Source: Euglena gracilis
Lineage: Eukaryota
Assembly: GCA_039621445.1 (NCBI GenBank)
Contig: CP154954.1
Span: forward strand, 24,316,954 to 24,380,953
Reading direction: 5' to 3'
Length of the DNA stretch: 64,000 nt
The position numbers were made by a program, and so were the translations under genes. The notes below the pieces were generated by a model. The model was given only the letters and a program-made list of their open reading frames with translations, did not search any database and was not told the DNA's origin. Shown here in pieces: positions 1 through 64,000 of the stretch (position 1 is the stretch's first letter; every line of letters starts with the position of its first letter).

Positions 1-790
1 CTCACCAGCGCTGCAGAAGCAACCCGTATCATTTCGACCCCCCCCCCCGAAATCATTTGTTTCTTTCGTTTTCATTTCCCTGCACCAGTGCAGTCTTTCT
101 TCAGGGACAAGTCGGATATAAATAAAATTGATTTGGACAAAAGTTGCCCAGTTATTTCTGGATCATTTTTTTGGAACACCACCAGGGTCCAGGTGATTGA
201 ACTGCCTTGTGTATTGATGTGGTGCTGGACCCCATCCTCACGAACATTGCTGGTGTTGCTGCTGGTGCGGCTGCCCATCCCATGTTGATGAGGCAGCCTT
301 TGAAAGGTTCCAAACACGCATGCTAGGCGTTATGTACCCCGTATGCTGTGGTTACACCTGCTGTCAGGGACCCCTGCAACCATCTCCACGTCCTGGGGCA
401 CCAGATCACATTCTGATTACACTATTTGGGCTTCGGGGGTCAGGTGTAGTCACCTCTATAAAAAAATGTCGGCGTGGGCATTTGCGCACACCACGGGTGA
501 ATCACGGGTTAGGTCAGGATTCAGGTTGCAATTCGGGATTTAACTTTCAATTTGCAATTTAGGGAGGCTGATTTCTGACGCAGATTTCGGCCTAAATTTA
601 ACCCGATTCTTAACCCTAATCCTAATCCTGGCCCTAAGCCCATTCCTAAAGTTAATCCACACCCAACCCTGTGGTGCAAAAAGTTACTCGCCGTTGCTCG
701 GCGGTCCAAGGAAAGATTGGGAGGGTGGCTGTGGACCCCAAGTCATTTCACTGCTGGGCCCTCCCCCTGGAGGGGGGTCAGCAGGGTCAG

Positions 791-907
791 CAGGGCAGTT
801 ACGGGAATTCCCGTAGCCCAATTGGTGGTGGGGGGGTGGGTGGGTGGGTCGACCCCCCCCCCACCTCCCGGGTCGACCCCCCCAGCAGGGCTTCCCATAC
901 AGCCCTG
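791..907. mobile_element. Degenerate family-B-like MITE
   Basis: cagggcagttacgggaa ... ttcccatacagccctg with gggtcgaccc internal motifs. No clear TSD. Confidence 0.55.
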
Positions 908-1903
908 GGGGAGGGGTCACAGACGAGGGCTGCTCAACTTTATGTCCGCCCCATTTCTCCTCCACGACCCCTTCTGCCGCAAAAAAAAGGGGATCCCGTC
1001 TCACCGGCACTGGCGCCTCGCCCCTTCCCTTCCTGGGCCTCGGCACGACAGCTCCCCTCCGCTGCATCTCCACAGTGCGGGCGGCAGGCCCCAGCCACAT
1101 GGCGGGCAAGCCTCCCCTTCATTGTGGGGCAGACCCCCCTCGTTGCGTAACCCCTCCCACATATCATCCAGGAACCCCAGCCAGAACCCAGTGGGCTGCC
1201 ACGGGGTGATGGCATATGCGAAGCACACAGCACCCGGCTCAGCTCTCACGGGGATAATCGTCTTTTTGTATTCTTCCCCCTCCCCTCCCCTGGAAGTTGT
1301 CGCCCCCAGCATCTGATCTATTTTCTGGCACAGGTTCATTGCCCCACCCACCCACCCCCAAGGGTGGGTGGGTGGGGCAATAATACACCAGAGGGGGGGC
1401 TGGGGGGGGACTTTGGGGGTCAATTTTGGTCAAATTAGGGAAAGCCCTGCCTTCAGTGGGGTAGCCCCAGGCCCGATACCCATCGGGGGGGGGGGTATCG
1501 GACCCCCCTATATCCCCGGGCCCAAACCCCCCCACCCATCCCTGGTCACCCAAAAAAGTTTAAAAAAACCACCATACAATTCTTGCTGGCCTCAAGGGGG
1601 GGAGGGTCATTTCCACTGTTCCAAAAAAAATAGTCCGTCGATTTTTTTGAAAACCATTCAGTCACTACCCCCATCCATGGGGAGAACTGGCCCAAAATCG
1701 ACCGAAAACCCTTGAAAAAAATATCCCAGCCACTGGTGCACCTTGGAGGGGGGGGGGCGTCCAGCGACACCAACCCACCCACTCCTGAAACCCCTACTCC
1801 GGGAGGGAGAGAGGTCATGCAGGTGGTAAGTGAATCTATGCCAGAAACAAACGGACTCCCCCCTTGGTCCAAAACGAACTCTGGTGAGGAAGCAGTTTGG
1901 AGT

Positions 1904-2172
1904 CAGGGGTTTTTTTAGTCGTGGACTCCCGGGGGGGGGCAGGGTGGGTGGGTCCGGCCGAGCCCCCCCCCCCCCCCCCCCCGGGGGGGGGTCCCTCAGA
2001 GGGGGGTGGGATATACTTTTCGGCGCCGAAGGCGCCGAAAAGTGCTATTTTTTTTAGCACTTTTTGCGATTTTCGGCCATTTTTTGTGGGTCCCCTGGGA
2101 CCCCCCCCCCCCCGGGGGGCCTAGGGGGGGGGTGGGTGGGGTAGACCCCCCCGGTCTTAAAAAAAACCCCTG
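1904..2172. mobile_element. hAT-like MITE, family A
   Basis: TIRs caggggttttttt / aaaaaaaacccctg. 8-bp flanks tttggagt / tttggaga. Internal ttttcggcgccgaaggcgccgaa is shared with the copy at 21978. Confidence 0.85.
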
Positions 2173-3407
2173 TTTGGAGAAAAAAGAAGTGAATTTACGT
2201 CAATTGAAAATGCTCCTTGGACGGACTTCCACCCCCACACAAACCTTTTGACTGGGACTACAATCTGTACCCACTGTATTTTTTTGAGGTAAACACTTTT
2301 TGTCTCCCCTGTAGCATTTTTCCACACTTATTACCCCAGACCATTCTTCCAGGCAGATGCCCTGCTCGAAAAAAGAACCAGAAACTATTTTCAGTCAACG
2401 TCGTTTTGTTCACCTGATAATTGTTGTTCTCATTGACATACTTTGGAGGCCGTTGCTCTGCTCTGATGAATTCCAGTTGCTCCTTACAATGGCAGCATTT
2501 TTCCCGTGCAGTGAAACCTTGAGTCCCCCCCATTGCTGCAGGGTTTGGCTCCGTTTCCTGCTGTTGCTCTCCAACCCCTCCTCCCCCCACCTCAACTTTC
2601 TTTCCCTTTCCCTCTGCCCCTGCCCCTGCCCCTGCTCCATGTTCGATTTTTTTTTGCATTTTTCACCTTCTCACCTTGCACTTATTTCGGTTTAACACTC
2701 ATTTCCCTTTTTTTTGGCCAATGTAGCCCCCACCCGCACATATCCAAAGACCCCCCATATCGAAGTGGTCTCATCTTATGGATATCGATGCGGTCTCATG
2801 AAGAGAGTGCAAAGGTCTATGGCATGCAAAATCGCTGGATATATCCATTGCCTGCTGTGTCAGGTTAAATCTGTTGAAAAGTCGAGAGGTGCTTAAATCC
2901 TAACTGCTTGGCATTGCTATTGCCTCGAAACACATTATTTCATATTCTTCATGCGAATTGCTGCCTAACTATGGGAATTTCTCATAAAAATAATTATTTT
3001 TATATATAATTAATTATAATAATTTTAATAATTAATTCATATAATTTTTCTGAGGCCAAAACAGGCCATGTGACACCTCAGACCTGACAACAATCACTCA
3101 AATACAGCACCCAAAGCCTCCTTTGCCTGTCCATAATACCTTCAGACTTAAGGGCTTTGGGCCTTGGTCTTGCATACAACGTTGCTGCAAAAGGCAGGGG
3201 TGGAGTCAGGTGTGACAGGTGATTCCGCCGGCACCTCCCACGTTGCCCCCCTGCAATCTGCCTGTGAAAGCCATTCTCCCTTCGCCCTCTCTTTGACACA
3301 TTCTGCTGCCTTTTACCTTTTGTCGGTTCCCTCTCTGCCGTTTCACTTCCTACCACTCCCCTTCGGGTTCAATAGCAAGAGGCCTGGGTCCCAGCTCCTG
3401 TGTACAA

Positions 3408-3409
<2 letters not shown>

Positions 3410-3458
<49 letters not shown>
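3410..3458. repeat. (TG)n microsatellite
   Basis: Perfect TG run. Confidence 0.95.
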
Positions 3459-3460
<2 letters not shown>

Positions 3461-5544
3461 GCTTTGATGATTTTCATTTGGCACATTTTTTTTTCCAGTT
3501 TCAACCAATTCAATCAGTTCATGTGGCTGAGATGGATGAGATATTGAATCCATTGCCAGCTGCACCATGGTTATCGCCAGAGAGGAAAGGTTAACTCTCA
3601 CAGTCGCTAGTAGGGTTTGATCCCCTCCAGGTTCCTAGGCTGTCCGACTTACCCTTGCGTTGATGGTTCCCAAGCGCACCCAGGCTCGCCAAAATGTACC
3701 AGGGTGAGATTTCACATTTTTCTCTCAACTTAAGGTTCTGGGCGGTCGGCAAACAAAGTATGAATGAGTGGAATGGACATTTCTCCCGGATTGGAGCCCT
3801 TGCAGCTTCCCGCAAGCGCGGAGGTCAAAAAATAGGTCCAAAAACAATTTTTGGCAATGAAGAAAAATTGTCTCAAAAATAATGATTTTAACAGATGCAA
3901 AATGGGCAAAATTAAAGACGTCCAAAAAAAAACACATTTTGGGGATTTTTCGCAGTTCTAGGGCGTCTATCTATCTTTTGTATTATTCCCAAAAATCCCG
4001 GTTGGCCTTGTTTTGGGGGAGGTTTAATTTTAGATTTTTTTTTGCTGAAAACCAGCATGAGGGGTCTCATTTGGGGGGGTTCTTTTGGGGGGTTTCTTTT
4101 CCGTTGGAAATTTTCAAAAAAAATCCAAAAGTGAAGCCCCCCAAAATGAGACCCCCCCTTGGGATTTTCAGCAACAAACTCCAAAAAAAAAACGACCCAG
4201 GGTTTTATTTTTCGTGGGGCTCACATGCACCAGGGCGGCCCTTAAGGGACGGGAAAGTTTTTTTTAAATTTATCTTCGCCGAGGACCAGATTGGGACGCG
4301 AATAAGTTCAAAATTAAAAGAAAGTAAAAAAAATACAATCAAAAAAGCCAAACCATCAAAAATAATCATTTTTTGATGATTTGGGTGGATGGGTGATCGT
4401 CAAAGGATGCAAGGAATCAATCCCCCCCCCCAATTTCGACCTGTTCTCGCCAACAAATGCCAAGTTTGTTGCCCGTGCTCCTGTGCATTTTTCATGGAAT
4501 ATGGGGCAGTGAAGTTTTTTTTTCCTTTCATTTCCTGAAGGACCACATGACACAGGCACAGGAAAGAATACCCTCAAAAATTTGCCTTCAGGCTCCTGCT
4601 CTCCCACTTGCCTTGATGAAGCCAACTGCTTGGGAAGGGGGTTGGCAACCCCCAGTGTTTTCAAAGGAAGGTAGGGGAATTCAACCAATTCAGGCATCTC
4701 GCTTCACTCTTCTCTTCAACAAAAAAAATGTTCGGCGCTTCAAGCCGAACACGGGGGAAACCTTGCTTTCTGTTTGTGTGTGAAATTTGGTGGCCTGACA
4801 ACCTGATTTTGGATTTTTTTGAACCGAGAAAGTCCCCCCCCCCCCGGCATGTTTGTCTTTTTTTTTTGGCACCAGCCTGTGACCATTCTAAGGAACTGTT
4901 TGCCAAGGACATTTGTGAACCCACACACACACGCACACGCACAAACACACACACATACCCACCCACACGAATGGAAATCCGCTACAAGGGTCGCAGGCCT
5001 TCCTCGGGGTAGCCTCCAAAATGCCCACCCCGGATGGTGGGGCAGCGCTGCCCCCCTTGGGCCCATGGAGAAGGTCCGGGCTGCGGTCCATCGAAACCTC
5101 TGGAGGCGGTCACCTTTTGTTCCTATGTTATTTGACGCACACCGTGTATCATCGGCACGTCCGATTACTGCATCTGGACAAGTGGGGAAGTATTTCAGGA
5201 TGCCCGCGCCAAGTTGGTCGTCTCTGGTCAGAAAAATCATTTTGGAGGGTTCTGGACTTTGGAGAATACCGCTGTCTATGTTATGTCCAGGTTAACACCT
5301 CCAACGTGCCATTGTCATAGTTCTTATTCGTGTGTTTCATGTGTCGTAAACCCCCCCCCCCCAAATATAAACCCCCCCCGGTTTTATATTTGGGCGGAAA
5401 TTTCAAGACCCCGAGGGGGGTTTTTACATTTGGGGGGGTTTTATATTCGGTTGGAAAAATCAACTTCCCGGTGGGCTCCAGTAGACACTTTTCTGCGGGC
5501 CGATCCGGACCCCCCCACCTGTCCTTATATCGAACCCTGGTTGA

Positions 5545-5950
5545 TGAGGGGCATCCAGAACACAGAAGGACTGCCACCAGTTTACCTGTTGAATTCGGTG
5601 GCAAATTGTCCATGAATGCCGTGCTGATGTTTAAGGCTCAATGACACCCACCCCAACAGCATAAATGATGTTGGTGTGCACAAATGTGCACATGGACGCA
5701 TCTGCACACTAAAACTATTTTAGAACCAACCAAGAGTCTCCTATGTCAGTGTGTTTGGAGCTGGAAAATGAATGTGATGAAATTGTGATATTTCCTTCCT
5801 TGTATTCCTTCGGTGCTGGACCCTTTCTTTTGAATGCTGCTGGGACTTTTTGGGCAGTCGATGTGCGAGATTGTGGACACCAACCAAAATTCGTTTTCAT
5901 TTTGAAACCTTGGCAACAAGAACTTCTGAGGCGAGGGAAGAGCCGAAACA
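5545..5950 (-). pseudogene. Possible pogo/Tigger transposase remnant
   Basis: FKMKTNFGWC...RTSTAQKVP resembles the pogo FKAS-x-GW...RT-x2-AQKLP region. The frame is broken. Confidence 0.3.
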
Positions 5951-8900
5951 AGTAGGAGAGCAGCGTGTGGAGGTGTTGTGCTCAAAGTGGTGGTATTGTA
6001 ACGTATGAAACGACGCGTGTCAGTGTATTGCATTATATGGCTCCCTGAACACAGGGATTTTCAAGTCAGAAGTCCATCCATTTTCAGCCTGAACTGTTCC
6101 TCTTTTTCGGACTAAATACTGGGAGTGAAAGGCAGCTTTAAACTCAGTTTTTTTTCCAGATAAAACCTGGAAATATTGTTTATTTTGATGTTTCAGGGGC
6201 TTAGAAATCGTTTTTCACATGCTTAGTTGTTGGTCCCCACAGGCTGGTCCTTTAGCTGTATTTAAATTCCTCCAAATATCTCGCACTCAAGGATTTCCAA
6301 ACAGCAGTACTTCCACATCCTCTAAATGGTACGTGTGTTCAGTTACAGAAGTGGTTTGTTTGCGCAGATGCGCAAACCGACCAAAAAGTCTGTTTTCGCG
6401 TTTGCACAAACCAACTACTTGCACAATTTCGCAAACAGGTCAATTGCAGCTGGCACACATGTCCTTTCACAGTCATGCGAATGGTTGGTGTGCGCATTTC
6501 GCACACGTTTTATTTGCGCATTTGCCCTTTCCATATGCTGGGTGTTGCACCATATCCGCGTCCTGTGGCACCCCATCACATCCTGCTTACATTTTTTGGG
6601 TTTGGGGGTCAGGTCCTGGGGCTTTCGACAAAGAAAGAATCCCAAAGTGGGAGATGCGCCGCCTGATGGGGGCTTCCATTCGGGGGGGGGTTAAAGCCAG
6701 TAGCCGGCGGGCGGGGGATTGGGCTAATTTCGCAAGAAAGACCCAAAAGTGCACATTTGCACGGACTTTCTAAAGTGTGTGCTGGTTTAACCTTGTGTTG
6801 GCACTGCCCCGAATTCTTTTGCGAAATTCATTTTTACAAAAAATATTTTTTTGGAAGCCTGATAATTTTCTAGCTTGCTTGATTTTGTTCTCAGGGCTGT
6901 GGCAGGAGGGGGGATATATTATTGGGCAGCCGATGTCCCCGCAAGGAGGGGGTATATTATTAGGGGTGTATTATTCAAGGGGTTAGTTAGTTCCAAGCAC
7001 TTGGTATTTTGGTGGTGTTGGTGATGTTGTCCGGAATTGTCACTGGTGGTCGCTCGGCTGGGGGGGCTTCTATTTGGGGAGGGGTGTTAAATGCCCAAAT
7101 GATACTCCCCGGGATATGTTATTTGGGGGTGTCAATTCCGGAAGCCATCGGCAAGCCCCGCAGCGAGCTCAGAGATGGTCTGGACCAGAAATTCCCCATC
7201 AGGCCCCGGAGGTCGCCGATCCCTTTTTTCTCTCTTTCAAATCGTGCCTAACAGGGGCTTCTGCCAACTTATACGCCGTCCCGTACACACCAAGGCTGGA
7301 TGGACATCCCCCCCAGCTGGGGTCGGGCGGAGTGGTGAGGAGTGGGGTGGGCAAGCACAGGAGGTTCGTCCGGGGCGGGGGAGGTTGGGCCGTGGCCGGC
7401 CGCAGCCGGCTGTAGCTTTTCCAAAACAGGTGTTTTGGTCAGGCACCACCGTGAATACCCCCCCCCCCCCGGGAGGAGTGGACATATTAGCCCCATCCTG
7501 CCCTGCGGCTGACTGACTGCCTCTCCCCCCCAGCTCCCTCGACGCCGTTGCCAATCCTCCAGAGGGCGGCGGGGTCGGTGGCAGCGGTGGCCAGCCAGGA
7601 AGAGGTTGGGATGGGCGATGCGACAGGTGGTGTGCTACTGACCTGTTATTCGTCCCACCTTTGTTGTGCATGGTCCTTGCCTCCCTTTGTTTCATTTTCA
7701 TTTTTTTTGTTCAATTTCTTGATTGATTGTGATTTTCCTGTGCAGTTTCGCATTTGCAGTTTTGTTTGTTTCTTTTTCAAGGTTTTTTTTTGCCCAAACG
7801 TGCTCTGGGAAATCATTCATTGTGCATTCTCTTGCCAAAAAACTTGCACCACTACCTTTTTCCAGAATTTGCCCTGCAATTTCCTTGTTATTTTTTTTTG
7901 AAAATGAATGGGGCAGATGCGGGGCGAATATGCAAGTGCTTGTTTCCTTTCCCGGGCAGCAGCCAGATATTGACTCCATGAGAATGGCCCTGAATGTTGA
8001 CAAGGCACAGCTGGGTGAAAAATGAAGAAGGAGCAATGAGAACGCTCAATACAGGTTCGCCCCCGCCGCCCTCCTATGTGCCAGATCGCTCCGCATCCTT
8101 GGCTGGAACGGCTGACAGCCGCAACTCCAAACCCAACTGCCTTTTTCCCCCTCGGCCCGAGTGTCTCGTGTGGTGTGAGTGCGCTTTGTCCTGACCCGGG
8201 ATTTTTTTAAATTTGGTTGAGTGGATGAGTGGTGTCGAGCCAGGCGAAGGAATTGGGCTCAATAAACCGACAGTTGCTATGGGAGTGTTTGACCAGTCCC
8301 AACCCTTCTCCCTTGTTTGTGGGTAAAATTAATCGGTCCAACCCCAAGCGCACTTGGAGATTTTTTCGTCCTGCGTCCCAAAGTGACCGACCCTTGTCCA
8401 AGGCCAACCACAGCCTAGACCCAGGCATCAACCTCATTTTTTCCGGAAGGATGGAAATGACTTGAGAGGTGAGATGAAAAAAACTTTTGGGGATTGGTCC
8501 AACCCCAGGGTTTCGATTAGGGAGGGTGTCTGGGATGGGAGACGCCCCCCGCCTCGTTTATTTGAGGGGCATCTGGATTGCCTGACCTCAAACCGCCCTA
8601 CCCCCAGCGGTGCAGGGCTGGTGGGTCGGTGCCTGGGGTTGATGTGGGGGGTGAGGGTAGTGGGATGCAATTGCCAACAGGGAAAGTTGCAAACTGGACA
8701 AATTTTGTCCGAGAAAAGAACCCCCAAGTGATACCTCCGTTGGCTGGGGTTCAGGGCGGCACCAGACCCAGCTGGTACACGACACCCAGCACTAACAGGA
8801 GTCCACAAACCCAGCCAGATTGGCTTTTTTCAGCCGGGGGGAGCGAGCAAGCACCGTTTTTCCCTGCCAGCAGCTGGCGGCCAGCTTGGCTGCTGAGGGT

Positions 8901-9802
8901 AAATGGGTCCTTTTTCCAACACGCACGGTCTTATAAAACAAATCCCTGGCCTTCCCTCCTGCCCTGTGGGTGGGCTGTGGTTTACCTCTCCTCGTGCTCA
9001 GCAGCGCTTGCGCTCTCGCGCTGAGCCGGACCGGCAGTCAGGTACCCAGGCCAGTGGTGCCCTCCCATTGCCGTAGGGACACACCGCACAGGTCTGTCCC
9101 AACCGGTGAGAGCACACCTGCCGTCCTCCTATTTCCATACCATTTGCTGCCTGTCAGAAGGCAACCGATGTGGGAGGATTGGGGGGGGGATTGAATTTCG
9201 ATCGCAGCAATCGCAAGCAACTCCATTTCCTCGCCCATCAGCGCTCAAACTGTCTGTTTCATTTCGGAAGTCGTCCGAGTGTGGGAATGGATTGCGGCAA
9301 AAAAGCAGCAACGTTTGGAACTGGGACAGTTCCAGGCACTGGGCCTTTTTTGTTTGTGCATAAAGGCCATTCATGTTGGTCTCCAGAGTTGTTGGGGACT
9401 CCATTCTCGGATGGGGACACCAGGTTGGTGCGCACATGTTTTGTTTACAGCAAGGCAGCATAACTTTATGCAGCATGGCCAAAAAGACAGCCCACAAACC
9501 ATTGTCCATTTCATGAAGGCAGTTATCCACTCTAACTTGGACAATCCATTATTTTTGGTGTGCCAAGTTCGGCAAACCCATCCAACATGGATTGTTTTCT
9601 GGTGTGGTTGTTCGGCAAACGTGTTGCTGAACGCACACACGGCCCACACAATCAACGACCAGAAATACTTTTTCAACCATCTTTTGCTACCCTTCCATCC
9701 CCAAGGTCCAGCAAGCTTCTTGGGAGTGTTTCCCCAACAAGAGAACCATCTTTCCTAGAAAGAAACCCAAAACCCTGAACTTTTCCACAATTTGCTATAC
9801 CA

Positions 9803-9860
9803 CTGTAATGTACTGTAATGTACTGTAATGTACTGTATTGTACTGTGCTGTGTAATATAC
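9803..9860. repeat. 10-bp tandem repeat (actgtaatgt)
   Basis: About 5 decaying copies. Confidence 0.85.
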
Positions 9861-10425
9861 TATTAGAAAGTAGGTTTTGTTTTGGAAAGTTCATTCTACA
9901 AATTTTGATTAGTTAGTTAAGCCTTACGCAGACACCTCCCCCGGACATGGGAAGTTGACCTTTGTCAACGAGGAAAAAATTATTGCTCGCAAAAGAATGC
10001 AGATCAATCAATTCCCCCAAAAAACTCTACGCAATATGCAACTAACTCTGACGTGCGTGCACTCATCAGCACAAAATTTCAGCTCTCAGAATTGCCCTGT
10101 GACGCTCCTGTCCTCTGGCCTTTGCTGGAAAAATTTCTAATTTCAGTGTACAATGTACTGCTGACGGGTCACAAGTAACAGCCTTGCGAGCGTGCCTTCG
10201 CTCTCCATAACCCCCCCCCCCCACATTCAAGTGCGCGGTTCCCGAATCAGCGCCACACCCCCGAGGTCATGAAAGTGAAGTCCAAACAAAGTGCGCAACC
10301 CCCGCTTTCCACTGATCCGCTTTCGGGTAGGGCCCAGATTAGTGTACGGTCCAAAACCACGTGCACTGAAATGGGGGGTTTTCCGCCAAGGTGGAGGTCC
10401 TGACACCAGCTCGGCTGTTGGCACG

Positions 10426-10460
10426 TCCCCCCCCCCCCTGCCCGGCTGTCCCGGCCGCAG
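10426..10460 (+). promoter_or_regulatory. Putative spliced-leader trans-splice acceptor of gene 1
   Basis: C-rich tract ending in CAG 8 nt before the ATG. Confidence 0.5.
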
Positions 10461-10468
10461 GCTGCGCG

Positions 10469-10572
10469 ATGGCCAAGCTCCGGCTGTGCAGCGGCTGCGG
10501 CAAGGGGCGGCCCAAGTTCCAGTGCCCGACCTGCAAGGCCGCCGGGGGCGACGAGGGCTTCTTCTGCACGCA
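10469..10572 (+). CDS. Gene 1 exon 1, first half of the zinc finger ([35 protein letters not shown])
   Basis: ATG 8 nt after a pyrimidine-rich tract ending in CAG. CxxC...CxxC...FFC pattern continues into the next exon. Confidence 0.85.
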
Positions 10573-13500
10573 GCGCGCGCCTGCGTCCGGCCGGCCCGGG
10601 CCGAGGCAACTGCGTTAGGGGTGGCCAAGGGCTCGGCTTAGGGTTAGGGATGGCTTTGCCTCATCCCTGAGATCTTGATCTTCAACGCGTATGTTTTTTT
10701 TCAATGTCAGTCACGGCTGGTTGGGCGACCCCCCCCCCACTCCCCCCTGGGAGGGGCCAGCAGGGGGTATTTTGCCAGTTGCACTATGCCTTTTTTTGCA
10801 TAATTTGCTTTTTTTGCACAATGTGAAACTGCTAAAGTCGCATTTTTTGCATTTCTTTTTGCGTATTTTGCCTTTTCTATTTGGGGGCAATCGCGCAGGC
10901 TCTACCACCAGACAACTAAAATTTGCATACTACACATTTTTGGACCAATTTTTCACTGACAGCATGGTGAGTATAAGTGCATCTCAGGAAACCAACCATG
11001 TTATTTTGCAAGTAGGCACTACATTTTATTTTGGTGTCCTATGGATATACTATGTTATATTATGCATGCTATATGCTTGCATATGCTGTGCAGCAAGTGC
11101 AAATTATAGATGCATATGCTGTGCACCCGGTTGCATAGCAAATAATGTTGGAAAAAATTCCTGGGAGGAGATGAAAATTCTAAGTCCTCTCCAGGAAGTG
11201 TACAGCAGCTCCTAAGGAACGACTACGTGCAACTTGCATTTTTCTTTTGCATTTGTTGCATTGCATATTTTGAGGTGCCTTGTTGCATGTTTTCCCCTGG
11301 AGGCCATGATACCCTGAAGCAGGGGTCCCAGGTTTGTTTTCTTTTCCCGGAGGGAACCCAAACCTGAATCTCGCCTTCCCCCCGGCTCCCCATCTACGCT
11401 TAGTCTCCATAGTCCACAGGGACGCAGGCGTGGAGGCGGCCTGTTTCAAGGAGCATTGGCCCGGCCACCGTGCCCTGCACACCTCAGCTGGGGGGCGGCC
11501 TTTGTCCGAGGGACGCGCCGGCCAGTCCGCCTTCTTCCATGTGGGAGCCGGCGGGGCCCCTGCTGATGTCCAGGCGACGCCGGCACAAACGTTGCTCAGT
11601 GTTGCCCTTTCCCCGGGGTCAGCCTGGGCAGCCCCCCACGCCGGCAGCCGCTGCCCCTGCGGACGCGGCCGCGGACGCCACACAGCGTGCGGCGGCGGCG
11701 GCGGCAGCAGCGGCGGCGAAGGAGGCGCAGCGGGCAGCGCTGCGGCAGGCGGCGGAGGCGAAGGCGCGCCAGGCGAAGCGCGCGGCGGACGCGGCGCAGC
11801 TCACCGCGGACATTACTGCGGCGCTGGCAGGTGTGTGCCATCTTTGCCCCCCCCCCCCCCGCCCGGCTCGGAACCAACTTCAATATTTGCGGTGAATGAT
11901 GGCCAGACTGAAGGCCAATCTTGTGATTGGGGGGGGGGAGTACTGGTTGTTACGTTGTGGGAAGTGCCGGTCCTGGGCAACGGCCCTCACCAAGCCTTGG
12001 GCACCAGATCACTGGGCTGCACCCAAGGTGAACAGACAAGGCCAGTGAAAACGGTCAAAGTTCGAATGCACCTGGCAGGGGGTTTGCGGATTAGACTGTC
12101 GGTTCCTCCTCGGGTGGCCCAGTGGAGGGCTACCTTCGGAGATGCCCTGGAGGATCAAGAGAGGGACATTCAGGAACGACGGAGAAGAAAGAAGAATGGT
12201 CCACCAAGCCGACACCACCAGTCCAAGCATCCACTGCCCGGGGTCTAAAAGCTGTTATGCAAAGGATAAGGATGTTCGGGGCATGGAACGATGGTTTTCC
12301 TGTTTGTTCGTGGGGACACTTCGTTTTTCTTTTGGAAATAGACCCCTCCTTCTCACCCCCCCATCCCCTGCCCACTGCCCACGTTGGACCATTGCATTTT
12401 CATTTGGCGGGTTTGGCGGTACTTCTTGTGCAACTGCAGGGTCAGATCCCCGAGCAGGGGGGGGGATTGTGCTTTTGGCTCACCGAAGGAAACGAAATGA
12501 AAAGGGTGCAAATGTTTGTAACAGCGGGGGGGGGGGGAGGGTGGCAAAATGCCCCAGAATCAAAAATAAAAATATCTCTTGAATTGCCCCATCTCCCCAC
12601 CTCCATGTCCCCCTCACCCCATGCCACTCCCCACAACCCCAAAGCAAATTGTTAATCCAATGTGGCACAAAACGACGGAAGAGGTAAATAATTTAAAATA
12701 ATGGCACAATTTGGAGGGAAAAGAGATTTCCTGTGCTTGAATCCAACAAAGAAATCTGACAGGTCAGGCAGGCACTCCCCCAGGAAAAAATGTCCATTGA
12801 GCATTTTGAAGCTTTGGAACATTTATGCACGGCCAAGGCTGCATATAGGTGGAGGTGGAAGTAGCAGTTTTTCAACTTCCTCCATCTCTATGCCACCTCG
12901 ATGTCAAAATGCCAAATGAAAATGTCTCACAAAGTTTAATTTATGACAAGAAAAGGCAAACCACATGACAATTTTCATGATCTGGTCATCCTTGCCGCAT
13001 ATCTCTGTGAAACCTTTTGAAACCACCAAACCAGTTATTTTTGCTCATTCCCAACCTGTTAATGATGTATTTTGATGGAAACTTGCTAAAAATGACGCAT
13101 CTGGTGCCTTTTACAAGCGCCTTTGATGTTTTATGGAAATAGCGGTGACATGGAGGTGGAGGTAGAGGTCGAGCTGGCTGACATAGAGGTAGAGGACTTT
13201 GACCTCTCCCTCTGCCTCTAAGCAGCCTTGGCACGGCACACATTACGTAAACCCCCCCAAAAAATAAGCCCCAGGTCTTATTTTTGGGTCCGTTGCTGGA
13301 AGCCTCCAGGGGAGTCTTATTTTTGGGGGGGTCTTATTTTTGGATTTTTTCTTGACCGACCCGGGCCCGAAAAAGCACCATTTTTCAGGTTCCCAAGAGT
13401 ACTAAAATTTTTCCTTCGGGGCTTCGCGCCATGTGCAGATTGGTGTAATTTGACATTTAGCATGTTTTTTTTGCACTTCAAAAATCTGAATTTTTTTGAG

Positions 13501-16500
13501 ATTTCGTCATTTTTGTGCATGAAATTGGGGTTTTTGGTAATTTTTCAGGGAAAAATTTCACCGTCCCCGGCGCTTCGCACCGTCAAGGGGGGTCTTATTT
13601 AGGGGGGGGGGGGTCTTATTTTTGGATTTTTGCTCGATCGGCCCAGGGGGGGTCTTATTTTTGGGGGGGGTCTTATTTTGGGGGGGGGGGCTTATTTTGG
13701 GGGGGGGTTTACCTCCCCTCCCCCCCCACGGCGCTTGGCCCCCCTCCTCCTTACATGCAAACTTGGCCTCCCTCAAGCTGGCCTTCGGCTTCTTGCACAT
13801 GCCCGCCACATTTTTTACCATGAAACCTGGCCCCCACAGGGGTGGCCCCCTGGCCTTTCCTTCAATCTGGGCCAAGCGCCCAGGGGTGGGTATGAGCCCC
13901 CATGAGCACGTGAGCATGCCGCATATGAGCGCCTGGGCACACCTCACGCCTACCACCAATGCCTGTCCCTAATCCGCGGTCTGCCCCCTCCCTCGCCCCG
14001 CCGGACCCCAACGCAGGGCAGAGCCACGTCCTCGTCGCCGGCCCCGCGGAGCCATCCCCCGCCTCCCTCGCCGCCGCCGCCCAGCTCGCCCACCAAACCC
14101 TGCAGGCCGGGGCGGCGGTGCTGATCCTCTGCGCGGCCCCTCAGCCAGGGGGGACGGCGGGGGCACCCGGCGCGGGGCCCCGGCCGAGAATGCCCCCGGC
14201 GGTGGTCTGTCCGCAGCGGGCCTCAAGCAGTGCGGGCGCTGTGGTGGCTTTGGCGCGGGGCGGGACGGACCGAACGGACAACCCGAGGGACCCTGCGATG
14301 GGGCCTTCCACGGGGCCAATACCCCCCTCCTTGTGATGTTGTGGTGGTTTCCCTTGGTTTTGTTTGTGACGCCTCGGTGGCCCCCAGCCCACACCCCTCC
14401 GGCAACCCTGCCCTCCTGTGGTTGGGTCACCAGCCCCCCTCAGAACAGAGCGCAGGTGGTGGCGGCCCATCTCCCCCCCGTTTTGTCTCGAGGCTTCGAT
14501 TCCTTCGTTAAACACGTCCTTTGCGCCAAAACTCGACCTCAATGGGTGGTGCAGTGGGTGGGGGGTCCGACCACAACACTCCTTCCCGTCGGGCCCCCAA
14601 CCCCTGGGCCCCCCCCGTGTGCACTGCGGCTGTTTTTTTCGGTGCGTTATCCCTTCTTTTTTTTGTCTCTGGCCCTTTTTGCCTGTGTGCGTTGGGGTGC
14701 CCCCCCCCCCCCTTCTTGTCTGTTTGTGGCCGACACTGACTTCGCCTCTAGCCCAGTTCGTGTGGTGAGTGGCCAGGGACCCCTGACCCCAGTGCCCGGC
14801 TGTTGCTCCCCCTGGCCAGGCATGCCCCCCCCCCCCCGCCCTTGCGGCCGCCCCTCTGCGGCCACCTCGCCGTGGCGGCGTACGCGGCGGTGCGGCGGCG
14901 GGCGGCGCCGGGGCTGCAGCCGTTCCGGGCGGGGCACGTGTTCGTCGGGGCGAACCCCTCCCTGCCCCTGCGCAAGGTTCGCCCCCCCCCCCCCCCGCCC
15001 CCCCCTGACGCTGGCCCCGCCCCCTCGCTTCAGCGGTGTGGTGTAGTGTGGGGCGGTGTCTGTTGGCACACGAGCCAGGCCCCTGGTGGGGGAGGGAACC
15101 CCTGCAGAGCTCCTGGCCACGCCAGTTGTTTTCTAAACTAATCCATGGCAGCACAGCTGTCATCCAGCCCTGACATCTTCTTTTCGACGTCGTTTGGCGG
15201 CTGGCCACCAGATGTTCTGAGGGCTGAAGTTGGGTCAACAATACCCCAACATGGTCCACGAATCGACGACTGGGCAATTTCTGTTTGAAATGTGTGCCTT
15301 TTCATTTGTGAAAACCCCAAAGGCTTCTATGGCACTCCGGAACTGCCGAGCTGACCTTTCTTTATTGGTGGGCAAGCATAGGGGTTGTGGTTCCTGTGCG
15401 ATAGTGTGCCTCCCACCTCCGGCTGTCCTTCAGGTCGCTGCGGAGTGCCAGCTGCTGGTGGCGGTCCCCGCTGCCTTCCAAGCCCACGCACCAACTTGCT
15501 CCCGGAGCAATGCAATGCGTGCAAGGCAGTCGTTTATGTTTTGGGGGGGGGGGGGGGGGAATTTGTGGGTTCTTCAAAGTTTCGGCCCACCGTATTCTTG
15601 GAGAACTGCAGCGGATGGAAACAAAGCTCATTTTAAATTTAAAGTTGGATATCTGTTCAATCTTTTTTTTGTTGGAAACTTTTTTTCACCCTCCAGCAAA
15701 GAGCGCAAAGATCCATCTGGGGTGAAGAATGACAACGGTGCTTTCAGTAATATCCTTCAAACCGTTTTGCACATTGTGTGTTTTTCATGGAAATTGGAAG
15801 AGGTCGAATGCGAGAATTTTGCTCTTTGAACCAATTTTTCTTGCTTCTAAGGTGTTTCGAATTTTTTTATGTCTTAATTTGGTTCTTTCGCCTTAGATTG
15901 TGTTCTTTTTTTAAAAAAAAAGAACGGTTGAACTCAAATCGGCGAATGCATCACCCGAAACCGCTGAAAGGGGCTCTGACCTCAATCACCCCCAAGTTTT
16001 TGAAATTGGTCACCCAGAGGGGGAGTTACCATCTGTATAAAACACGGGAATGGCCGAAGTCCACACCATCACTTCTTCCAAGATTTTTTAATACATTTGA
16101 AGGATGGTCACACTGTGGATAAACCCCCCCCCCCAAATAATAAACCCCCCCGGTTTATTATTTGGACACCCGAAGTCGGGGTCCAGGGGGGGGTTTATTA
16201 TTTGGGGGGGGTTTATTATTTGGGCAAAAATTTCGAAGTCAAAATTAGACCCGAAAACCCCTCCACAGGCTCCAATTGTCACTTTTTTGGCAGTTTTGGG
16301 CTTTTTTGTAAACTGGGTGCTTTTTTGGCATTTTTTTCTGCACCAATTTGATCCATTTTTGTGATTTTTTGCAACATTTCTGCTAATTTTTGGCTCTTTT
16401 TTCCTTTGCCCTCACACCTGCCAGAGGGGGGGGTTTATTATTTGGGCGGCCGAAGTCGGTCCTCAGGGGGGGGTTTATTATTTGGGGGGGGTTTATTATT

Positions 16501-19500
16501 TGGGGGGGGTTTATTATTTGGGGGGGGGTTTACTCTTTTTTCCCACCCGACCTTCCGCACACCGTTTCGGCGGAGGCCCTGGCGTCTCAGGCCGACCCCT
16601 CCCCCGTTGGTGGGTGCCCGCCGCCCTCTCCCCCAAGCCCCGGCAGCCCTACGCGGCAGTCATCCTCCTCGGGGCGGGGCTGCAGCCCCACGAGTACAGC
16701 AAGGCCGCCCAGCCCGACAGCCAGGCCCCCACCGCCCCCGCCAGGCGAGGCTCAATATGAAATTTTGCATTCAACGGCGAGAACTTCGGCGACCGGAAAC
16801 TGGAGGTAGGAGCCCCCCCCCCAGTTTTGGAAGGGTCCCCCCACCCCCCCCCTCCGAGATTCCCACACAAGCCAGGGGGCCAAGGCGGGAAGTGGGTGTC
16901 TCAATGTCGAGCCCCTGGCGCGTCCCTCGGGTGCCCGGGGCGGGCTCTCACCGAAGTCATTGGGACTGGACCACATCATGGGATGTCCTGTCCGGGGCTG
17001 CTCGGGGTTGGGGGGGGGCAGATGTTTCAGTGGCCCAGGCTGGCCCCCGGGGCCCTGCCGCCGCCCGGTACATGGTCGCCACCGCCGCCCCCGAGGGCGT
17101 GCCCATGCTGCAGCCCTGCCAGGCCCTGAAGGGTCTCCAGCAGGTGGCCCCACCCTGGAATGCTACACCCGCCCCCAATTGGACGGATAGCCCCCCCTCC
17201 AAGACAGGGAGTTTCTCAAGCTGGAGGGACCTAGCCTAGAGGTGCCAACCAACACCTTTTTTTCCCGCCGGCAGTTCCCAGCCAGCCTGCGGAACCCCCC
17301 AGCCCAGGGTCTGCTGCAATCAAGTTGTGGCCGGCGTGGAACAGCTGGGCTGAGCCAAAAAATTTCGTCCCCCCCCCCGGTCACCTCTTAAAAAAAACTA
17401 CTGAGGTACAACAGCACTGTCAGAGATCAGTCAGATATGCTCCTTTGACCACACGCAACTACCCTCTTTCCAGAGCGGTCTGCCTTGGTGCTGGTTGGGC
17501 AGTTATCAACGTGTGATCATGAAACCATTCGAACGTCTTTACGGTTCATTTTAACGTCAAAATTGACTGGAAAACCTTTTTTATATTTGAGTATATTTTT
17601 TTTTGCATTTATTACATTTGTTTATATTCACGTGTATTTTTATTATCATTATAATTGAGGCTGATTTTCATCTGATGCATTTGAAATGGCGTATCTTGAA
17701 ATGGAAATCGTTGACCAAGACTTATTGAGTCCGTTTTGATGGTAGGTTTGTAAGTGTGGAGTGTGTCAGACCATTGCTGAAGGGTTTGATTCCCCCCCCC
17801 CCACCGGGGGGGGCTCGATCCAAATTGGCCAGTGGAAATCCTAGTGGACCCCCTGGGTGTTCCGGTAGCAGGCTGACCAGTGGCAGTGACTGGCATGAAG
17901 CGCCGAATTTTTTTTTCCTGGAACCCCAAGACTTGCCCCCCAAAATGCCCGTTTTTGACCATTTTGGGATTTTATTTTTCCAAAATCAGCCAAAATACAT
18001 CGACCTCCTTTCCACCTCGTCGCGCAGCGCCGGAGTATTTTTTTTTTCCAGTTGGGGGACCAGGCTTCTTTTTACAAGTGTGGCTAAAAATTACGGAAGA
18101 CAAAAATTGCAGCAAAAAAAGTCCGAAAGTCAGAAGATCCCCATCCCCCTCCTGGGTGGAGGGGGATGGGTAGTTGGGTCTGCGGCCGGCCCCTCCGGGG
18201 GAGTCCCGGCTGGAGGCCTGGGTATGGGTTTCGGCACAAAACCAAAAGTTTTCTAGGAAATGCCCTCAGATGGCCTGATTTTGGGGGGGGGGCGCACCAG
18301 GCTGGGTGGAGGGGACCACCCCTCCCCCTGGGGGGTCTTAAAAGAAGCACGGGGAACCCCTGGTAGTGACTAGTCCCCCCCCAGGTCCTTGAGCAATGGC
18401 CCGATGTACGTGGCACAAGAAGAGGTGTATAAAAAGGCGAAAGGGTCCTTTTTGCTGGAACAGTTTGATGAGCATGAGCAGGCTATTTTCATTTTCATTT
18501 TTTTTGAAGAAAAAACCGGTGAGTTTACAATGCCCACCAACTTTTTCGGTGCACGTGCGTTCTTGTCCTTCTGTTTTATCACCTTTTCATCTGGGGCATG
18601 GAATTTCTTCAGGACCCTGGGGAAGGTGCAGGGCAGTACGGGAATCGGCCAAACAGCCTGGGTGGTGGGAGGGGGAGGTCGACCCCCATTTTTCGACCCC
18701 CAAGAAATTTTCCTGCCGCCTTCGGTGCCCGGAAAAATTGTGAAACAAATCTGCGAAAATGCTGTGGGTGGGTGGGGGGGGGTCGAACACCCCACCAGGC
18801 TTTTCCTGTACAGCTCTGGGCAGGGGTTTCCAGCCGGTCGGAAAAAGGTGCCGGCTGGAAGGGGATGCAGTCCAGTAAGCTTCCGGGCTGCACCCAGCGG
18901 GTATCCAAAAATTGGCAGAACAGCCCAAATTCAGTTGGGTTGGGATGTTTGAGCCATTGTTTTCAGGCAAACTCCAAATCCTCAAACACCCCCCCCCCCT
19001 TTTTCACCACTTTTGACACCCTTTTTGAATAGTTTTGGCACTTTGGGCAGAAAATCATTTCCCTCACCTCTGGGTCAAAAACCTCATTGGTGATGGGCTG
19101 TGGGGGCAGTCTCAGGGAGATTGGGGGGTAGTTTTGGGTAGGGGGAATGTGTGATTGGGGGTGCAGTTGCTTCCTAAATAAATACAATTTTTGGATGAGC
19201 GCTGGGATGAGCGTTGGGATGAGTTTTGGATGATCCCTCCCCACCCCGCAGGAACCGGCCGAGGACGACCCCAGTTCCCCAGCGCCGCTGTACGACCAGT
19301 GCGATGACTACCTGACCCACCTGCTGCTGCAGACCTTGCACCCCGGCCGGGCAGCAGAGCATATCCTGAAGGTGTGTGTGTGTGTGTGTGTGCGTGTGTG
19401 TGTGTGTCTGTGTGTGTGTGCGTGCGTGCGTGTGTGTATGTGTGTGTGTGTACGTGTGTGTACGTGTGTGTGTGTGTACATGTGTGTATGTGTGTGTATG

Positions 19501-22500
19501 TGTGTGTGTGCGTGTGTGTACGTGTGTGTGTGTACGTGTTTGTGTGTGTGTACGTGTCTGTGTGTGTACGTGTGTGTACGTGTGTGTGTGTGTGTGTACG
19601 TGTGTGTATGTGTACGTGTGTGTATGTGTGTGTGCGTGTGTGTACGTGTGTGTGTGTACGTGTGTGTGTGTGTGTGTGCTTGTGTGTACGTGTCTGTGTG
19701 TGTACGTGTGTGTACGTGTTTGTGTGTGTGTGTGTGTGTGTAAGTGCGCCTGTGTATGTGTGCGCCTGCTTCATGTTTGCGTGTGTGTAGGGCCACGTTT
19801 CAGGTCCCGGAAAATTTGATATCCTGACTGTTTGGTTGCCTGAGGCTCCGCGGAGCCTCCATACCTGGTTGGTCACCTGAGGTTCCACAGAGGTTCCGCA
19901 GAGCCTCCTCCTGGTAACCAATTTTTTTTTGTCAACCACCGTTTGTTTTTTTTGGAAATAATCAGAAAATGGAGATACTTTGAAGGAGTAGGGCTGGGGT
20001 TGAGATTCCACACAGTTGAACCTTTCCCGTTGATATATTCGGTCGTCATATGCCTTTCCGCGGTGCTCAGCAAACGCAAAGAGTCGTCCTCTTAAAACAG
20101 GGAGGCCGAGTGAGGGTTCCCGTCTGTGTCTTATCCAAGTTGGGGTCGGTGGTACCCTGTACGAGCAATTTTTTCATAGTCCCAAATTGTCACGAGAGAA
20201 GAGCGACAATTTTATCGGAAAAAGCTGAGCTTTAGGAGTCCGCCGCGGAGCCTGATTGCCTGGAGGCTCCCCAGCGCCTCCGCAGAGGTTTCCAAATTAT
20301 TCGCAAGGCACAATTCCACCCTGCAGGAGAGCCCCCCCCCCCCCTGGATTGCTGCGGTGCGGCTGTCTTCCGGCCTTTCCGTTCACGATGGGCGGAGGAG
20401 CCGGTCGCCCCCCCCCCCTCCCCAGGCCATCCCGCCGCTCAGCCAGCCGCAGGTGCGGCAGTCCGTGCGGTGCGTCGTGGAGGCGATGGATCCCGATGGC
20501 CGGGGCCCCCTCCCCTCCCCATCAATCCACCTCCCCCACGGCAGGGTTGGATGGGAAGCCCTTCGGGATTGAGGTAGGTGGTGGGGGGGGGGTCCCGACC
20601 CCCCCCCCCCCCCCTGGGGGGTAAGGTGGTAGGGGGGGGGTCGCTGAGCTCTTATCCCTTTATGGGTAAGAGCGAAGCTTACCACCGGCGAAACCTCCCC
20701 TCGACCCCCCTCAAGGCTTCCCATCAGTCCCCCCCCCCCGGGGGCCGGGGTTTGGAGTTGTGCTGCCCCAAGGCCGGGCCTTGCCGCGGGCCCTTCGGTG
20801 TGGCCAAGGCTGGGAGAGGGCTCTGTTCCGACGTGGAGAACGGGGCCCATGCGTTGGCACTACGCAGCGGTCGACCTTTTCCGCACACTTCTGTCTTAGG
20901 GCAAAAAGCAACGACGTTCGAAGCGGCGTAAGCCTTGTGAGGGGAGACCACCCAAAGGGGCCGGGGAGGGCCGGTGAACATTCCCCTGGTGTCCATTGCT
21001 AGAAATAGAAACATTTGGGGGAGGTACCTTTGGATTTGACCCAGGCCCCAAATACCAGTGTTTTGGTTGCTGAAAGGGCAAAGGATTTCATCTGATGCAG
21101 TGAACTGCGCGGATTTTGATTTATATTAATGTTTCGCGTGTCAAAATCAGAAGCCTGTCTTTCCCTTTTTGGCTTCGGCAATCCGGAAATTTATGAATTG
21201 ACGTTGCGTGACACTGGGTGTTGCCATGTTGTTTTTTTCGGTCTTAATTCTGCATGTTTTCTTTTTCTAGATCGGCCCTGGGGGGAGAAAACTCTTGTCG
21301 GGGGGTTCGTGGGGCAGGCCCCGGATGATCGAGCAGCGTCCGTTGCTGCCACCGCCCAGTCCCAGGGCAGCCCCCCCCTTCCCCGAGGGGCAGGGCAGAA
21401 TGGGAATCGGCCAAACAGCCAGGGTGGTGGGTGGGGGGGGTCTCTGCGTCGACCCCTCCCCCCACCACCTCTTCCCATATTTATGGGAGCACCAATCTTT
21501 GGACCCCAAAACTTTTTCCCGGCGCTTTCGGCACCAGGTGCATTTTGGACCCATTTTGGCACCAAAATGTGGTCCAGTTTCTTTGACCTTCGTTTTTTTA
21601 CCCCCCTCCTAAAACTGCCAATTTTTTTGAACCTGAAACCTGAGTTCTTTTGTGCAAAAAATGTGGTTCTCCATCAAAAACCATGTATTTTATGTTCGTT
21701 TTTCAAAAAAAAATCAAAATTTCCCCCGGCCAAAACCCTCATTTCCCCAAAATTGGTGAAAACGCTGTGGTGGGTGGGCGGGGTCGACCCCCCACCTCCC
21801 AGGTGGGGGGGGGGGGGTGCACCCCCCCCCCCCCCAGGCCTTCCTGTGCTGCCCTGCCGAGGGGCCACTGCCCAGCCGGCGGGTCGGGCGCTGCCGCCAT
21901 CGCTGCTGGTCAGCCTCTGCAGCGCGGCGCCGAAGCCCAAGTTCGGGAAGTGCTCCGCCGTCGTGATGGGCGTCGCCCAGAGGTTTTTTTTTTTAGTCGT
22001 GGACCCCCGGGGGGGGAGGGGGGGTGAGGTGGGTGAGCCCGGCCGAGCCCCCCCCCCCCCGGGGGCCACCCCCCAGGGGGGAGTGGGATTTGCTTTTCGG
22101 CGCCGAAGGCGCCGAACATTTTTATTGAAAAGGTGCTATTTTTAGAATTTTTCGCGATTTTTGAGTAGGTCCCCCGGGACCCCCCCCAGGGGGTGGGTGG
22201 GGGGACCCCCCCGGGTCTTAAAAAAAAGCCCCTGGCGTTGCCACGGCGCTGCGGTCGGCGCTGCAGGCGCACCCCGTCCTGCCCGGGCGGCCCCCCCGCA
22301 AGGTGTGGGCCGCGGAGGGGGGGCGGTGGCGGTGCTCAACGATGTCGCCCACCCCTCGCCATTGGCTCTTGTTTGAGCCTGGCTTGACTGTCCACTATTT
22401 ATTTATATGTATTTTTAATTTGTTTTACAAATGCCTTGACTCGAATATCTTGAATACCTTTCACAATTTAAATTTTGATTTTGTTTTTTATTATTTTATT

Positions 22501-25500
22501 GTTTTGTTTTTGTATCGAAAAGCCTTTCATTTAATATTAAGTCCCCAAATACAGAATCGAATAGCATTCCATTGCTGTCAGTTCCTCATTTTGAGGTACA
22601 GTAGCCTGACACATTAAATGGGCGGCTAATTAATGCCACTGACAAGCACACCGGATTCGTGCTGGTGGCAGGGTAAACGGTAAGTGGCCGTCTGTCTCCC
22701 ACCACTGTCACACCGAACCCCGAACCCCCCCCCACCCAAGGAGAGGGCTTTCCCTCGCACCCCACAGGAGAGGGGACCTTTCTTGAAAAGAATTCCCGCT
22801 ACCATCGTCTTTAAATGAAGCAACAAAGAAAAAATACTAAAATAAAACAATAAAAACAATTTAATGAATTGATTAAATAAATTAATCATCGATAAAGAAA
22901 TTACACTCATATATTATTATAATAATAAATAATAACTTAATAGCAATAAAAGGGGAGCACTCTCAAGATCCTACCCCCACTTCAACATCCGCTCTGAATT
23001 CCAAGCAACGGGGTTCAGCGTGTGTCAACCCCCCCCCCCCCTCGCAGGGGCGGTGGTACTTCCACGCCGCGGTGGCCCATGCCCACCCCCACGTGGAGCC
23101 GGAGGTGATGGACGACATCGCCCAGGCCCTGGACGTCCGGTGGCTCGTGAAGCCGCCGGTGCGGGAGCCCATCCTGGTCAAGTGTGCTCCCTCCCCCCCC
23201 CCACTGGCACACACCCGGATTTGCTTTTTTTTGAATTCCCCATTTCTCCCCCTTTTTGGCAACTCCTTCTTTTCCCGTCTTTTCCGTTCTTTATATCTTA
23301 CCTCCCCCCCCCTTGTCGTTGACACGGCGTGTCGTTGACACACCCGTGTCAACGACACTTTCCTGGAACATATTTTTTCTTTTGTGTTGGCCACAGTTTC
23401 TGACAAATTTCAGCCAGGACATTTCAAAAATGGGTTGAATCTTCTTTCCAGCCATGGCTTCGAATGTCATCCCCATTCGCACCGGACACAGTGTGGCGGA
23501 CATGCATTCATAGGGTCATTCATTGTTACTGGTGCGGTCGATTTTTTTTTAGGTACTGTGTCGTTGACACGGCGTGTCGTTGACACACCCCCCCGTGTCA
23601 ACGACACTTTCCTGGAACATTGGCGTGTCAACGACAAGGGGGGGGGGAGGTACCCCTCCGCCCTCCTCCAGCACAGCGTCGTACTCAGCGTCGGCACCAG
23701 GGTTTTTTTTTTTAGTCTTGCACCCCGGGGAGGGGGGGGGGGGCGGGGTGGGTGGGTCTGGCCGAGCCCCCCCCGAGGGGTGGTCTCCCCAGGGGAGTGG
23801 GATATACTTTTTTGATTTTTTTGAAAAAGTCCCATTTTTAGCACTTTTCGCGATACTTTGGCCATTTTTGGGGAAAGGTGAGTGGGTCCCCCGCCCCCCC
23901 TGGGGTGGCCCCCAGGGGGTGGGTGGGTGGGTGAGGGGGACCCCCCTCCCCCTCGGTCTAAAAAAAAACCCCCTGGTCGGCACAGTGTCGTTGAATGCAC
24001 AGCATTTTTCGTTGCACGCACCCCATGCCAGTGTGCCAATGCCACTTTTCCGGACGTCACCCATTTCCCATTCAAGCACCACCAGCGGCACCCTCCTGCA
24101 CCTGTCCCTGCCGTTTTGGACCGGGGGGCGTGTCACGTTTCTCGCGCCCCGTTTCTTTCCCACCCCGGCCCCGCTGCCTCCGCCTCGCCTTCCGTTGCTT
24201 CACCGCCCCACACAGGTACGGGCACCACGCGGACCTGTACGAGTGCGTCCACGCGGTGCTGCAGCACGCCCTGCGCTACCTCAGCGTCGGGGGCCACCCC
24301 AAGGACCGGGACGCGGGGGCCCGGGACCCGCTCGGCGGGCGGTCCTGCGGGGCAGGTGGTCGTCGGGTCCGCCGCTGCCTGTTGGGCGTGATGGGTGGGC
24401 TCCCGCCACACATCTGCTGTTCGGCATCCTCTCACCAAACGCCACACTCACCAAACGCCAGGAAGGCTGGTGGGTATGGCATGCGGTCAGCAGGAGAGGG
24501 GCGGGGCACAAACACTATTTCCTCTAGCGTTTCTATATTTGTTTTTTTGTGTGTGTTTTTTTTGCCAATTTACAATTTTTTGTGAATTTTTCAAATTTGC
24601 AAATTTTTTGAGTCTTTTTTTTTGGAGGGTCCCCCCTGTGGAGCAGGAGGGGGATGTTGGACTGAGCTTCTAACCAACACGACTGCTGGTGTACACTGTG
24701 TCCGGAGGGGCAGGGGGACGAGGGGCTCCCGCCAGAGACCTGCACAATGGACAGACCAGCGCACTGCTGGAGCAGCTGTGCTGGCCGGAGCTGCTGGCCC
24801 CGCTGCTGGGGCCGCACAAGAACCTGCTGAAGCAGGAGGCGAGGTGTTGCCGCCCCGAGCCCCCCCCCACCCCCACCGGCCCTTGACGTTGGAACACTGC
24901 GCTTGAAGTGGAGCCCCACCCCGGAGATGCTTCTCTTCACTGCTGCAAGTAACACTCGGAGTGAGAGGCATTCCATTGCTTCAATTTTTTTTTTGAAAGT
25001 GGAAGTGATTTCCTCACCCCTGGGGTCAGAATGCAATGGTGTGGTCAGGGGTGTACACCAATCTGCTTGTTTTGGGCATTGTTTGCACTTGCAAAAAAGT
25101 GTGCATATTGATGTGCTTGATATTTGTTTGACTACTTCTGCTTGTGTAAATGTGTGAAACATGTTTTTCGACGTGTGTGCCGCTGGTCCTGAGTTTTGAG
25201 CTGAGGGTTGAGGCTTGCTTCCCACCAAACGGCCACCATGCATTTCTGTTGGTATGGGTTGGCTTCCTGGGTGGCTTCGTCCTGCAGTCCATTTTGGTTG
25301 GATATCTCTCTTTACTCCCTCAGCGTGTACTACCCGCAGTGCTCGCGGACTGGGGACAAATTCAACGATGGCACATTGCGTGTCTTCGCCTCGTACTGGC
25401 GAGCGCGACAAATCCCCAACTGCCTGTGCATGTTCCCACTCCGTTCTGAGTCCGAAATGGTCACAGGGGTACCTTCTTGCTCTCAGTTTTACCCCATATC

Positions 25501-28500
25501 AAAACTGCAGGAAACTACCATCGATTTCCACCTGGACCCCAGGAGCTCTCCTGGCGGTCCCTTCAGACTTGCGACTGAAAACCTTCCATCTGGAGTGCGT
25601 ATGCCTGTTAACTGGAGCCCTTTGTGTGTCTCCCTGTGCTAATTGGCTGCCATTCCTCCTGGCAGAGGTTTTCACCGTTGCTTTTCTTCCCTGGGGAATG
25701 GTCTTTTGGGTTACTGGACCCTCTTCTCAGCCCTCTCACCAGCTCAACCTCACAAGGGACAGAATGGCGCCAGGCTCGGGCTCGTCAGGCGCAGACCAAG
25801 TTCCCTGACAGCACCACCTTCCCCGTGTGCACGCAGAAGGCCGAGCAGCGGAAAGTGCTGCCCACGCTTTCGCCCTCTGCCATATGGCCACCACTGGTTA
25901 CTTGGCCGAAGTGGATTGAGGCGTCAAATCCAAGTCTTCTCACGGATTGACAATCGGTCGTCGTTTTCAGTTTCCTCTCCTCAGGGCTGTATGGGACTCC
26001 CCGAAACTGTATGGGCAGTGGATGGGGGAGTGTCAACCCTCCACCTCCATCCTGGTGGGTTGGGGGGTTGGGGGGGTTTGGCCCCCTCCAGAACTTCCAG
26101 GGAGTCGAGTCAAAAGTTTCTGTGCGCTATGGTGGATCCACCAGGCCTTCATGCGCAGCCGTGTTCTCCCTTTGTACAGTAGGGAAACTGAATAGTGGGA
26201 CGGCCCAGGGAAACTAAATAGTGGGACACCCCCCAAAAAAGCTGATGTGTTTTCTCTAACCGAAACAAACTTTGGGCAGCTCTGCAGCGTGCTTTTGCTG
26301 ACATTTCTCCCGAACAAATTCGAGGTATACACGCGTCGATGCCCAGCTGCCTTGCTGCTGTGCTCGACGCTGATGTTGGTCCCACCCGTTAATGACAGGC
26401 CCCCCACGGCCCTAGGCCATCCATTGGATGGTACTGGGTACACCTTAAACATGCCACACATTGAAGCCTCCTGATATTGCAACAATTTGAAAACCCTTTG
26501 CAACTCGCTGACGGTCTCCGGGGGATCAGCATTTTTTGGGGGTGTCCCACTATTTAGTTTCCCTGGGCCGTCCCACTATTTAGTTTCCCTGCTGTAACTG
26601 TTTAGTTCAGATGAGTAAATTGCATGGGACGCAACCACATAGAATGTTGCAGTTCAAAAGCCTGGCCAAACGCCGTTAAGGGTGACCCAGGTTTCATTGC
26701 AGGCTCAACCTCACATTGAGCTGCAGAGCTTTCGGTCACAAAAAACCTGCAAATCTACCCTTATTCTATATCCTGCTGTGGTTCCCCCTTTTGGGGGGGG
26801 GCTTGGGGGCCCATTGGGGGTCAATTTGGAATTACCCTGAAACTTGGAGCTTCTCCAGGAATGGGTACCTGCTCGGGGGGGGGGGGTAGGCACCTATTTG
26901 GCCCGACCCCCCCTTGGGGTCCCCCAACAAAATCATCAATGGGCCGCCCTCCCAAGGTCCTCATAAGACTCTCCGTGGGCCGGGCGTGGCGGGGATCGAC
27001 CAGGCCATCCAGGAGGTGCTGCTCATGATGCCCGCCGGGGACGGCCTCATGATGGCGGGGCAGCTGGGGGCCCAGCTGGGCGGCTGGCAGGCGTTCTGCA
27101 AGTGTGGCTGCGGGGCATGGGGGCGTGCTGGCGGCCATGCAACTCGGGGCCATGGCGACAACCGAGTGTTCGCTTTGCGTGTGCAAGGGGGAGAGAGTCT
27201 GGGGGAACTCCTTTCTGGCGGTAGGGAGGGGTTGTGGATCAAAATTATTTCCTCCTCAGCCAGCCGGTTGGGCCATTTGCCAAAAGTGTCTGAAAACAGG
27301 ATTTTGCGTTTTTTTGAAATCCCCTTTTTTGTGCTGGTTTTGTTATTACGGGATTGACCCACCAACACTTTTCCCTCCCCTCACTAAATACCCTCCTCGG
27401 AGCATCGGTGTGCCTGAATGGCAGAATTCGCGTAACCCGTGAACTTTGGGAGAGACATTGGGCAACCATTGTCTTCCACGTTATTGTCTGACTGTCAGTG
27501 TTAGTCAGGGTCCCAAGTTAAAGTTAGCACGTGCCTGTTAGCAAGTGATGAGACAATGCCACAGGGCTACATCCAATATGTGCGCATGCAAACGGCCCAC
27601 TTGAGGATGGCGGCGGCACAAATTCGACTGCATGCAAGGACTCGCCCTGTGGAAATAATGAGTCCACCTACAGATTGCACCTACAGACTGCATGCAAGGA
27701 CTCGCCCTGTGGAAATAATGAGTCCACCTACAGATGCTGAAACGGTATAACGGTATCTGTTTTTGCGGTTATGGCAAGGCTGGGGAGAAGGTTTGCAGAC
27801 TTTTGGATCTCTGGCCTAGGCCGTCAGGGAGACCAGGTAGCACCAACTGGCAGTGGCTGCGCTGAAGGCGTTGCTTTCGAGGCTCCCAGCATTTCGAAAC
27901 GGCACTGCAATTCACCTGAGCGGCAGGCAAATTGGAGACTTTGGGGGGACGTTGTGCCTGTCTGCTCTCACCTTGCGCAGCAAGTACGCTGTGGATTTGG
28001 CACCGTCGTTGAGAATGTTCTTCCAGAAGTTCCCCGAGCACTTCACACTGTGTGACCCGGGGACGGCGGTGGTGGATCAGTTTTGTCTGAGACGGCCACA
28101 GTGGGTCGTGTTCCCCGTCCTCACCCACACCCACACCCACCCACCCACCCAAACTCACCCACTGCTTGTTGCATGAGACCTCTGTTTTCACCTTTTTTTT
28201 GGAAACATATGCTCCGGCCCTCGATCCAGCTTCTCTCGCCATCAACAACCTGAACCAAATGGGCAAGGTTAGGGTTGGGGCCAGGGCTATACTCATCCTA
28301 TTAAAGGCGTTGGCTGATCCTAACCCTAATCCTAGCCACCAGAAAAGGTGGCTCAGATTGCGCAGCGGCCACCACCCGGCGAGGGGGTCCCGCGGTCCGG
28401 CCGTCTCCGGCCGGGGAGGACGAGCGGCTCGTGAAGCGGACGGTGGCAGCGCCGGGCCACGTGCAGGTCGTGATGCCGACCGGCCGGGCGGTGTCCGGGC

Positions 28501-29026
28501 TGGACGGCGACGACGAGGACGGGCAGAAGAAGAAGAAGCCTGCCGAGGCCGGAGGCTGCGGGGGTAGGGTGTCGGCAAGCGTTTGGCCGAGGCTGAACAG
28601 GAAGGCGCGGCCGACGGAGTTCTTGGCTTCTGGCGCGGCCCAGGCACATTTTACCACGTGCCCCCCGGATCAGACGTTGGTGTCTGGGTGCCTTGGAGTG
28701 GCTGCCCATTGGACAGCCACCCCAGTGGACTCTAGACACATCCAGCCTACTTTGGGCTCAAGCACGGCACTGCACAAGTGTACCACCATTTTTTGCCATT
28801 GGCGGCCGCCGTGGGGGGGGCAACGCCCCTTTGGCCGCCGTGGCCCCGGCCTCCCGGCGTGCCGACCCGGCGGGGGCGGATGGCGAAGGTGAAGCAGGTC
28901 CGCATGGAGGTGCTCGCCCGCCGCGTGGCCCGCAAGACGAAGATCTCCAAGCTGAAGAAGAAAAAAACCGCCCCGCCCCGGCCGCGGCTTGCCATGGTCT
29001 ATGGCTCAAACCAGAAATTCATTTAA
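10469..29026 (+). CDS. Gene 1, multi-exon (about 25 exons): C6H2/MYND-like zinc finger, Ala-rich helix, degenerate DEAD-box-like RecA domain, helical region, possible winged-helix/LOTUS-like segment, Lys/Arg-rich tail
   Basis: Manually joined exons: 10469-10572, 11438-11567, 11632-11830, 14017-14148, 14218-14252, 14407-14449, 14864-14976, 15434-~15480, 16570-16590, 16647-16718, 17063-17143, 18385-18424, 19252-19371, 20426-20497, 21330-21387, 21862-21974, 22240-22266, 22311-22343, 23048-23181, 24216-~24349, ~24749-24843, ~26977-27101, 27981-~28100, ~28365-28548, ~28860-29026 (TAA). Most junctions match in phase. Those marked ~ are unresolved. Confidence 0.75.
10573..11437 (+). other. Nonconventional (stem-type) intron splitting the zinc finger
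   Basis: cgcgcctgcgtcc starting at +4 pairs with ggacgcaggcgtg ending at -6. No AG at the 3' end. Removal restores CTQACF. Confidence 0.75.
11438..11567 (+). CDS. Gene 1 exon 2 ([14 protein letters not shown]...), completes the zinc finger
   Basis: Joined to exon 1 it gives [19 protein letters not shown], the C-x3-C...W-x2-H-x3-H end of MYND/MetAP1-type fingers. Confidence 0.85.
11568..11631 (+). other. Intermediate intron with GT-AG ends plus a CAG/CTG stem
   Basis: gtcCAGgc...gcCTGggcag, 64 nt, in-frame join. Confidence 0.7.
11632..11830 (+). CDS. Gene 1 exon 3, Ala/Arg-rich helical linker
   Basis: In frame after intron 11568-11631. GT donor at 11831 (phase 1) matches the acceptor at 14016. 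Confidence 0.8.
13246..13713. mobile_element. MITE with gtaaacccc termini and ggggtcttattt subterminal repeats
   Basis: Inverted ends gtaaacccccccaaaaaataag / cttattttgggggggggtttac. A related reversed copy lies at about 54610-54975. Confidence 0.7.
14017..17143 (+). CDS. Gene 1 exons 4-11 (span includes introns), degenerate DEAD-box-like domain
   Basis: Spliced peptide ...[18 protein letters not shown]...AVLILC...[12 protein letters not shown]...HVFVGA...CQLLVAVP...[10 protein letters not shown]...RYMVATAA follows the order of SF2 motifs I, Ia, GG, Ib, II and III. Confidence 0.6.
14450..14863 (+). other. Nonconventional intron
   Basis: gcgCAG...ggcggcc pairs with ggccgcc...CTGcggcc|A. In-frame join gives EQNLAV. 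Confidence 0.65.
16118..16534. mobile_element. MITE with ggggtttattattt repeats
   Basis: Inverted ends taaacccc..aaataataaac / gtttattatttgggg..tttac. Similar repeats occur at about 5345-5450, 54288-54480 and 57090-57190. Confidence 0.7.
16719..17062 (+). other. Nonconventional intron
   Basis: agcCAGgcccc ... ggggccCTGccgcc|G, phase 0 join PD|ARYMV. Confidence 0.7.
18629..18818. mobile_element. hAT-like MITE, family B, short older copy
   Basis: cagggcagtacgggaatcggccaaacagcc ... cagctctg with decayed flanks ggaaggtg / ggcagggg. Confidence 0.75.
19252..19371 (+). CDS. Gene 1 exon ([40 protein letters not shown])
   Basis: CAG acceptor and GT donor. Phases match exon 18385-18424 and exon 20426. 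Confidence 0.8.
19372..19788. repeat. Compound (TG)n/TACG microsatellite starting at a splice donor
   Basis: TG runs interrupted by tac, tgc and tat. Confidence 0.95.
21391..21856. mobile_element. hAT-like MITE, family B, probably intron-forming
   Basis: TIRs cagggcagaatgggaa / ttcctgtgctgccctg with a perfect TSD ccgagggg. Confidence 0.9.
21862..21974 (+). CDS. Gene 1 exon (..[30 protein letters not shown]) lying between two MITEs
   Basis: GC3-rich coding sequence that continues in frame as ATALRSALQ at 22240. Confidence 0.75.
21975..22239 (+). other. Nonconventional intron made of a family-A MITE plus one TSD length
   Basis: gccCAG...CTGgcgtt|G, phase 0 join [13 protein letters not shown]. 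Confidence 0.75.
21978..22234. mobile_element. hAT-like MITE, family A, intron-forming copy
   Basis: Same termini and interior as 1904-2172. Flanks gcgtcgcc / gcgttgcc. Confidence 0.85.
23048..23181 (+). CDS. Gene 1 exon ([45 protein letters not shown])
   Basis: CAG acceptor and GT donor in phase 2, matching the acceptor at 24215. Strong GC3 bias. Confidence 0.85.
23301..23650. mobile_element. TA-flanked MITE with internal palindromic repeats
   Basis: TA|cctccccc..ttgtcgttgacac ... gtgtcaacgacaagggg..agg|TA, with repeated gtgtcgttgacac / gtgtcaacgacac. Confidence 0.85.
23698..23975. mobile_element. hAT-like MITE, family A, inside a GT-AG intron
   Basis: cagggttttttt...aaaaacccccctg-type termini with a perfect 8-bp TSD gtcggcac. 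Confidence 0.9.
24216..24349 (+). CDS. Gene 1 exon ([32 protein letters not shown]...)
   Basis: CAG acceptor and strong GC3 bias. The 3' boundary is approximate. Confidence 0.8.
24749..24843 (+). CDS. Gene 1 exon (..[29 protein letters not shown])
   Basis: Strong GC3 bias. Boundaries approximate. Confidence 0.7.
25300..25545 (-). pseudogene. Possible Merlin/IS1595-like transposase remnant
   Basis: [11 protein letters not shown]...RARRYPCDH...W...[11 protein letters not shown] resembles G-x2-VEIDES...KRKY-x-RG...W...VP-x-R. Contains an in-frame stop. Confidence 0.4.
26177..26594. mobile_element. Tc1/mariner-pogo-type non-autonomous element
   Basis: About 70-bp TIRs starting CAGT, each with a duplicated agggaaactraatagtgggac motif. 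TA on both flanks. Confidence 0.9.
26977..27101 (+). CDS. Gene 1 exon ([41 protein letters not shown])
   Basis: GC3-rich. GT donor at 27102 (phase 2) matches the acceptor at 27980. Confidence 0.8.
27626..27735. repeat. Tandem duplication with 60-bp period
   Basis: gactgcatgcaaggactcgccctgtggaaataatgagtccacctacagat occurs identically at 27626 and 27686. Confidence 0.9.
27981..28100 (+). CDS. Gene 1 exon ([28 protein letters not shown]...)
   Basis: CAG acceptor, in-phase join. The 3' end is approximate. Confidence 0.75.
28365..29026 (+). CDS. Gene 1 last two exons (span includes an intron at about 28549-28859), acidic then Lys/Arg-rich tail ending ...VYGSNQKFI*
   Basis: [10 protein letters not shown]...[12 protein letters not shown] and [33 protein letters not shown] ends at 29026 and is followed by a TG tract. 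Confidence 0.7.
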
Positions 29027-29035
29027 CCCTTGTCT

Positions 29036-29053
29036 GGTGTGTGTGTGTGTGTG

Positions 29054-29119
<66 letters not shown>

Positions 29120-29158
29120 TGTGTGGGTGTGTGTGGGTGTGTGGGTGTGGGTGTGTGG

Positions 29159-29223
<65 letters not shown>

Positions 29224-29326
29224 TGGGTGTGTGTGGGTGTGTGTGGGTGTGTGGGTGTGGGTGTGTGGGTGTGTGTGTGTGTGTGTGGGTGGGTGGGTGG
29301 GTGGGTGGGTGGGTGGGTGGGTGTGT
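29036..29326. repeat. (TG)n/(TGGG)n tract just after the gene 1 stop
   Basis: Seen directly. Confidence 0.95.
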
Positions 29327-31677
29327 CAGTGTGTGCAGTTTGTGGGTGGTTTTCATGGGCTGGAACACCCCTCCCCCCAAAGGGACTGGGGCATCTGGTG
29401 TCGGTCCGACTTGGCTGAAGGCCGGCCTGAAAACCTTCTCCCAATGTGCTTTGACCAATTCTTGAGAGCCTTTGGTTTGGTAGGTAGGTCGTCCCCCCTT
29501 CTTCCGGGTAAATGTGTCGGTTTCAGAGAAAATAAATGCCCAGCGGTTGCTTTTTTTCACGTTTAAACGAAAGTTGTTGGCTTTTCTCCTGTCTTTCCTC
29601 CCCGCCCCGCCTTGCGTAATTTGGAATTTGAATTATTTTGACTAACTTCCGTTTTTTTTCCTTCCCCCTTTCCTGTTCACTTTTTCTATAAAGGCTCGAT
29701 TTTTTCGCCAATAACCAACACATTCGTTTTTAAAAAATGCATACAGCGCACACCCGGGCATGCATTCGTTTGGATGCCGGGGTGTAACACATGATGGAGT
29801 CGAGTGGAAACCGCCCATTCTTTCCGGAGGGTGCCCCACCCCCGTCACTCTCCAAGTCAGGTCTGTCTCGCCCGCCAAGCCGAGGCCGGGGCACAACCCG
29901 CAAGAGGGGCCGCGGGCTCATGCCCCGCCGCAAGGTGTTCTGACCGGCGCCCATGCAGCCGCGGTAGCCTGTGCCACCCTATCCCTCCCCCTTGCCCACC
30001 CCCTGAGCCGTGCTGGGGCCCACACTGGCCGCTGCAGGGAACTCCCGCTGCGTGGTGTTGGCTGGGGCGTAGCATAAGAAAATTTGACCCCACCCCCCGG
30101 GGTCCAGCCAGCCAGCAACCTTTTTCCAGCCCCTCCGCCCCTCAACGAGTTTATTTTTTTCCAGCCGCCCGCAGGGCCGCCCGCAGGGCAGGGCGGCTTG
30201 ATGGTAACAAATTTTTCGCTTTCGGGGTTCAAAAATGGGCCAAAATGGGTCAAAAATGGGCGAAAGTTGGTCGAGGGTCGGAAAAGGGCTGGTCAGGGCG
30301 AATTTCGGGTAAAAAAAAATCGATTTTTTGACCCCCATGCATAATTGCATGTTTTGCATAATTGGCAGTTTTTTTGGACAATTTTGCTGTTTCGATTTTT
30401 TTTTTTGGTACCCGGTTCGACCCTGGTTTGGGCCCAGCTCCAGGGACCCCTGAGGGGGGGGGGTCAGGCAGCAACCTTTTTCAGCCAGCCCAAATTTTCC
30501 AGCTCTAGCTGGAACGCGGGGGGGGGCTCTAGCTGGAACGCGGGGGGGGGTTAAAAATGCCCTGGTGTTGGGCATGGCCTATTGCCCTGGGACAACATCG
30601 GTTGCGGTGCAAATCTTCTGCCTGCCCCGTTGCTGGCTCCCCGAACACAGTGCTTCCTCTGTGGCACCTTTTTATCCCTTTGACCCGTCCCCAACACCAC
30701 AGTAGTGTGCAGCGTTGTGCCGCAGGCTGGTGGGTGCCATGAGTAGACAGGGGGTAGGGCATTTTCGAACCCCCCCCCGCCGGAGGATCGGGGTTTGGGG
30801 TGGATAGTGCTAGAGCATGCCCTCCGGTGCCGAAGGTGTCGGGGCCCGAAAATTGCCATTTTTTATGGGAAAATTGGCTTTGTTGGCAGGCGCAGGGGCC
30901 CAAACCGCCCCCCCCCCCCCGGGTGTCTGCCTGCTGTGGGCCGGCCCCCTGGGCTGGTAAAAAGAAGCCGGATTGTGCGACCGCCCCTCCCGCCTCCATC
31001 CGTGTGGCCCCAGCCCCCGTTTCCCTCCCCCGCTGCCTCCCCTGCCCCGAGCCCTCCCAACCCTCTCCCTCTCCCACTCCACACTGTTGCCCCCATCAGC
31101 AGTCCTGAAGGCCTCACTGGCCACACTCTGCCCTTCCCCCACAGCAACGTTCCGGCCTGCGCTATGTGTGCGCGCCATGGGCGTCTTTTTTTGTGCACGA
31201 GACGCTGGTCGGTGGGCCCCAAAGGTCCAAGGGCAGATTTCTGGGGAATGTATGGTGCGCATAGTGTATGGTGAGTGTATGGTGTATGGTGCGCAAAAAC
31301 CGCTTGACACTGCACTGACTTTTTGATTTATGATTTTTTTCCCTCGGCGATGTCTGCACCACCTCCCTGCGTTGTCGCGCGTCAAAGCGGCTTGGCAGAG
31401 GTTCACTCCGGTCACGTGGGCTGCCTGTGGCAACGTTTTCCCGCCCCCTCCCCCCCGGGCGACGCAGGCTGCCGGCCACCCCCGGCGGCGGCCATGGTTG
31501 GGCCCCGGCGGTGAGGTGGCGCCGGCTTGCCTCCCTGCCCGTGCCAGCCACCGCAACCCGGACCCCGAGTTCCCGCACAGGCAGGCCCGGCCGCCATTCT
31601 GAGACTCGCCCCTCCCCCTGGGAGGTCAGGCTTCGGCTGCTCGCCGCCACAGTACTGTCCTGGAGCCTGCTGGAGGT

Positions 31678-31713
31678 CCCCCTCCCCCTCCCACCCCCCT
31701 GCCCTCCCCCCAG
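31678..31713 (+). promoter_or_regulatory. Putative spliced-leader trans-splice acceptor of gene 2
   Basis: Pyrimidine tract ending in CAG 8 nt before ATG 31722. Confidence 0.5.
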
Positions 31714-31721
31714 GCCTCCAC

Positions 31722-33684
31722 ATGGGCTGTGCCTCCTCATGCGTCCCTCACGCCGCCGTCGGGGCCAACCCCCTCGCTGGGGCCGGGCGGGGGCTGGCGG
31801 ACCCCCAGCCACTCATCCTGCTGGTCCGGAGGGGCGAGGGGGGCAGCGGGAAGGGACTGGATCATGGCCGGAGCCGGATGCACTGGTGGTGGTGTGCTGG
31901 CAGGCTGGCCCCCCCAGAGCATATCTGTATGTTCCGTCCTGGCTCCCTGTGAAAAAGGAGGCCCCCACCCCCGTTTTTATCTCTGGATTAGAGTTTATTT
32001 TGGATGTTGGTGGTGATTTGGGGATGTGCCCTGTCTCCCCCGCCCCCAGGGGGATCGGTCCAAGTGTGCAACCCTTGGAGGGGGGTTTCCTCTATTTTTA
32101 CAATTATTTTTTTTTTAATTTTTGACCCCCAAAGTGGCCCCAGTGTCCAGCGTGCGTTTGAGGTTGGTGGTGGGTGAAAAATAGAAAACCCCTCTACGCC
32201 CGTTTCCCAGTGTGGCCCAGGTCCCTTGCAACAACACTGTAGAAACGTACCCCCAGGCTCGGTTCGGTTTCGTGGTGAAGCAGCCTGTGATGAAGCTCCG
32301 CCTTGCTACGTTTGACCGGCTCGAGGAGGTGGAAGAGCCCTCCCCAAGCCAGGCATCTGCGGCTGTGATGCAAGTTCGTTCAGTGTCGTGTTACCGAACA
32401 GGCATGCACTGTTCCCATGTGCATGTTGGCGTTTTTGCTGTGTGTTTTTTCTTCTGTTGAGTGTGTATGTGCAAATTTGCGTGTATATACATGTGTACGT
32501 ACACATATGTGCATATATGTGTACTTACACACTGTGCGCGTGTCTGTGTCTGTGTGTGCGTGTGTGCGCGCACGCACCCACCCACCCACCCACCCACCCA
32601 CCCACCCACCCACCCACACACAGGCACACATGCGCGCGTTGTGTGCGTTGTGGTTGGTGCAGGGTGTGGCCACCTGTTGTCTGCCTCTATCAACCTCCGC
32701 ACGCTGTTCATTGAGGCAGAAGCTGCCAGCCCTGCTGGGCTACGAGCTCCCAGGCCCCACCCACAGGTGCAGGCACTCACGTTCTACGTCCCGGGGCTGG
32801 GTGCTCCCCGCGTTAATGGTCCCGCTTCTCAGCCCCCTGGTGTCCTCAAGGTTGTTGCCTTGAGCTCTGCTGCTCCAGAACGCGCTCTGGGCCAATGTCT
32901 TTGCCTGTGTTTGCCATGGACAAATGTGATTGAAAAATGAAGGAAATGGGTGAAAAACAGATCAGCCAGGTTTACACCGCAGGGGATGTTACCCAAATCT
33001 TCTCAATGTGTGTTTGGGCAGAATTTTGAAAGCATGCCCTCACAAATAGTTTGAATGAATGCACAGTGAAACATATTAAAGAATTTTCAACAGAGAGTTC
33101 GTTCAGTAAAAGAATTTTTTTTCTGCCGGGAGATTGCTGAGACCCAATTGCGTATCGATATTTTGCCCTGCAATATTCTTCGTTACACTGAAATGCAATG
33201 CTCAAATTTAATTCCACCATGGTTTTGACGAATCATGAAATTTTTTTTGTGATATGACAGAGGATTTATTTTTCTTTGTTTTTTTGTGGGCTTCATGCTT
33301 ATTTCTTGAACATCGTTTTTGGTCGTCCCTTCTTTTTGCAGTCAAATTGATGCCAATGAGGCCACATCCGGGGTCTTTCGGGCGTGGCAAGCCCAACAGC
33401 CGTCGGTCTGCAAGAGTTGCATGAACAGCCTTTCAAGGGCGCTGAAGGCTGGGCCCCTCCCTGCCGCAGCTTTGACAGCTTGTGGACGGCTGTTTTTTTT
33501 TTTGCCCCAATTTCATGGGATGAGGGTTCCCCCCCCCCATTTCCTCAGAGCAGAGCCCACTCCCCCCGCCGCGCCGCGCCTGCCTGACAGGTGGGCGGAG
33601 CCCCGGCCCCCCCACAGCCTCAGCCGCGTCGCCCGCGTCCTTCCCCCAGAGGGAGCCGCCTCGCCGCGGCTGTACGGCATCTGA
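31722..33684 (+). CDS. Gene 2, multi-exon uncharacterised protein with N-terminal MGCASSC motif
   Basis: Approximate exons 31722-31846, 32213-32352, 32672-32800, 33342-33450, 33591-33684 (TGA). Four of the five have recognisable counterparts in gene 3 (QPLILLV, FDRLE, INLRxLF, WAEPRPP). Confidence 0.7.
32533..32630. repeat. TG-rich tract followed by (CCCA)n
   Basis: Seen directly, in a gene 2 intron. Confidence 0.9.
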
Positions 33685-36600
33685 CGATTGTGGTGCTGGT
33701 GGCCCGCCGACCCACATGGCTCTTTTCTCCCCTCGCTCAGTATTTTTTGGCCCCCCGGTTTCCAAGCTTTCACTGTGAGGGTGTTTCCCGGAAAGCTTTT
33801 GGCCTTTGCTCTTCGAGTCACTTGGCAGAGTGCCATATGGACCGCACACCCCCACGCCCCCCCCCCCCCTGGCTCTTGTGACACTCTTGTGACACACTTT
33901 GGGTGGAGAGAGACACAGTCCTCCCATCGCCCTGACCGCCGATCGACAAACCTTCCCCCCCTCTGTTACCTCCAACCCCTGGGTCCCCGACAACTCTGCC
34001 GACACCCCCATCGCAAATCCGTCTGTCGTGGTGTGACATTTTCTGCGAGGGTTGGATGGATTCAGGAGCTCCCACCCTACACCAAGCTCCCAGCAGGCTT
34101 TGAACTCCAACGTTTTGGTCTTTTGGTCCCGCCCCCCCCCCCCCTTTGGGACGTGCGCCATTTTCTGACATTGAGACCCAAGAGCAGACCCAATTTCGAT
34201 GTTTTCAGCTGCACCGTTTTCCAAAAAGTTGAAATTCACGGGTTTCAACACCAAGAGATGCAAAGGTTCCAAAGAATAAGCTAAAATGTCTGCGGACAGT
34301 CCCACGTTTTTGTATTAATCGCTGTGGCCGGATGGTGCTCTTCATGCCGATTGAAGCCTTTGCCTTCTTGTTGATTTGACATTCTCCATGGCATAAGTAC
34401 GTGAAGAATTGTGCACTGAGTCATAGGGAACATCCGGCATTGGAAGCTGGCCTCTGCTCAAGGAACCCCACCTGGGGACAGGCTGGGCGGCAACTGGTCC
34501 ACAATCCCCAGGGGGTCTCCCAGCAGCCTTGGTGGACGGGGAAGTCCACCAGCTTCCCAGTGAACGGTGTGAAGTGCTGGAAAGTTTTCTGACACTGACC
34601 CCGAAAACCTGACAACAATCCATTTGTTTGGCACTGGTGAAGGACCCCCCGAGGGGGGGTCAGCTTGTGGCTTTCCGGCTGCAGCCAGTTGTGTTTGCTA
34701 AGCAACAGCCTGAATGGAATGTGCAAGGCTTCGGGGGGGGGGGGGTTGAACGTGCTCCCCGCTGCAAACCTTGAAAAGAAACCGGGGGGACACCCCTGCC
34801 CCAGCTCCATGCTTACACCCCAGAGTCCAGTATTAAAAGTGCTGGTTCTTTTCATCCTTTTTTTGAATTTTCTGTGGCTTTTCACGTCATTCCATTTGTC
34901 TGAAATGATCTCTGGATCATAACGTTTTTCCCCCAACTGAAAACCCCCTTTGTAAAACACCGGTGCCTCATACAAGTGGTGTGCCATATTGCGGGATATG
35001 TTATGTTAAGGGTTTCATCTTCCCTCCTGCTGATTTTTTTTTGTTGGCAAATGACCTTGTGTTGCTGTCACATTTTTCAGAAATATTCCACGCAATAACG
35101 TGACCAAACTTGAGGTCATTGAAGGTGATTGCTCTGTTAATTTAAGAATTTAGGGCTATCTTATTGTGATTGATCTGTCCCTGGGAATGTGATGTGATTT
35201 TTCCATGGTCCTTGGGGTATGTTTTGTATTGCAGAGTGTCTCAGATGGTGGTAGGGTTCTGCATCTGTTTGTCCAACCACTGTACCGCAGGCCACCCCAT
35301 GCAGACCCACACCACTTCCCCCGATATGAGTCATCCGTCCCCCAGCGCCTTGCAGCGACGCTTGCTGCCCCCCCACATGACCGATGGTCTGTGATTGGTG
35401 GGCAGGGGCCCTGCACCTGCACCAGGGCGTCGCGAAAGCCGAGTCCCCGATGGCTGGACCCCATCTCCCCAAGGGGCTCCAGCCATCCAGCAGCCTTTTC
35501 CATCCGTGCGTGGACGCTCTCCTCCCCCATGGACGATTTTTAATTGCCTGTTCAGCCGCCCCAAGCAGGCTTCTTTTTGGCAAGTGCTAATCCCCTCCCC
35601 CCACTTATACACAGGTTTTGTGTAGTGCTGAGTTCTTTACGTGTGTGATGGTGCCATGCTGCAGCAGATGTTTGAGGCGTGTGGCAGTCAAGGCGGCCCG
35701 GCCCGGCCCGGCCCTGCCCAGTCGGGGGCCTGGCGGTCCAGCCCGGCCCGACACGACCCGGCCAGCAGCCCAGGGGGGTTGAAAAACGCTCATTTCCGGC
35801 TCAAAAAACAGTGTTTTTTTTTCCGGCCCGGGAGGCCAAAAAAAGCATGGTTGTTTTGCCCCGGAAATGACCCAAAATCCATGGGTTTCGGGCCAAAAAT
35901 GGGGGGCTGGGTGGGGGGGGGGGGTTCGGAAAAGCCCATTTTCGGCTTGAAATCAGTTTTTCCGAGTCCGCGAGACCAAAAAAAAACATGGTTTGGGGCG
36001 AAAGAATCTTTTTTTCAAATTTTTAGACTGTTTTGACCCGATTTTTTTTTGAAATGGCCTGAAAACAGAGTCAGCAGGCTAAAACAGTACAGATTTGGAG
36101 CGAAATGGGTTTGAAATGACCATGACTCGGTCTAGCCGTGGAGTTATGAGGAAAACAAAATACTGTTAGGTAGCTTCAATTTAATTCTCTGGACGCCTTG
36201 ATTTCCAAGATATTTTGGAAACATGGATTTTTTTTGGCGCCGAAAAAGCCGAAAACAGCAGAGTCGGAAGCCTGCAGCACTATTTTTGGGCCGTAAACGG
36301 TCATAACTAGGGCCAGCTGTGGAGTTACGAGGAGATTACAATGCCATCAGATAGGCAGGGTGTTCCAAGGGCTTCAATTTAGGTCTCCAGACATTTCCTT
36401 TGATTTTGCTTCATTTGTTGAAATATTTTGGAAAAATCGTTTTTTTTTTACCGAAAAAAAATTACCCCAAAGCACCCAAAATGGGCGTTTTAGGCTTCAA
36501 AAGCACGTGGGAACATGGGCTAGGTGTGTCGGCAGCCAAAACGTCGAATGGGGGGTGATAGAGGGCCTCCAGGGGTGCATTTTGTCAGACTGCCATTTCC

Positions 36601-36879
36601 GGAATTTACGTGCGTTTTCTCGAGATATTTTCGAAAAATCAAATTTTTTGACCGAAGATCTCACCCCAGCGAAATGGCAGAGTCGGAAAGGGGGGCCAAT
36701 CCTGCTCAGTTTGGACCCCTTCACGGGTGAATAACTCGGGCCTGGCGGGGAATTGAGGTGATTCGGAAAACCTTAAATCCAGTCGCTCGCGAATGAAAAA
36801 AATTCTGGGAATGGGGCCTGGGGCATGGTGATAATCTGCCAGTCCCCACCTGCCCATGGGGGGAGGGCAAGGGGGGGGG

Positions 36880-36965
36880 GTCTACCCCCCCCTTTTCCCC
36901 AGGGGTTGACTTCGCTCTAACCCATAAAGGGATACGAGCTCAGCGACCCCACCACCAACTACCCC
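36880..36965. repeat. Interspersed repeat, inverted copy of about 20575-20690
   Basis: 37-nt core tcgctgagctc.tatccctttatgggt.agagcgaag with 2 mismatches. Confidence 0.8.
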
Positions 36966-39900
36966 CCCCCTTCCCTTGGGCTGGCCAACCGAAGGATGAC
37001 CTACTAACCCCTCGGCGAAGAAAATAGAATGCGTCTGGGGAAGTTTGGTGGCTGCAACCCCCCAAACTGGTTTGGGAAATTTTTGGTTCCCATCCCAAGC
37101 ATCATTGAAATCGAAGTCGTCTTGTCAGGGTATTTTTGGGTAGTTTTTGGGTATTTTTGGGGGGGTCGGATGTTCACCAACAATTCCTTGACCTATTAGC
37201 CTCCCTCTTCGGCCGAGCAAACCAGATCCAACCAGGGGTTTATAAGTGGTGGGGTTTATAGCAGCCCCCCCCCCCCGCCGCCAAAGGGATGCCCTGACCT
37301 GCACCTGGTGATGCGCCCATCCCTCTCATGCCCCATGGTGTGCAACGCCCCTCACGCGCCTCGTGGCCTGCTGCACGCTTGCTGCTCAACGCGGGCATGC
37401 ATGTGCTCTGTCTGCAAGAGAAACTGTTATTGTGCATTGAAAGATGCTCAATCACAGACCCGGTTGGCCCCTGGGATTCATGAAAGAGGATTCAAACGTG
37501 CTCTCCCCAAACGTCAAATATTCTGCCTTGATCAAGCACCGCCTGTACAGGCACCCTGCAAAAAAGGGATTGGGGTATCAGAGTTCGGAATAGGGATTCT
37601 CTACCTCAACCTTGGCTGAGTTTTCAACATTTGCCCCCCCCCCCCCCCCCATTAACCTCCCCACTACCCGGGCAGGCCCACGGTATTTGGCTGCAACACA
37701 TTCGTATGTCTGCGTGGGGAATATACATATACATATACATACACACCTGTATTTTTTCACAGAACATGTACATATATAATATGGCAAGGATATGTATGTG
37801 TACACATATGGCAGCATCACTCGACTTGGCCCCCCAGGGGGGGGGGCAAGCGGAGTGATGCTGCTGTAGAGTAATGTGCTAACGTACGTGAGCATTCTCA
37901 GGCTCCTTGAACACTGCAACATTTTGGAGGGGCTGAAATGTCATCCGATTACTTTGATTTTGATTTTGTTTGAGAACATATTTGAAGAACAACTCAAGAC
38001 AAACATCGTATGATACATGACAAGCCTTCTGATCTGATGTGTTTTTTTTCCCGCTGAGGCGAAAGTTACAAGGTTTTTCCAACCAGTTTTCTTACCACTC
38101 TGCGAGGCTTTTGCACACTTTCCTTGCTTTTTTTTTGCAAGTACTTCTTCTTCTCCCCCCTGGCCGAAGCTTTGCATGGCTTTTCCAGCTTGACTTGCGT
38201 GAATGGAGACTTAAATTGATTTTAGCTTAACTTGCATGATTTTTTTTTGAGATTGCGTGATGGCTGCCCAGTTGACACAGCATGTGATCCCTAATTGCAG
38301 TGCCTTTTGTCTTGTTCGATGTCTCCTTCTTTCACAGCGGATGTGCGCCCAGGTCTCTCCTTTCCAGGTTGTCAGATGATTACAGATGGACTTTCAAGTG
38401 AAACGAGAGCCCCCCTCCTGAATCACGTTGAGGAGAGGAGGCCTGTGACAGGTTTAGCCACCAGGACAAGATGCAAGGCACGTTGTGCCCTGCTTCTTCT
38501 CTGGGGTCTGTCTCCCTCCGCCTGAGCTGCATGTGGCTGCTGCCATCCTTCACCCCTGGGCACCCTGGCATCTCTGATCTTTAACCAATGTACACCGACA
38601 CACATACAGCAAGCCACATTTATTACTCACAGTCCCCAAGCCACAGAATTATATTTATCCCATCTGGAATATTTATGGCGAACAGAGGAAGAACAACGGG
38701 TGTATAACAATGCGGCACAGAAACCACAGAAACTGCAATAAGACACTCAAAAACTGCCAATCATGCAACAAAAATATTATTTGTCCCCCGAGTTGGCCCT
38801 GAACAGCCCATTTCGACCCATTTTTGCCCATTTTGGCTCTATTTCACACAAAAAGCAACAAATCCATCAGCGTCCAGCCGCCCTGTGGGCGGCTTGAACA
38901 ACTCAAACTCGTCGATGGGGGGGGGGCAGTTGTGCAGGAAGGGCAGCAGAGGGTGGAGGACCAAGGCCTGAAGTTGGCATGGCACCTGTGCCATATGTCA
39001 TGGCACCTCCCACTAAAGATTTTTTTGTTTTTTTTTCCGGCCCCGGGTCGGTTCTAGTTCCGGCCAGCCTCGTCCCTCCCCCCCCCATCAACAAACTCAT
39101 ATCTTGTGCATCCACGAAGGCCGACCTTGCGCTTTCTCATCGGACACAGCAAGTAGTTCCCCGTCCTGCTTGACCCTCCCATTGGCTCACAGCCCACAGA
39201 AACCTGAGCCAGGGTGCCCCACTTCCTTCACGCAAAGCTGGTCTTGCGTGTGCATTGCGCTTTTCGCGTGCCCCTCTGCGGCTTTGTACCGGGAGGGAGG
39301 GGCCCTTGTCCATGCCTCGCCGCCGTCATTGCCGCGGAGGGCGCTGCCTTCTCTCCCCCCGCCTCTCTCGCCCGTCTGCGGCAAAAGCTGCGGCTCCTGC
39401 ACCAGAGGCGGCGGTAGGGGCGTATTTATCCCTGGAAGAGCCTCTTTTGTCCTGACAGCGCTCTGTCTCCTCATCCGTGGTCCATGTTAAAGAACTTAGA
39501 CAGCCGTTTGGGCACTCAAGGTTTTTCTGCCGATTTGGGCGCAACTGCGCGCGAGGACACGACGCGTCCGCTTGCTGTCGTTTACTGGGGTTGAAACCCC
39601 TGTCGCCGGTGACCCCTTGCTTTTGGTTGTCTTGTCGGCAGCGGTCTCTCATGGTTGGCACCCCGGCAGACCGCGGCCAAGGGACACTTTTTAACCATGT
39701 CCGCGGCTTGTCCTTCTCGGGTTTGCAACACTGGCCAGCGACTTGAAAAATAAGAAAACGATGCCCTGCCGTGCTTGAAAGCCCGGCAGCCCGCCGCCGG
39801 AGGACGGCTGAAACAAGGTCTCTCACCCCCTCGGGTCGCGCGCAACAGGAACAGGCGAGCGTACTGGACCAGTTTCCCCTTGTGTGTGTCCCACCCCAAC

Positions 39901-42900
39901 CAGCCACCTTTGGGCCCTGAATCAACCCTGTGTGGTGGACGGTGTGTGTGCGCACATGCGTGCCATTGTGTGGTGAGCTGGGGCATGTTTTCCCTGGGAA
40001 GGGAGGTGGTTGCCCCAACGCAAGAGGTGTTGACGCGCACAAGTGCGCCCCCCGGACTGAGTTGAAGAAGGCTTTGCAGGCCCCGGTGAGAGGACCTCGG
40101 GGCCCGTGACCACCCCTTCCGATGCTGGGGCATTGGCGGAAGGGTCAGCCGTCACGACAAGAGCGCCAGCCACTGCTGGTGTGTCCGCGCGTGCAGCTGT
40201 GCCCGCCTCCACACCAGGTACTCCCGTCAGAGTCGTCGCAAGCGTCGCCATCACGGGCTGCCGATCAGTAAGTTAGGCCTTCCAACTCCGGTGACAGGGG
40301 AGGGCGGAGGGGGGCAATCGCAAGCGAGTGAGGCGGTGGGATGACGCGCAAGGCGGAAGGTGGAACGCGCGCATGTGCGCACGCACCAGCCACACAAGTG
40401 CACCCAGGGGGGAAATCAGACCTGGGACTGGGGAGGGGCAAGTTCGGGCGCATGTGCGCGCCAATGCAACACCCTCTACCCCTGAAAGAAACACACCCGG
40501 CGTCTCGGCCACCCACACCACCACCTCCAGCGCCCCGTCCGGGGAGTTTACAGGCTCCATTCGCTTCTCATGCCCGTCCGAAGCACCCAAGTCGGTGACT
40601 GCGGCTATGGCTTTAGGTCCTCATGGATGAGTTATGGGCCGTGCTAAGCTAGCACAATGTCACACACGTGCCGGGGGACACACTCCGCCCTGCTAGCCGC
40701 CAACCCAAGACCGCTGGAATCCGACTCCTCCTGCCGAGGGGAGAGGGGGCTAGGGGTTGTCCCTGTTGGACATCTTTTTCCCTGAGAATCAAAAATTCAA
40801 AAAATTTCAAATTTGCCATCTCATCGATGGCAGATGTGAAATCATGCGAAGATGCAAAATCGAAGATTGAGAGCCTCTCACCTTTATTGGGTAAAAATGG
40901 ACCGGACAAATTTCTTTTGCACTGTGAGGAGGCTGTTTCCAAGTAGCAATGCCAGTTGGATCTCGGTCAATTTAACCCCGCAGAAAGAGAGGTGCGGACA
41001 GGGGAAACGAGATGCAAAATTTTGAGGAGGTGTCACTGCTTGTCTTTTGCAAAAAAACCCAAATACCATGTGGTTTCACAAAGGTTCTCAAAGGCTTTTT
41101 CGTGACGTCGGAAATTCCTACTGGGACTCTCTGAGACCGAACTCATTTGGCAGGCACCCCTGGGGTATTCTGTCTGTGCCGAGATGTTCTGCCAATCAGT
41201 GTCTATTCATCGCATCTCTCGGTTTCCAAAACCATGCTTGTTTTCAAATGCCGGAAGTTGCATCATTCCCAAGGAACAAGCAATGGGTGCTGTTCACCTG
41301 CCGCCCTGGAGACAGCTGCAGGCATCTTCAGGGACCCTGAGGGTCGGGACACCTTGCTTGCCAAGTGTTGTGATGTGTGTGCGTTGGCAGGGGTCTCAAA
41401 TAGGGCCAGCCCTGATGAAGCGGCCTGCAGGACGTATCACCGCTCTGTCTCGGCTTTCGGCCCAGGCCACAGGGTCCTGAAACAAGCCCACATTCGCGCG
41501 CAAGTGTGCACGAAGTGCTCACGTCCACGGGCGCAACACAGCATATGATAAAGACACAAGTTCTGAGCTGCTAGTGTTGGAGACCTCGAGCAAAGAGAGA
41601 CACACACCCAGCACCAAACCGCGCGCACTGTTCCGCAGTTTTTCAGCGGCCGATGTGTAATACTGCAGAAGCTGGGGGTAGAAATTTGAGTTGCCTGCAT
41701 GACAATGTTGCTCAGTTGCTGCTTCTGGGGACTCCACTGAGGCGTGTACCTACGCTTGAACAGTAGGATCGCGCGCTGCGCCCAATCTTACTGACCAAGC
41801 GTGCGCAAATGCGCCTGATTTTGAGGTCAGATGGGGTGCCCTTGCGCGCGAGGGACTGTCCCATCGTGCGCAAGTGCGCGGGATCGTGTCCTGTGCTCTG
41901 TGCAGGCTGTTCCTGCTGCTGGTGTGAAACACTGCCAGTTCCGGAACCGCGGACAACTTCGGATTTTCGGCAAAAACCCCTTAAGTGCCTATACGGCCGT
42001 CTAAGAAGAAAGGCCTGGCCCGCGTTGTCTGCCCACCTTTTTTCGACGTTTTTTTCCTGGAAAAAGTCACGGGTTCATTTGAACTTTTGCTCCAAAGTTT
42101 CCCGGGAAAATTTCTGGGTTGGTTTCCGCCTCGATTAAAACGGCCCCGTTGACCCCTATTTGTGCACTTTAGGCGTTTTGCTGGATCAGGGATTATTGGC
42201 CCTTTTGTGTCGATTCCGCTGTTGTCTAAATTTTTCCCCGAGAGTTTTCTTATTTTTGGTGCCAGCCGAAGTCGACTGCTACCCCCAGCAGTGACTGTTT
42301 CCAAAACTTTGTGTTTGTCCCCGAAAAGGCCCGATATTTCCAGAACAGCGGTTGCCTGGCTAAATGCCTGCAAAACCCGTAAACAACGTTTTTCTGAGTT
42401 GGTTTTTTGAGCCCCTTTCGCAACAGTGAGACCCCTTGCTTCTACTGGGCAGAGTGTGAGTGCATAACTTTCAAAAAGAAGTTTCACGGGAAACCGTGAA
42501 GTCAATGATGTTGACCATGAACATGATGATGTTCATGGTTTCACGTAAACGTTGATTGAAGTTTGAAAATGTTCCGGTTAATAAGGGGGTGGACGCTCTC
42601 ATTCTTGGTTCACCTGACAGCTGCCAAGCAGCTGGACACCCCCCGGTGTTCTCCCCTTGCCTCCTGGACTGTTAGGGCATTACACAGGAGCGGTACAGTT
42701 CCCACAGCTGAAGGGGTGGATATCATTGCTGTGAGAGTACCCAGGAGGAGTCTGTGTCATTTCCACAGCTCAGCTCCTGGGAGGAGAGTCAACAGCAGAC
42801 GCCAGAATGCCCCGTATTTTCCTGACAGGGTCCCAAACTGTTTTGAAACCCACTTTCCGAGTCCACCTAAAATGCCAGATAGGGGGTCTCCAAGAAGGGG

Positions 42901-44129
42901 GGAAGGGCACATTCAGTCAGGAACATGTTTTAGGTGAGAGGGTTCCGACTTAATACCCACTCGCTGCCACTGTTTGGCACCACCATGCCAATCCATTTGA
43001 TGCAACCCATTTTGGGCTCTCCTGATAAGAACCAAAACATCTGCTGCGTTCAGGGCCTGTGGAGTGGGAGGGGGCATCTCATCGGATCTCACCCCACCAG
43101 CCTGCTTTACCAGGAGAGCAACGGTTCCCCTCCTTCACGGTTAACCGCAAACAACACTCAAAGTGAGTTTTACGTGAAACCGTGAACAATGTTCGGTTGA
43201 AGAAAGTTGCTCTGTGTGTTGTTCACTCTGATGATTTCCAGTTGTCTTTTTTTGGCAATTTCCCCCCCCCTGATTGCAGCAAACAACAGCAAATGGATTT
43301 TTGATAACGTTTGATGTGCTGCACCGTTTCAGGTTCAGCGTAATTCAGCCTTTTTTCCAGAGCTTTTCAACTTCATTTCTGCGAGATGTGTTTCTCAGGG
43401 CAGTTCTCTGCACCATTGAAATGGAGTACACAAATGTATAAATAATCTTCCAGGATATTTCCTGCAGTGGGGGAGTTTAAAGGGAAATCGCATTCGACTG
43501 CAAAGGTGGGGTATCTCAATGTCCGGATGGAGCCACTGTGACCCACCAAGGGGGGAGGCATCACGTGACATCCTCTGGAGTGAGCCCTTTTAAGCGCTGT
43601 CTGGGTTGTTGTTGAGGGACCTCTCTTGGGTGTGGCATCTAAAAGAGTTGGGGGAAAGGTGGGCACTCGATACCCAGGCCAAGATGTGCTGTGGGGATTT
43701 GAGCCAGTCTGTGGCAACTGGGCACACCAACAGTAACCAGGCACAAATAATCACAAATAACCACGAATCACCACGAATTTCGTATTTTTCAAAAATCATA
43801 AATAATCACGAATATCACGCATAATCACGAATGAGATTTTTTCTTGCGAATTTTTTTTTCTTTACCACTGTTGCCCGCCCCAAAAGGCGGCGAGACAATC
43901 GCGGGCATTTTCGGAAAACTGAGCAAACCACAAAATCCACAATTTCCACAGCCAAAGAGTGGGGTTTTTAGCTCTTTTGTTTGTGGCAAACAGGCTTCTT
44001 TTTAAGACCCCCGGGGTGGGGAGAGGAGGTCCCCCCACCCACCTAGCCCGGCGCGGGACCCCCCATTCAGCATTCGGAACTTTATTTTACTTGTTCTTCT
44101 TCAGATTCTAATGGCAAATCACAATCTAC

Positions 44130-44490
44130 TGCTGCTGCTGCAGCCATGGAAGTGAAGAAGAAGGAATGGAAACGTGTGGGTAAAGATAACCTGTGCTTGA
44201 CCCACAAAATGTTCTGAACGCGCGGCCCAGTTGGGAGAATTACAAGGTATCTTTTCCAATGAGAATGCGACGATTGTTTCTATTTCCACACTAGGACCTC
44301 TTTGATTCTGAAGGGGAATTGGAAGCTGATGATGCCGATGATCTAGTGAAACTAGGAAGCAAAGGACTTTGTCTCCCAAGGCCGATTGGGCAAGATATAC
44401 AGCTATGAGCTCTCACACTGTGCAGTCCTTGGCAGACATTGCCCCATTTTGGAATGCGAGGTGTCCATATATGTCAATAAATTGGAATTC
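44130..44490 (-). pseudogene. Possible retroelement RNase H remnant
   Basis: DCTV*ELIAVYLAQSALGDKVLCFLVSLD resembles the RNase H AEL-x-A-x3-AL...D segment. Contains a stop. Confidence 0.3.
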
Positions 44491-45008
44491 CACCCCTTTT
44501 TCTTCAGGGGTGGTCCGCTGGCAGAGGCTATTGCGCCATATCTCTAGTATCCCGTGACTTCAGCCGCCGTGGAAAGATCTTTCAGCCTGTCAGAACTGGA
44601 TTTATTTTTTGTCTTGTTGTTTGGATGCATTGAAGGTTGCTTATTTTGCGCATACGGTGTATGCACATGGGGTGTGGAACAAAGGGAAGCCCACCCTTGG
44701 CTCGTGGACGCCAAGAACCGCCAGAAAGCTGGTAAGGCATTGTGGCAGGCCGCTATCGTTCTGGTTTGTAACGGTGACACTGAGCGCCGCTTCACTGTTG
44801 CGTAACTAGACTGGCCGCAGGCGGCTTCGCTTTCTGCTTTTGTGATGCCTCATGTTTCCAGCCGGGGTTTGTGTAGGCAATGGAACCCTCACACAAGGAT
44901 GATGCACAGGTGCAATGTTTTTTTTTATGTCAAAAAGTATTGTTCTTCCTGCCGCCATCCTAGCACTCCGTCATTTAGCTGAAAACCGGGCAAATTTTTG
45001 GCACCACA

Positions 45009-45092
45009 AATAATCGCGAATAATCACGAATAATCACGAATAATCACGAATAATCACAAATAATCACGAAATAATCACGAATAATCACGAAT
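45009..45092. repeat. (AATAATCACG)n tandem array
   Basis: About 8 copies. A matching array lies at about 43746-43832. Confidence 0.9.
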
Positions 45093-46303
45093 GAGAAAGA
45101 TGGCGGTCCCAACCACGAATGGGAGGGAAACCCTGCAGTAACAAGGTTTCTGTGCCCAGAGTTGATTCCATTCTCCAATCTGTGGAGCTTTCAGTTTACG
45201 GGAACCCGTGAAGATGTTTTCAAGTCACCCCAGCCAGTGTTTTTGGGGAACACTGCCACAGCTTGGCACCAGCACCATACCGACATGGGCAACATGGGTT
45301 ATGTTCTGTTCCAACAGAACATAGGGACCATGGCAAGAAGGGATACACTGCCCACACCAAATAATTTTGAAAAGCAATTTTACGGAAAACCGTGAGTATG
45401 TTCAGTCGCTGCATTGGACATATGTTAAGGTTGGGACAAAAAGGCCACCAGTCTGACTCCAGGGGTTGGGTACAAGGTTCAGGTCCCATTCACAAACAAG
45501 AGGGGTGCGGCAGAAGTTTACAGGAAACCGTAAACCACTTCACGTTCACGGTTTTCCGTAAACTCCTGTTTTTGCATGTTTACGGAAAACCGTAAGTCAC
45601 CTTCGCCGCACAACCTTGGTTTGGGGCTCCCAAACGTTCATGGGAACCTGTACATTGTCGGAGGGGTGTATTAATACCAGAACTATTTCGGAACACCCCG
45701 GGACCCACAAATTTCCCGGGATTTTTTTCAGGGCAAAATCTGATATATCGGGCCAAATCGGGCGTTTTTCGGGTGAGCAGACAACGTGGGCTAGGAAAGG
45801 GCCGGGAATTGAAAAAGACTGCATACTTTAGGCTGTCAAGCTTTCATTTACACTTTTCTGTGTTTCTTTGCGCAATTTTGCAAAGGGAAACAGTTTTTTT
45901 GGGGGGGTTTGGGTTCAGGGTTTTGAATGTACACTGGCATCCATGTGTGGATATTCACCAGGAGTTTTCTTAAGCCGGAGGGGACCCCATCCCCCGGGGG
46001 GGGGGCAGCCAGCCAGCAGATCAATTCCAGCCAGCAGCACAAATTCGGGATGGGAGCCCCCCTGAAATAAAGTTGGGTCCAGCCCTTCCGGAAGCCGGGC
46101 CAGCCGGCCGAAGGCCAGTCCTGCCAGCCGCAAGCTGGCCAGCCAACTGGGCTGCCCAGCTCACCTATCCCTGCGTTTTTTCCTCTCATCACAGCTTCCT
46201 CCATCACAGCCCTCCACGCTTGATCTTGCTCCATCCATCAAAATGTCGAGAAGGCAACAATGTTGTTAGAATTTTTTTTTCATCGATCCAGCCCAGCCCA
46301 GCC

Positions 46304-46420
46304 CAGGGTTTGATATAAGGAGGGCGTACATGGCTTAGGTGGGGGGTGTCCCCCCACCCCCCCTCCTGGCCCGCAGGGGGGGTCTGGACCACCCCCCACC
46401 TGTCCTTATATCGAACCCTG
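46304..46420. mobile_element. hAT-like MITE, family C (117 bp)
   Basis: TIRs cagggtttgatataagg / ccttatatcgaaccctg with a perfect TSD gcccagcc. The same right end occurs at about 5510-5540. Confidence 0.85.
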
Positions 46421-48669
46421 GCCCAGCCCCCTCCAGCCCCGGACCCCCCCCCTATACCCCCCGGGGGGGGTCCAGCCAGCAGCTCGTTTCCAGCCAGCAG
46501 CCTTTTGGCCAGCCGTAGGCTGGACCCCCGGGGGGTGCTTAAAATCTTCATCCTGATCGTCCCGACCTTCACGTTTTTCTGGGGTGAGCCCAGAGGAAAT
46601 GCTAAAGTTTGGTGTTTTTTGTCCCTCCAAAAGATGGCACCAGGCCTTGATTCCCCCCCTGGTTTGACCCAGGGAAACAAGCAAACATGCAGGAAACCGC
46701 CTCGTCCTGCCCCTTGCAAACAACTGCATTTGTCAGCTGGTACACTCCTTTCGTAACTGACTTCAAAAACCTCCACAGGGTGCTGTGGGCCATCAAAGAT
46801 AGCAAACAAAGGAATAGGGCCTCCAGAGCATTAAAATAGATTGGTAGAGAATTCTGAAGAATATTGTGGCAAAAGGGTGAAGGACACAGAAAGCTTTCCA
46901 CCAGGTGCCGGATGAGCTGTCTGGCAGATAACCCCCATAATATTATTAAACAGCAATTTTACCCGGAATCATGTTCCGTCGTTGCATCGGACATATGGGC
47001 GAGATGCCAGCATGAGGGCGAAGCAGCCCGCAGCGGTCGCCAGCTGCTTGGCCCGGGCCCCCTGTCGTACGGCTGGGGTGGTTGTCAGGCATGGGGTGGA
47101 GCAGGTTGGATGGGGGGAGGGGGTAACACGCCCCCTACCCCCGCAGAAGTCCCCAAGCGTTTGCAGGAAGCTGTAAAGCATCGGCAGAAAATCGGGCATT
47201 TTCCGGGTGGGCAGACAACAGGGGCAGGTCGTTGCCGTGTGTTATTTCTGAAAATGTTGAATTGGGTTGGCGAGATCTCCCCCTCCTGCCCCTTTCCAGC
47301 GGTCCGCAGCACCAGTCGCATCGTCTACGAGCTGGCCGCGTGCACAGCGATTTCAGCGACGGATGTGTCATCCCCGGCCGGGATGCTGCGGGTGGCGTCC
47401 CTCCCCTGCCTGTGGGAAGCGGTCTGTGGTTGTTGGCCCGCCCCAGGCCGCCCCCGGGGCTCTGCACCTCCTCCGGGCGGCAGAGCATCGCGAATGGGCA
47501 GCTCCTCATCGCGCCGCATCACGTGCAGTATTTCCTCCGTCGTCTGTTTGCGGGAGTCACAGGTTGGTTGCCTTCGGGGTTTTGGTTTTGAATTGGGCGG
47601 AGGTCAGGCGTCTGGCGTTATGGGCACGAGCTCGTGTGCTGCGGTGTCTTTTGCCAGGGCGACCTCTGATGATGGAAAGTGTTCTGCCGACTCCCAACCG
47701 CCAGCTCTGTCCCTCAATCATTTCCCTCCCTCCGCCCGTGAACAAGCGCTGTGGTTGCTCCTGCGATGAATGTTGAACTCCTTTTTGACAAACGTGTTTC
47801 GGCACTCCCCCCAGGGTTTGCTGAAATTGCATTTTGGCTCGACTTTGGAGGGTAAAGTTTTTCGGCCCAGTGCAACCCTCAACATGCCATTAAATTTACC
47901 TGCCCCCAAGAAGAATGTCTCCATCCAGTAATTTTGCACAATGCCAAGTTACTGCATGCATTGTTTTTTATTTCCCCTGACATTTACACACAAATCCGGC
48001 ACACCAACTTTGCAAGTTGGCACACAACGAGGAATTCCCCCCCCCCCTGCACACCGACCAGTTTCCCATAGATTCCAACCAGGGGGGTCATACATCCCAC
48101 CCGAAATTAAACGTCCTTCCATGTTCTCGTCGGACTTGAGGTGGGAGGGCAGGGGTCCTGGGGGGGATGCGAACTGCATGATCCCGCATGATCCCGCATA
48201 ATCTCACACAGTACCGCATAACTTGATTTTTGGGAAAATCTAAAAAATAAAAGCCCCAGAAAAGCTCCTTAAACAGCTCCTTTCTGTTTCAGGGAACATT
48301 TTGAATCATTTTTGGATAATTTTCTGCATTCTTTTCCCTGCAGAATTATGATTGGGCATTATACAGAGCTGAAAGTTTTGACCGCATGATCCCCCGTTAT
48401 CCTGCATCCTCCTGGGCTGACTCCAGAAAAATTTCATCAGACCGACCCCCAAGGTGCTTTTTTTATGTAAATTAATTTAATTATAATTAATTTACATAAA
48501 AAAAAGATAGTTTACATCTTCTTAAAGTTGGTCCTCAGAGAGGCAGGGATGCATAGGACATTTTCACCTCTTGGCCAGAAAAGCTAACCCAGCTGGATTT
48601 GGGCTGCAGCCAGCTGGACCCACCTGTCCAGACAGATCCCCATGTCCTGGGTGGGGGGGGGACAAGGTG

Positions 48670-48870
48670 TCAGACCCACCACCCACGGGAACCACACCGA
48701 CCAATTAAGGTAAGTGTATGTCCCCACAGCGCTGGAATTACACCAGAGTTGCTCACCCTGCCAGGGGAGCAACACAAGAGCACTGGTGTAAGGGGTCCCT
48801 GGCCACTGACCACACAAACTGGGCCAGAAGCGAAGTTGGCGCCGGCCATAAACAGACAAGGAGCCTCAGT
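48670..48870. repeat. Interspersed repeat, inverted copy of about 14540-14820
   Basis: ggggtccctggccact...aactggg...gcgaagt matches the reverse complement of 14720-14820. Confidence 0.75.
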
Positions 48871-50857
48871 GCAACTCAGCTTGGGAAAATGCACAAAATC
48901 TGAGAGAAAAGGCACAAAAATCACGAAAACAAAAAAAAACTCAAAAAAAATGCAAAAAATGGCACCGTATCTAAAGAAATCAAATGAAAATACAAAGAAA
49001 ACTTCATTTCAAAAAATCGAAAATAAAAAAAAACCCACGAAATAGACAAAAAATGTGAAAAATTGGGGCAATTACAAAAAAAAATGCGAAAAAATGCGAA
49101 AAATGCGAAAAAATGGGCTGTGCATCCCCCCCCCATCCATCCTTTTTCTTTTGAAAAAGAACGACTGTGCAAAACTGCAAATGAAAATGCAAAAAAAAAT
49201 CGGCTAAAATGCAAGCATTTTCGTTTTAGTGTAATATTTTCAACAAAACGCGCAGTCAATTCCAAACATTTCGAGACAAAGTGCCCACAGATTACGGGAA
49301 AATGCAAACATGTGGGGTGGGTGAGGTCGGCATTAAATGCAAGAACACATGCTAACCTCCCTTCTCAAGACCATGAAACGTTGAACGTTGCAAAATCAAC
49401 AAATAATAAATCAAACCATGGATATGCAGAAGTCCTAAAAATACGAAAAAAGTCAAACAATTAATTTAAAATGCACCCCAAACAAATTTTTTCAGTCGTT
49501 TAAATTTGTTGAAAGGCCTTTTATTTATCATTTTCAGCAGTATTTTTTAGGTTTGGTTGTTTTCTTCAGGTTTGGTCTTCGGCATGAGAAGAACAAGCCC
49601 TCTGGGATGCTGTAAACCATTTGAATAAAAATTAAGTATCATTTTTCTGGAAAAAACGTCAGCCACGTGGAAAAACAAAAAATTGGTCTCTGAAATCTGG
49701 GGAGGGGTGGTTTGCAGGGATTCCCATCAGGGAACATTTTAAAGGCCAGGCTTGTGCATTTGTCCTCCCCCTGGTGGATCTGTAGCATTTTGTGTTTGTG
49801 AGGTTTTTACCATTGAGCAAACAGAGAAGGATGGAAGGCAATTTTTAGGAATTAGTGCAATTTTTTTTTGAATGCGAATAATTTTTGAAATAAATCTGCC
49901 CCCTCGCAATCCCATGTGTGATGGCCCACCCCGTCATGCAACTGCCCCCCCCTCCTGTGAGGCATTGCCATACACATGTGCACATGCCAGGGGTTTTCCC
50001 GGGGTGTTAAACCCATCCTCTCTCTCATCCACTTCACACCCAGGCTTTCCAAACATCCAAATAGCACTCCAATGCTGCTGAGGGCTCACACAGGCCCGGC
50101 AGCGCAGGTTCAGTGGTACGTACACGCTTTGCTTCCCATCAGGGTATGTGATGCCGTTTAGGGAGGCATCGCCATCAAGCCGGCTGACCCGGCAACACAC
50201 GGTGCGAAACAAGGCAGTTCCAGGGGGCGGGCGGCGAACGGCAAAGGGGTTGCTGTGGGGACTGGGCACACAGCGTGCTCAGGGACAGTCCCTCCACCAG
50301 CTCCCTGCCCCTAGCACCCCCCCCCCCGGGCGGGTTGGTGCTAGGGGCAGGCACCCCATAGCACCCCTGCTGACCCCCAGGGGGGGGGGTAGGGTTTCCG
50401 GGATGGGTTGGGCAGGCACCCCCGTCTGGAGACCAATCCCGTTTTCCTAACCCCCCACCCGGCCCTGGGAACCCCGGGCTGCCCCCCCCGAACCCTGAAT
50501 TCCCTGACAAGTTTTCACGCAACGATCGCCCAGGGGGATGCCATTCAGGTGGATTGGAGTGCCGTTTGGAAAGCCTGGGGGTCCTCAGTGAGAAGGCTGC
50601 CAACTTCGGATGAGCCCCAGGCCTGATGCATGGATTTCCTGGTTCTACAGAAGGAGAGGAGAGAGGATGTGTTGACCGCAGGAAACGCCTGTGCGCGCAC
50701 ATGGCATCTGTGCTCACTGGGGAGGCGCCTTGTACCTCAGCATTGCCCCCACTGAATGTCCATTTGGTGGGGGGGGGGGCGTCTTCTCACAGAAAAGAAA
50801 AACAGAGTCCTGACCGCCCAATGGCCACTCCATGGGCCCAGTTGGTCCCTGGTCCTG

Positions 50858-50886
50858 CTTCGTGTTCCCCCCTCCCGCCCCCGCAG
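50858..50886 (+). promoter_or_regulatory. Putative spliced-leader trans-splice acceptor of gene 3
   Basis: Pyrimidine tract ending in CAG 9 nt before ATG 50896. Confidence 0.5.
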
Positions 50887-50895
50887 CGGCACCGA

Positions 50896-51655
50896 ATGGG
50901 CTGCGCCTCGTCCTGCGTCACTGCGGTGGCCCCGGCGGAGGAGGCCCCGCCGCCCCTCGGCCCCCTGGCCGGGGCGGGGCCAGCCGGGGGCCGCCAGCCC
51001 CTCATCCTGCTGGTCCAGAGGGGCGAAGGGGACAGCGCCAAGAGCCCGGGCGGCAAGCCTGGGCGCACAAAGCCCAAACGGGGGTCGAAATGACACAGAA
51101 TGCCTTGTACAATTTGGGTTGATTCCGGTTTGCACCTTGCCGCAGGGATATTTCGTGGACCCTCCCCTCCAGGAACGGTTGGTGGAAAAAAGTCGCCGGT
51201 TGTGGATGTTTCCCCGCTGAAGGAAAGACCAACGACATAGCTTTTGCTGGGGACCCTTTGGGGGGTACCCCCCAAAGGGTCCCCAGCAAAAGTGTGGAGC
51301 CAGTCTGTATGCAGCTCCCCAGCCCTGTTTCCCGGTCCCTTGCAGTGACGGGGGAGGCCTCTCCCCATCTCGACAGCGTTACGCTTCTGCGCTGAAACGG
51401 CAGCTGATGAAACACTATGTGGCCTCGTTCGACCGGCTGGAGCAGGTGGAGGAAGGACACCCCCCTGGCCAGGCGTCAGGGGACGTGATGGTTTTGCGGG
51501 TATGTGTGACATGAGAGCGTGGCATTTACCGCTTTCTGTCCCAGTTTTGCTGATCTGTTCCCCGTTGGCCTATCTTTGTGGACCAGATCTCTGTGGATCG
51601 GCATTTGGGTGTTCACACTGACCAACTTAACGTTTGTTTGTGTCTGTGCACATGC

Positions 51656-51727
<72 letters not shown>

Positions 51728-54700
51728 GTGCGGTGGTGTGTGTGCATGCGCCAGACGGGGAGAAGATGGCAGGGCGCGCGCGTGTGTGTGTGTGCATGCG
51801 AGTGTGACATGATGCGTTTCTGCCCTCCTGTGCACGCTCGTGGCTTGCTGGGTGCCAGAATTTCAGAATCAGGCCAAAGGTGTTTTGTTCAACTGCTCAA
51901 TGATGATATAAGAGTTCGTCATTGAGTTTTTTGAAAACCTCCATGGTACTCCTTGGACCAAAGTGAAATTCCGATTTTTAAACAAGATGCCTTTACCTTG
52001 CCTCCACGTTGAAGGGGGGGGGCTACCTTTCCTATCGCGATGTGCCCGTTGCCCCTGTGGCGACGGTGTGTGCCGCTACGCAGGTGGGGGGGTGCCACCC
52101 GGTCACCTGCCCCCATCAACCTCCGCGCGTTGTTCGGCGAGGGAGACCCGGCCGGCATCTCATTGTCCCTGACCGACTCGCATGCCCGGTTGCGCCAACA
52201 CGCCCTAACGTCCCGCAGCCTGGTGTTCAGGGATGCTTCCTCCAGCCGGAGGGGACTCCCAGCAATTCCGGTTTCGCCATGCACCGCATTGTATGGGGTT
52301 GGGAGGACGCACCGGAGTACAAAGAAAAATGCATGAGAGCACCCCTCGGGGCTGTGTGGACCGGATAGAGGTGGGGGAGGGTTCCCCAGGGCAGAACGGG
52401 AATCGGCCGAACAGCCAGGGTGGTGGGTGGGGGGGTCGACTCCCCCCCACCACCTCTTCCCGTACTTCCGGGAGCACCAATTTTTGGACCCAAAACCCCA
52501 TTTTTCCACACCTTCCAAAAATTTGACATTTTCTCAAAATGCTGATTTTGAAAGGTTTTTGAAGCAGAAAATGCCATTGAAAGTCCAAAAAAGTTCAACG
52601 AGAAAAAGAAGACAGTAAAATTTGGTTGTGCCAAAATTTTGTCCACTTTTTTTTACCTTCGTTTTTTTCACCCCCTTTTTCGTTTTCACCCCCCCCTCCT
52701 AAAAAGTACCAGTTTGAAGGACGGAAAATTTTGAGATTTTTTTGAAAAAAGTGTGGTTTTCCATAAAAAATCATGCATTTTGGGTTCATTTTTCAAATTT
52801 TTTTCCTGGCCAAAATCCCCGTTTTCCCGAAATCGGTGAAAATGCTGTGGTGGGTGGGGGTCGACCCCCCCCCCCACCTCCCGGGTGGGGGGGTCGACCC
52901 CCCCCCCACCAGGCCTTCCCGTTCTGCCCTGGGGTTCCCCCCCATCCCCCCATAGTCAACAGGGGACACCCCGCGTGGAAACAGCCTGCGAACACCATCT
53001 GGTAGTTGTGGTTCCCACGCAGGAATTCTGGAGGACAAGAATTGGGGCTGATTCCTTTGGGGGGAAACCGCAGCCCAGCCTGGGAGCAGCTGGCTGGTGG
53101 TGAACGGGGCCTCTGGCATAAGAAAACCCCTGTCCCCGAAAACCCCTTAAAAAAAACCCCCAAAATCCCAAATCCAACTGCCTTTATTCGGCTGGACTTC
53201 ATTTCAACAGACGTCCAATGTCTGGGCGGGGAGTGAGTCTCCAGCGAGAGTTGTTGGCTACTGAGATAGGTTGAAACATTTGAGGAAGCTCACAGGAATG
53301 CATCATTTGAAAGACCCATTTCCACAATCTAACACTTCATTGCTACTCAGTTTTGTCGTGTGTGAAAATGCAACCCGAGAGTAAACCACTGCTAAACCGA
53401 CCGCAGAAAGTGGGCTTCAGCAACCAAAGGCTGGATCTGGGTTCGACATAAGCAGGAACCCCCCTCCAGTCAAGGGGGTCATCCCTCTCCCCTGTCCTAA
53501 ACACAACATGTTCTTGACGGTCCCCCCCCCCCTCCCACGCACATTCCCTGAACATTGGCGTGCCTTGGACAAGGGAGGGGAGGTGAGGGTCACCCCCAAA
53601 CCTAACAGTAGAAGGTGTGTTTGGGTCCAGCGGTGACTGTTTTATTGACATCAAATCTTTGAGGAGTGAGATGGAGCACAGAAAGGTCAAAATTTTCTAC
53701 TATACATTTCTTTGTTGCAAAGTGTTTAGCAATTTTGACACGAATTTGCTCTCAAAGGGCCAAAATCGCGCTTTGGGCAGATTTGGGTCAGAGAATGATT
53801 CATTTGTTCTGGTCGTTTATGCCCACCGTGCTTTGGGGTATCCGTCCCCAGGTCCCAACTGACAAACCTGTATTTTTAGGGACCACACCCATTAATTTCA
53901 TAATTTCATCAGCACCACATCCTAATTTCATGCGTTCCGGTTTTGGGAGCCCAGTGTTGTGATTGTCCCGGTTACAACATTTTGCTCAGTTCTCAGGACA
54001 ATTCCTTGGACCTGATATCGACCCCAGGAATTGGTCGTCCCCTGGGGGGCTGGGGCTGTGGCAGGGTTTGACAAGGTGGAAGTCACAAGAAAGGCGGCAC
54101 CCTCCCTTGACTGCAGGGGGTTCAGGTTTCCCGGACCATCCAAAAGGTCAACGCCTTCCCTCTGGTGACCCTGCTTTGAATTTTGACAATTTGGCCAACC
54201 CTTGCCCCAGGATTCCCAAAATTCCATTTTGGGTGCAACATGGGGGAATACAGCTTTCAGTCCGGCTCTTTGAGCCAGGCTGAAAATAGTAAAACACCCC
54301 AAATAACATCCCCCCCCCGGTGTGTTATTTGGGCACCCGAGCTGGGGTCCCAGGGGGGGGGTGTGTTATTTGGGGGGGTTATTTTTACATGGAAAACCAA
54401 AGGAAAACAGGGGGGTGTGTTATTTGGGCGCTCGAAATCGGCCCCCCCGAGGGGGGGGGTGTTATTTGGGTGGGGGTTGGATTCCGATCCCCAGGGTACT
54501 CTCCCGGCGCCTTTGGAAAATCCCCTGCTGCTGACGCCAGCGACCACCAACATGGAGGGGCCTGCATCTTACCCGCCATTTCTCTCGAAGGCTGTCGCTA
54601 TGACCTCTGCTGCCCCCCCCCCCCCAAATAAGACCCTCTTCTATGTCGATCGAGAAAAATCCAAAAATAAGACCCCCAGCATAAATAATACCCCCCCCCC

Positions 54701-55506
54701 CGCCGGCGTGAGGCGCCGGGGAGGTGTGAACATTCCCTGAAACATCACCAAAAACTCCAATTTCTCAAGAATGCTGCAATTTCAAAACGTTTCGTCTTTT
54801 GAGTTCCAGAAATCATGGTAAATGCCAATATGTAATAATTGACACGTGGCGCGAAGCGCTGAAGAAAGAAAGTTTTTCGGTGTTTTTTTTGGGTACATGA
54901 AAATGATGCTTTTTTGGGCCCAGGTCGGTCAGAAAAATCCAAAATAGGACCCCCCAAATACCCCCCCCCCTGGAGGATTCCAGCAATGAACCCAAAAAAA
55001 TTTGGGGGGGTTAATTGGGCCAATTTCTTTTTGACTTTGGTGTTGTTTTTTTTGCTTTTTCCTGTGCTTCTTCATGCACAAGAAAGACAAGGATGGTGGT
55101 CATTATGGAAAAGTATCATTGGTATGCGATGTGAACACTGCAGCCTAAGGTTTTGTGTATGATTTCCCTACATATGAAAATTCGGCAAAGCTTGGAATGC
55201 ACTGAAAGGTGGTCATCAACGAAAGGTGTCCGGAACCTCATCTACAGGAAACATTTCTTACAAATGCTTTCCTCGACGTTTTCCAAACAAAACAAGTTGC
55301 ACACACAATCTGCAGAATGCATTCCAGCAGGCTGGGTATTAAACCCCCACCCCCAACCTTTGGGGCAGAGCCCATTACCTCCCGCCACGACACCTCGGCG
55401 TGAGAAGTGGGCTGAACCCCGGCCTCCAACCCGTGCCAGCCGCGTGGCCCGCTTCCTGCCCCCTCATCCCCCAGGCCATGTCATTGCTTCGACCCTCACC
55501 AGGTGA
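50896..55506 (+). CDS. Gene 3, paralogue of gene 2 (MGCASSC protein)
   Basis: Approximate exons 50896-51030, 51346-51472, 52095-52222, 55328-55506 (TGA), possibly more near 52955 and 54525. Peptide blocks are collinear with gene 2. Confidence 0.7.
51655..51800. repeat. (TG)n tract in a gene 3 intron
   Basis: Seen directly. Confidence 0.9.
52387..52931. mobile_element. hAT-like MITE, family B, in a gene 3 intron
   Basis: TIRs cagggcagaacgggaa / ttcccgttctgccctg with a perfect TSD gggttccc. Confidence 0.9.
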
Positions 55507-58500
55507 CACTCCGCTTTTGGGGGACACCCCCCCTTCACCAAGATGAGGTTCACCAGGATTCCGTGTGCATCAAACTGGTGACTGTGGCACTTCGATCCAA
55601 AGTGTGCAAACTGATTTCTGCGAAGCCAAACAGAGAACGACTGGTTGGTTTTTTTCCCTTCAAAGTGATGAACATCCCCCCCCCCCCGAGGGCAGTAAGC
55701 AGTGGTGTGCCCCAATGCCGAGCCTGCCGCTCGCCCAGCACTGCCGCAGCAGCAGTTTGGCCTCCTGGGCTTCCCCGCATAGCCCGTCACGACCGCCCTT
55801 CAGTAGTCCGGGCCGTTTACCTCCCGCCCCAGCCTCCCCCGCGCCGTGCCCACCACCCTCCCTGCCCCCTCGCTGGCGCTTTTGGGCCCCGCCGACGCTC
55901 TGCCCGCTTGCTGCTGCGGCGTCCAGCGGTTGCATCGCCCCCCCACCCCCCCTCCAGGACCCCTGCCGCTGTCCCGCATCTTCCAGCCAGTTTCGCGATG
56001 GTTTTCCCATACCCCCCCCCCCCGGGAAACTGTCATGCCCGATAACCTGTCAGGGTCCCACCCAGGAAATTGTCAGGGTCCCCAGTGCCGGCAAACCTGT
56101 CACGATAGGAAGTTGTCAGGGTCCCCGGTACTGGCGGGGGGGGGGTAGGTAGGTGCATTTTCCCCGCCTTCTTCCATCTCACAGGGATAGATGGGAAGCC
56201 CGTTGGTTTTGAGGCTTCGAGGCAGGTGGCAGGGGCAACCCCCCCTGGAGGAGGTTCCAGACCCCACCTTGATTTGGGGCCTGGTTTCCAGACCCCCAAC
56301 CCCCACCTAGGCAGGTTCCAAAAACAGCGAAGAATTTCCTTCAGGCGCTGCGCGCTGGACAATGGACAAAAATCACTTTTTCCTCACCTTTGAGCATATT
56401 TCACGTTTTTTTTGCTGGTTCATTCCATATGTTTTCAAAATGTTTAAAACCTCAAAATATGAGCATTTTTGGATTTATTTTCCAAAAAGAATCAGGGATT
56501 TTCGACAGCTTTCGCTTGGTTTTTGCCTGGTTTTCCTGTGGCTCTATGCCAACGAAACAACAAAGTTTCCCCAGCCCCTTGCTGTTTGGAGGTAGGAAGG
56601 GGGGGCCCCCCCCCCCCCCCCCCCCCCCGTGTTGGGCGGGGGATCAGGACCCCCCATCAGGGCTTCCCATGCATACTTATCCAGATCTGATGGTTCATTG
56701 AAAGGTTTTGAATAAATTTTCACGCATTGCAGCATTTTCACATTTTGCAATGCTGCCACGCGACATTTTGGTAAATGAATGATGGAGCAGAATCAAAAAA
56801 AGTTGTTTGACAACTTCGGTACCCCCCAAACAACCCCCGCCCCTGAGGATCGACTACGGCCGCCCAAAAAATAACCCCCCCTCTGGCAGTTGTGAAGGCA
56901 TAGAAAAAAAAGAGGAAAAAAGGCAGCAGAAATATTCAAAAAAACCTCAACACTGGATGAAATTGGTGAAAATGAAAATGAAATGTGCCAAAAAACACCA
57001 ATTTTTCAAACAGGCCCCCCCCAAAAAAACCCCAAAAAGTGACCTCTTTTTTGCCCAAATGACAGTCCCCCAAATGATGACCCCCCGGACCCCGATTTCG
57101 AGTTCCCAAATAACAAACCGGTTTATTATTTGTGCATTCTCCCCCCAAATAACAAACCCCCCGGTTTATTATTTGGTGGGGATTATTTGAACATATGTGT
57201 ACCGCAAAACAAAATTTCTGGTCATTATCTATTCCAAATGTTCAGGATTGTGGATTTTTCACACCCGGACACTTTTGACAGCACTGCAGTGTAAGATGAT
57301 CTGAAAGCTTGTGAGAAAGCTGTTTTTTCAAAGGTTTTGTGAGATTTAAAATGTTGTGCGACACTCAGAGAAGTTTAATTTAAAGCCAACCACATCTGCC
57401 GGCAACGCTGGTATCTGTGATTCTGGACAGTGTCGTTTGACGCAGGTGACTCTTGGGAGGGCTAACGTATTTGAATTGTGCGCACCACTCAAACGACAAA
57501 GATTTGACCAAACCCCCCAACCCCCCACCCCAATACCACCACCCGGCCCACATCTCCCCCCCTTCCCCCGGGGAGGTGGTTACTTCGGGTCCCCAGGAAG
57601 TCATCAGCAGGGTTGCACCCGCTGACTTGCGAGGGACTCAGAGGGACGGCGTTGGAATGCGCCCCTCCTACCGCTGGCTGCGGCTCACTCCATGCAGCCC
57701 CGAGGACACCCATCCGAAACGACTCGCCTCAGCCTAGGCTTCTATATTCACCGCTCGCTTTCCCCTTCGAGCCTCGAGAGCCAAATGTAGCCACCAGGCC
57801 ATGCTTGAGGACCGTGGTCTGCAAACAACCCTTGCTCGAAAGAAGTTTTTTTCAATTAAAAACAGCCAAGTGGTTTCCCTGCGAGAAAATGTGTTTTCTT
57901 CTTCTGAAGAAAGACCCCAGAGGAGGCAGATCTCCAGCTGTTGGAAGAAGGCCGTTCCATTCTGACCCTCCCCGATTTGAACACAGGTCTGGCAGCAAAG
58001 CCCCTCCCCCTGCCATGTGACTGTGATTGGTGGCAGGGCCCCTGCACCATTGCGATGGCTTGAATCAGCCCCAACAAAAGCTTTTTTCTTCTCCCCCCCC
58101 CCCCAGGCCTTTGGTGCAAAGCACGTTCAATTTCGTCACCTTTTGGCATGGCTTTTCGCCTTCTCCAAGGCTTCCATGCCACTTGGGGTTGGCAGTGAAT
58201 GCTCTCTTTTGATGCTTCCCTCAGAGAAACAATTGGCTTGTTTTTCAGGGGGCAGCCCCATTTTAGCCGCAAGTCTGCACGCCTGTGAAGCTGCAAGCAA
58301 TGGTATGCCCCGACCGCCGTAATTCGCTGGCGGGAATTGCTGGCTCTCCCTCTGGCTCTCCCTCCCTCCCCCCCCTCCCGTCCTCTCCCCTGCTCGTTCC
58401 GCGCTGCGTTCCTCCCCTCGCGTGCCCCGAGGCCTGCGGCACACCCGCTGCCATGGCAGGTCTCTGGCCGGCTTAATCAGGAACGGGCTGCTTCGAGTGG

Positions 58501-58931
58501 GCAACGCCCAAAGGCCCATTGCATTCCGTTTGCAACAGTGTTTCGCCCCTGAAACACTGTTAAAAACTGTGCCGTGCATTTTTTTGGGTGTGAGGCTGGC
58601 TTCATTTTGCTTTTGCTTGCACATATCCGGCCTGGCCTCATCATCCAACGGCGAACGCGCCATGGATCCGACGTTCTGAGGCGGAGGCGCATGCGTTTTT
58701 CCGGTCGAAGTGGCACGTGTCCCCAAACTGCACTGCTTTTTGTATGTACATGGACCTCCCCTTTGCACCGGATTCATGGCCCGATATTTTCTTTCCTTCC
58801 CAGTGGTGGTAGTGGGTGTTGCTTTTGTCCCCACCCCCCGGGGGGAGGTCCGGCCAGCCAGTAGCGTTTTTCCAACACTCCAAGTTTTCCAGGAGCGCTT
58901 ACCCCCCCCCCCCCCGGGAGGGGGCCCTAAA

Positions 58932-60781
58932 CCCTGGCCACATCAACGTGGAGGTGGAAAAAAAACCTTTTTCGATTCATCTCTTTTTTTTCCTGATTTG
59001 GACGTAATTGGCGTCTTTTTTTGCATACTTTTTTGAATACCCCCCAGGCGCTTGGCCACCGCTCCTCCTCACATGCAAGTTTGTCCCCCGCCGAATTGGC
59101 TTTTCATCTCAACTTGCAACCTTAGCCCCCGGTTTCAGGCTTGGCCTGTTTTGTGACAAAGTTCTTGATGTGCAAATTTGGCCCCCTGATTGGACCCTGG
59201 CCTAACCTTCAATTGTGGCTCGGGCCAAGAACCCGGGGGGGGGGTGGGGGTTGTGTTCTGATGCTTTGATCCAGAAAGACGTCCTTCCAATTCCGAACTT
59301 GATTTTTTTTGGAATCAAAGTTGCGAAAAGCATGGCGTTCTCTTACTGTTTTAAAGGAGACCCCTAAAGATTCTGTCGAACCTGGGTGCTTTGCTTTTTT
59401 TCGTGGTTGACTGCATTTTGTGTCGCGTTTGTACATATTTTGTGTCTGTGGTGAACAGCATAGCTGTCGAAAGAAACAGACCCAAACCAAGGAGAAGGCT
59501 CGGACGGGCTCATCTGCCAGAGCAAGAAGCCAGCCCAGTCGTGGTGTGTCTCGGCTTCTTCTCTGGGGTCCCATTCCCTCCAGTATTCCAGCCCCCGCAG
59601 ATCTGTCGTTGTGCCTGTCGCTGTGCTGCTGCAGGCGACCTGTGCTGCTGGCACGGCCACACCTGCGGCGTGCTTTCGTCCGTCCACCATCTTGTTCCTG
59701 CGGCCAACTAAACCTCCTGGGGGGGGTTCTTAAATTTTTTTTAAAAATTGTTGGCCGTTGCCATGGGCTCAGTAACAGCAACCTGGAACTGGCATTAGGT
59801 CCATCAAGTGTCAGAGCAAGCTTATTACCTAAACTAGCTCTGCCAATCAGGTCAGGCTTCTTTTTAAGTCAGCAGACCCCCCCCCCCGGGGGGAGGGGGG
59901 GTGGGTGGGTGGGTCCGGGCCGGACCCCCCCCCCCGGTGGGTGGGTGGGTCCCGCGCTGATTATCAGGAATGTGAAGGGAGAATTACAAAGATGATTTTT
60001 GTTGCAAATTCACGGCAGAATCAAAAAATGGAGCAAATAAACCAAAAGAGCAGAGATGTTCAATTCAGGCGAGCACCACTGTCGTCACGGTTCCTGCTCT
60101 GTTTTATTCTCATTGTCTTTCATTGTCCTCCAAATCCAGATCTGTGCTGTGGCATTCCGCCTACGCTGTTTGCTTGCTTGATTGCCTCGTTTTGTTCCAC
60201 TTCTTCCCCAAGAGTCTGTTTCGTTCTCAACATCCGTTTTCAACAATTTTGATTTCGAATTTTTTTCTGCTTGTATTTCCAAGAATTGGCAATGACACGG
60301 CGTCCAGGTATTTTCCTTGGAATTTGTGGCCGTGGGGATGTCTGGGAGAGTCCTGTCAAGTGGGTTCCCCCACAAGGGGACACAAATGCAGTCAACCACG
60401 AAAAAAGCAAAACAACCAAAGAGCAAAAAAAAAAGCAAAGCAACCAGGTTTGACCGACTGTTTAGGGGTCTCCTTTAAAACGTTAACAGAGCGCCATGCT
60501 TTTTGCAATTTTGATTCCAAAAAAATCAAGTTGGGATTTGGAAAGAGGTCTTTCTGGGTACATCCGTAAATACATCAGAACACCCCCCCCCAGGTTCTTG
60601 GCCCGAGCCAATTTGGGGGGGGGGGCAAATTTGCATGTAAGGAGGAGCGGTAGCCAAGCGCCTGGGGGGTATTAAAAAAAAGATGCAAAAAAAGATGCCA
60701 ATCACATCCAAATCATAAAAAAAAATAGAGATGAATCAAAAAGTTATTTTTTTTTTCACCTCAACGTTGATGTGACCAGGG
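58932..60781. mobile_element. Non-autonomous foldback-like element with long TIRs
   Basis: 58932-59425 is the diverged reverse complement of 60379-60781 (ends ccctggccacatcaacg / cgttgatgtgaccaggg). The left arm has about 110 extra bp. Confidence 0.85.
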
Positions 60782-63700
60782 CTGGTGTGAAATGCCAAGT
60801 TTCAATCATCAAAATGACGGCCAAAGCGGGGCCTTCTGAGACCCCTTCCGCTGCCAACACCACCACCTCTGAAAAAATAATTTGGCAACACTCCACCACT
60901 GTTAGTTGGGGGTATGCATTTGTATGATGACCTTTCTGGGGGTTGAGAACGTTTCCACAATGTGGCACCAAACCTTGTGGGAAATTTTCCTCCTTCTTGC
61001 ACTGTGCTGCTGGCCGACCCCCCTCCCCCGGCCCGGGGGGGTTGACTGGTTTTTTCAGAGTGGTTGACTGGTTTTTGGCCCAGACCCCCTCCCCCCGGGG
61101 AGTGGCTGGGGGGGGGGTGGGGGGGCCGGGTGTGGAGGAAAGTTTTGGCCGAGTGGGGGCTGGGGGGGTGGGGCTGACTGGTTTTTTTTACTGACTGGTG
61201 GGGTCCCCCCCCCGGGGGGGGGGGTCGGTAAAAAATTGTATGGTGGGGGGGACAGCATTTGGAAGATACTGTTTCCCCTCCACCAAGGTTGGGTCTTGAA
61301 CCTTGACGGACCTTGGCGTCTCGCAAAATTTAAAGAAATCTCGAAAACTTTTTGTCGGTGTGGGGGGAATGGTGCCAGGGGTTGGAAGCCGGAGGGGACC
61401 TACCCGGGGGAGGGTCCAGGCCCGCTAAGTCCGGGCTAAGTGGGGTGGGTTTGAAAGTTTTAGTGGGTCAGCGCCCCTATTTTTGGGGGCGTTTTTGAAA
61501 TTTTGGGACTGCCAACCTGGGGTTTAAAAAAAATTGGAGGGAACCCCGACCCCCAAAATGTTGATTTCTCGGACGCTTTGGGGATTCTGGACCCCACCAA
61601 ATGGGTCGAAGATGTGAGGGGTAGGGGGTCAACTCCTGCCCAGACCACGAATCTTGTGCCTGTAAGGATCATGCAAGTGTCACCCGTGCAGTAAAAAAAC
61701 TTTGGAGGCAACCCACGCACCCCCCCCTGGATCGTGAAGAAGCCTTTTTGACATAAATTGTTGTGGGCTTGGCAGAGTTTTTGGGGCGTTTATGGTGGGG
61801 GACTTTCCCCTGGCTTTTGCTGTGTATGTATTTTTGTTTGATTTTTTGCTTTGTGGTTGTGTTCCACGCTGGCTGTGATTTCTTTCGAGGGTCCCCCAAT
61901 CTTCAATTTCCTGTTTTTTCAGGCGCCTGGAGATGGAGTATCAACTTGACCCCTAATCCAGAGGTTTCCGCCAGCCAGCAAAACACTGTGGGGCGGGAGC
62001 AAAGAGAAAAGGGGAGATTGATTTTTCCTCGTCCTCAACCCCGGCGAGCCTGCACTAGAAGATACCAAAAAAGAGGCTGGGAAACCCCAGGAGCCCCCCC
62101 TTTGCCCCTCTTCAAAAAAAAGAAATGCAGGACCAGGCCTGCACGGAGAATTGGAAACAAAACGCGCCAAAGCGACCCACACGGGGGGGTTGGGTGAATC
62201 AACAGGGGGGGGAGACGGGGCGAAAACGCCACCCCAGGGGAGGCCACCACCACAACAGGGGGTTGGGCAAAATGGGCAGGGGGTTGGGCCCTTGGGGCCC
62301 CACCCCGGGGGGGGGGGGGCGGGCTGCACGGCACCCCAAAAACAAACCAAACCGGTGCCGGACCGGGGCCAAATGAAACAGTTTCCAGGAGCCACGAGCC
62401 CCAGAACAGCGCCACCCCCAAAAATGGCGACCCCGAACACCACCCCGGATTTCTGGGGGCGCTGCCGAGGCAAGGTCCCTCGGACCCCCCGCCTCCCATC
62501 TGCCAGGGTTGTAAAAAACGCCTGGTTGGGGGCCCAATCACACCCCGGGGTGGGCAAGGTCAAACCCAGCTGAAGGCCGGGCCGTAATAAAAATTTTTCG
62601 GCATTCTTACCAATTACGCTTTTTTGGGTGGTGTGGGTGGCAACCCAGTGGGAGAACGAGAACGCCGGCCACCGACGTGCAGTGGTTTCGGGGGTTGTGA
62701 AAGGAGTTTTGTCGCCCTCATGAGTGGGTGGACCACGCCCTTTCCCATGGCTTCGGGTGGCCCTATGCACCACATCTCAGCCCCCCTCCCCCATTGTCTC
62801 CCCCAACGCATGGCTTTGGCTTTGCTTGATGCGCTCCCAACTTGTGTTGGACACGTTCAACCCGACGTGGGGGTGATGTGCAGGATGTTCCAAAACGCTT
62901 GGCCGCCATTATTTTTTCTTTTCAAAATCAATTTTTTTTCAAACAAGCTCTTGATTTTTAACTTTTTTGCTGTTTGAGTTTTGCGGAAGACTTACCAGGG
63001 GGTTCTGGAGGCAGAGGGCCTTATCCCTCAAGGATGGTTCAATCTCCCCAACCTTCCCCCCCCCCCCAGCCAGCAACTCCCAGCAGGGCTGCATTGTGGC
63101 CAGTTCAACCCAGCTGAACCAAACCGGAAAGTTTCGTCACTTTTCAGTGGAGAGTGCCAAAGTGATGTGCAGTTTGCTTTGCTCAGTACCTCCAACCCCG
63201 TCCCAGCTTTCTTCCCCCCCCCCCTGCATGGCATGAACGGCTCTTTGCAATGAACCAAGCTACTCTGTTGAGTCCGATGTGATGTTTCACCGGCTGGGTA
63301 GGTCCAGGGGGGCATGCACATTCCACACTGGCTTCCCCCCTTCGGGGTTTGGGGTCCAGGCTTTGCCCCACTCTCCCGGCCCAGCATCGGACCCCCCTCC
63401 GACCCCCCCCCAAAAATTGGGCCATCTTAAATCATTTCCGAAAAGTTTCCGGCGCTTCGTGCCGAAACCCACACCAAGGAGCACTGGCCCAGAACCCCCC
63501 CCCCCTGGGGTGGCGACCCCGGACCAAAACACCTGGGGGGGTTCCGAGGTGAAAAGAAGCCAGTCCCTCTTATGGAGCGGCCCTGGTACTGCCCAGATAT
63601 CACCCTCGTACCTGGTACCTCCCTGAACGTCCTTGCCCAATAAACAGGGGTTTCAGACCGTAGATTCAATTAACACCTCTGTGACCGCTCTCACAACAGG

Positions 63701-64000
63701 GGGTGGGTTTTCAAAAGTGGGCAGGGGAGTTGGGGCCAGGTTGTTATTTTTTAAAGGTGGTGCCGACCCCACCCCGGGGGGGGGGGGGGGGGGGCTGCTT
63801 GGGCAGGCACTCCAAGGCACTCCCAATCCAACCCCCCCGGGGGGGGGGGGGGGGCAGGGTCACGGCCAAAAGTGCCCCGGCACAAACCCCGGTGCCGAAG
63901 GCGCCGGGAGCCAATAATGGCCTAGTTTCAAAGGAATTTGCCTCGGCGCAGGCCAAAATTTGACCCCGCGGGGGGGGGGGAGGTAGCGCCTGCCTGGACA

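Follow-up and report, generated by a model that had tools for sequence, protein, structure and literature searches.

A hAT-like MITE as a predicted nonconventional intron in an expressed gene of Euglena gracilis

Background

How can a gene of Euglena gracilis that carries a transposable element inside a coding exon still make its protein, and what does the answer say about the introns of this lineage? Where the nonconventional introns of euglenids come from, and why they follow such an odd splicing code, have been standing questions since the 1990s. To our knowledge, descent from MITEs has been a hypothesis lacking a named element since 2013. Introns of this class are characterised by release as circular RNA, later than the conventional introns and by a route that does not use U1. 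The code itself, N3-CAG...CTG-N5|purine, has been defined experimentally by knock-ins into an exon of E. gracilis, which show that exactly 3 nt are needed as the 5' spacer, that 5 nt are the rule and 6 nt are tolerated for the 3' spacer, and that a purine is favoured as the first base of the downstream exon (PMC12501133). According to the same source, nonconventional introns make up approximately 70% of all introns of Euglena agilis. The genome-wide consensus reported for E. gracilis is CCAGG at +3 to +7 and CCTG at -9 to -6 (PMC11170887). The locus analysed here lies in a window of 64,000 nucleotides of E. gracilis DNA, and all coordinates are positions in that window; genes, exons and introns are on the plus strand, and no strand is assigned to transposable elements or target-site duplications.

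Results and Discussion

The host gene and its transcript-derived protein

The host gene consists of 23 coding exons (10469 to 29940), placed by exact protein-to-window blocks, and encodes a 705-aa zf-C6H2/MYND-finger protein (Pfam PF15801, E 1.5e-12, and PF01753) that is represented by the transcript-derived E. gracilis protein EG_transcript_4041. The latter (P0001, from eukprot) was the sole match among 96 candidates and the single member of its cluster. It agrees with the window at 704 of 705 residues and without a frame break. At residue 44 the window has G (codon GGC) and EG_transcript_4041 has N, a difference of two nucleotide changes; the allele, strain or assembly from which EG_transcript_4041 derives is therefore slightly different from that of the window.

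The sequence of EG_transcript_4041 is continuous over the site of a family-A MITE, here called A2, and the genomic piece that it lacks is 265 nt, the length of the MITE plus 8. The element is flanked by exon 12 (21899 to 21974), whose start was placed at the acceptor of intron 11 that conforms to the code, and by exon 13 (22240 to 22302), which begins with a purine (G) and is followed by the conventional GT-AG intron 13. A preliminary description of the window had claimed that A2 interrupts coding sequence, and this is borne out both by the transcript-derived protein and by GC3 periodicity, which has the same phase on both sides of the element (G+C by codon position 0.71/0.62/0.87 to the left and 0.74/0.71/0.97 to the right). 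A minus-strand frame across the site, with equally high GC3, was rejected because EG_transcript_4041 matches the plus strand. Read-through from exon 12 into A2 encounters a stop codon at 22143-22145, and the 265 nt do not make up a whole number of codons; therefore, retention of A2 cannot yield the 705-aa protein.

No shorter protein spanning the junction was matched among 118 candidates. With an E limit of 0.001, the search of representative proteins returned 109, of which P0023 was, by best-stretch coordinates, the only distant relative over the junction region, with a weak gapless match at residues 348-390 (24% identity); the alignment of the closest relative, P0002 (58% identity), begins at residue 398. 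Scanned against metagenomes, 30 nt of exon 12 had no match. A codon-bias scan trained on the host gene revealed no convincing second gene outside 10469-29940, so the sample of introns is limited to one gene.

Element A2 and other duplication-bearing elements

A2 (21978 to 22234; 257 bp) begins with CAGAGG-T11 and ends with A8-GCCCCTG, its terminal triplets being CAG at 21978-21980 and CTG at 22232-22234. It is bordered by the target-site duplications gcgtcgcc on the left (21970 to 21977; 5 nt exonic and 3 nt of intronic spacer) and gcgttgcc on the right (22235 to 22242; 5 nt of intronic spacer and 3 nt exonic), which match at 7 of 8 positions. On re-reading, the positions and flanking letters given in the preliminary description were found unchanged, and its assertion that the element is multi-copy holds as well: further copies of family A are present at 1904-2172 (A1; duplication tttggagt/tttggaga, in an AT-rich non-coding context) and at 23698-23975 (A3; duplication gtcggcac/gtcggcac, nested in the conventional intron 14, 23182-24215). 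The three copies in 64 kb are non-coding, 257-278 bp long and approximately 72-76% alike, and share a terminal inverted repeat of approximately 13-18 nt, CAGRGG-T(n)-A. This degree of divergence, together with the one mismatch between its duplications, indicates that the A2 insertion is probably not new. A metagenome scan with a 17-nt MITE arm hit 45 loci, all attributable to chance, the best of them aligning with the MITE over 22 nt.

Duplications of exactly 8 bp flank four other CAGGG...CCCTG elements of the window in addition to the three family-A copies. Family B is represented by B2 (21391 to 21856; CAGGGCAGAATGGGAA…CCCTG; duplication ccgagggg, 8/8), which is nested in the nonconventional intron 11, and by B1 (52387 to 52931; gggttccc, 8/8). 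Element C (46304 to 46420; 117 bp) has the inverted repeat CAGGGTTYGATATAAGGA and the duplication gcccagcc (8/8). Candidate element D (35423 to 37296; 1.9 kb; acctgcac, 8/8) has only its CAGGGCRTC ends to define it, lacks a long ORF, and is the least secure of the seven. For all seven elements the flank match peaks solely at a length of 8 (7/8 or 8/8), with no better than 6/9 at other lengths from 2 to 12; in family A the peak is at exactly 8 in all three copies (7/8, 7/8 and 8/8).

Such duplications at CAG...CTG elements exceed chance. Among the 3,743 CAG...CTG pairs of the window with at least 8/12 inverted-repeat matches, identical flanking 8-mers were found in five and matches of at least 7/8 in ten, while five displaced-flank controls gave 0, 1, 0, 0 and 0 identical 8-mers and 3, 1, 2, 2 and 2 matches of at least 7/8. 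Three of the ten pairs (21535-23975, 38084-40935 and 50091-50264) were set aside as chance matches. The element at 26206-26565 was also left out of the count: its flanks, which match at 6/8, are the reverse complement of one another, so that the inverted repeat merely continues into them.

Possible affiliation with the hAT superfamily

The A2 family resembles hAT transposons in its 8-bp duplication and in being small, non-coding and multi-copy, and the terminal-repeat starts CAGAGG, CAGGGG and CAGGG fit the hAT pattern C/TAG(G/A)G. The target preference of hAT elements is nTnnnnAn, which is fitted by one of the three family-A duplications (gtcggcac), a sample far too small to be informative. 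Duplications of 8 bp are also made by superfamilies other than hAT. Visual inspection of the 54 listed ORFs of at least 180 aa, and of element D, revealed no long ORF resembling a transposase. Thus, of the earlier designation of A2 as a hAT-like MITE, the MITE, the 8-bp duplications and the CAG/CTG ends stand, whereas membership in hAT does not follow, and A2 may be called hAT-like by its ends and duplication length only.

The predicted junction of intron 12

The protein allows ten junctions, none of them GT-AG or GC-AG. The protein cannot place the cut among them because the c/t difference between the duplicates is synonymous (GTC/GTT, both Val). The pattern N3-CDG...CHG-N5|R is fitted by one of the ten, 21974|22240 (gcc-CAG ... 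CTG-gcgtt | G), which is the junction that had been put forward before. The resulting predicted nonconventional intron 12 (21975 to 22239; 265 nt, N3 + MITE + N5) is supported by protein-compatible junctions, by its fit to the code and by its fold; CAG is at +4 to +6 and CTG at -8 to -6. The CAGG...CCTG termini of the window elements agree with the genome-wide intron consensus of E. gracilis (PMC11170887). In silico, the RNA folds with a minimum free energy of -163.5 kcal/mol (z -4.25; 0 of 200 shuffles as good), and the predicted fold pairs CAG.AGGU11 with A8GCCCCUG, joining the termini.

The preliminary description had also remarked that splicing would remove exactly one duplication length, and the arithmetic is correct: 265 = 257 + 8, the mature product is short of exactly the MITE and 8 nt, and 3 + 5 = 8. 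Since the published spacers of 3 and 5 nt sum to the length of the duplication, excision must restore the sequence that preceded the insertion. At the protein level, in one transcript-derived protein, intron 12 is missing from the mature product. We infer that the nonconventional pathway removes it from the RNA of the present allele, with 21974|22240 as the junction.

A single proposal accounts for an element of a multi-copy family, flanked by 8-bp duplications within an exon, and for a mature product without the 265 nt. A non-autonomous hAT-like transposon of 257 bp, with CAGRG termini, inverted repeats of approximately 15 nt and an 8-bp target duplication, would have landed in a coding exon. 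The nonconventional splicing system would recognise its paired CAG/CTG ends in the pre-mRNA and cut the RNA 3 nt before CAG and 5 nt after CTG, so that the element and 8 nt, one duplication's worth, are lost and the pre-insertion reading frame is restored exactly. The gene would still make its protein because the splicing system acts on the element's own ends. The probability of this whole explanation, scarless excision of a hAT-like MITE from a coding exon by euglenid nonconventional splicing, is estimated at roughly 0.8. That A2 is an intron at this locus is well supported as a specific case, with its junction known through the protein alone.

Comparison with known systems

Like the nonconventional introns described in euglenids, the A2 intron has no GT-AG borders, has CAG at +4 to +6 and CTG at -8 to -6 with paired ends, precedes an exon that opens with a purine, and is made 'slidable' by direct repeats at its junctions (PMC3935182; PMC12501133; PMC11170887). 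Unlike those described, it consists of one whole multi-copy transposon, and its repeat is an identifiable 8-bp target duplication. The preliminary description acknowledged earlier suggestions of a transposon origin, and a MITE-like origin is indeed in print, as a hypothesis with the element unnamed in the portions available of Milanowski 2014 (PMC3935182), Nomura 2025 (PMC12501133) and Gao 2024 (PMC11170887). Junction direct repeats are likewise already published, as is an 8-nt repeat at a newly gained nonconventional intron (PMC4770533). Neither a named multi-copy family serving as such introns nor the 3 + 5 = 8 argument was found in print.

The introners of Micromonas, Aureococcus and dinoflagellates offer a parallel, in that an inverted-repeat DNA transposon that duplicates its target turns into an intron where it inserts, and splicing carries away a portion of the duplication as well (PMC11282704). 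Introners depend on the spliceosome, their GT/GC-AG sites coming either from the element or from its duplication, and the examples described there have short duplications of 3-5 nt (PMC11282704), whereas removal of A2 follows the non-GT-AG euglenid code and its scarlessness depends on 3 + 5 = 8. One of the three family-A copies is a whole intron and a GY-AG junction is impossible at A2, and the family is not counted among introners.

The maize Ac/Ds elements, which belong to hAT, have an 8-bp target duplication and C/TAGGGATGAAA termini (PMC3260210); six of the seven duplication-bearing elements of the window start with CAGGG. The likeness to Ac/Ds is limited to ends and duplication length and implies no sequence or transposase relationship. 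The spliceosome takes out Ds by way of cryptic sites, and the removal is imprecise. Splicing of Ds elements from messages was reportedly described by Dennis in 1988 and Giroux in 1994, both cited in PMC3260210.

Alternative explanations and the general claim

Absence of A2 from the protein would also be seen if the transcript originated from a strain, a paralogue or an allele that has no such element, the copy in the window being an unspliced null allele. Such a presence/absence polymorphism gains some credence from the two nucleotide changes at residue 44 and from the strain-specific nonconventional introns known in E. agilis (PMC4770533). However, all 23 exons are open and 704 of 705 residues identical, with no frame break, despite an insertion that is probably old, which argues that the element-bearing allele is functional. 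A2 also conforms to every tested requirement of a code that is sufficient when knocked into an exon of E. gracilis, and the polymorphism is considered unlikely. A different objection concerns how the intron arose. Intron 4 of gapC in E. agilis ACOI 323, a strain-specific and recently gained nonconventional intron, resembles the A2 intron in having direct repeats of eight nucleotides at its junctions; its authors read these as a footprint of double-strand-break repair, and the accessible part of their report mentions no repeat family (PMC4770533). Repair with filler DNA, not transposition, might then have made both the intron and the repeats at the present locus, but the insert here belongs to a terminal-inverted-repeat family whose other copies occupy unrelated sites and each have a separate 8-bp duplication. 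This is the signature of transposase-mediated integration, and it leaves break repair with a very small probability.

Scarless excision of A2 by splicing, the preferred reading of the locus, can be accepted with or without the broader claim of the preliminary description, which equates the splicing code with hAT insertion geometry and has MITEs act as intron generators. If that claim were right, the asymmetric 3- and 5-nt spacers would be a fossil of a hAT-like 8-bp staggered cut, the pathway would be an RNA-level means of scarlessly excising CAG...CTG transposons in either orientation, such MITEs would be the main source of nonconventional introns, and older introns would have lost their intronic duplication halves; we regard this as conceivable but rather doubtful. 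Somewhat more credible, though still short of an even chance, is that the geometry is a coincidence: the code arose independently of transposons, the MITE is tolerated, and the majority of such introns do not descend from MITEs. The remaining 11 nonconventional-type introns of the host gene, compared by their 8-mers at N3/N5 geometry, lend no support to the broader claim: none has the duplication signal (mean match 3.27/8 versus 3.30 for a null of mismatched pairs; none at least 6/8), and only intron 12 is an end-to-end repeat. Three introns with N3/N5 geometry have other stems (CAC/GTG, GAG/CTC and CCG/CGG), five (1, 2, 6, 10 and 20) do not fit that geometry, and 6 nt are tolerated in the 3' spacer (PMC12501133). 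Nor does the generalisation extend to the remaining six duplication-bearing elements, all of which are in non-coding DNA; three were counted inside host-gene introns, and none is a whole intron. On the other hand, coincidence must bring together two independent features, terminal CAG(G)...(C)CTG and a spacer sum of 8, in a window of 64 kb with at least seven CAGGG-type elements that have exactly 8-bp duplications, and the newly gained intron of E. agilis has 8-nt direct repeats too (PMC4770533). Missing duplications in old introns are weak evidence, because the intronic halves of the duplications are free to decay.

Conclusions

The locus provides a concrete case of a multi-copy, 8-bp-duplicating, CAG/CTG-ended element that on its own makes up an entire predicted nonconventional intron of an expressed gene. 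The locus further supplies a quantitative rationale, since scarless excision requires that the spacers of 3 and 5 nt add up to the length of the duplication, which makes the hypothesis of a MITE origin testable with the genomes and RNA-seq data that already exist and with the knock-in assay that has been published. If the case proves general, Euglena would show a host neutralising a whole class of transposons at the RNA level, and such tolerance would let introns multiply.

Element A2 and its family

The family-A MITE copy A2 (21978-22234, 257 bp) begins at 21978 with CAGAGG followed by 11 T and ends at 22234 with 8 A followed by GCCCCTG, and is flanked by gcgtcgcc (21970-21977) and gcgttgcc (22235-22242); direct reading of the window letters confirmed the CAG...CTG ends and flanks given for 21970-22242 in the preliminary description. 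A blastn comparison of A2 with the window detected two more full copies and three short partial matches. One full copy, matched at 1910-2172 (73% over 274 columns), was delimited by direct reading and a motif scan as A1 (1904-2172, flanks tttggagt and tttggaga); the other, covered by two separate matches (72% and 67%) within 23701-23975, was delimited likewise as A3 (23698-23975, flanked on both sides by gtcggcac). The three-copy alignment has a mean column identity of 76%, and the copies have a common terminal inverted repeat, CAGRGG-T(n)-A, some 13-18 nt long. Both A1 and A3 lie in non-coding DNA, A3 within conventional intron 14.

Host gene and predicted boundaries of intron 12

When longer proteins of a protein collection were searched with the translated left flank of A2 (window 21840-21974, plus strand), the single scoring protein among 96 candidates was P0001 (eukprot:EG_transcript_4041), a transcript-derived product of 705 aa with an N-terminal zf-C6H2/MYND finger. 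Aligned over its full length, P0001 falls into 23 exact blocks on the plus strand of the window, between 10469 and 29940. The one mismatch in 705 residues is residue 44, Asn where the window has GGC (Gly) at 11463-11465; this two-nucleotide difference may reflect variation between alleles or strains, or an error in the assembly. So close a match marks the window as Euglena gracilis DNA or that of a very near relative. Exon 12 ends within the left duplication and exon 13 starts within the right one; P0001 spans the site without the 265 nt (257 + 8) between them, which upholds the earlier claim that A2 interrupts coding sequence. Long dinucleotide-type repeats occur at approximately 19400-19770 (intron 9) and 29000-29300 (intron 22), with THTH... 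and CVCV... in the ORF listings. Similar coding-like translations outside the host gene, at 50872-51057 and 31749-31883 (one of which includes ...PLILLVRRGEGGS...), may represent a dispersed repeat that carries an old ORF.

Because read-through from exon 12 into A2 meets a stop at 22143-22145 and the intron length of 265 nt is no multiple of three, a transcript retaining A2 could not give P0001. The GC3 periodicity keeps one continuous phase on either side of A2, in agreement with removal from the product, and the alignment of P0023, a distant relative at 24% identity, runs across the site with no gap, which offers weak support. The main rival for the A2 case itself is that the P0001 transcript came from an element-free allele, which we consider quite unlikely; that A2 is a hAT-like MITE making up an entire nonconventional intron in an expressed gene has, in our estimate, a probability of about 0.8.

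Every donor/acceptor pair reproducing P0001 was enumerated. Intron 12 has ten protein-compatible junctions (donors 21968-21977), none of them with GT/GC-AG ends. The nonconventional splicing code, N3-CDG...CHG-N5 followed by a purine, was defined by Nomura et al. 2025 (PMC12501133), who knocked introns and mutant forms into an exon of E. gracilis. It demands a 5' spacer of 3 nt and has its optimum at a 3' spacer of 5 nt, with 6 tolerated; a purine is favoured as the first base of the downstream exon (PMC12501133). Only one of the ten junctions, 21974|22240, conforms to this code. It corresponds to the cut at 21975/22239 proposed previously, which stands as the sole code-conforming, protein-compatible junction but cannot be placed by P0001: the duplicates differ (c/t) at the fifth base, and the codons GTC and GTT both encode Val, so the protein cannot locate the cut within the duplication. 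The code-conforming cut predicts C at the fifth base of the duplication in the mRNA. The A2 termini are paired in the predicted RNA fold. The genome-wide E. gracilis consensus, CCAGG at +3..+7 and CCTG at -9..-6 (Gao et al. 2024, PMC11170887), corresponds to the CAGG...CCTG termini of the window elements.

Other introns of the host gene

Among the 20 of 22 host-gene introns that were classed, eight are conventional GT-AG introns, six (intron 12 included) fit the published code, three combine the N3/N5 geometry with other stems, and three show no fit. Two further introns, 1 and 2, lack GT-AG ends, likewise have no simple fit, and were left out of the 8-mer count. The stems of introns 18 (25860-26993, CAC/GTG), 21 (28542-28858, GAG/CTC) and 22 (28975-29894, CCG/CGG), each with 3-nt/5-nt spacers and a following exon that starts with a purine, fall outside the published CDG/CHG code. 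Intron 18 contains a 360-bp element (26206-26565) whose inverted repeat (CAGGGAAACTAAATAGTGGG...) is perfect over 20 nt or more; the element's left and right 8-nt flanks are mutually reverse-complementary, so its true ends are probably further out.

The 8-mers at the N3/N5 geometry were compared in 12 nonconventional-type introns of the host gene. Those of intron 12 match at 7/8 positions; the other 11 introns average 3.27/8 (maximum 5), against a null of 3.30 obtained from mismatched pairs. The eight conventional introns gave 3.75. Only intron 12 is itself a repeat from end to end; the remaining host-gene introns have partial nested repeats. The 8-bp match expected around CAG/CTG in nonconventional introns was therefore not seen beyond intron 12 within the host gene: with 11 introns at the null level and A1 and A3 in non-coding DNA, a general duplication signal finds no support in this gene. 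For old introns the test has little power, since the intronic halves of their duplications can drift freely.

Eight-base-pair duplications across the window

All CAG...CTG pairs in the window with a spacing of 40-3000 bp were collected, and the 8-mers just outside their two ends were compared. When the inverted repeat was held to a strict 10/12 or better, 5 of 205 pairs had flanks matching at 7/8 or better, versus 1 of 204 in a control with flanks shifted by 8 nt. With a relaxed repeat (at least 8/12), 3,743 pairs yielded ten at 7/8 or better, five of them at 8/8; five controls with displaced flanks yielded 3, 1, 2, 2 and 2, and 0, 1, 0, 0 and 0, respectively. Three of the ten pairs were judged to be chance matches and dropped. 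The remaining seven elements are the three family-A copies plus B1 (52387-52931) and B2 (21391-21856) of family B, C (46304-46420, 117 bp) and D (35423-37296, a 1.9-kb candidate and the weakest of the seven), these last four with perfect 8-bp duplications. B1, B2, C and D are CAGGG...CCCTG elements representing at least two families besides A. B2, spotted by inspection and confirmed by the pair scans, is nested in nonconventional intron 11, 42 nt upstream of its acceptor.

At length 8 the flanks of all seven elements match at 7/8 or 8/8 positions, and no other length from 2 to 12 gives more than 6/9; CAGGG opens six of these elements. Thus the genome contains several families of elements with CAG(G)G ends and duplications of exactly 8 bp.

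Proposed transposon origin and splicing geometry

As the preliminary description had stated, a transposon origin is already in print: the proposal of a MITE-like origin for euglenid nonconventional introns goes back to Milanowski et al. 2014 (PMC3935182) and was taken up again in Nomura 2025 (PMC12501133) and in a 2024 review (PMC11282704), which also points out TSD-like repeats and regards CAG/CTG as inverted repeats. Direct repeats border 84.4% of E. agilis introns (Nomura 2025, PMC12501133), and a strain-specific E. agilis gapC intron has eight-nucleotide direct repeats, interpreted by its authors as double-strand-break repair (Milanowski et al. 2016, PMC4770533). Ac/Ds elements have C/TAGGGATGAAA ends and 8-bp duplications (PMC3260210). 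In the main texts of openly accessible papers that full-text searches covered, we found no euglenid transposon family named as an intron, no invocation of hAT for euglenid introns, and no remark on 3 + 5 adding up to the length of the duplication.

Given the published 3-nt and 5-nt spacers, a CAG...CTG-ended, 8-bp-duplicating element would be cut out with 3 + 5 = 8 flanking nt, and the resulting mRNA would be the pre-insertion sequence for any target, the sole further condition being that base 6 of the duplication should preferably be a purine. Element orientation should be immaterial, because the ends are inverted repeats. We infer this scarless removal from the sequence and the published code. 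An origin of the splicing code in hAT insertion geometry can be put forward only tentatively, as a possibility that is both attractive and testable.
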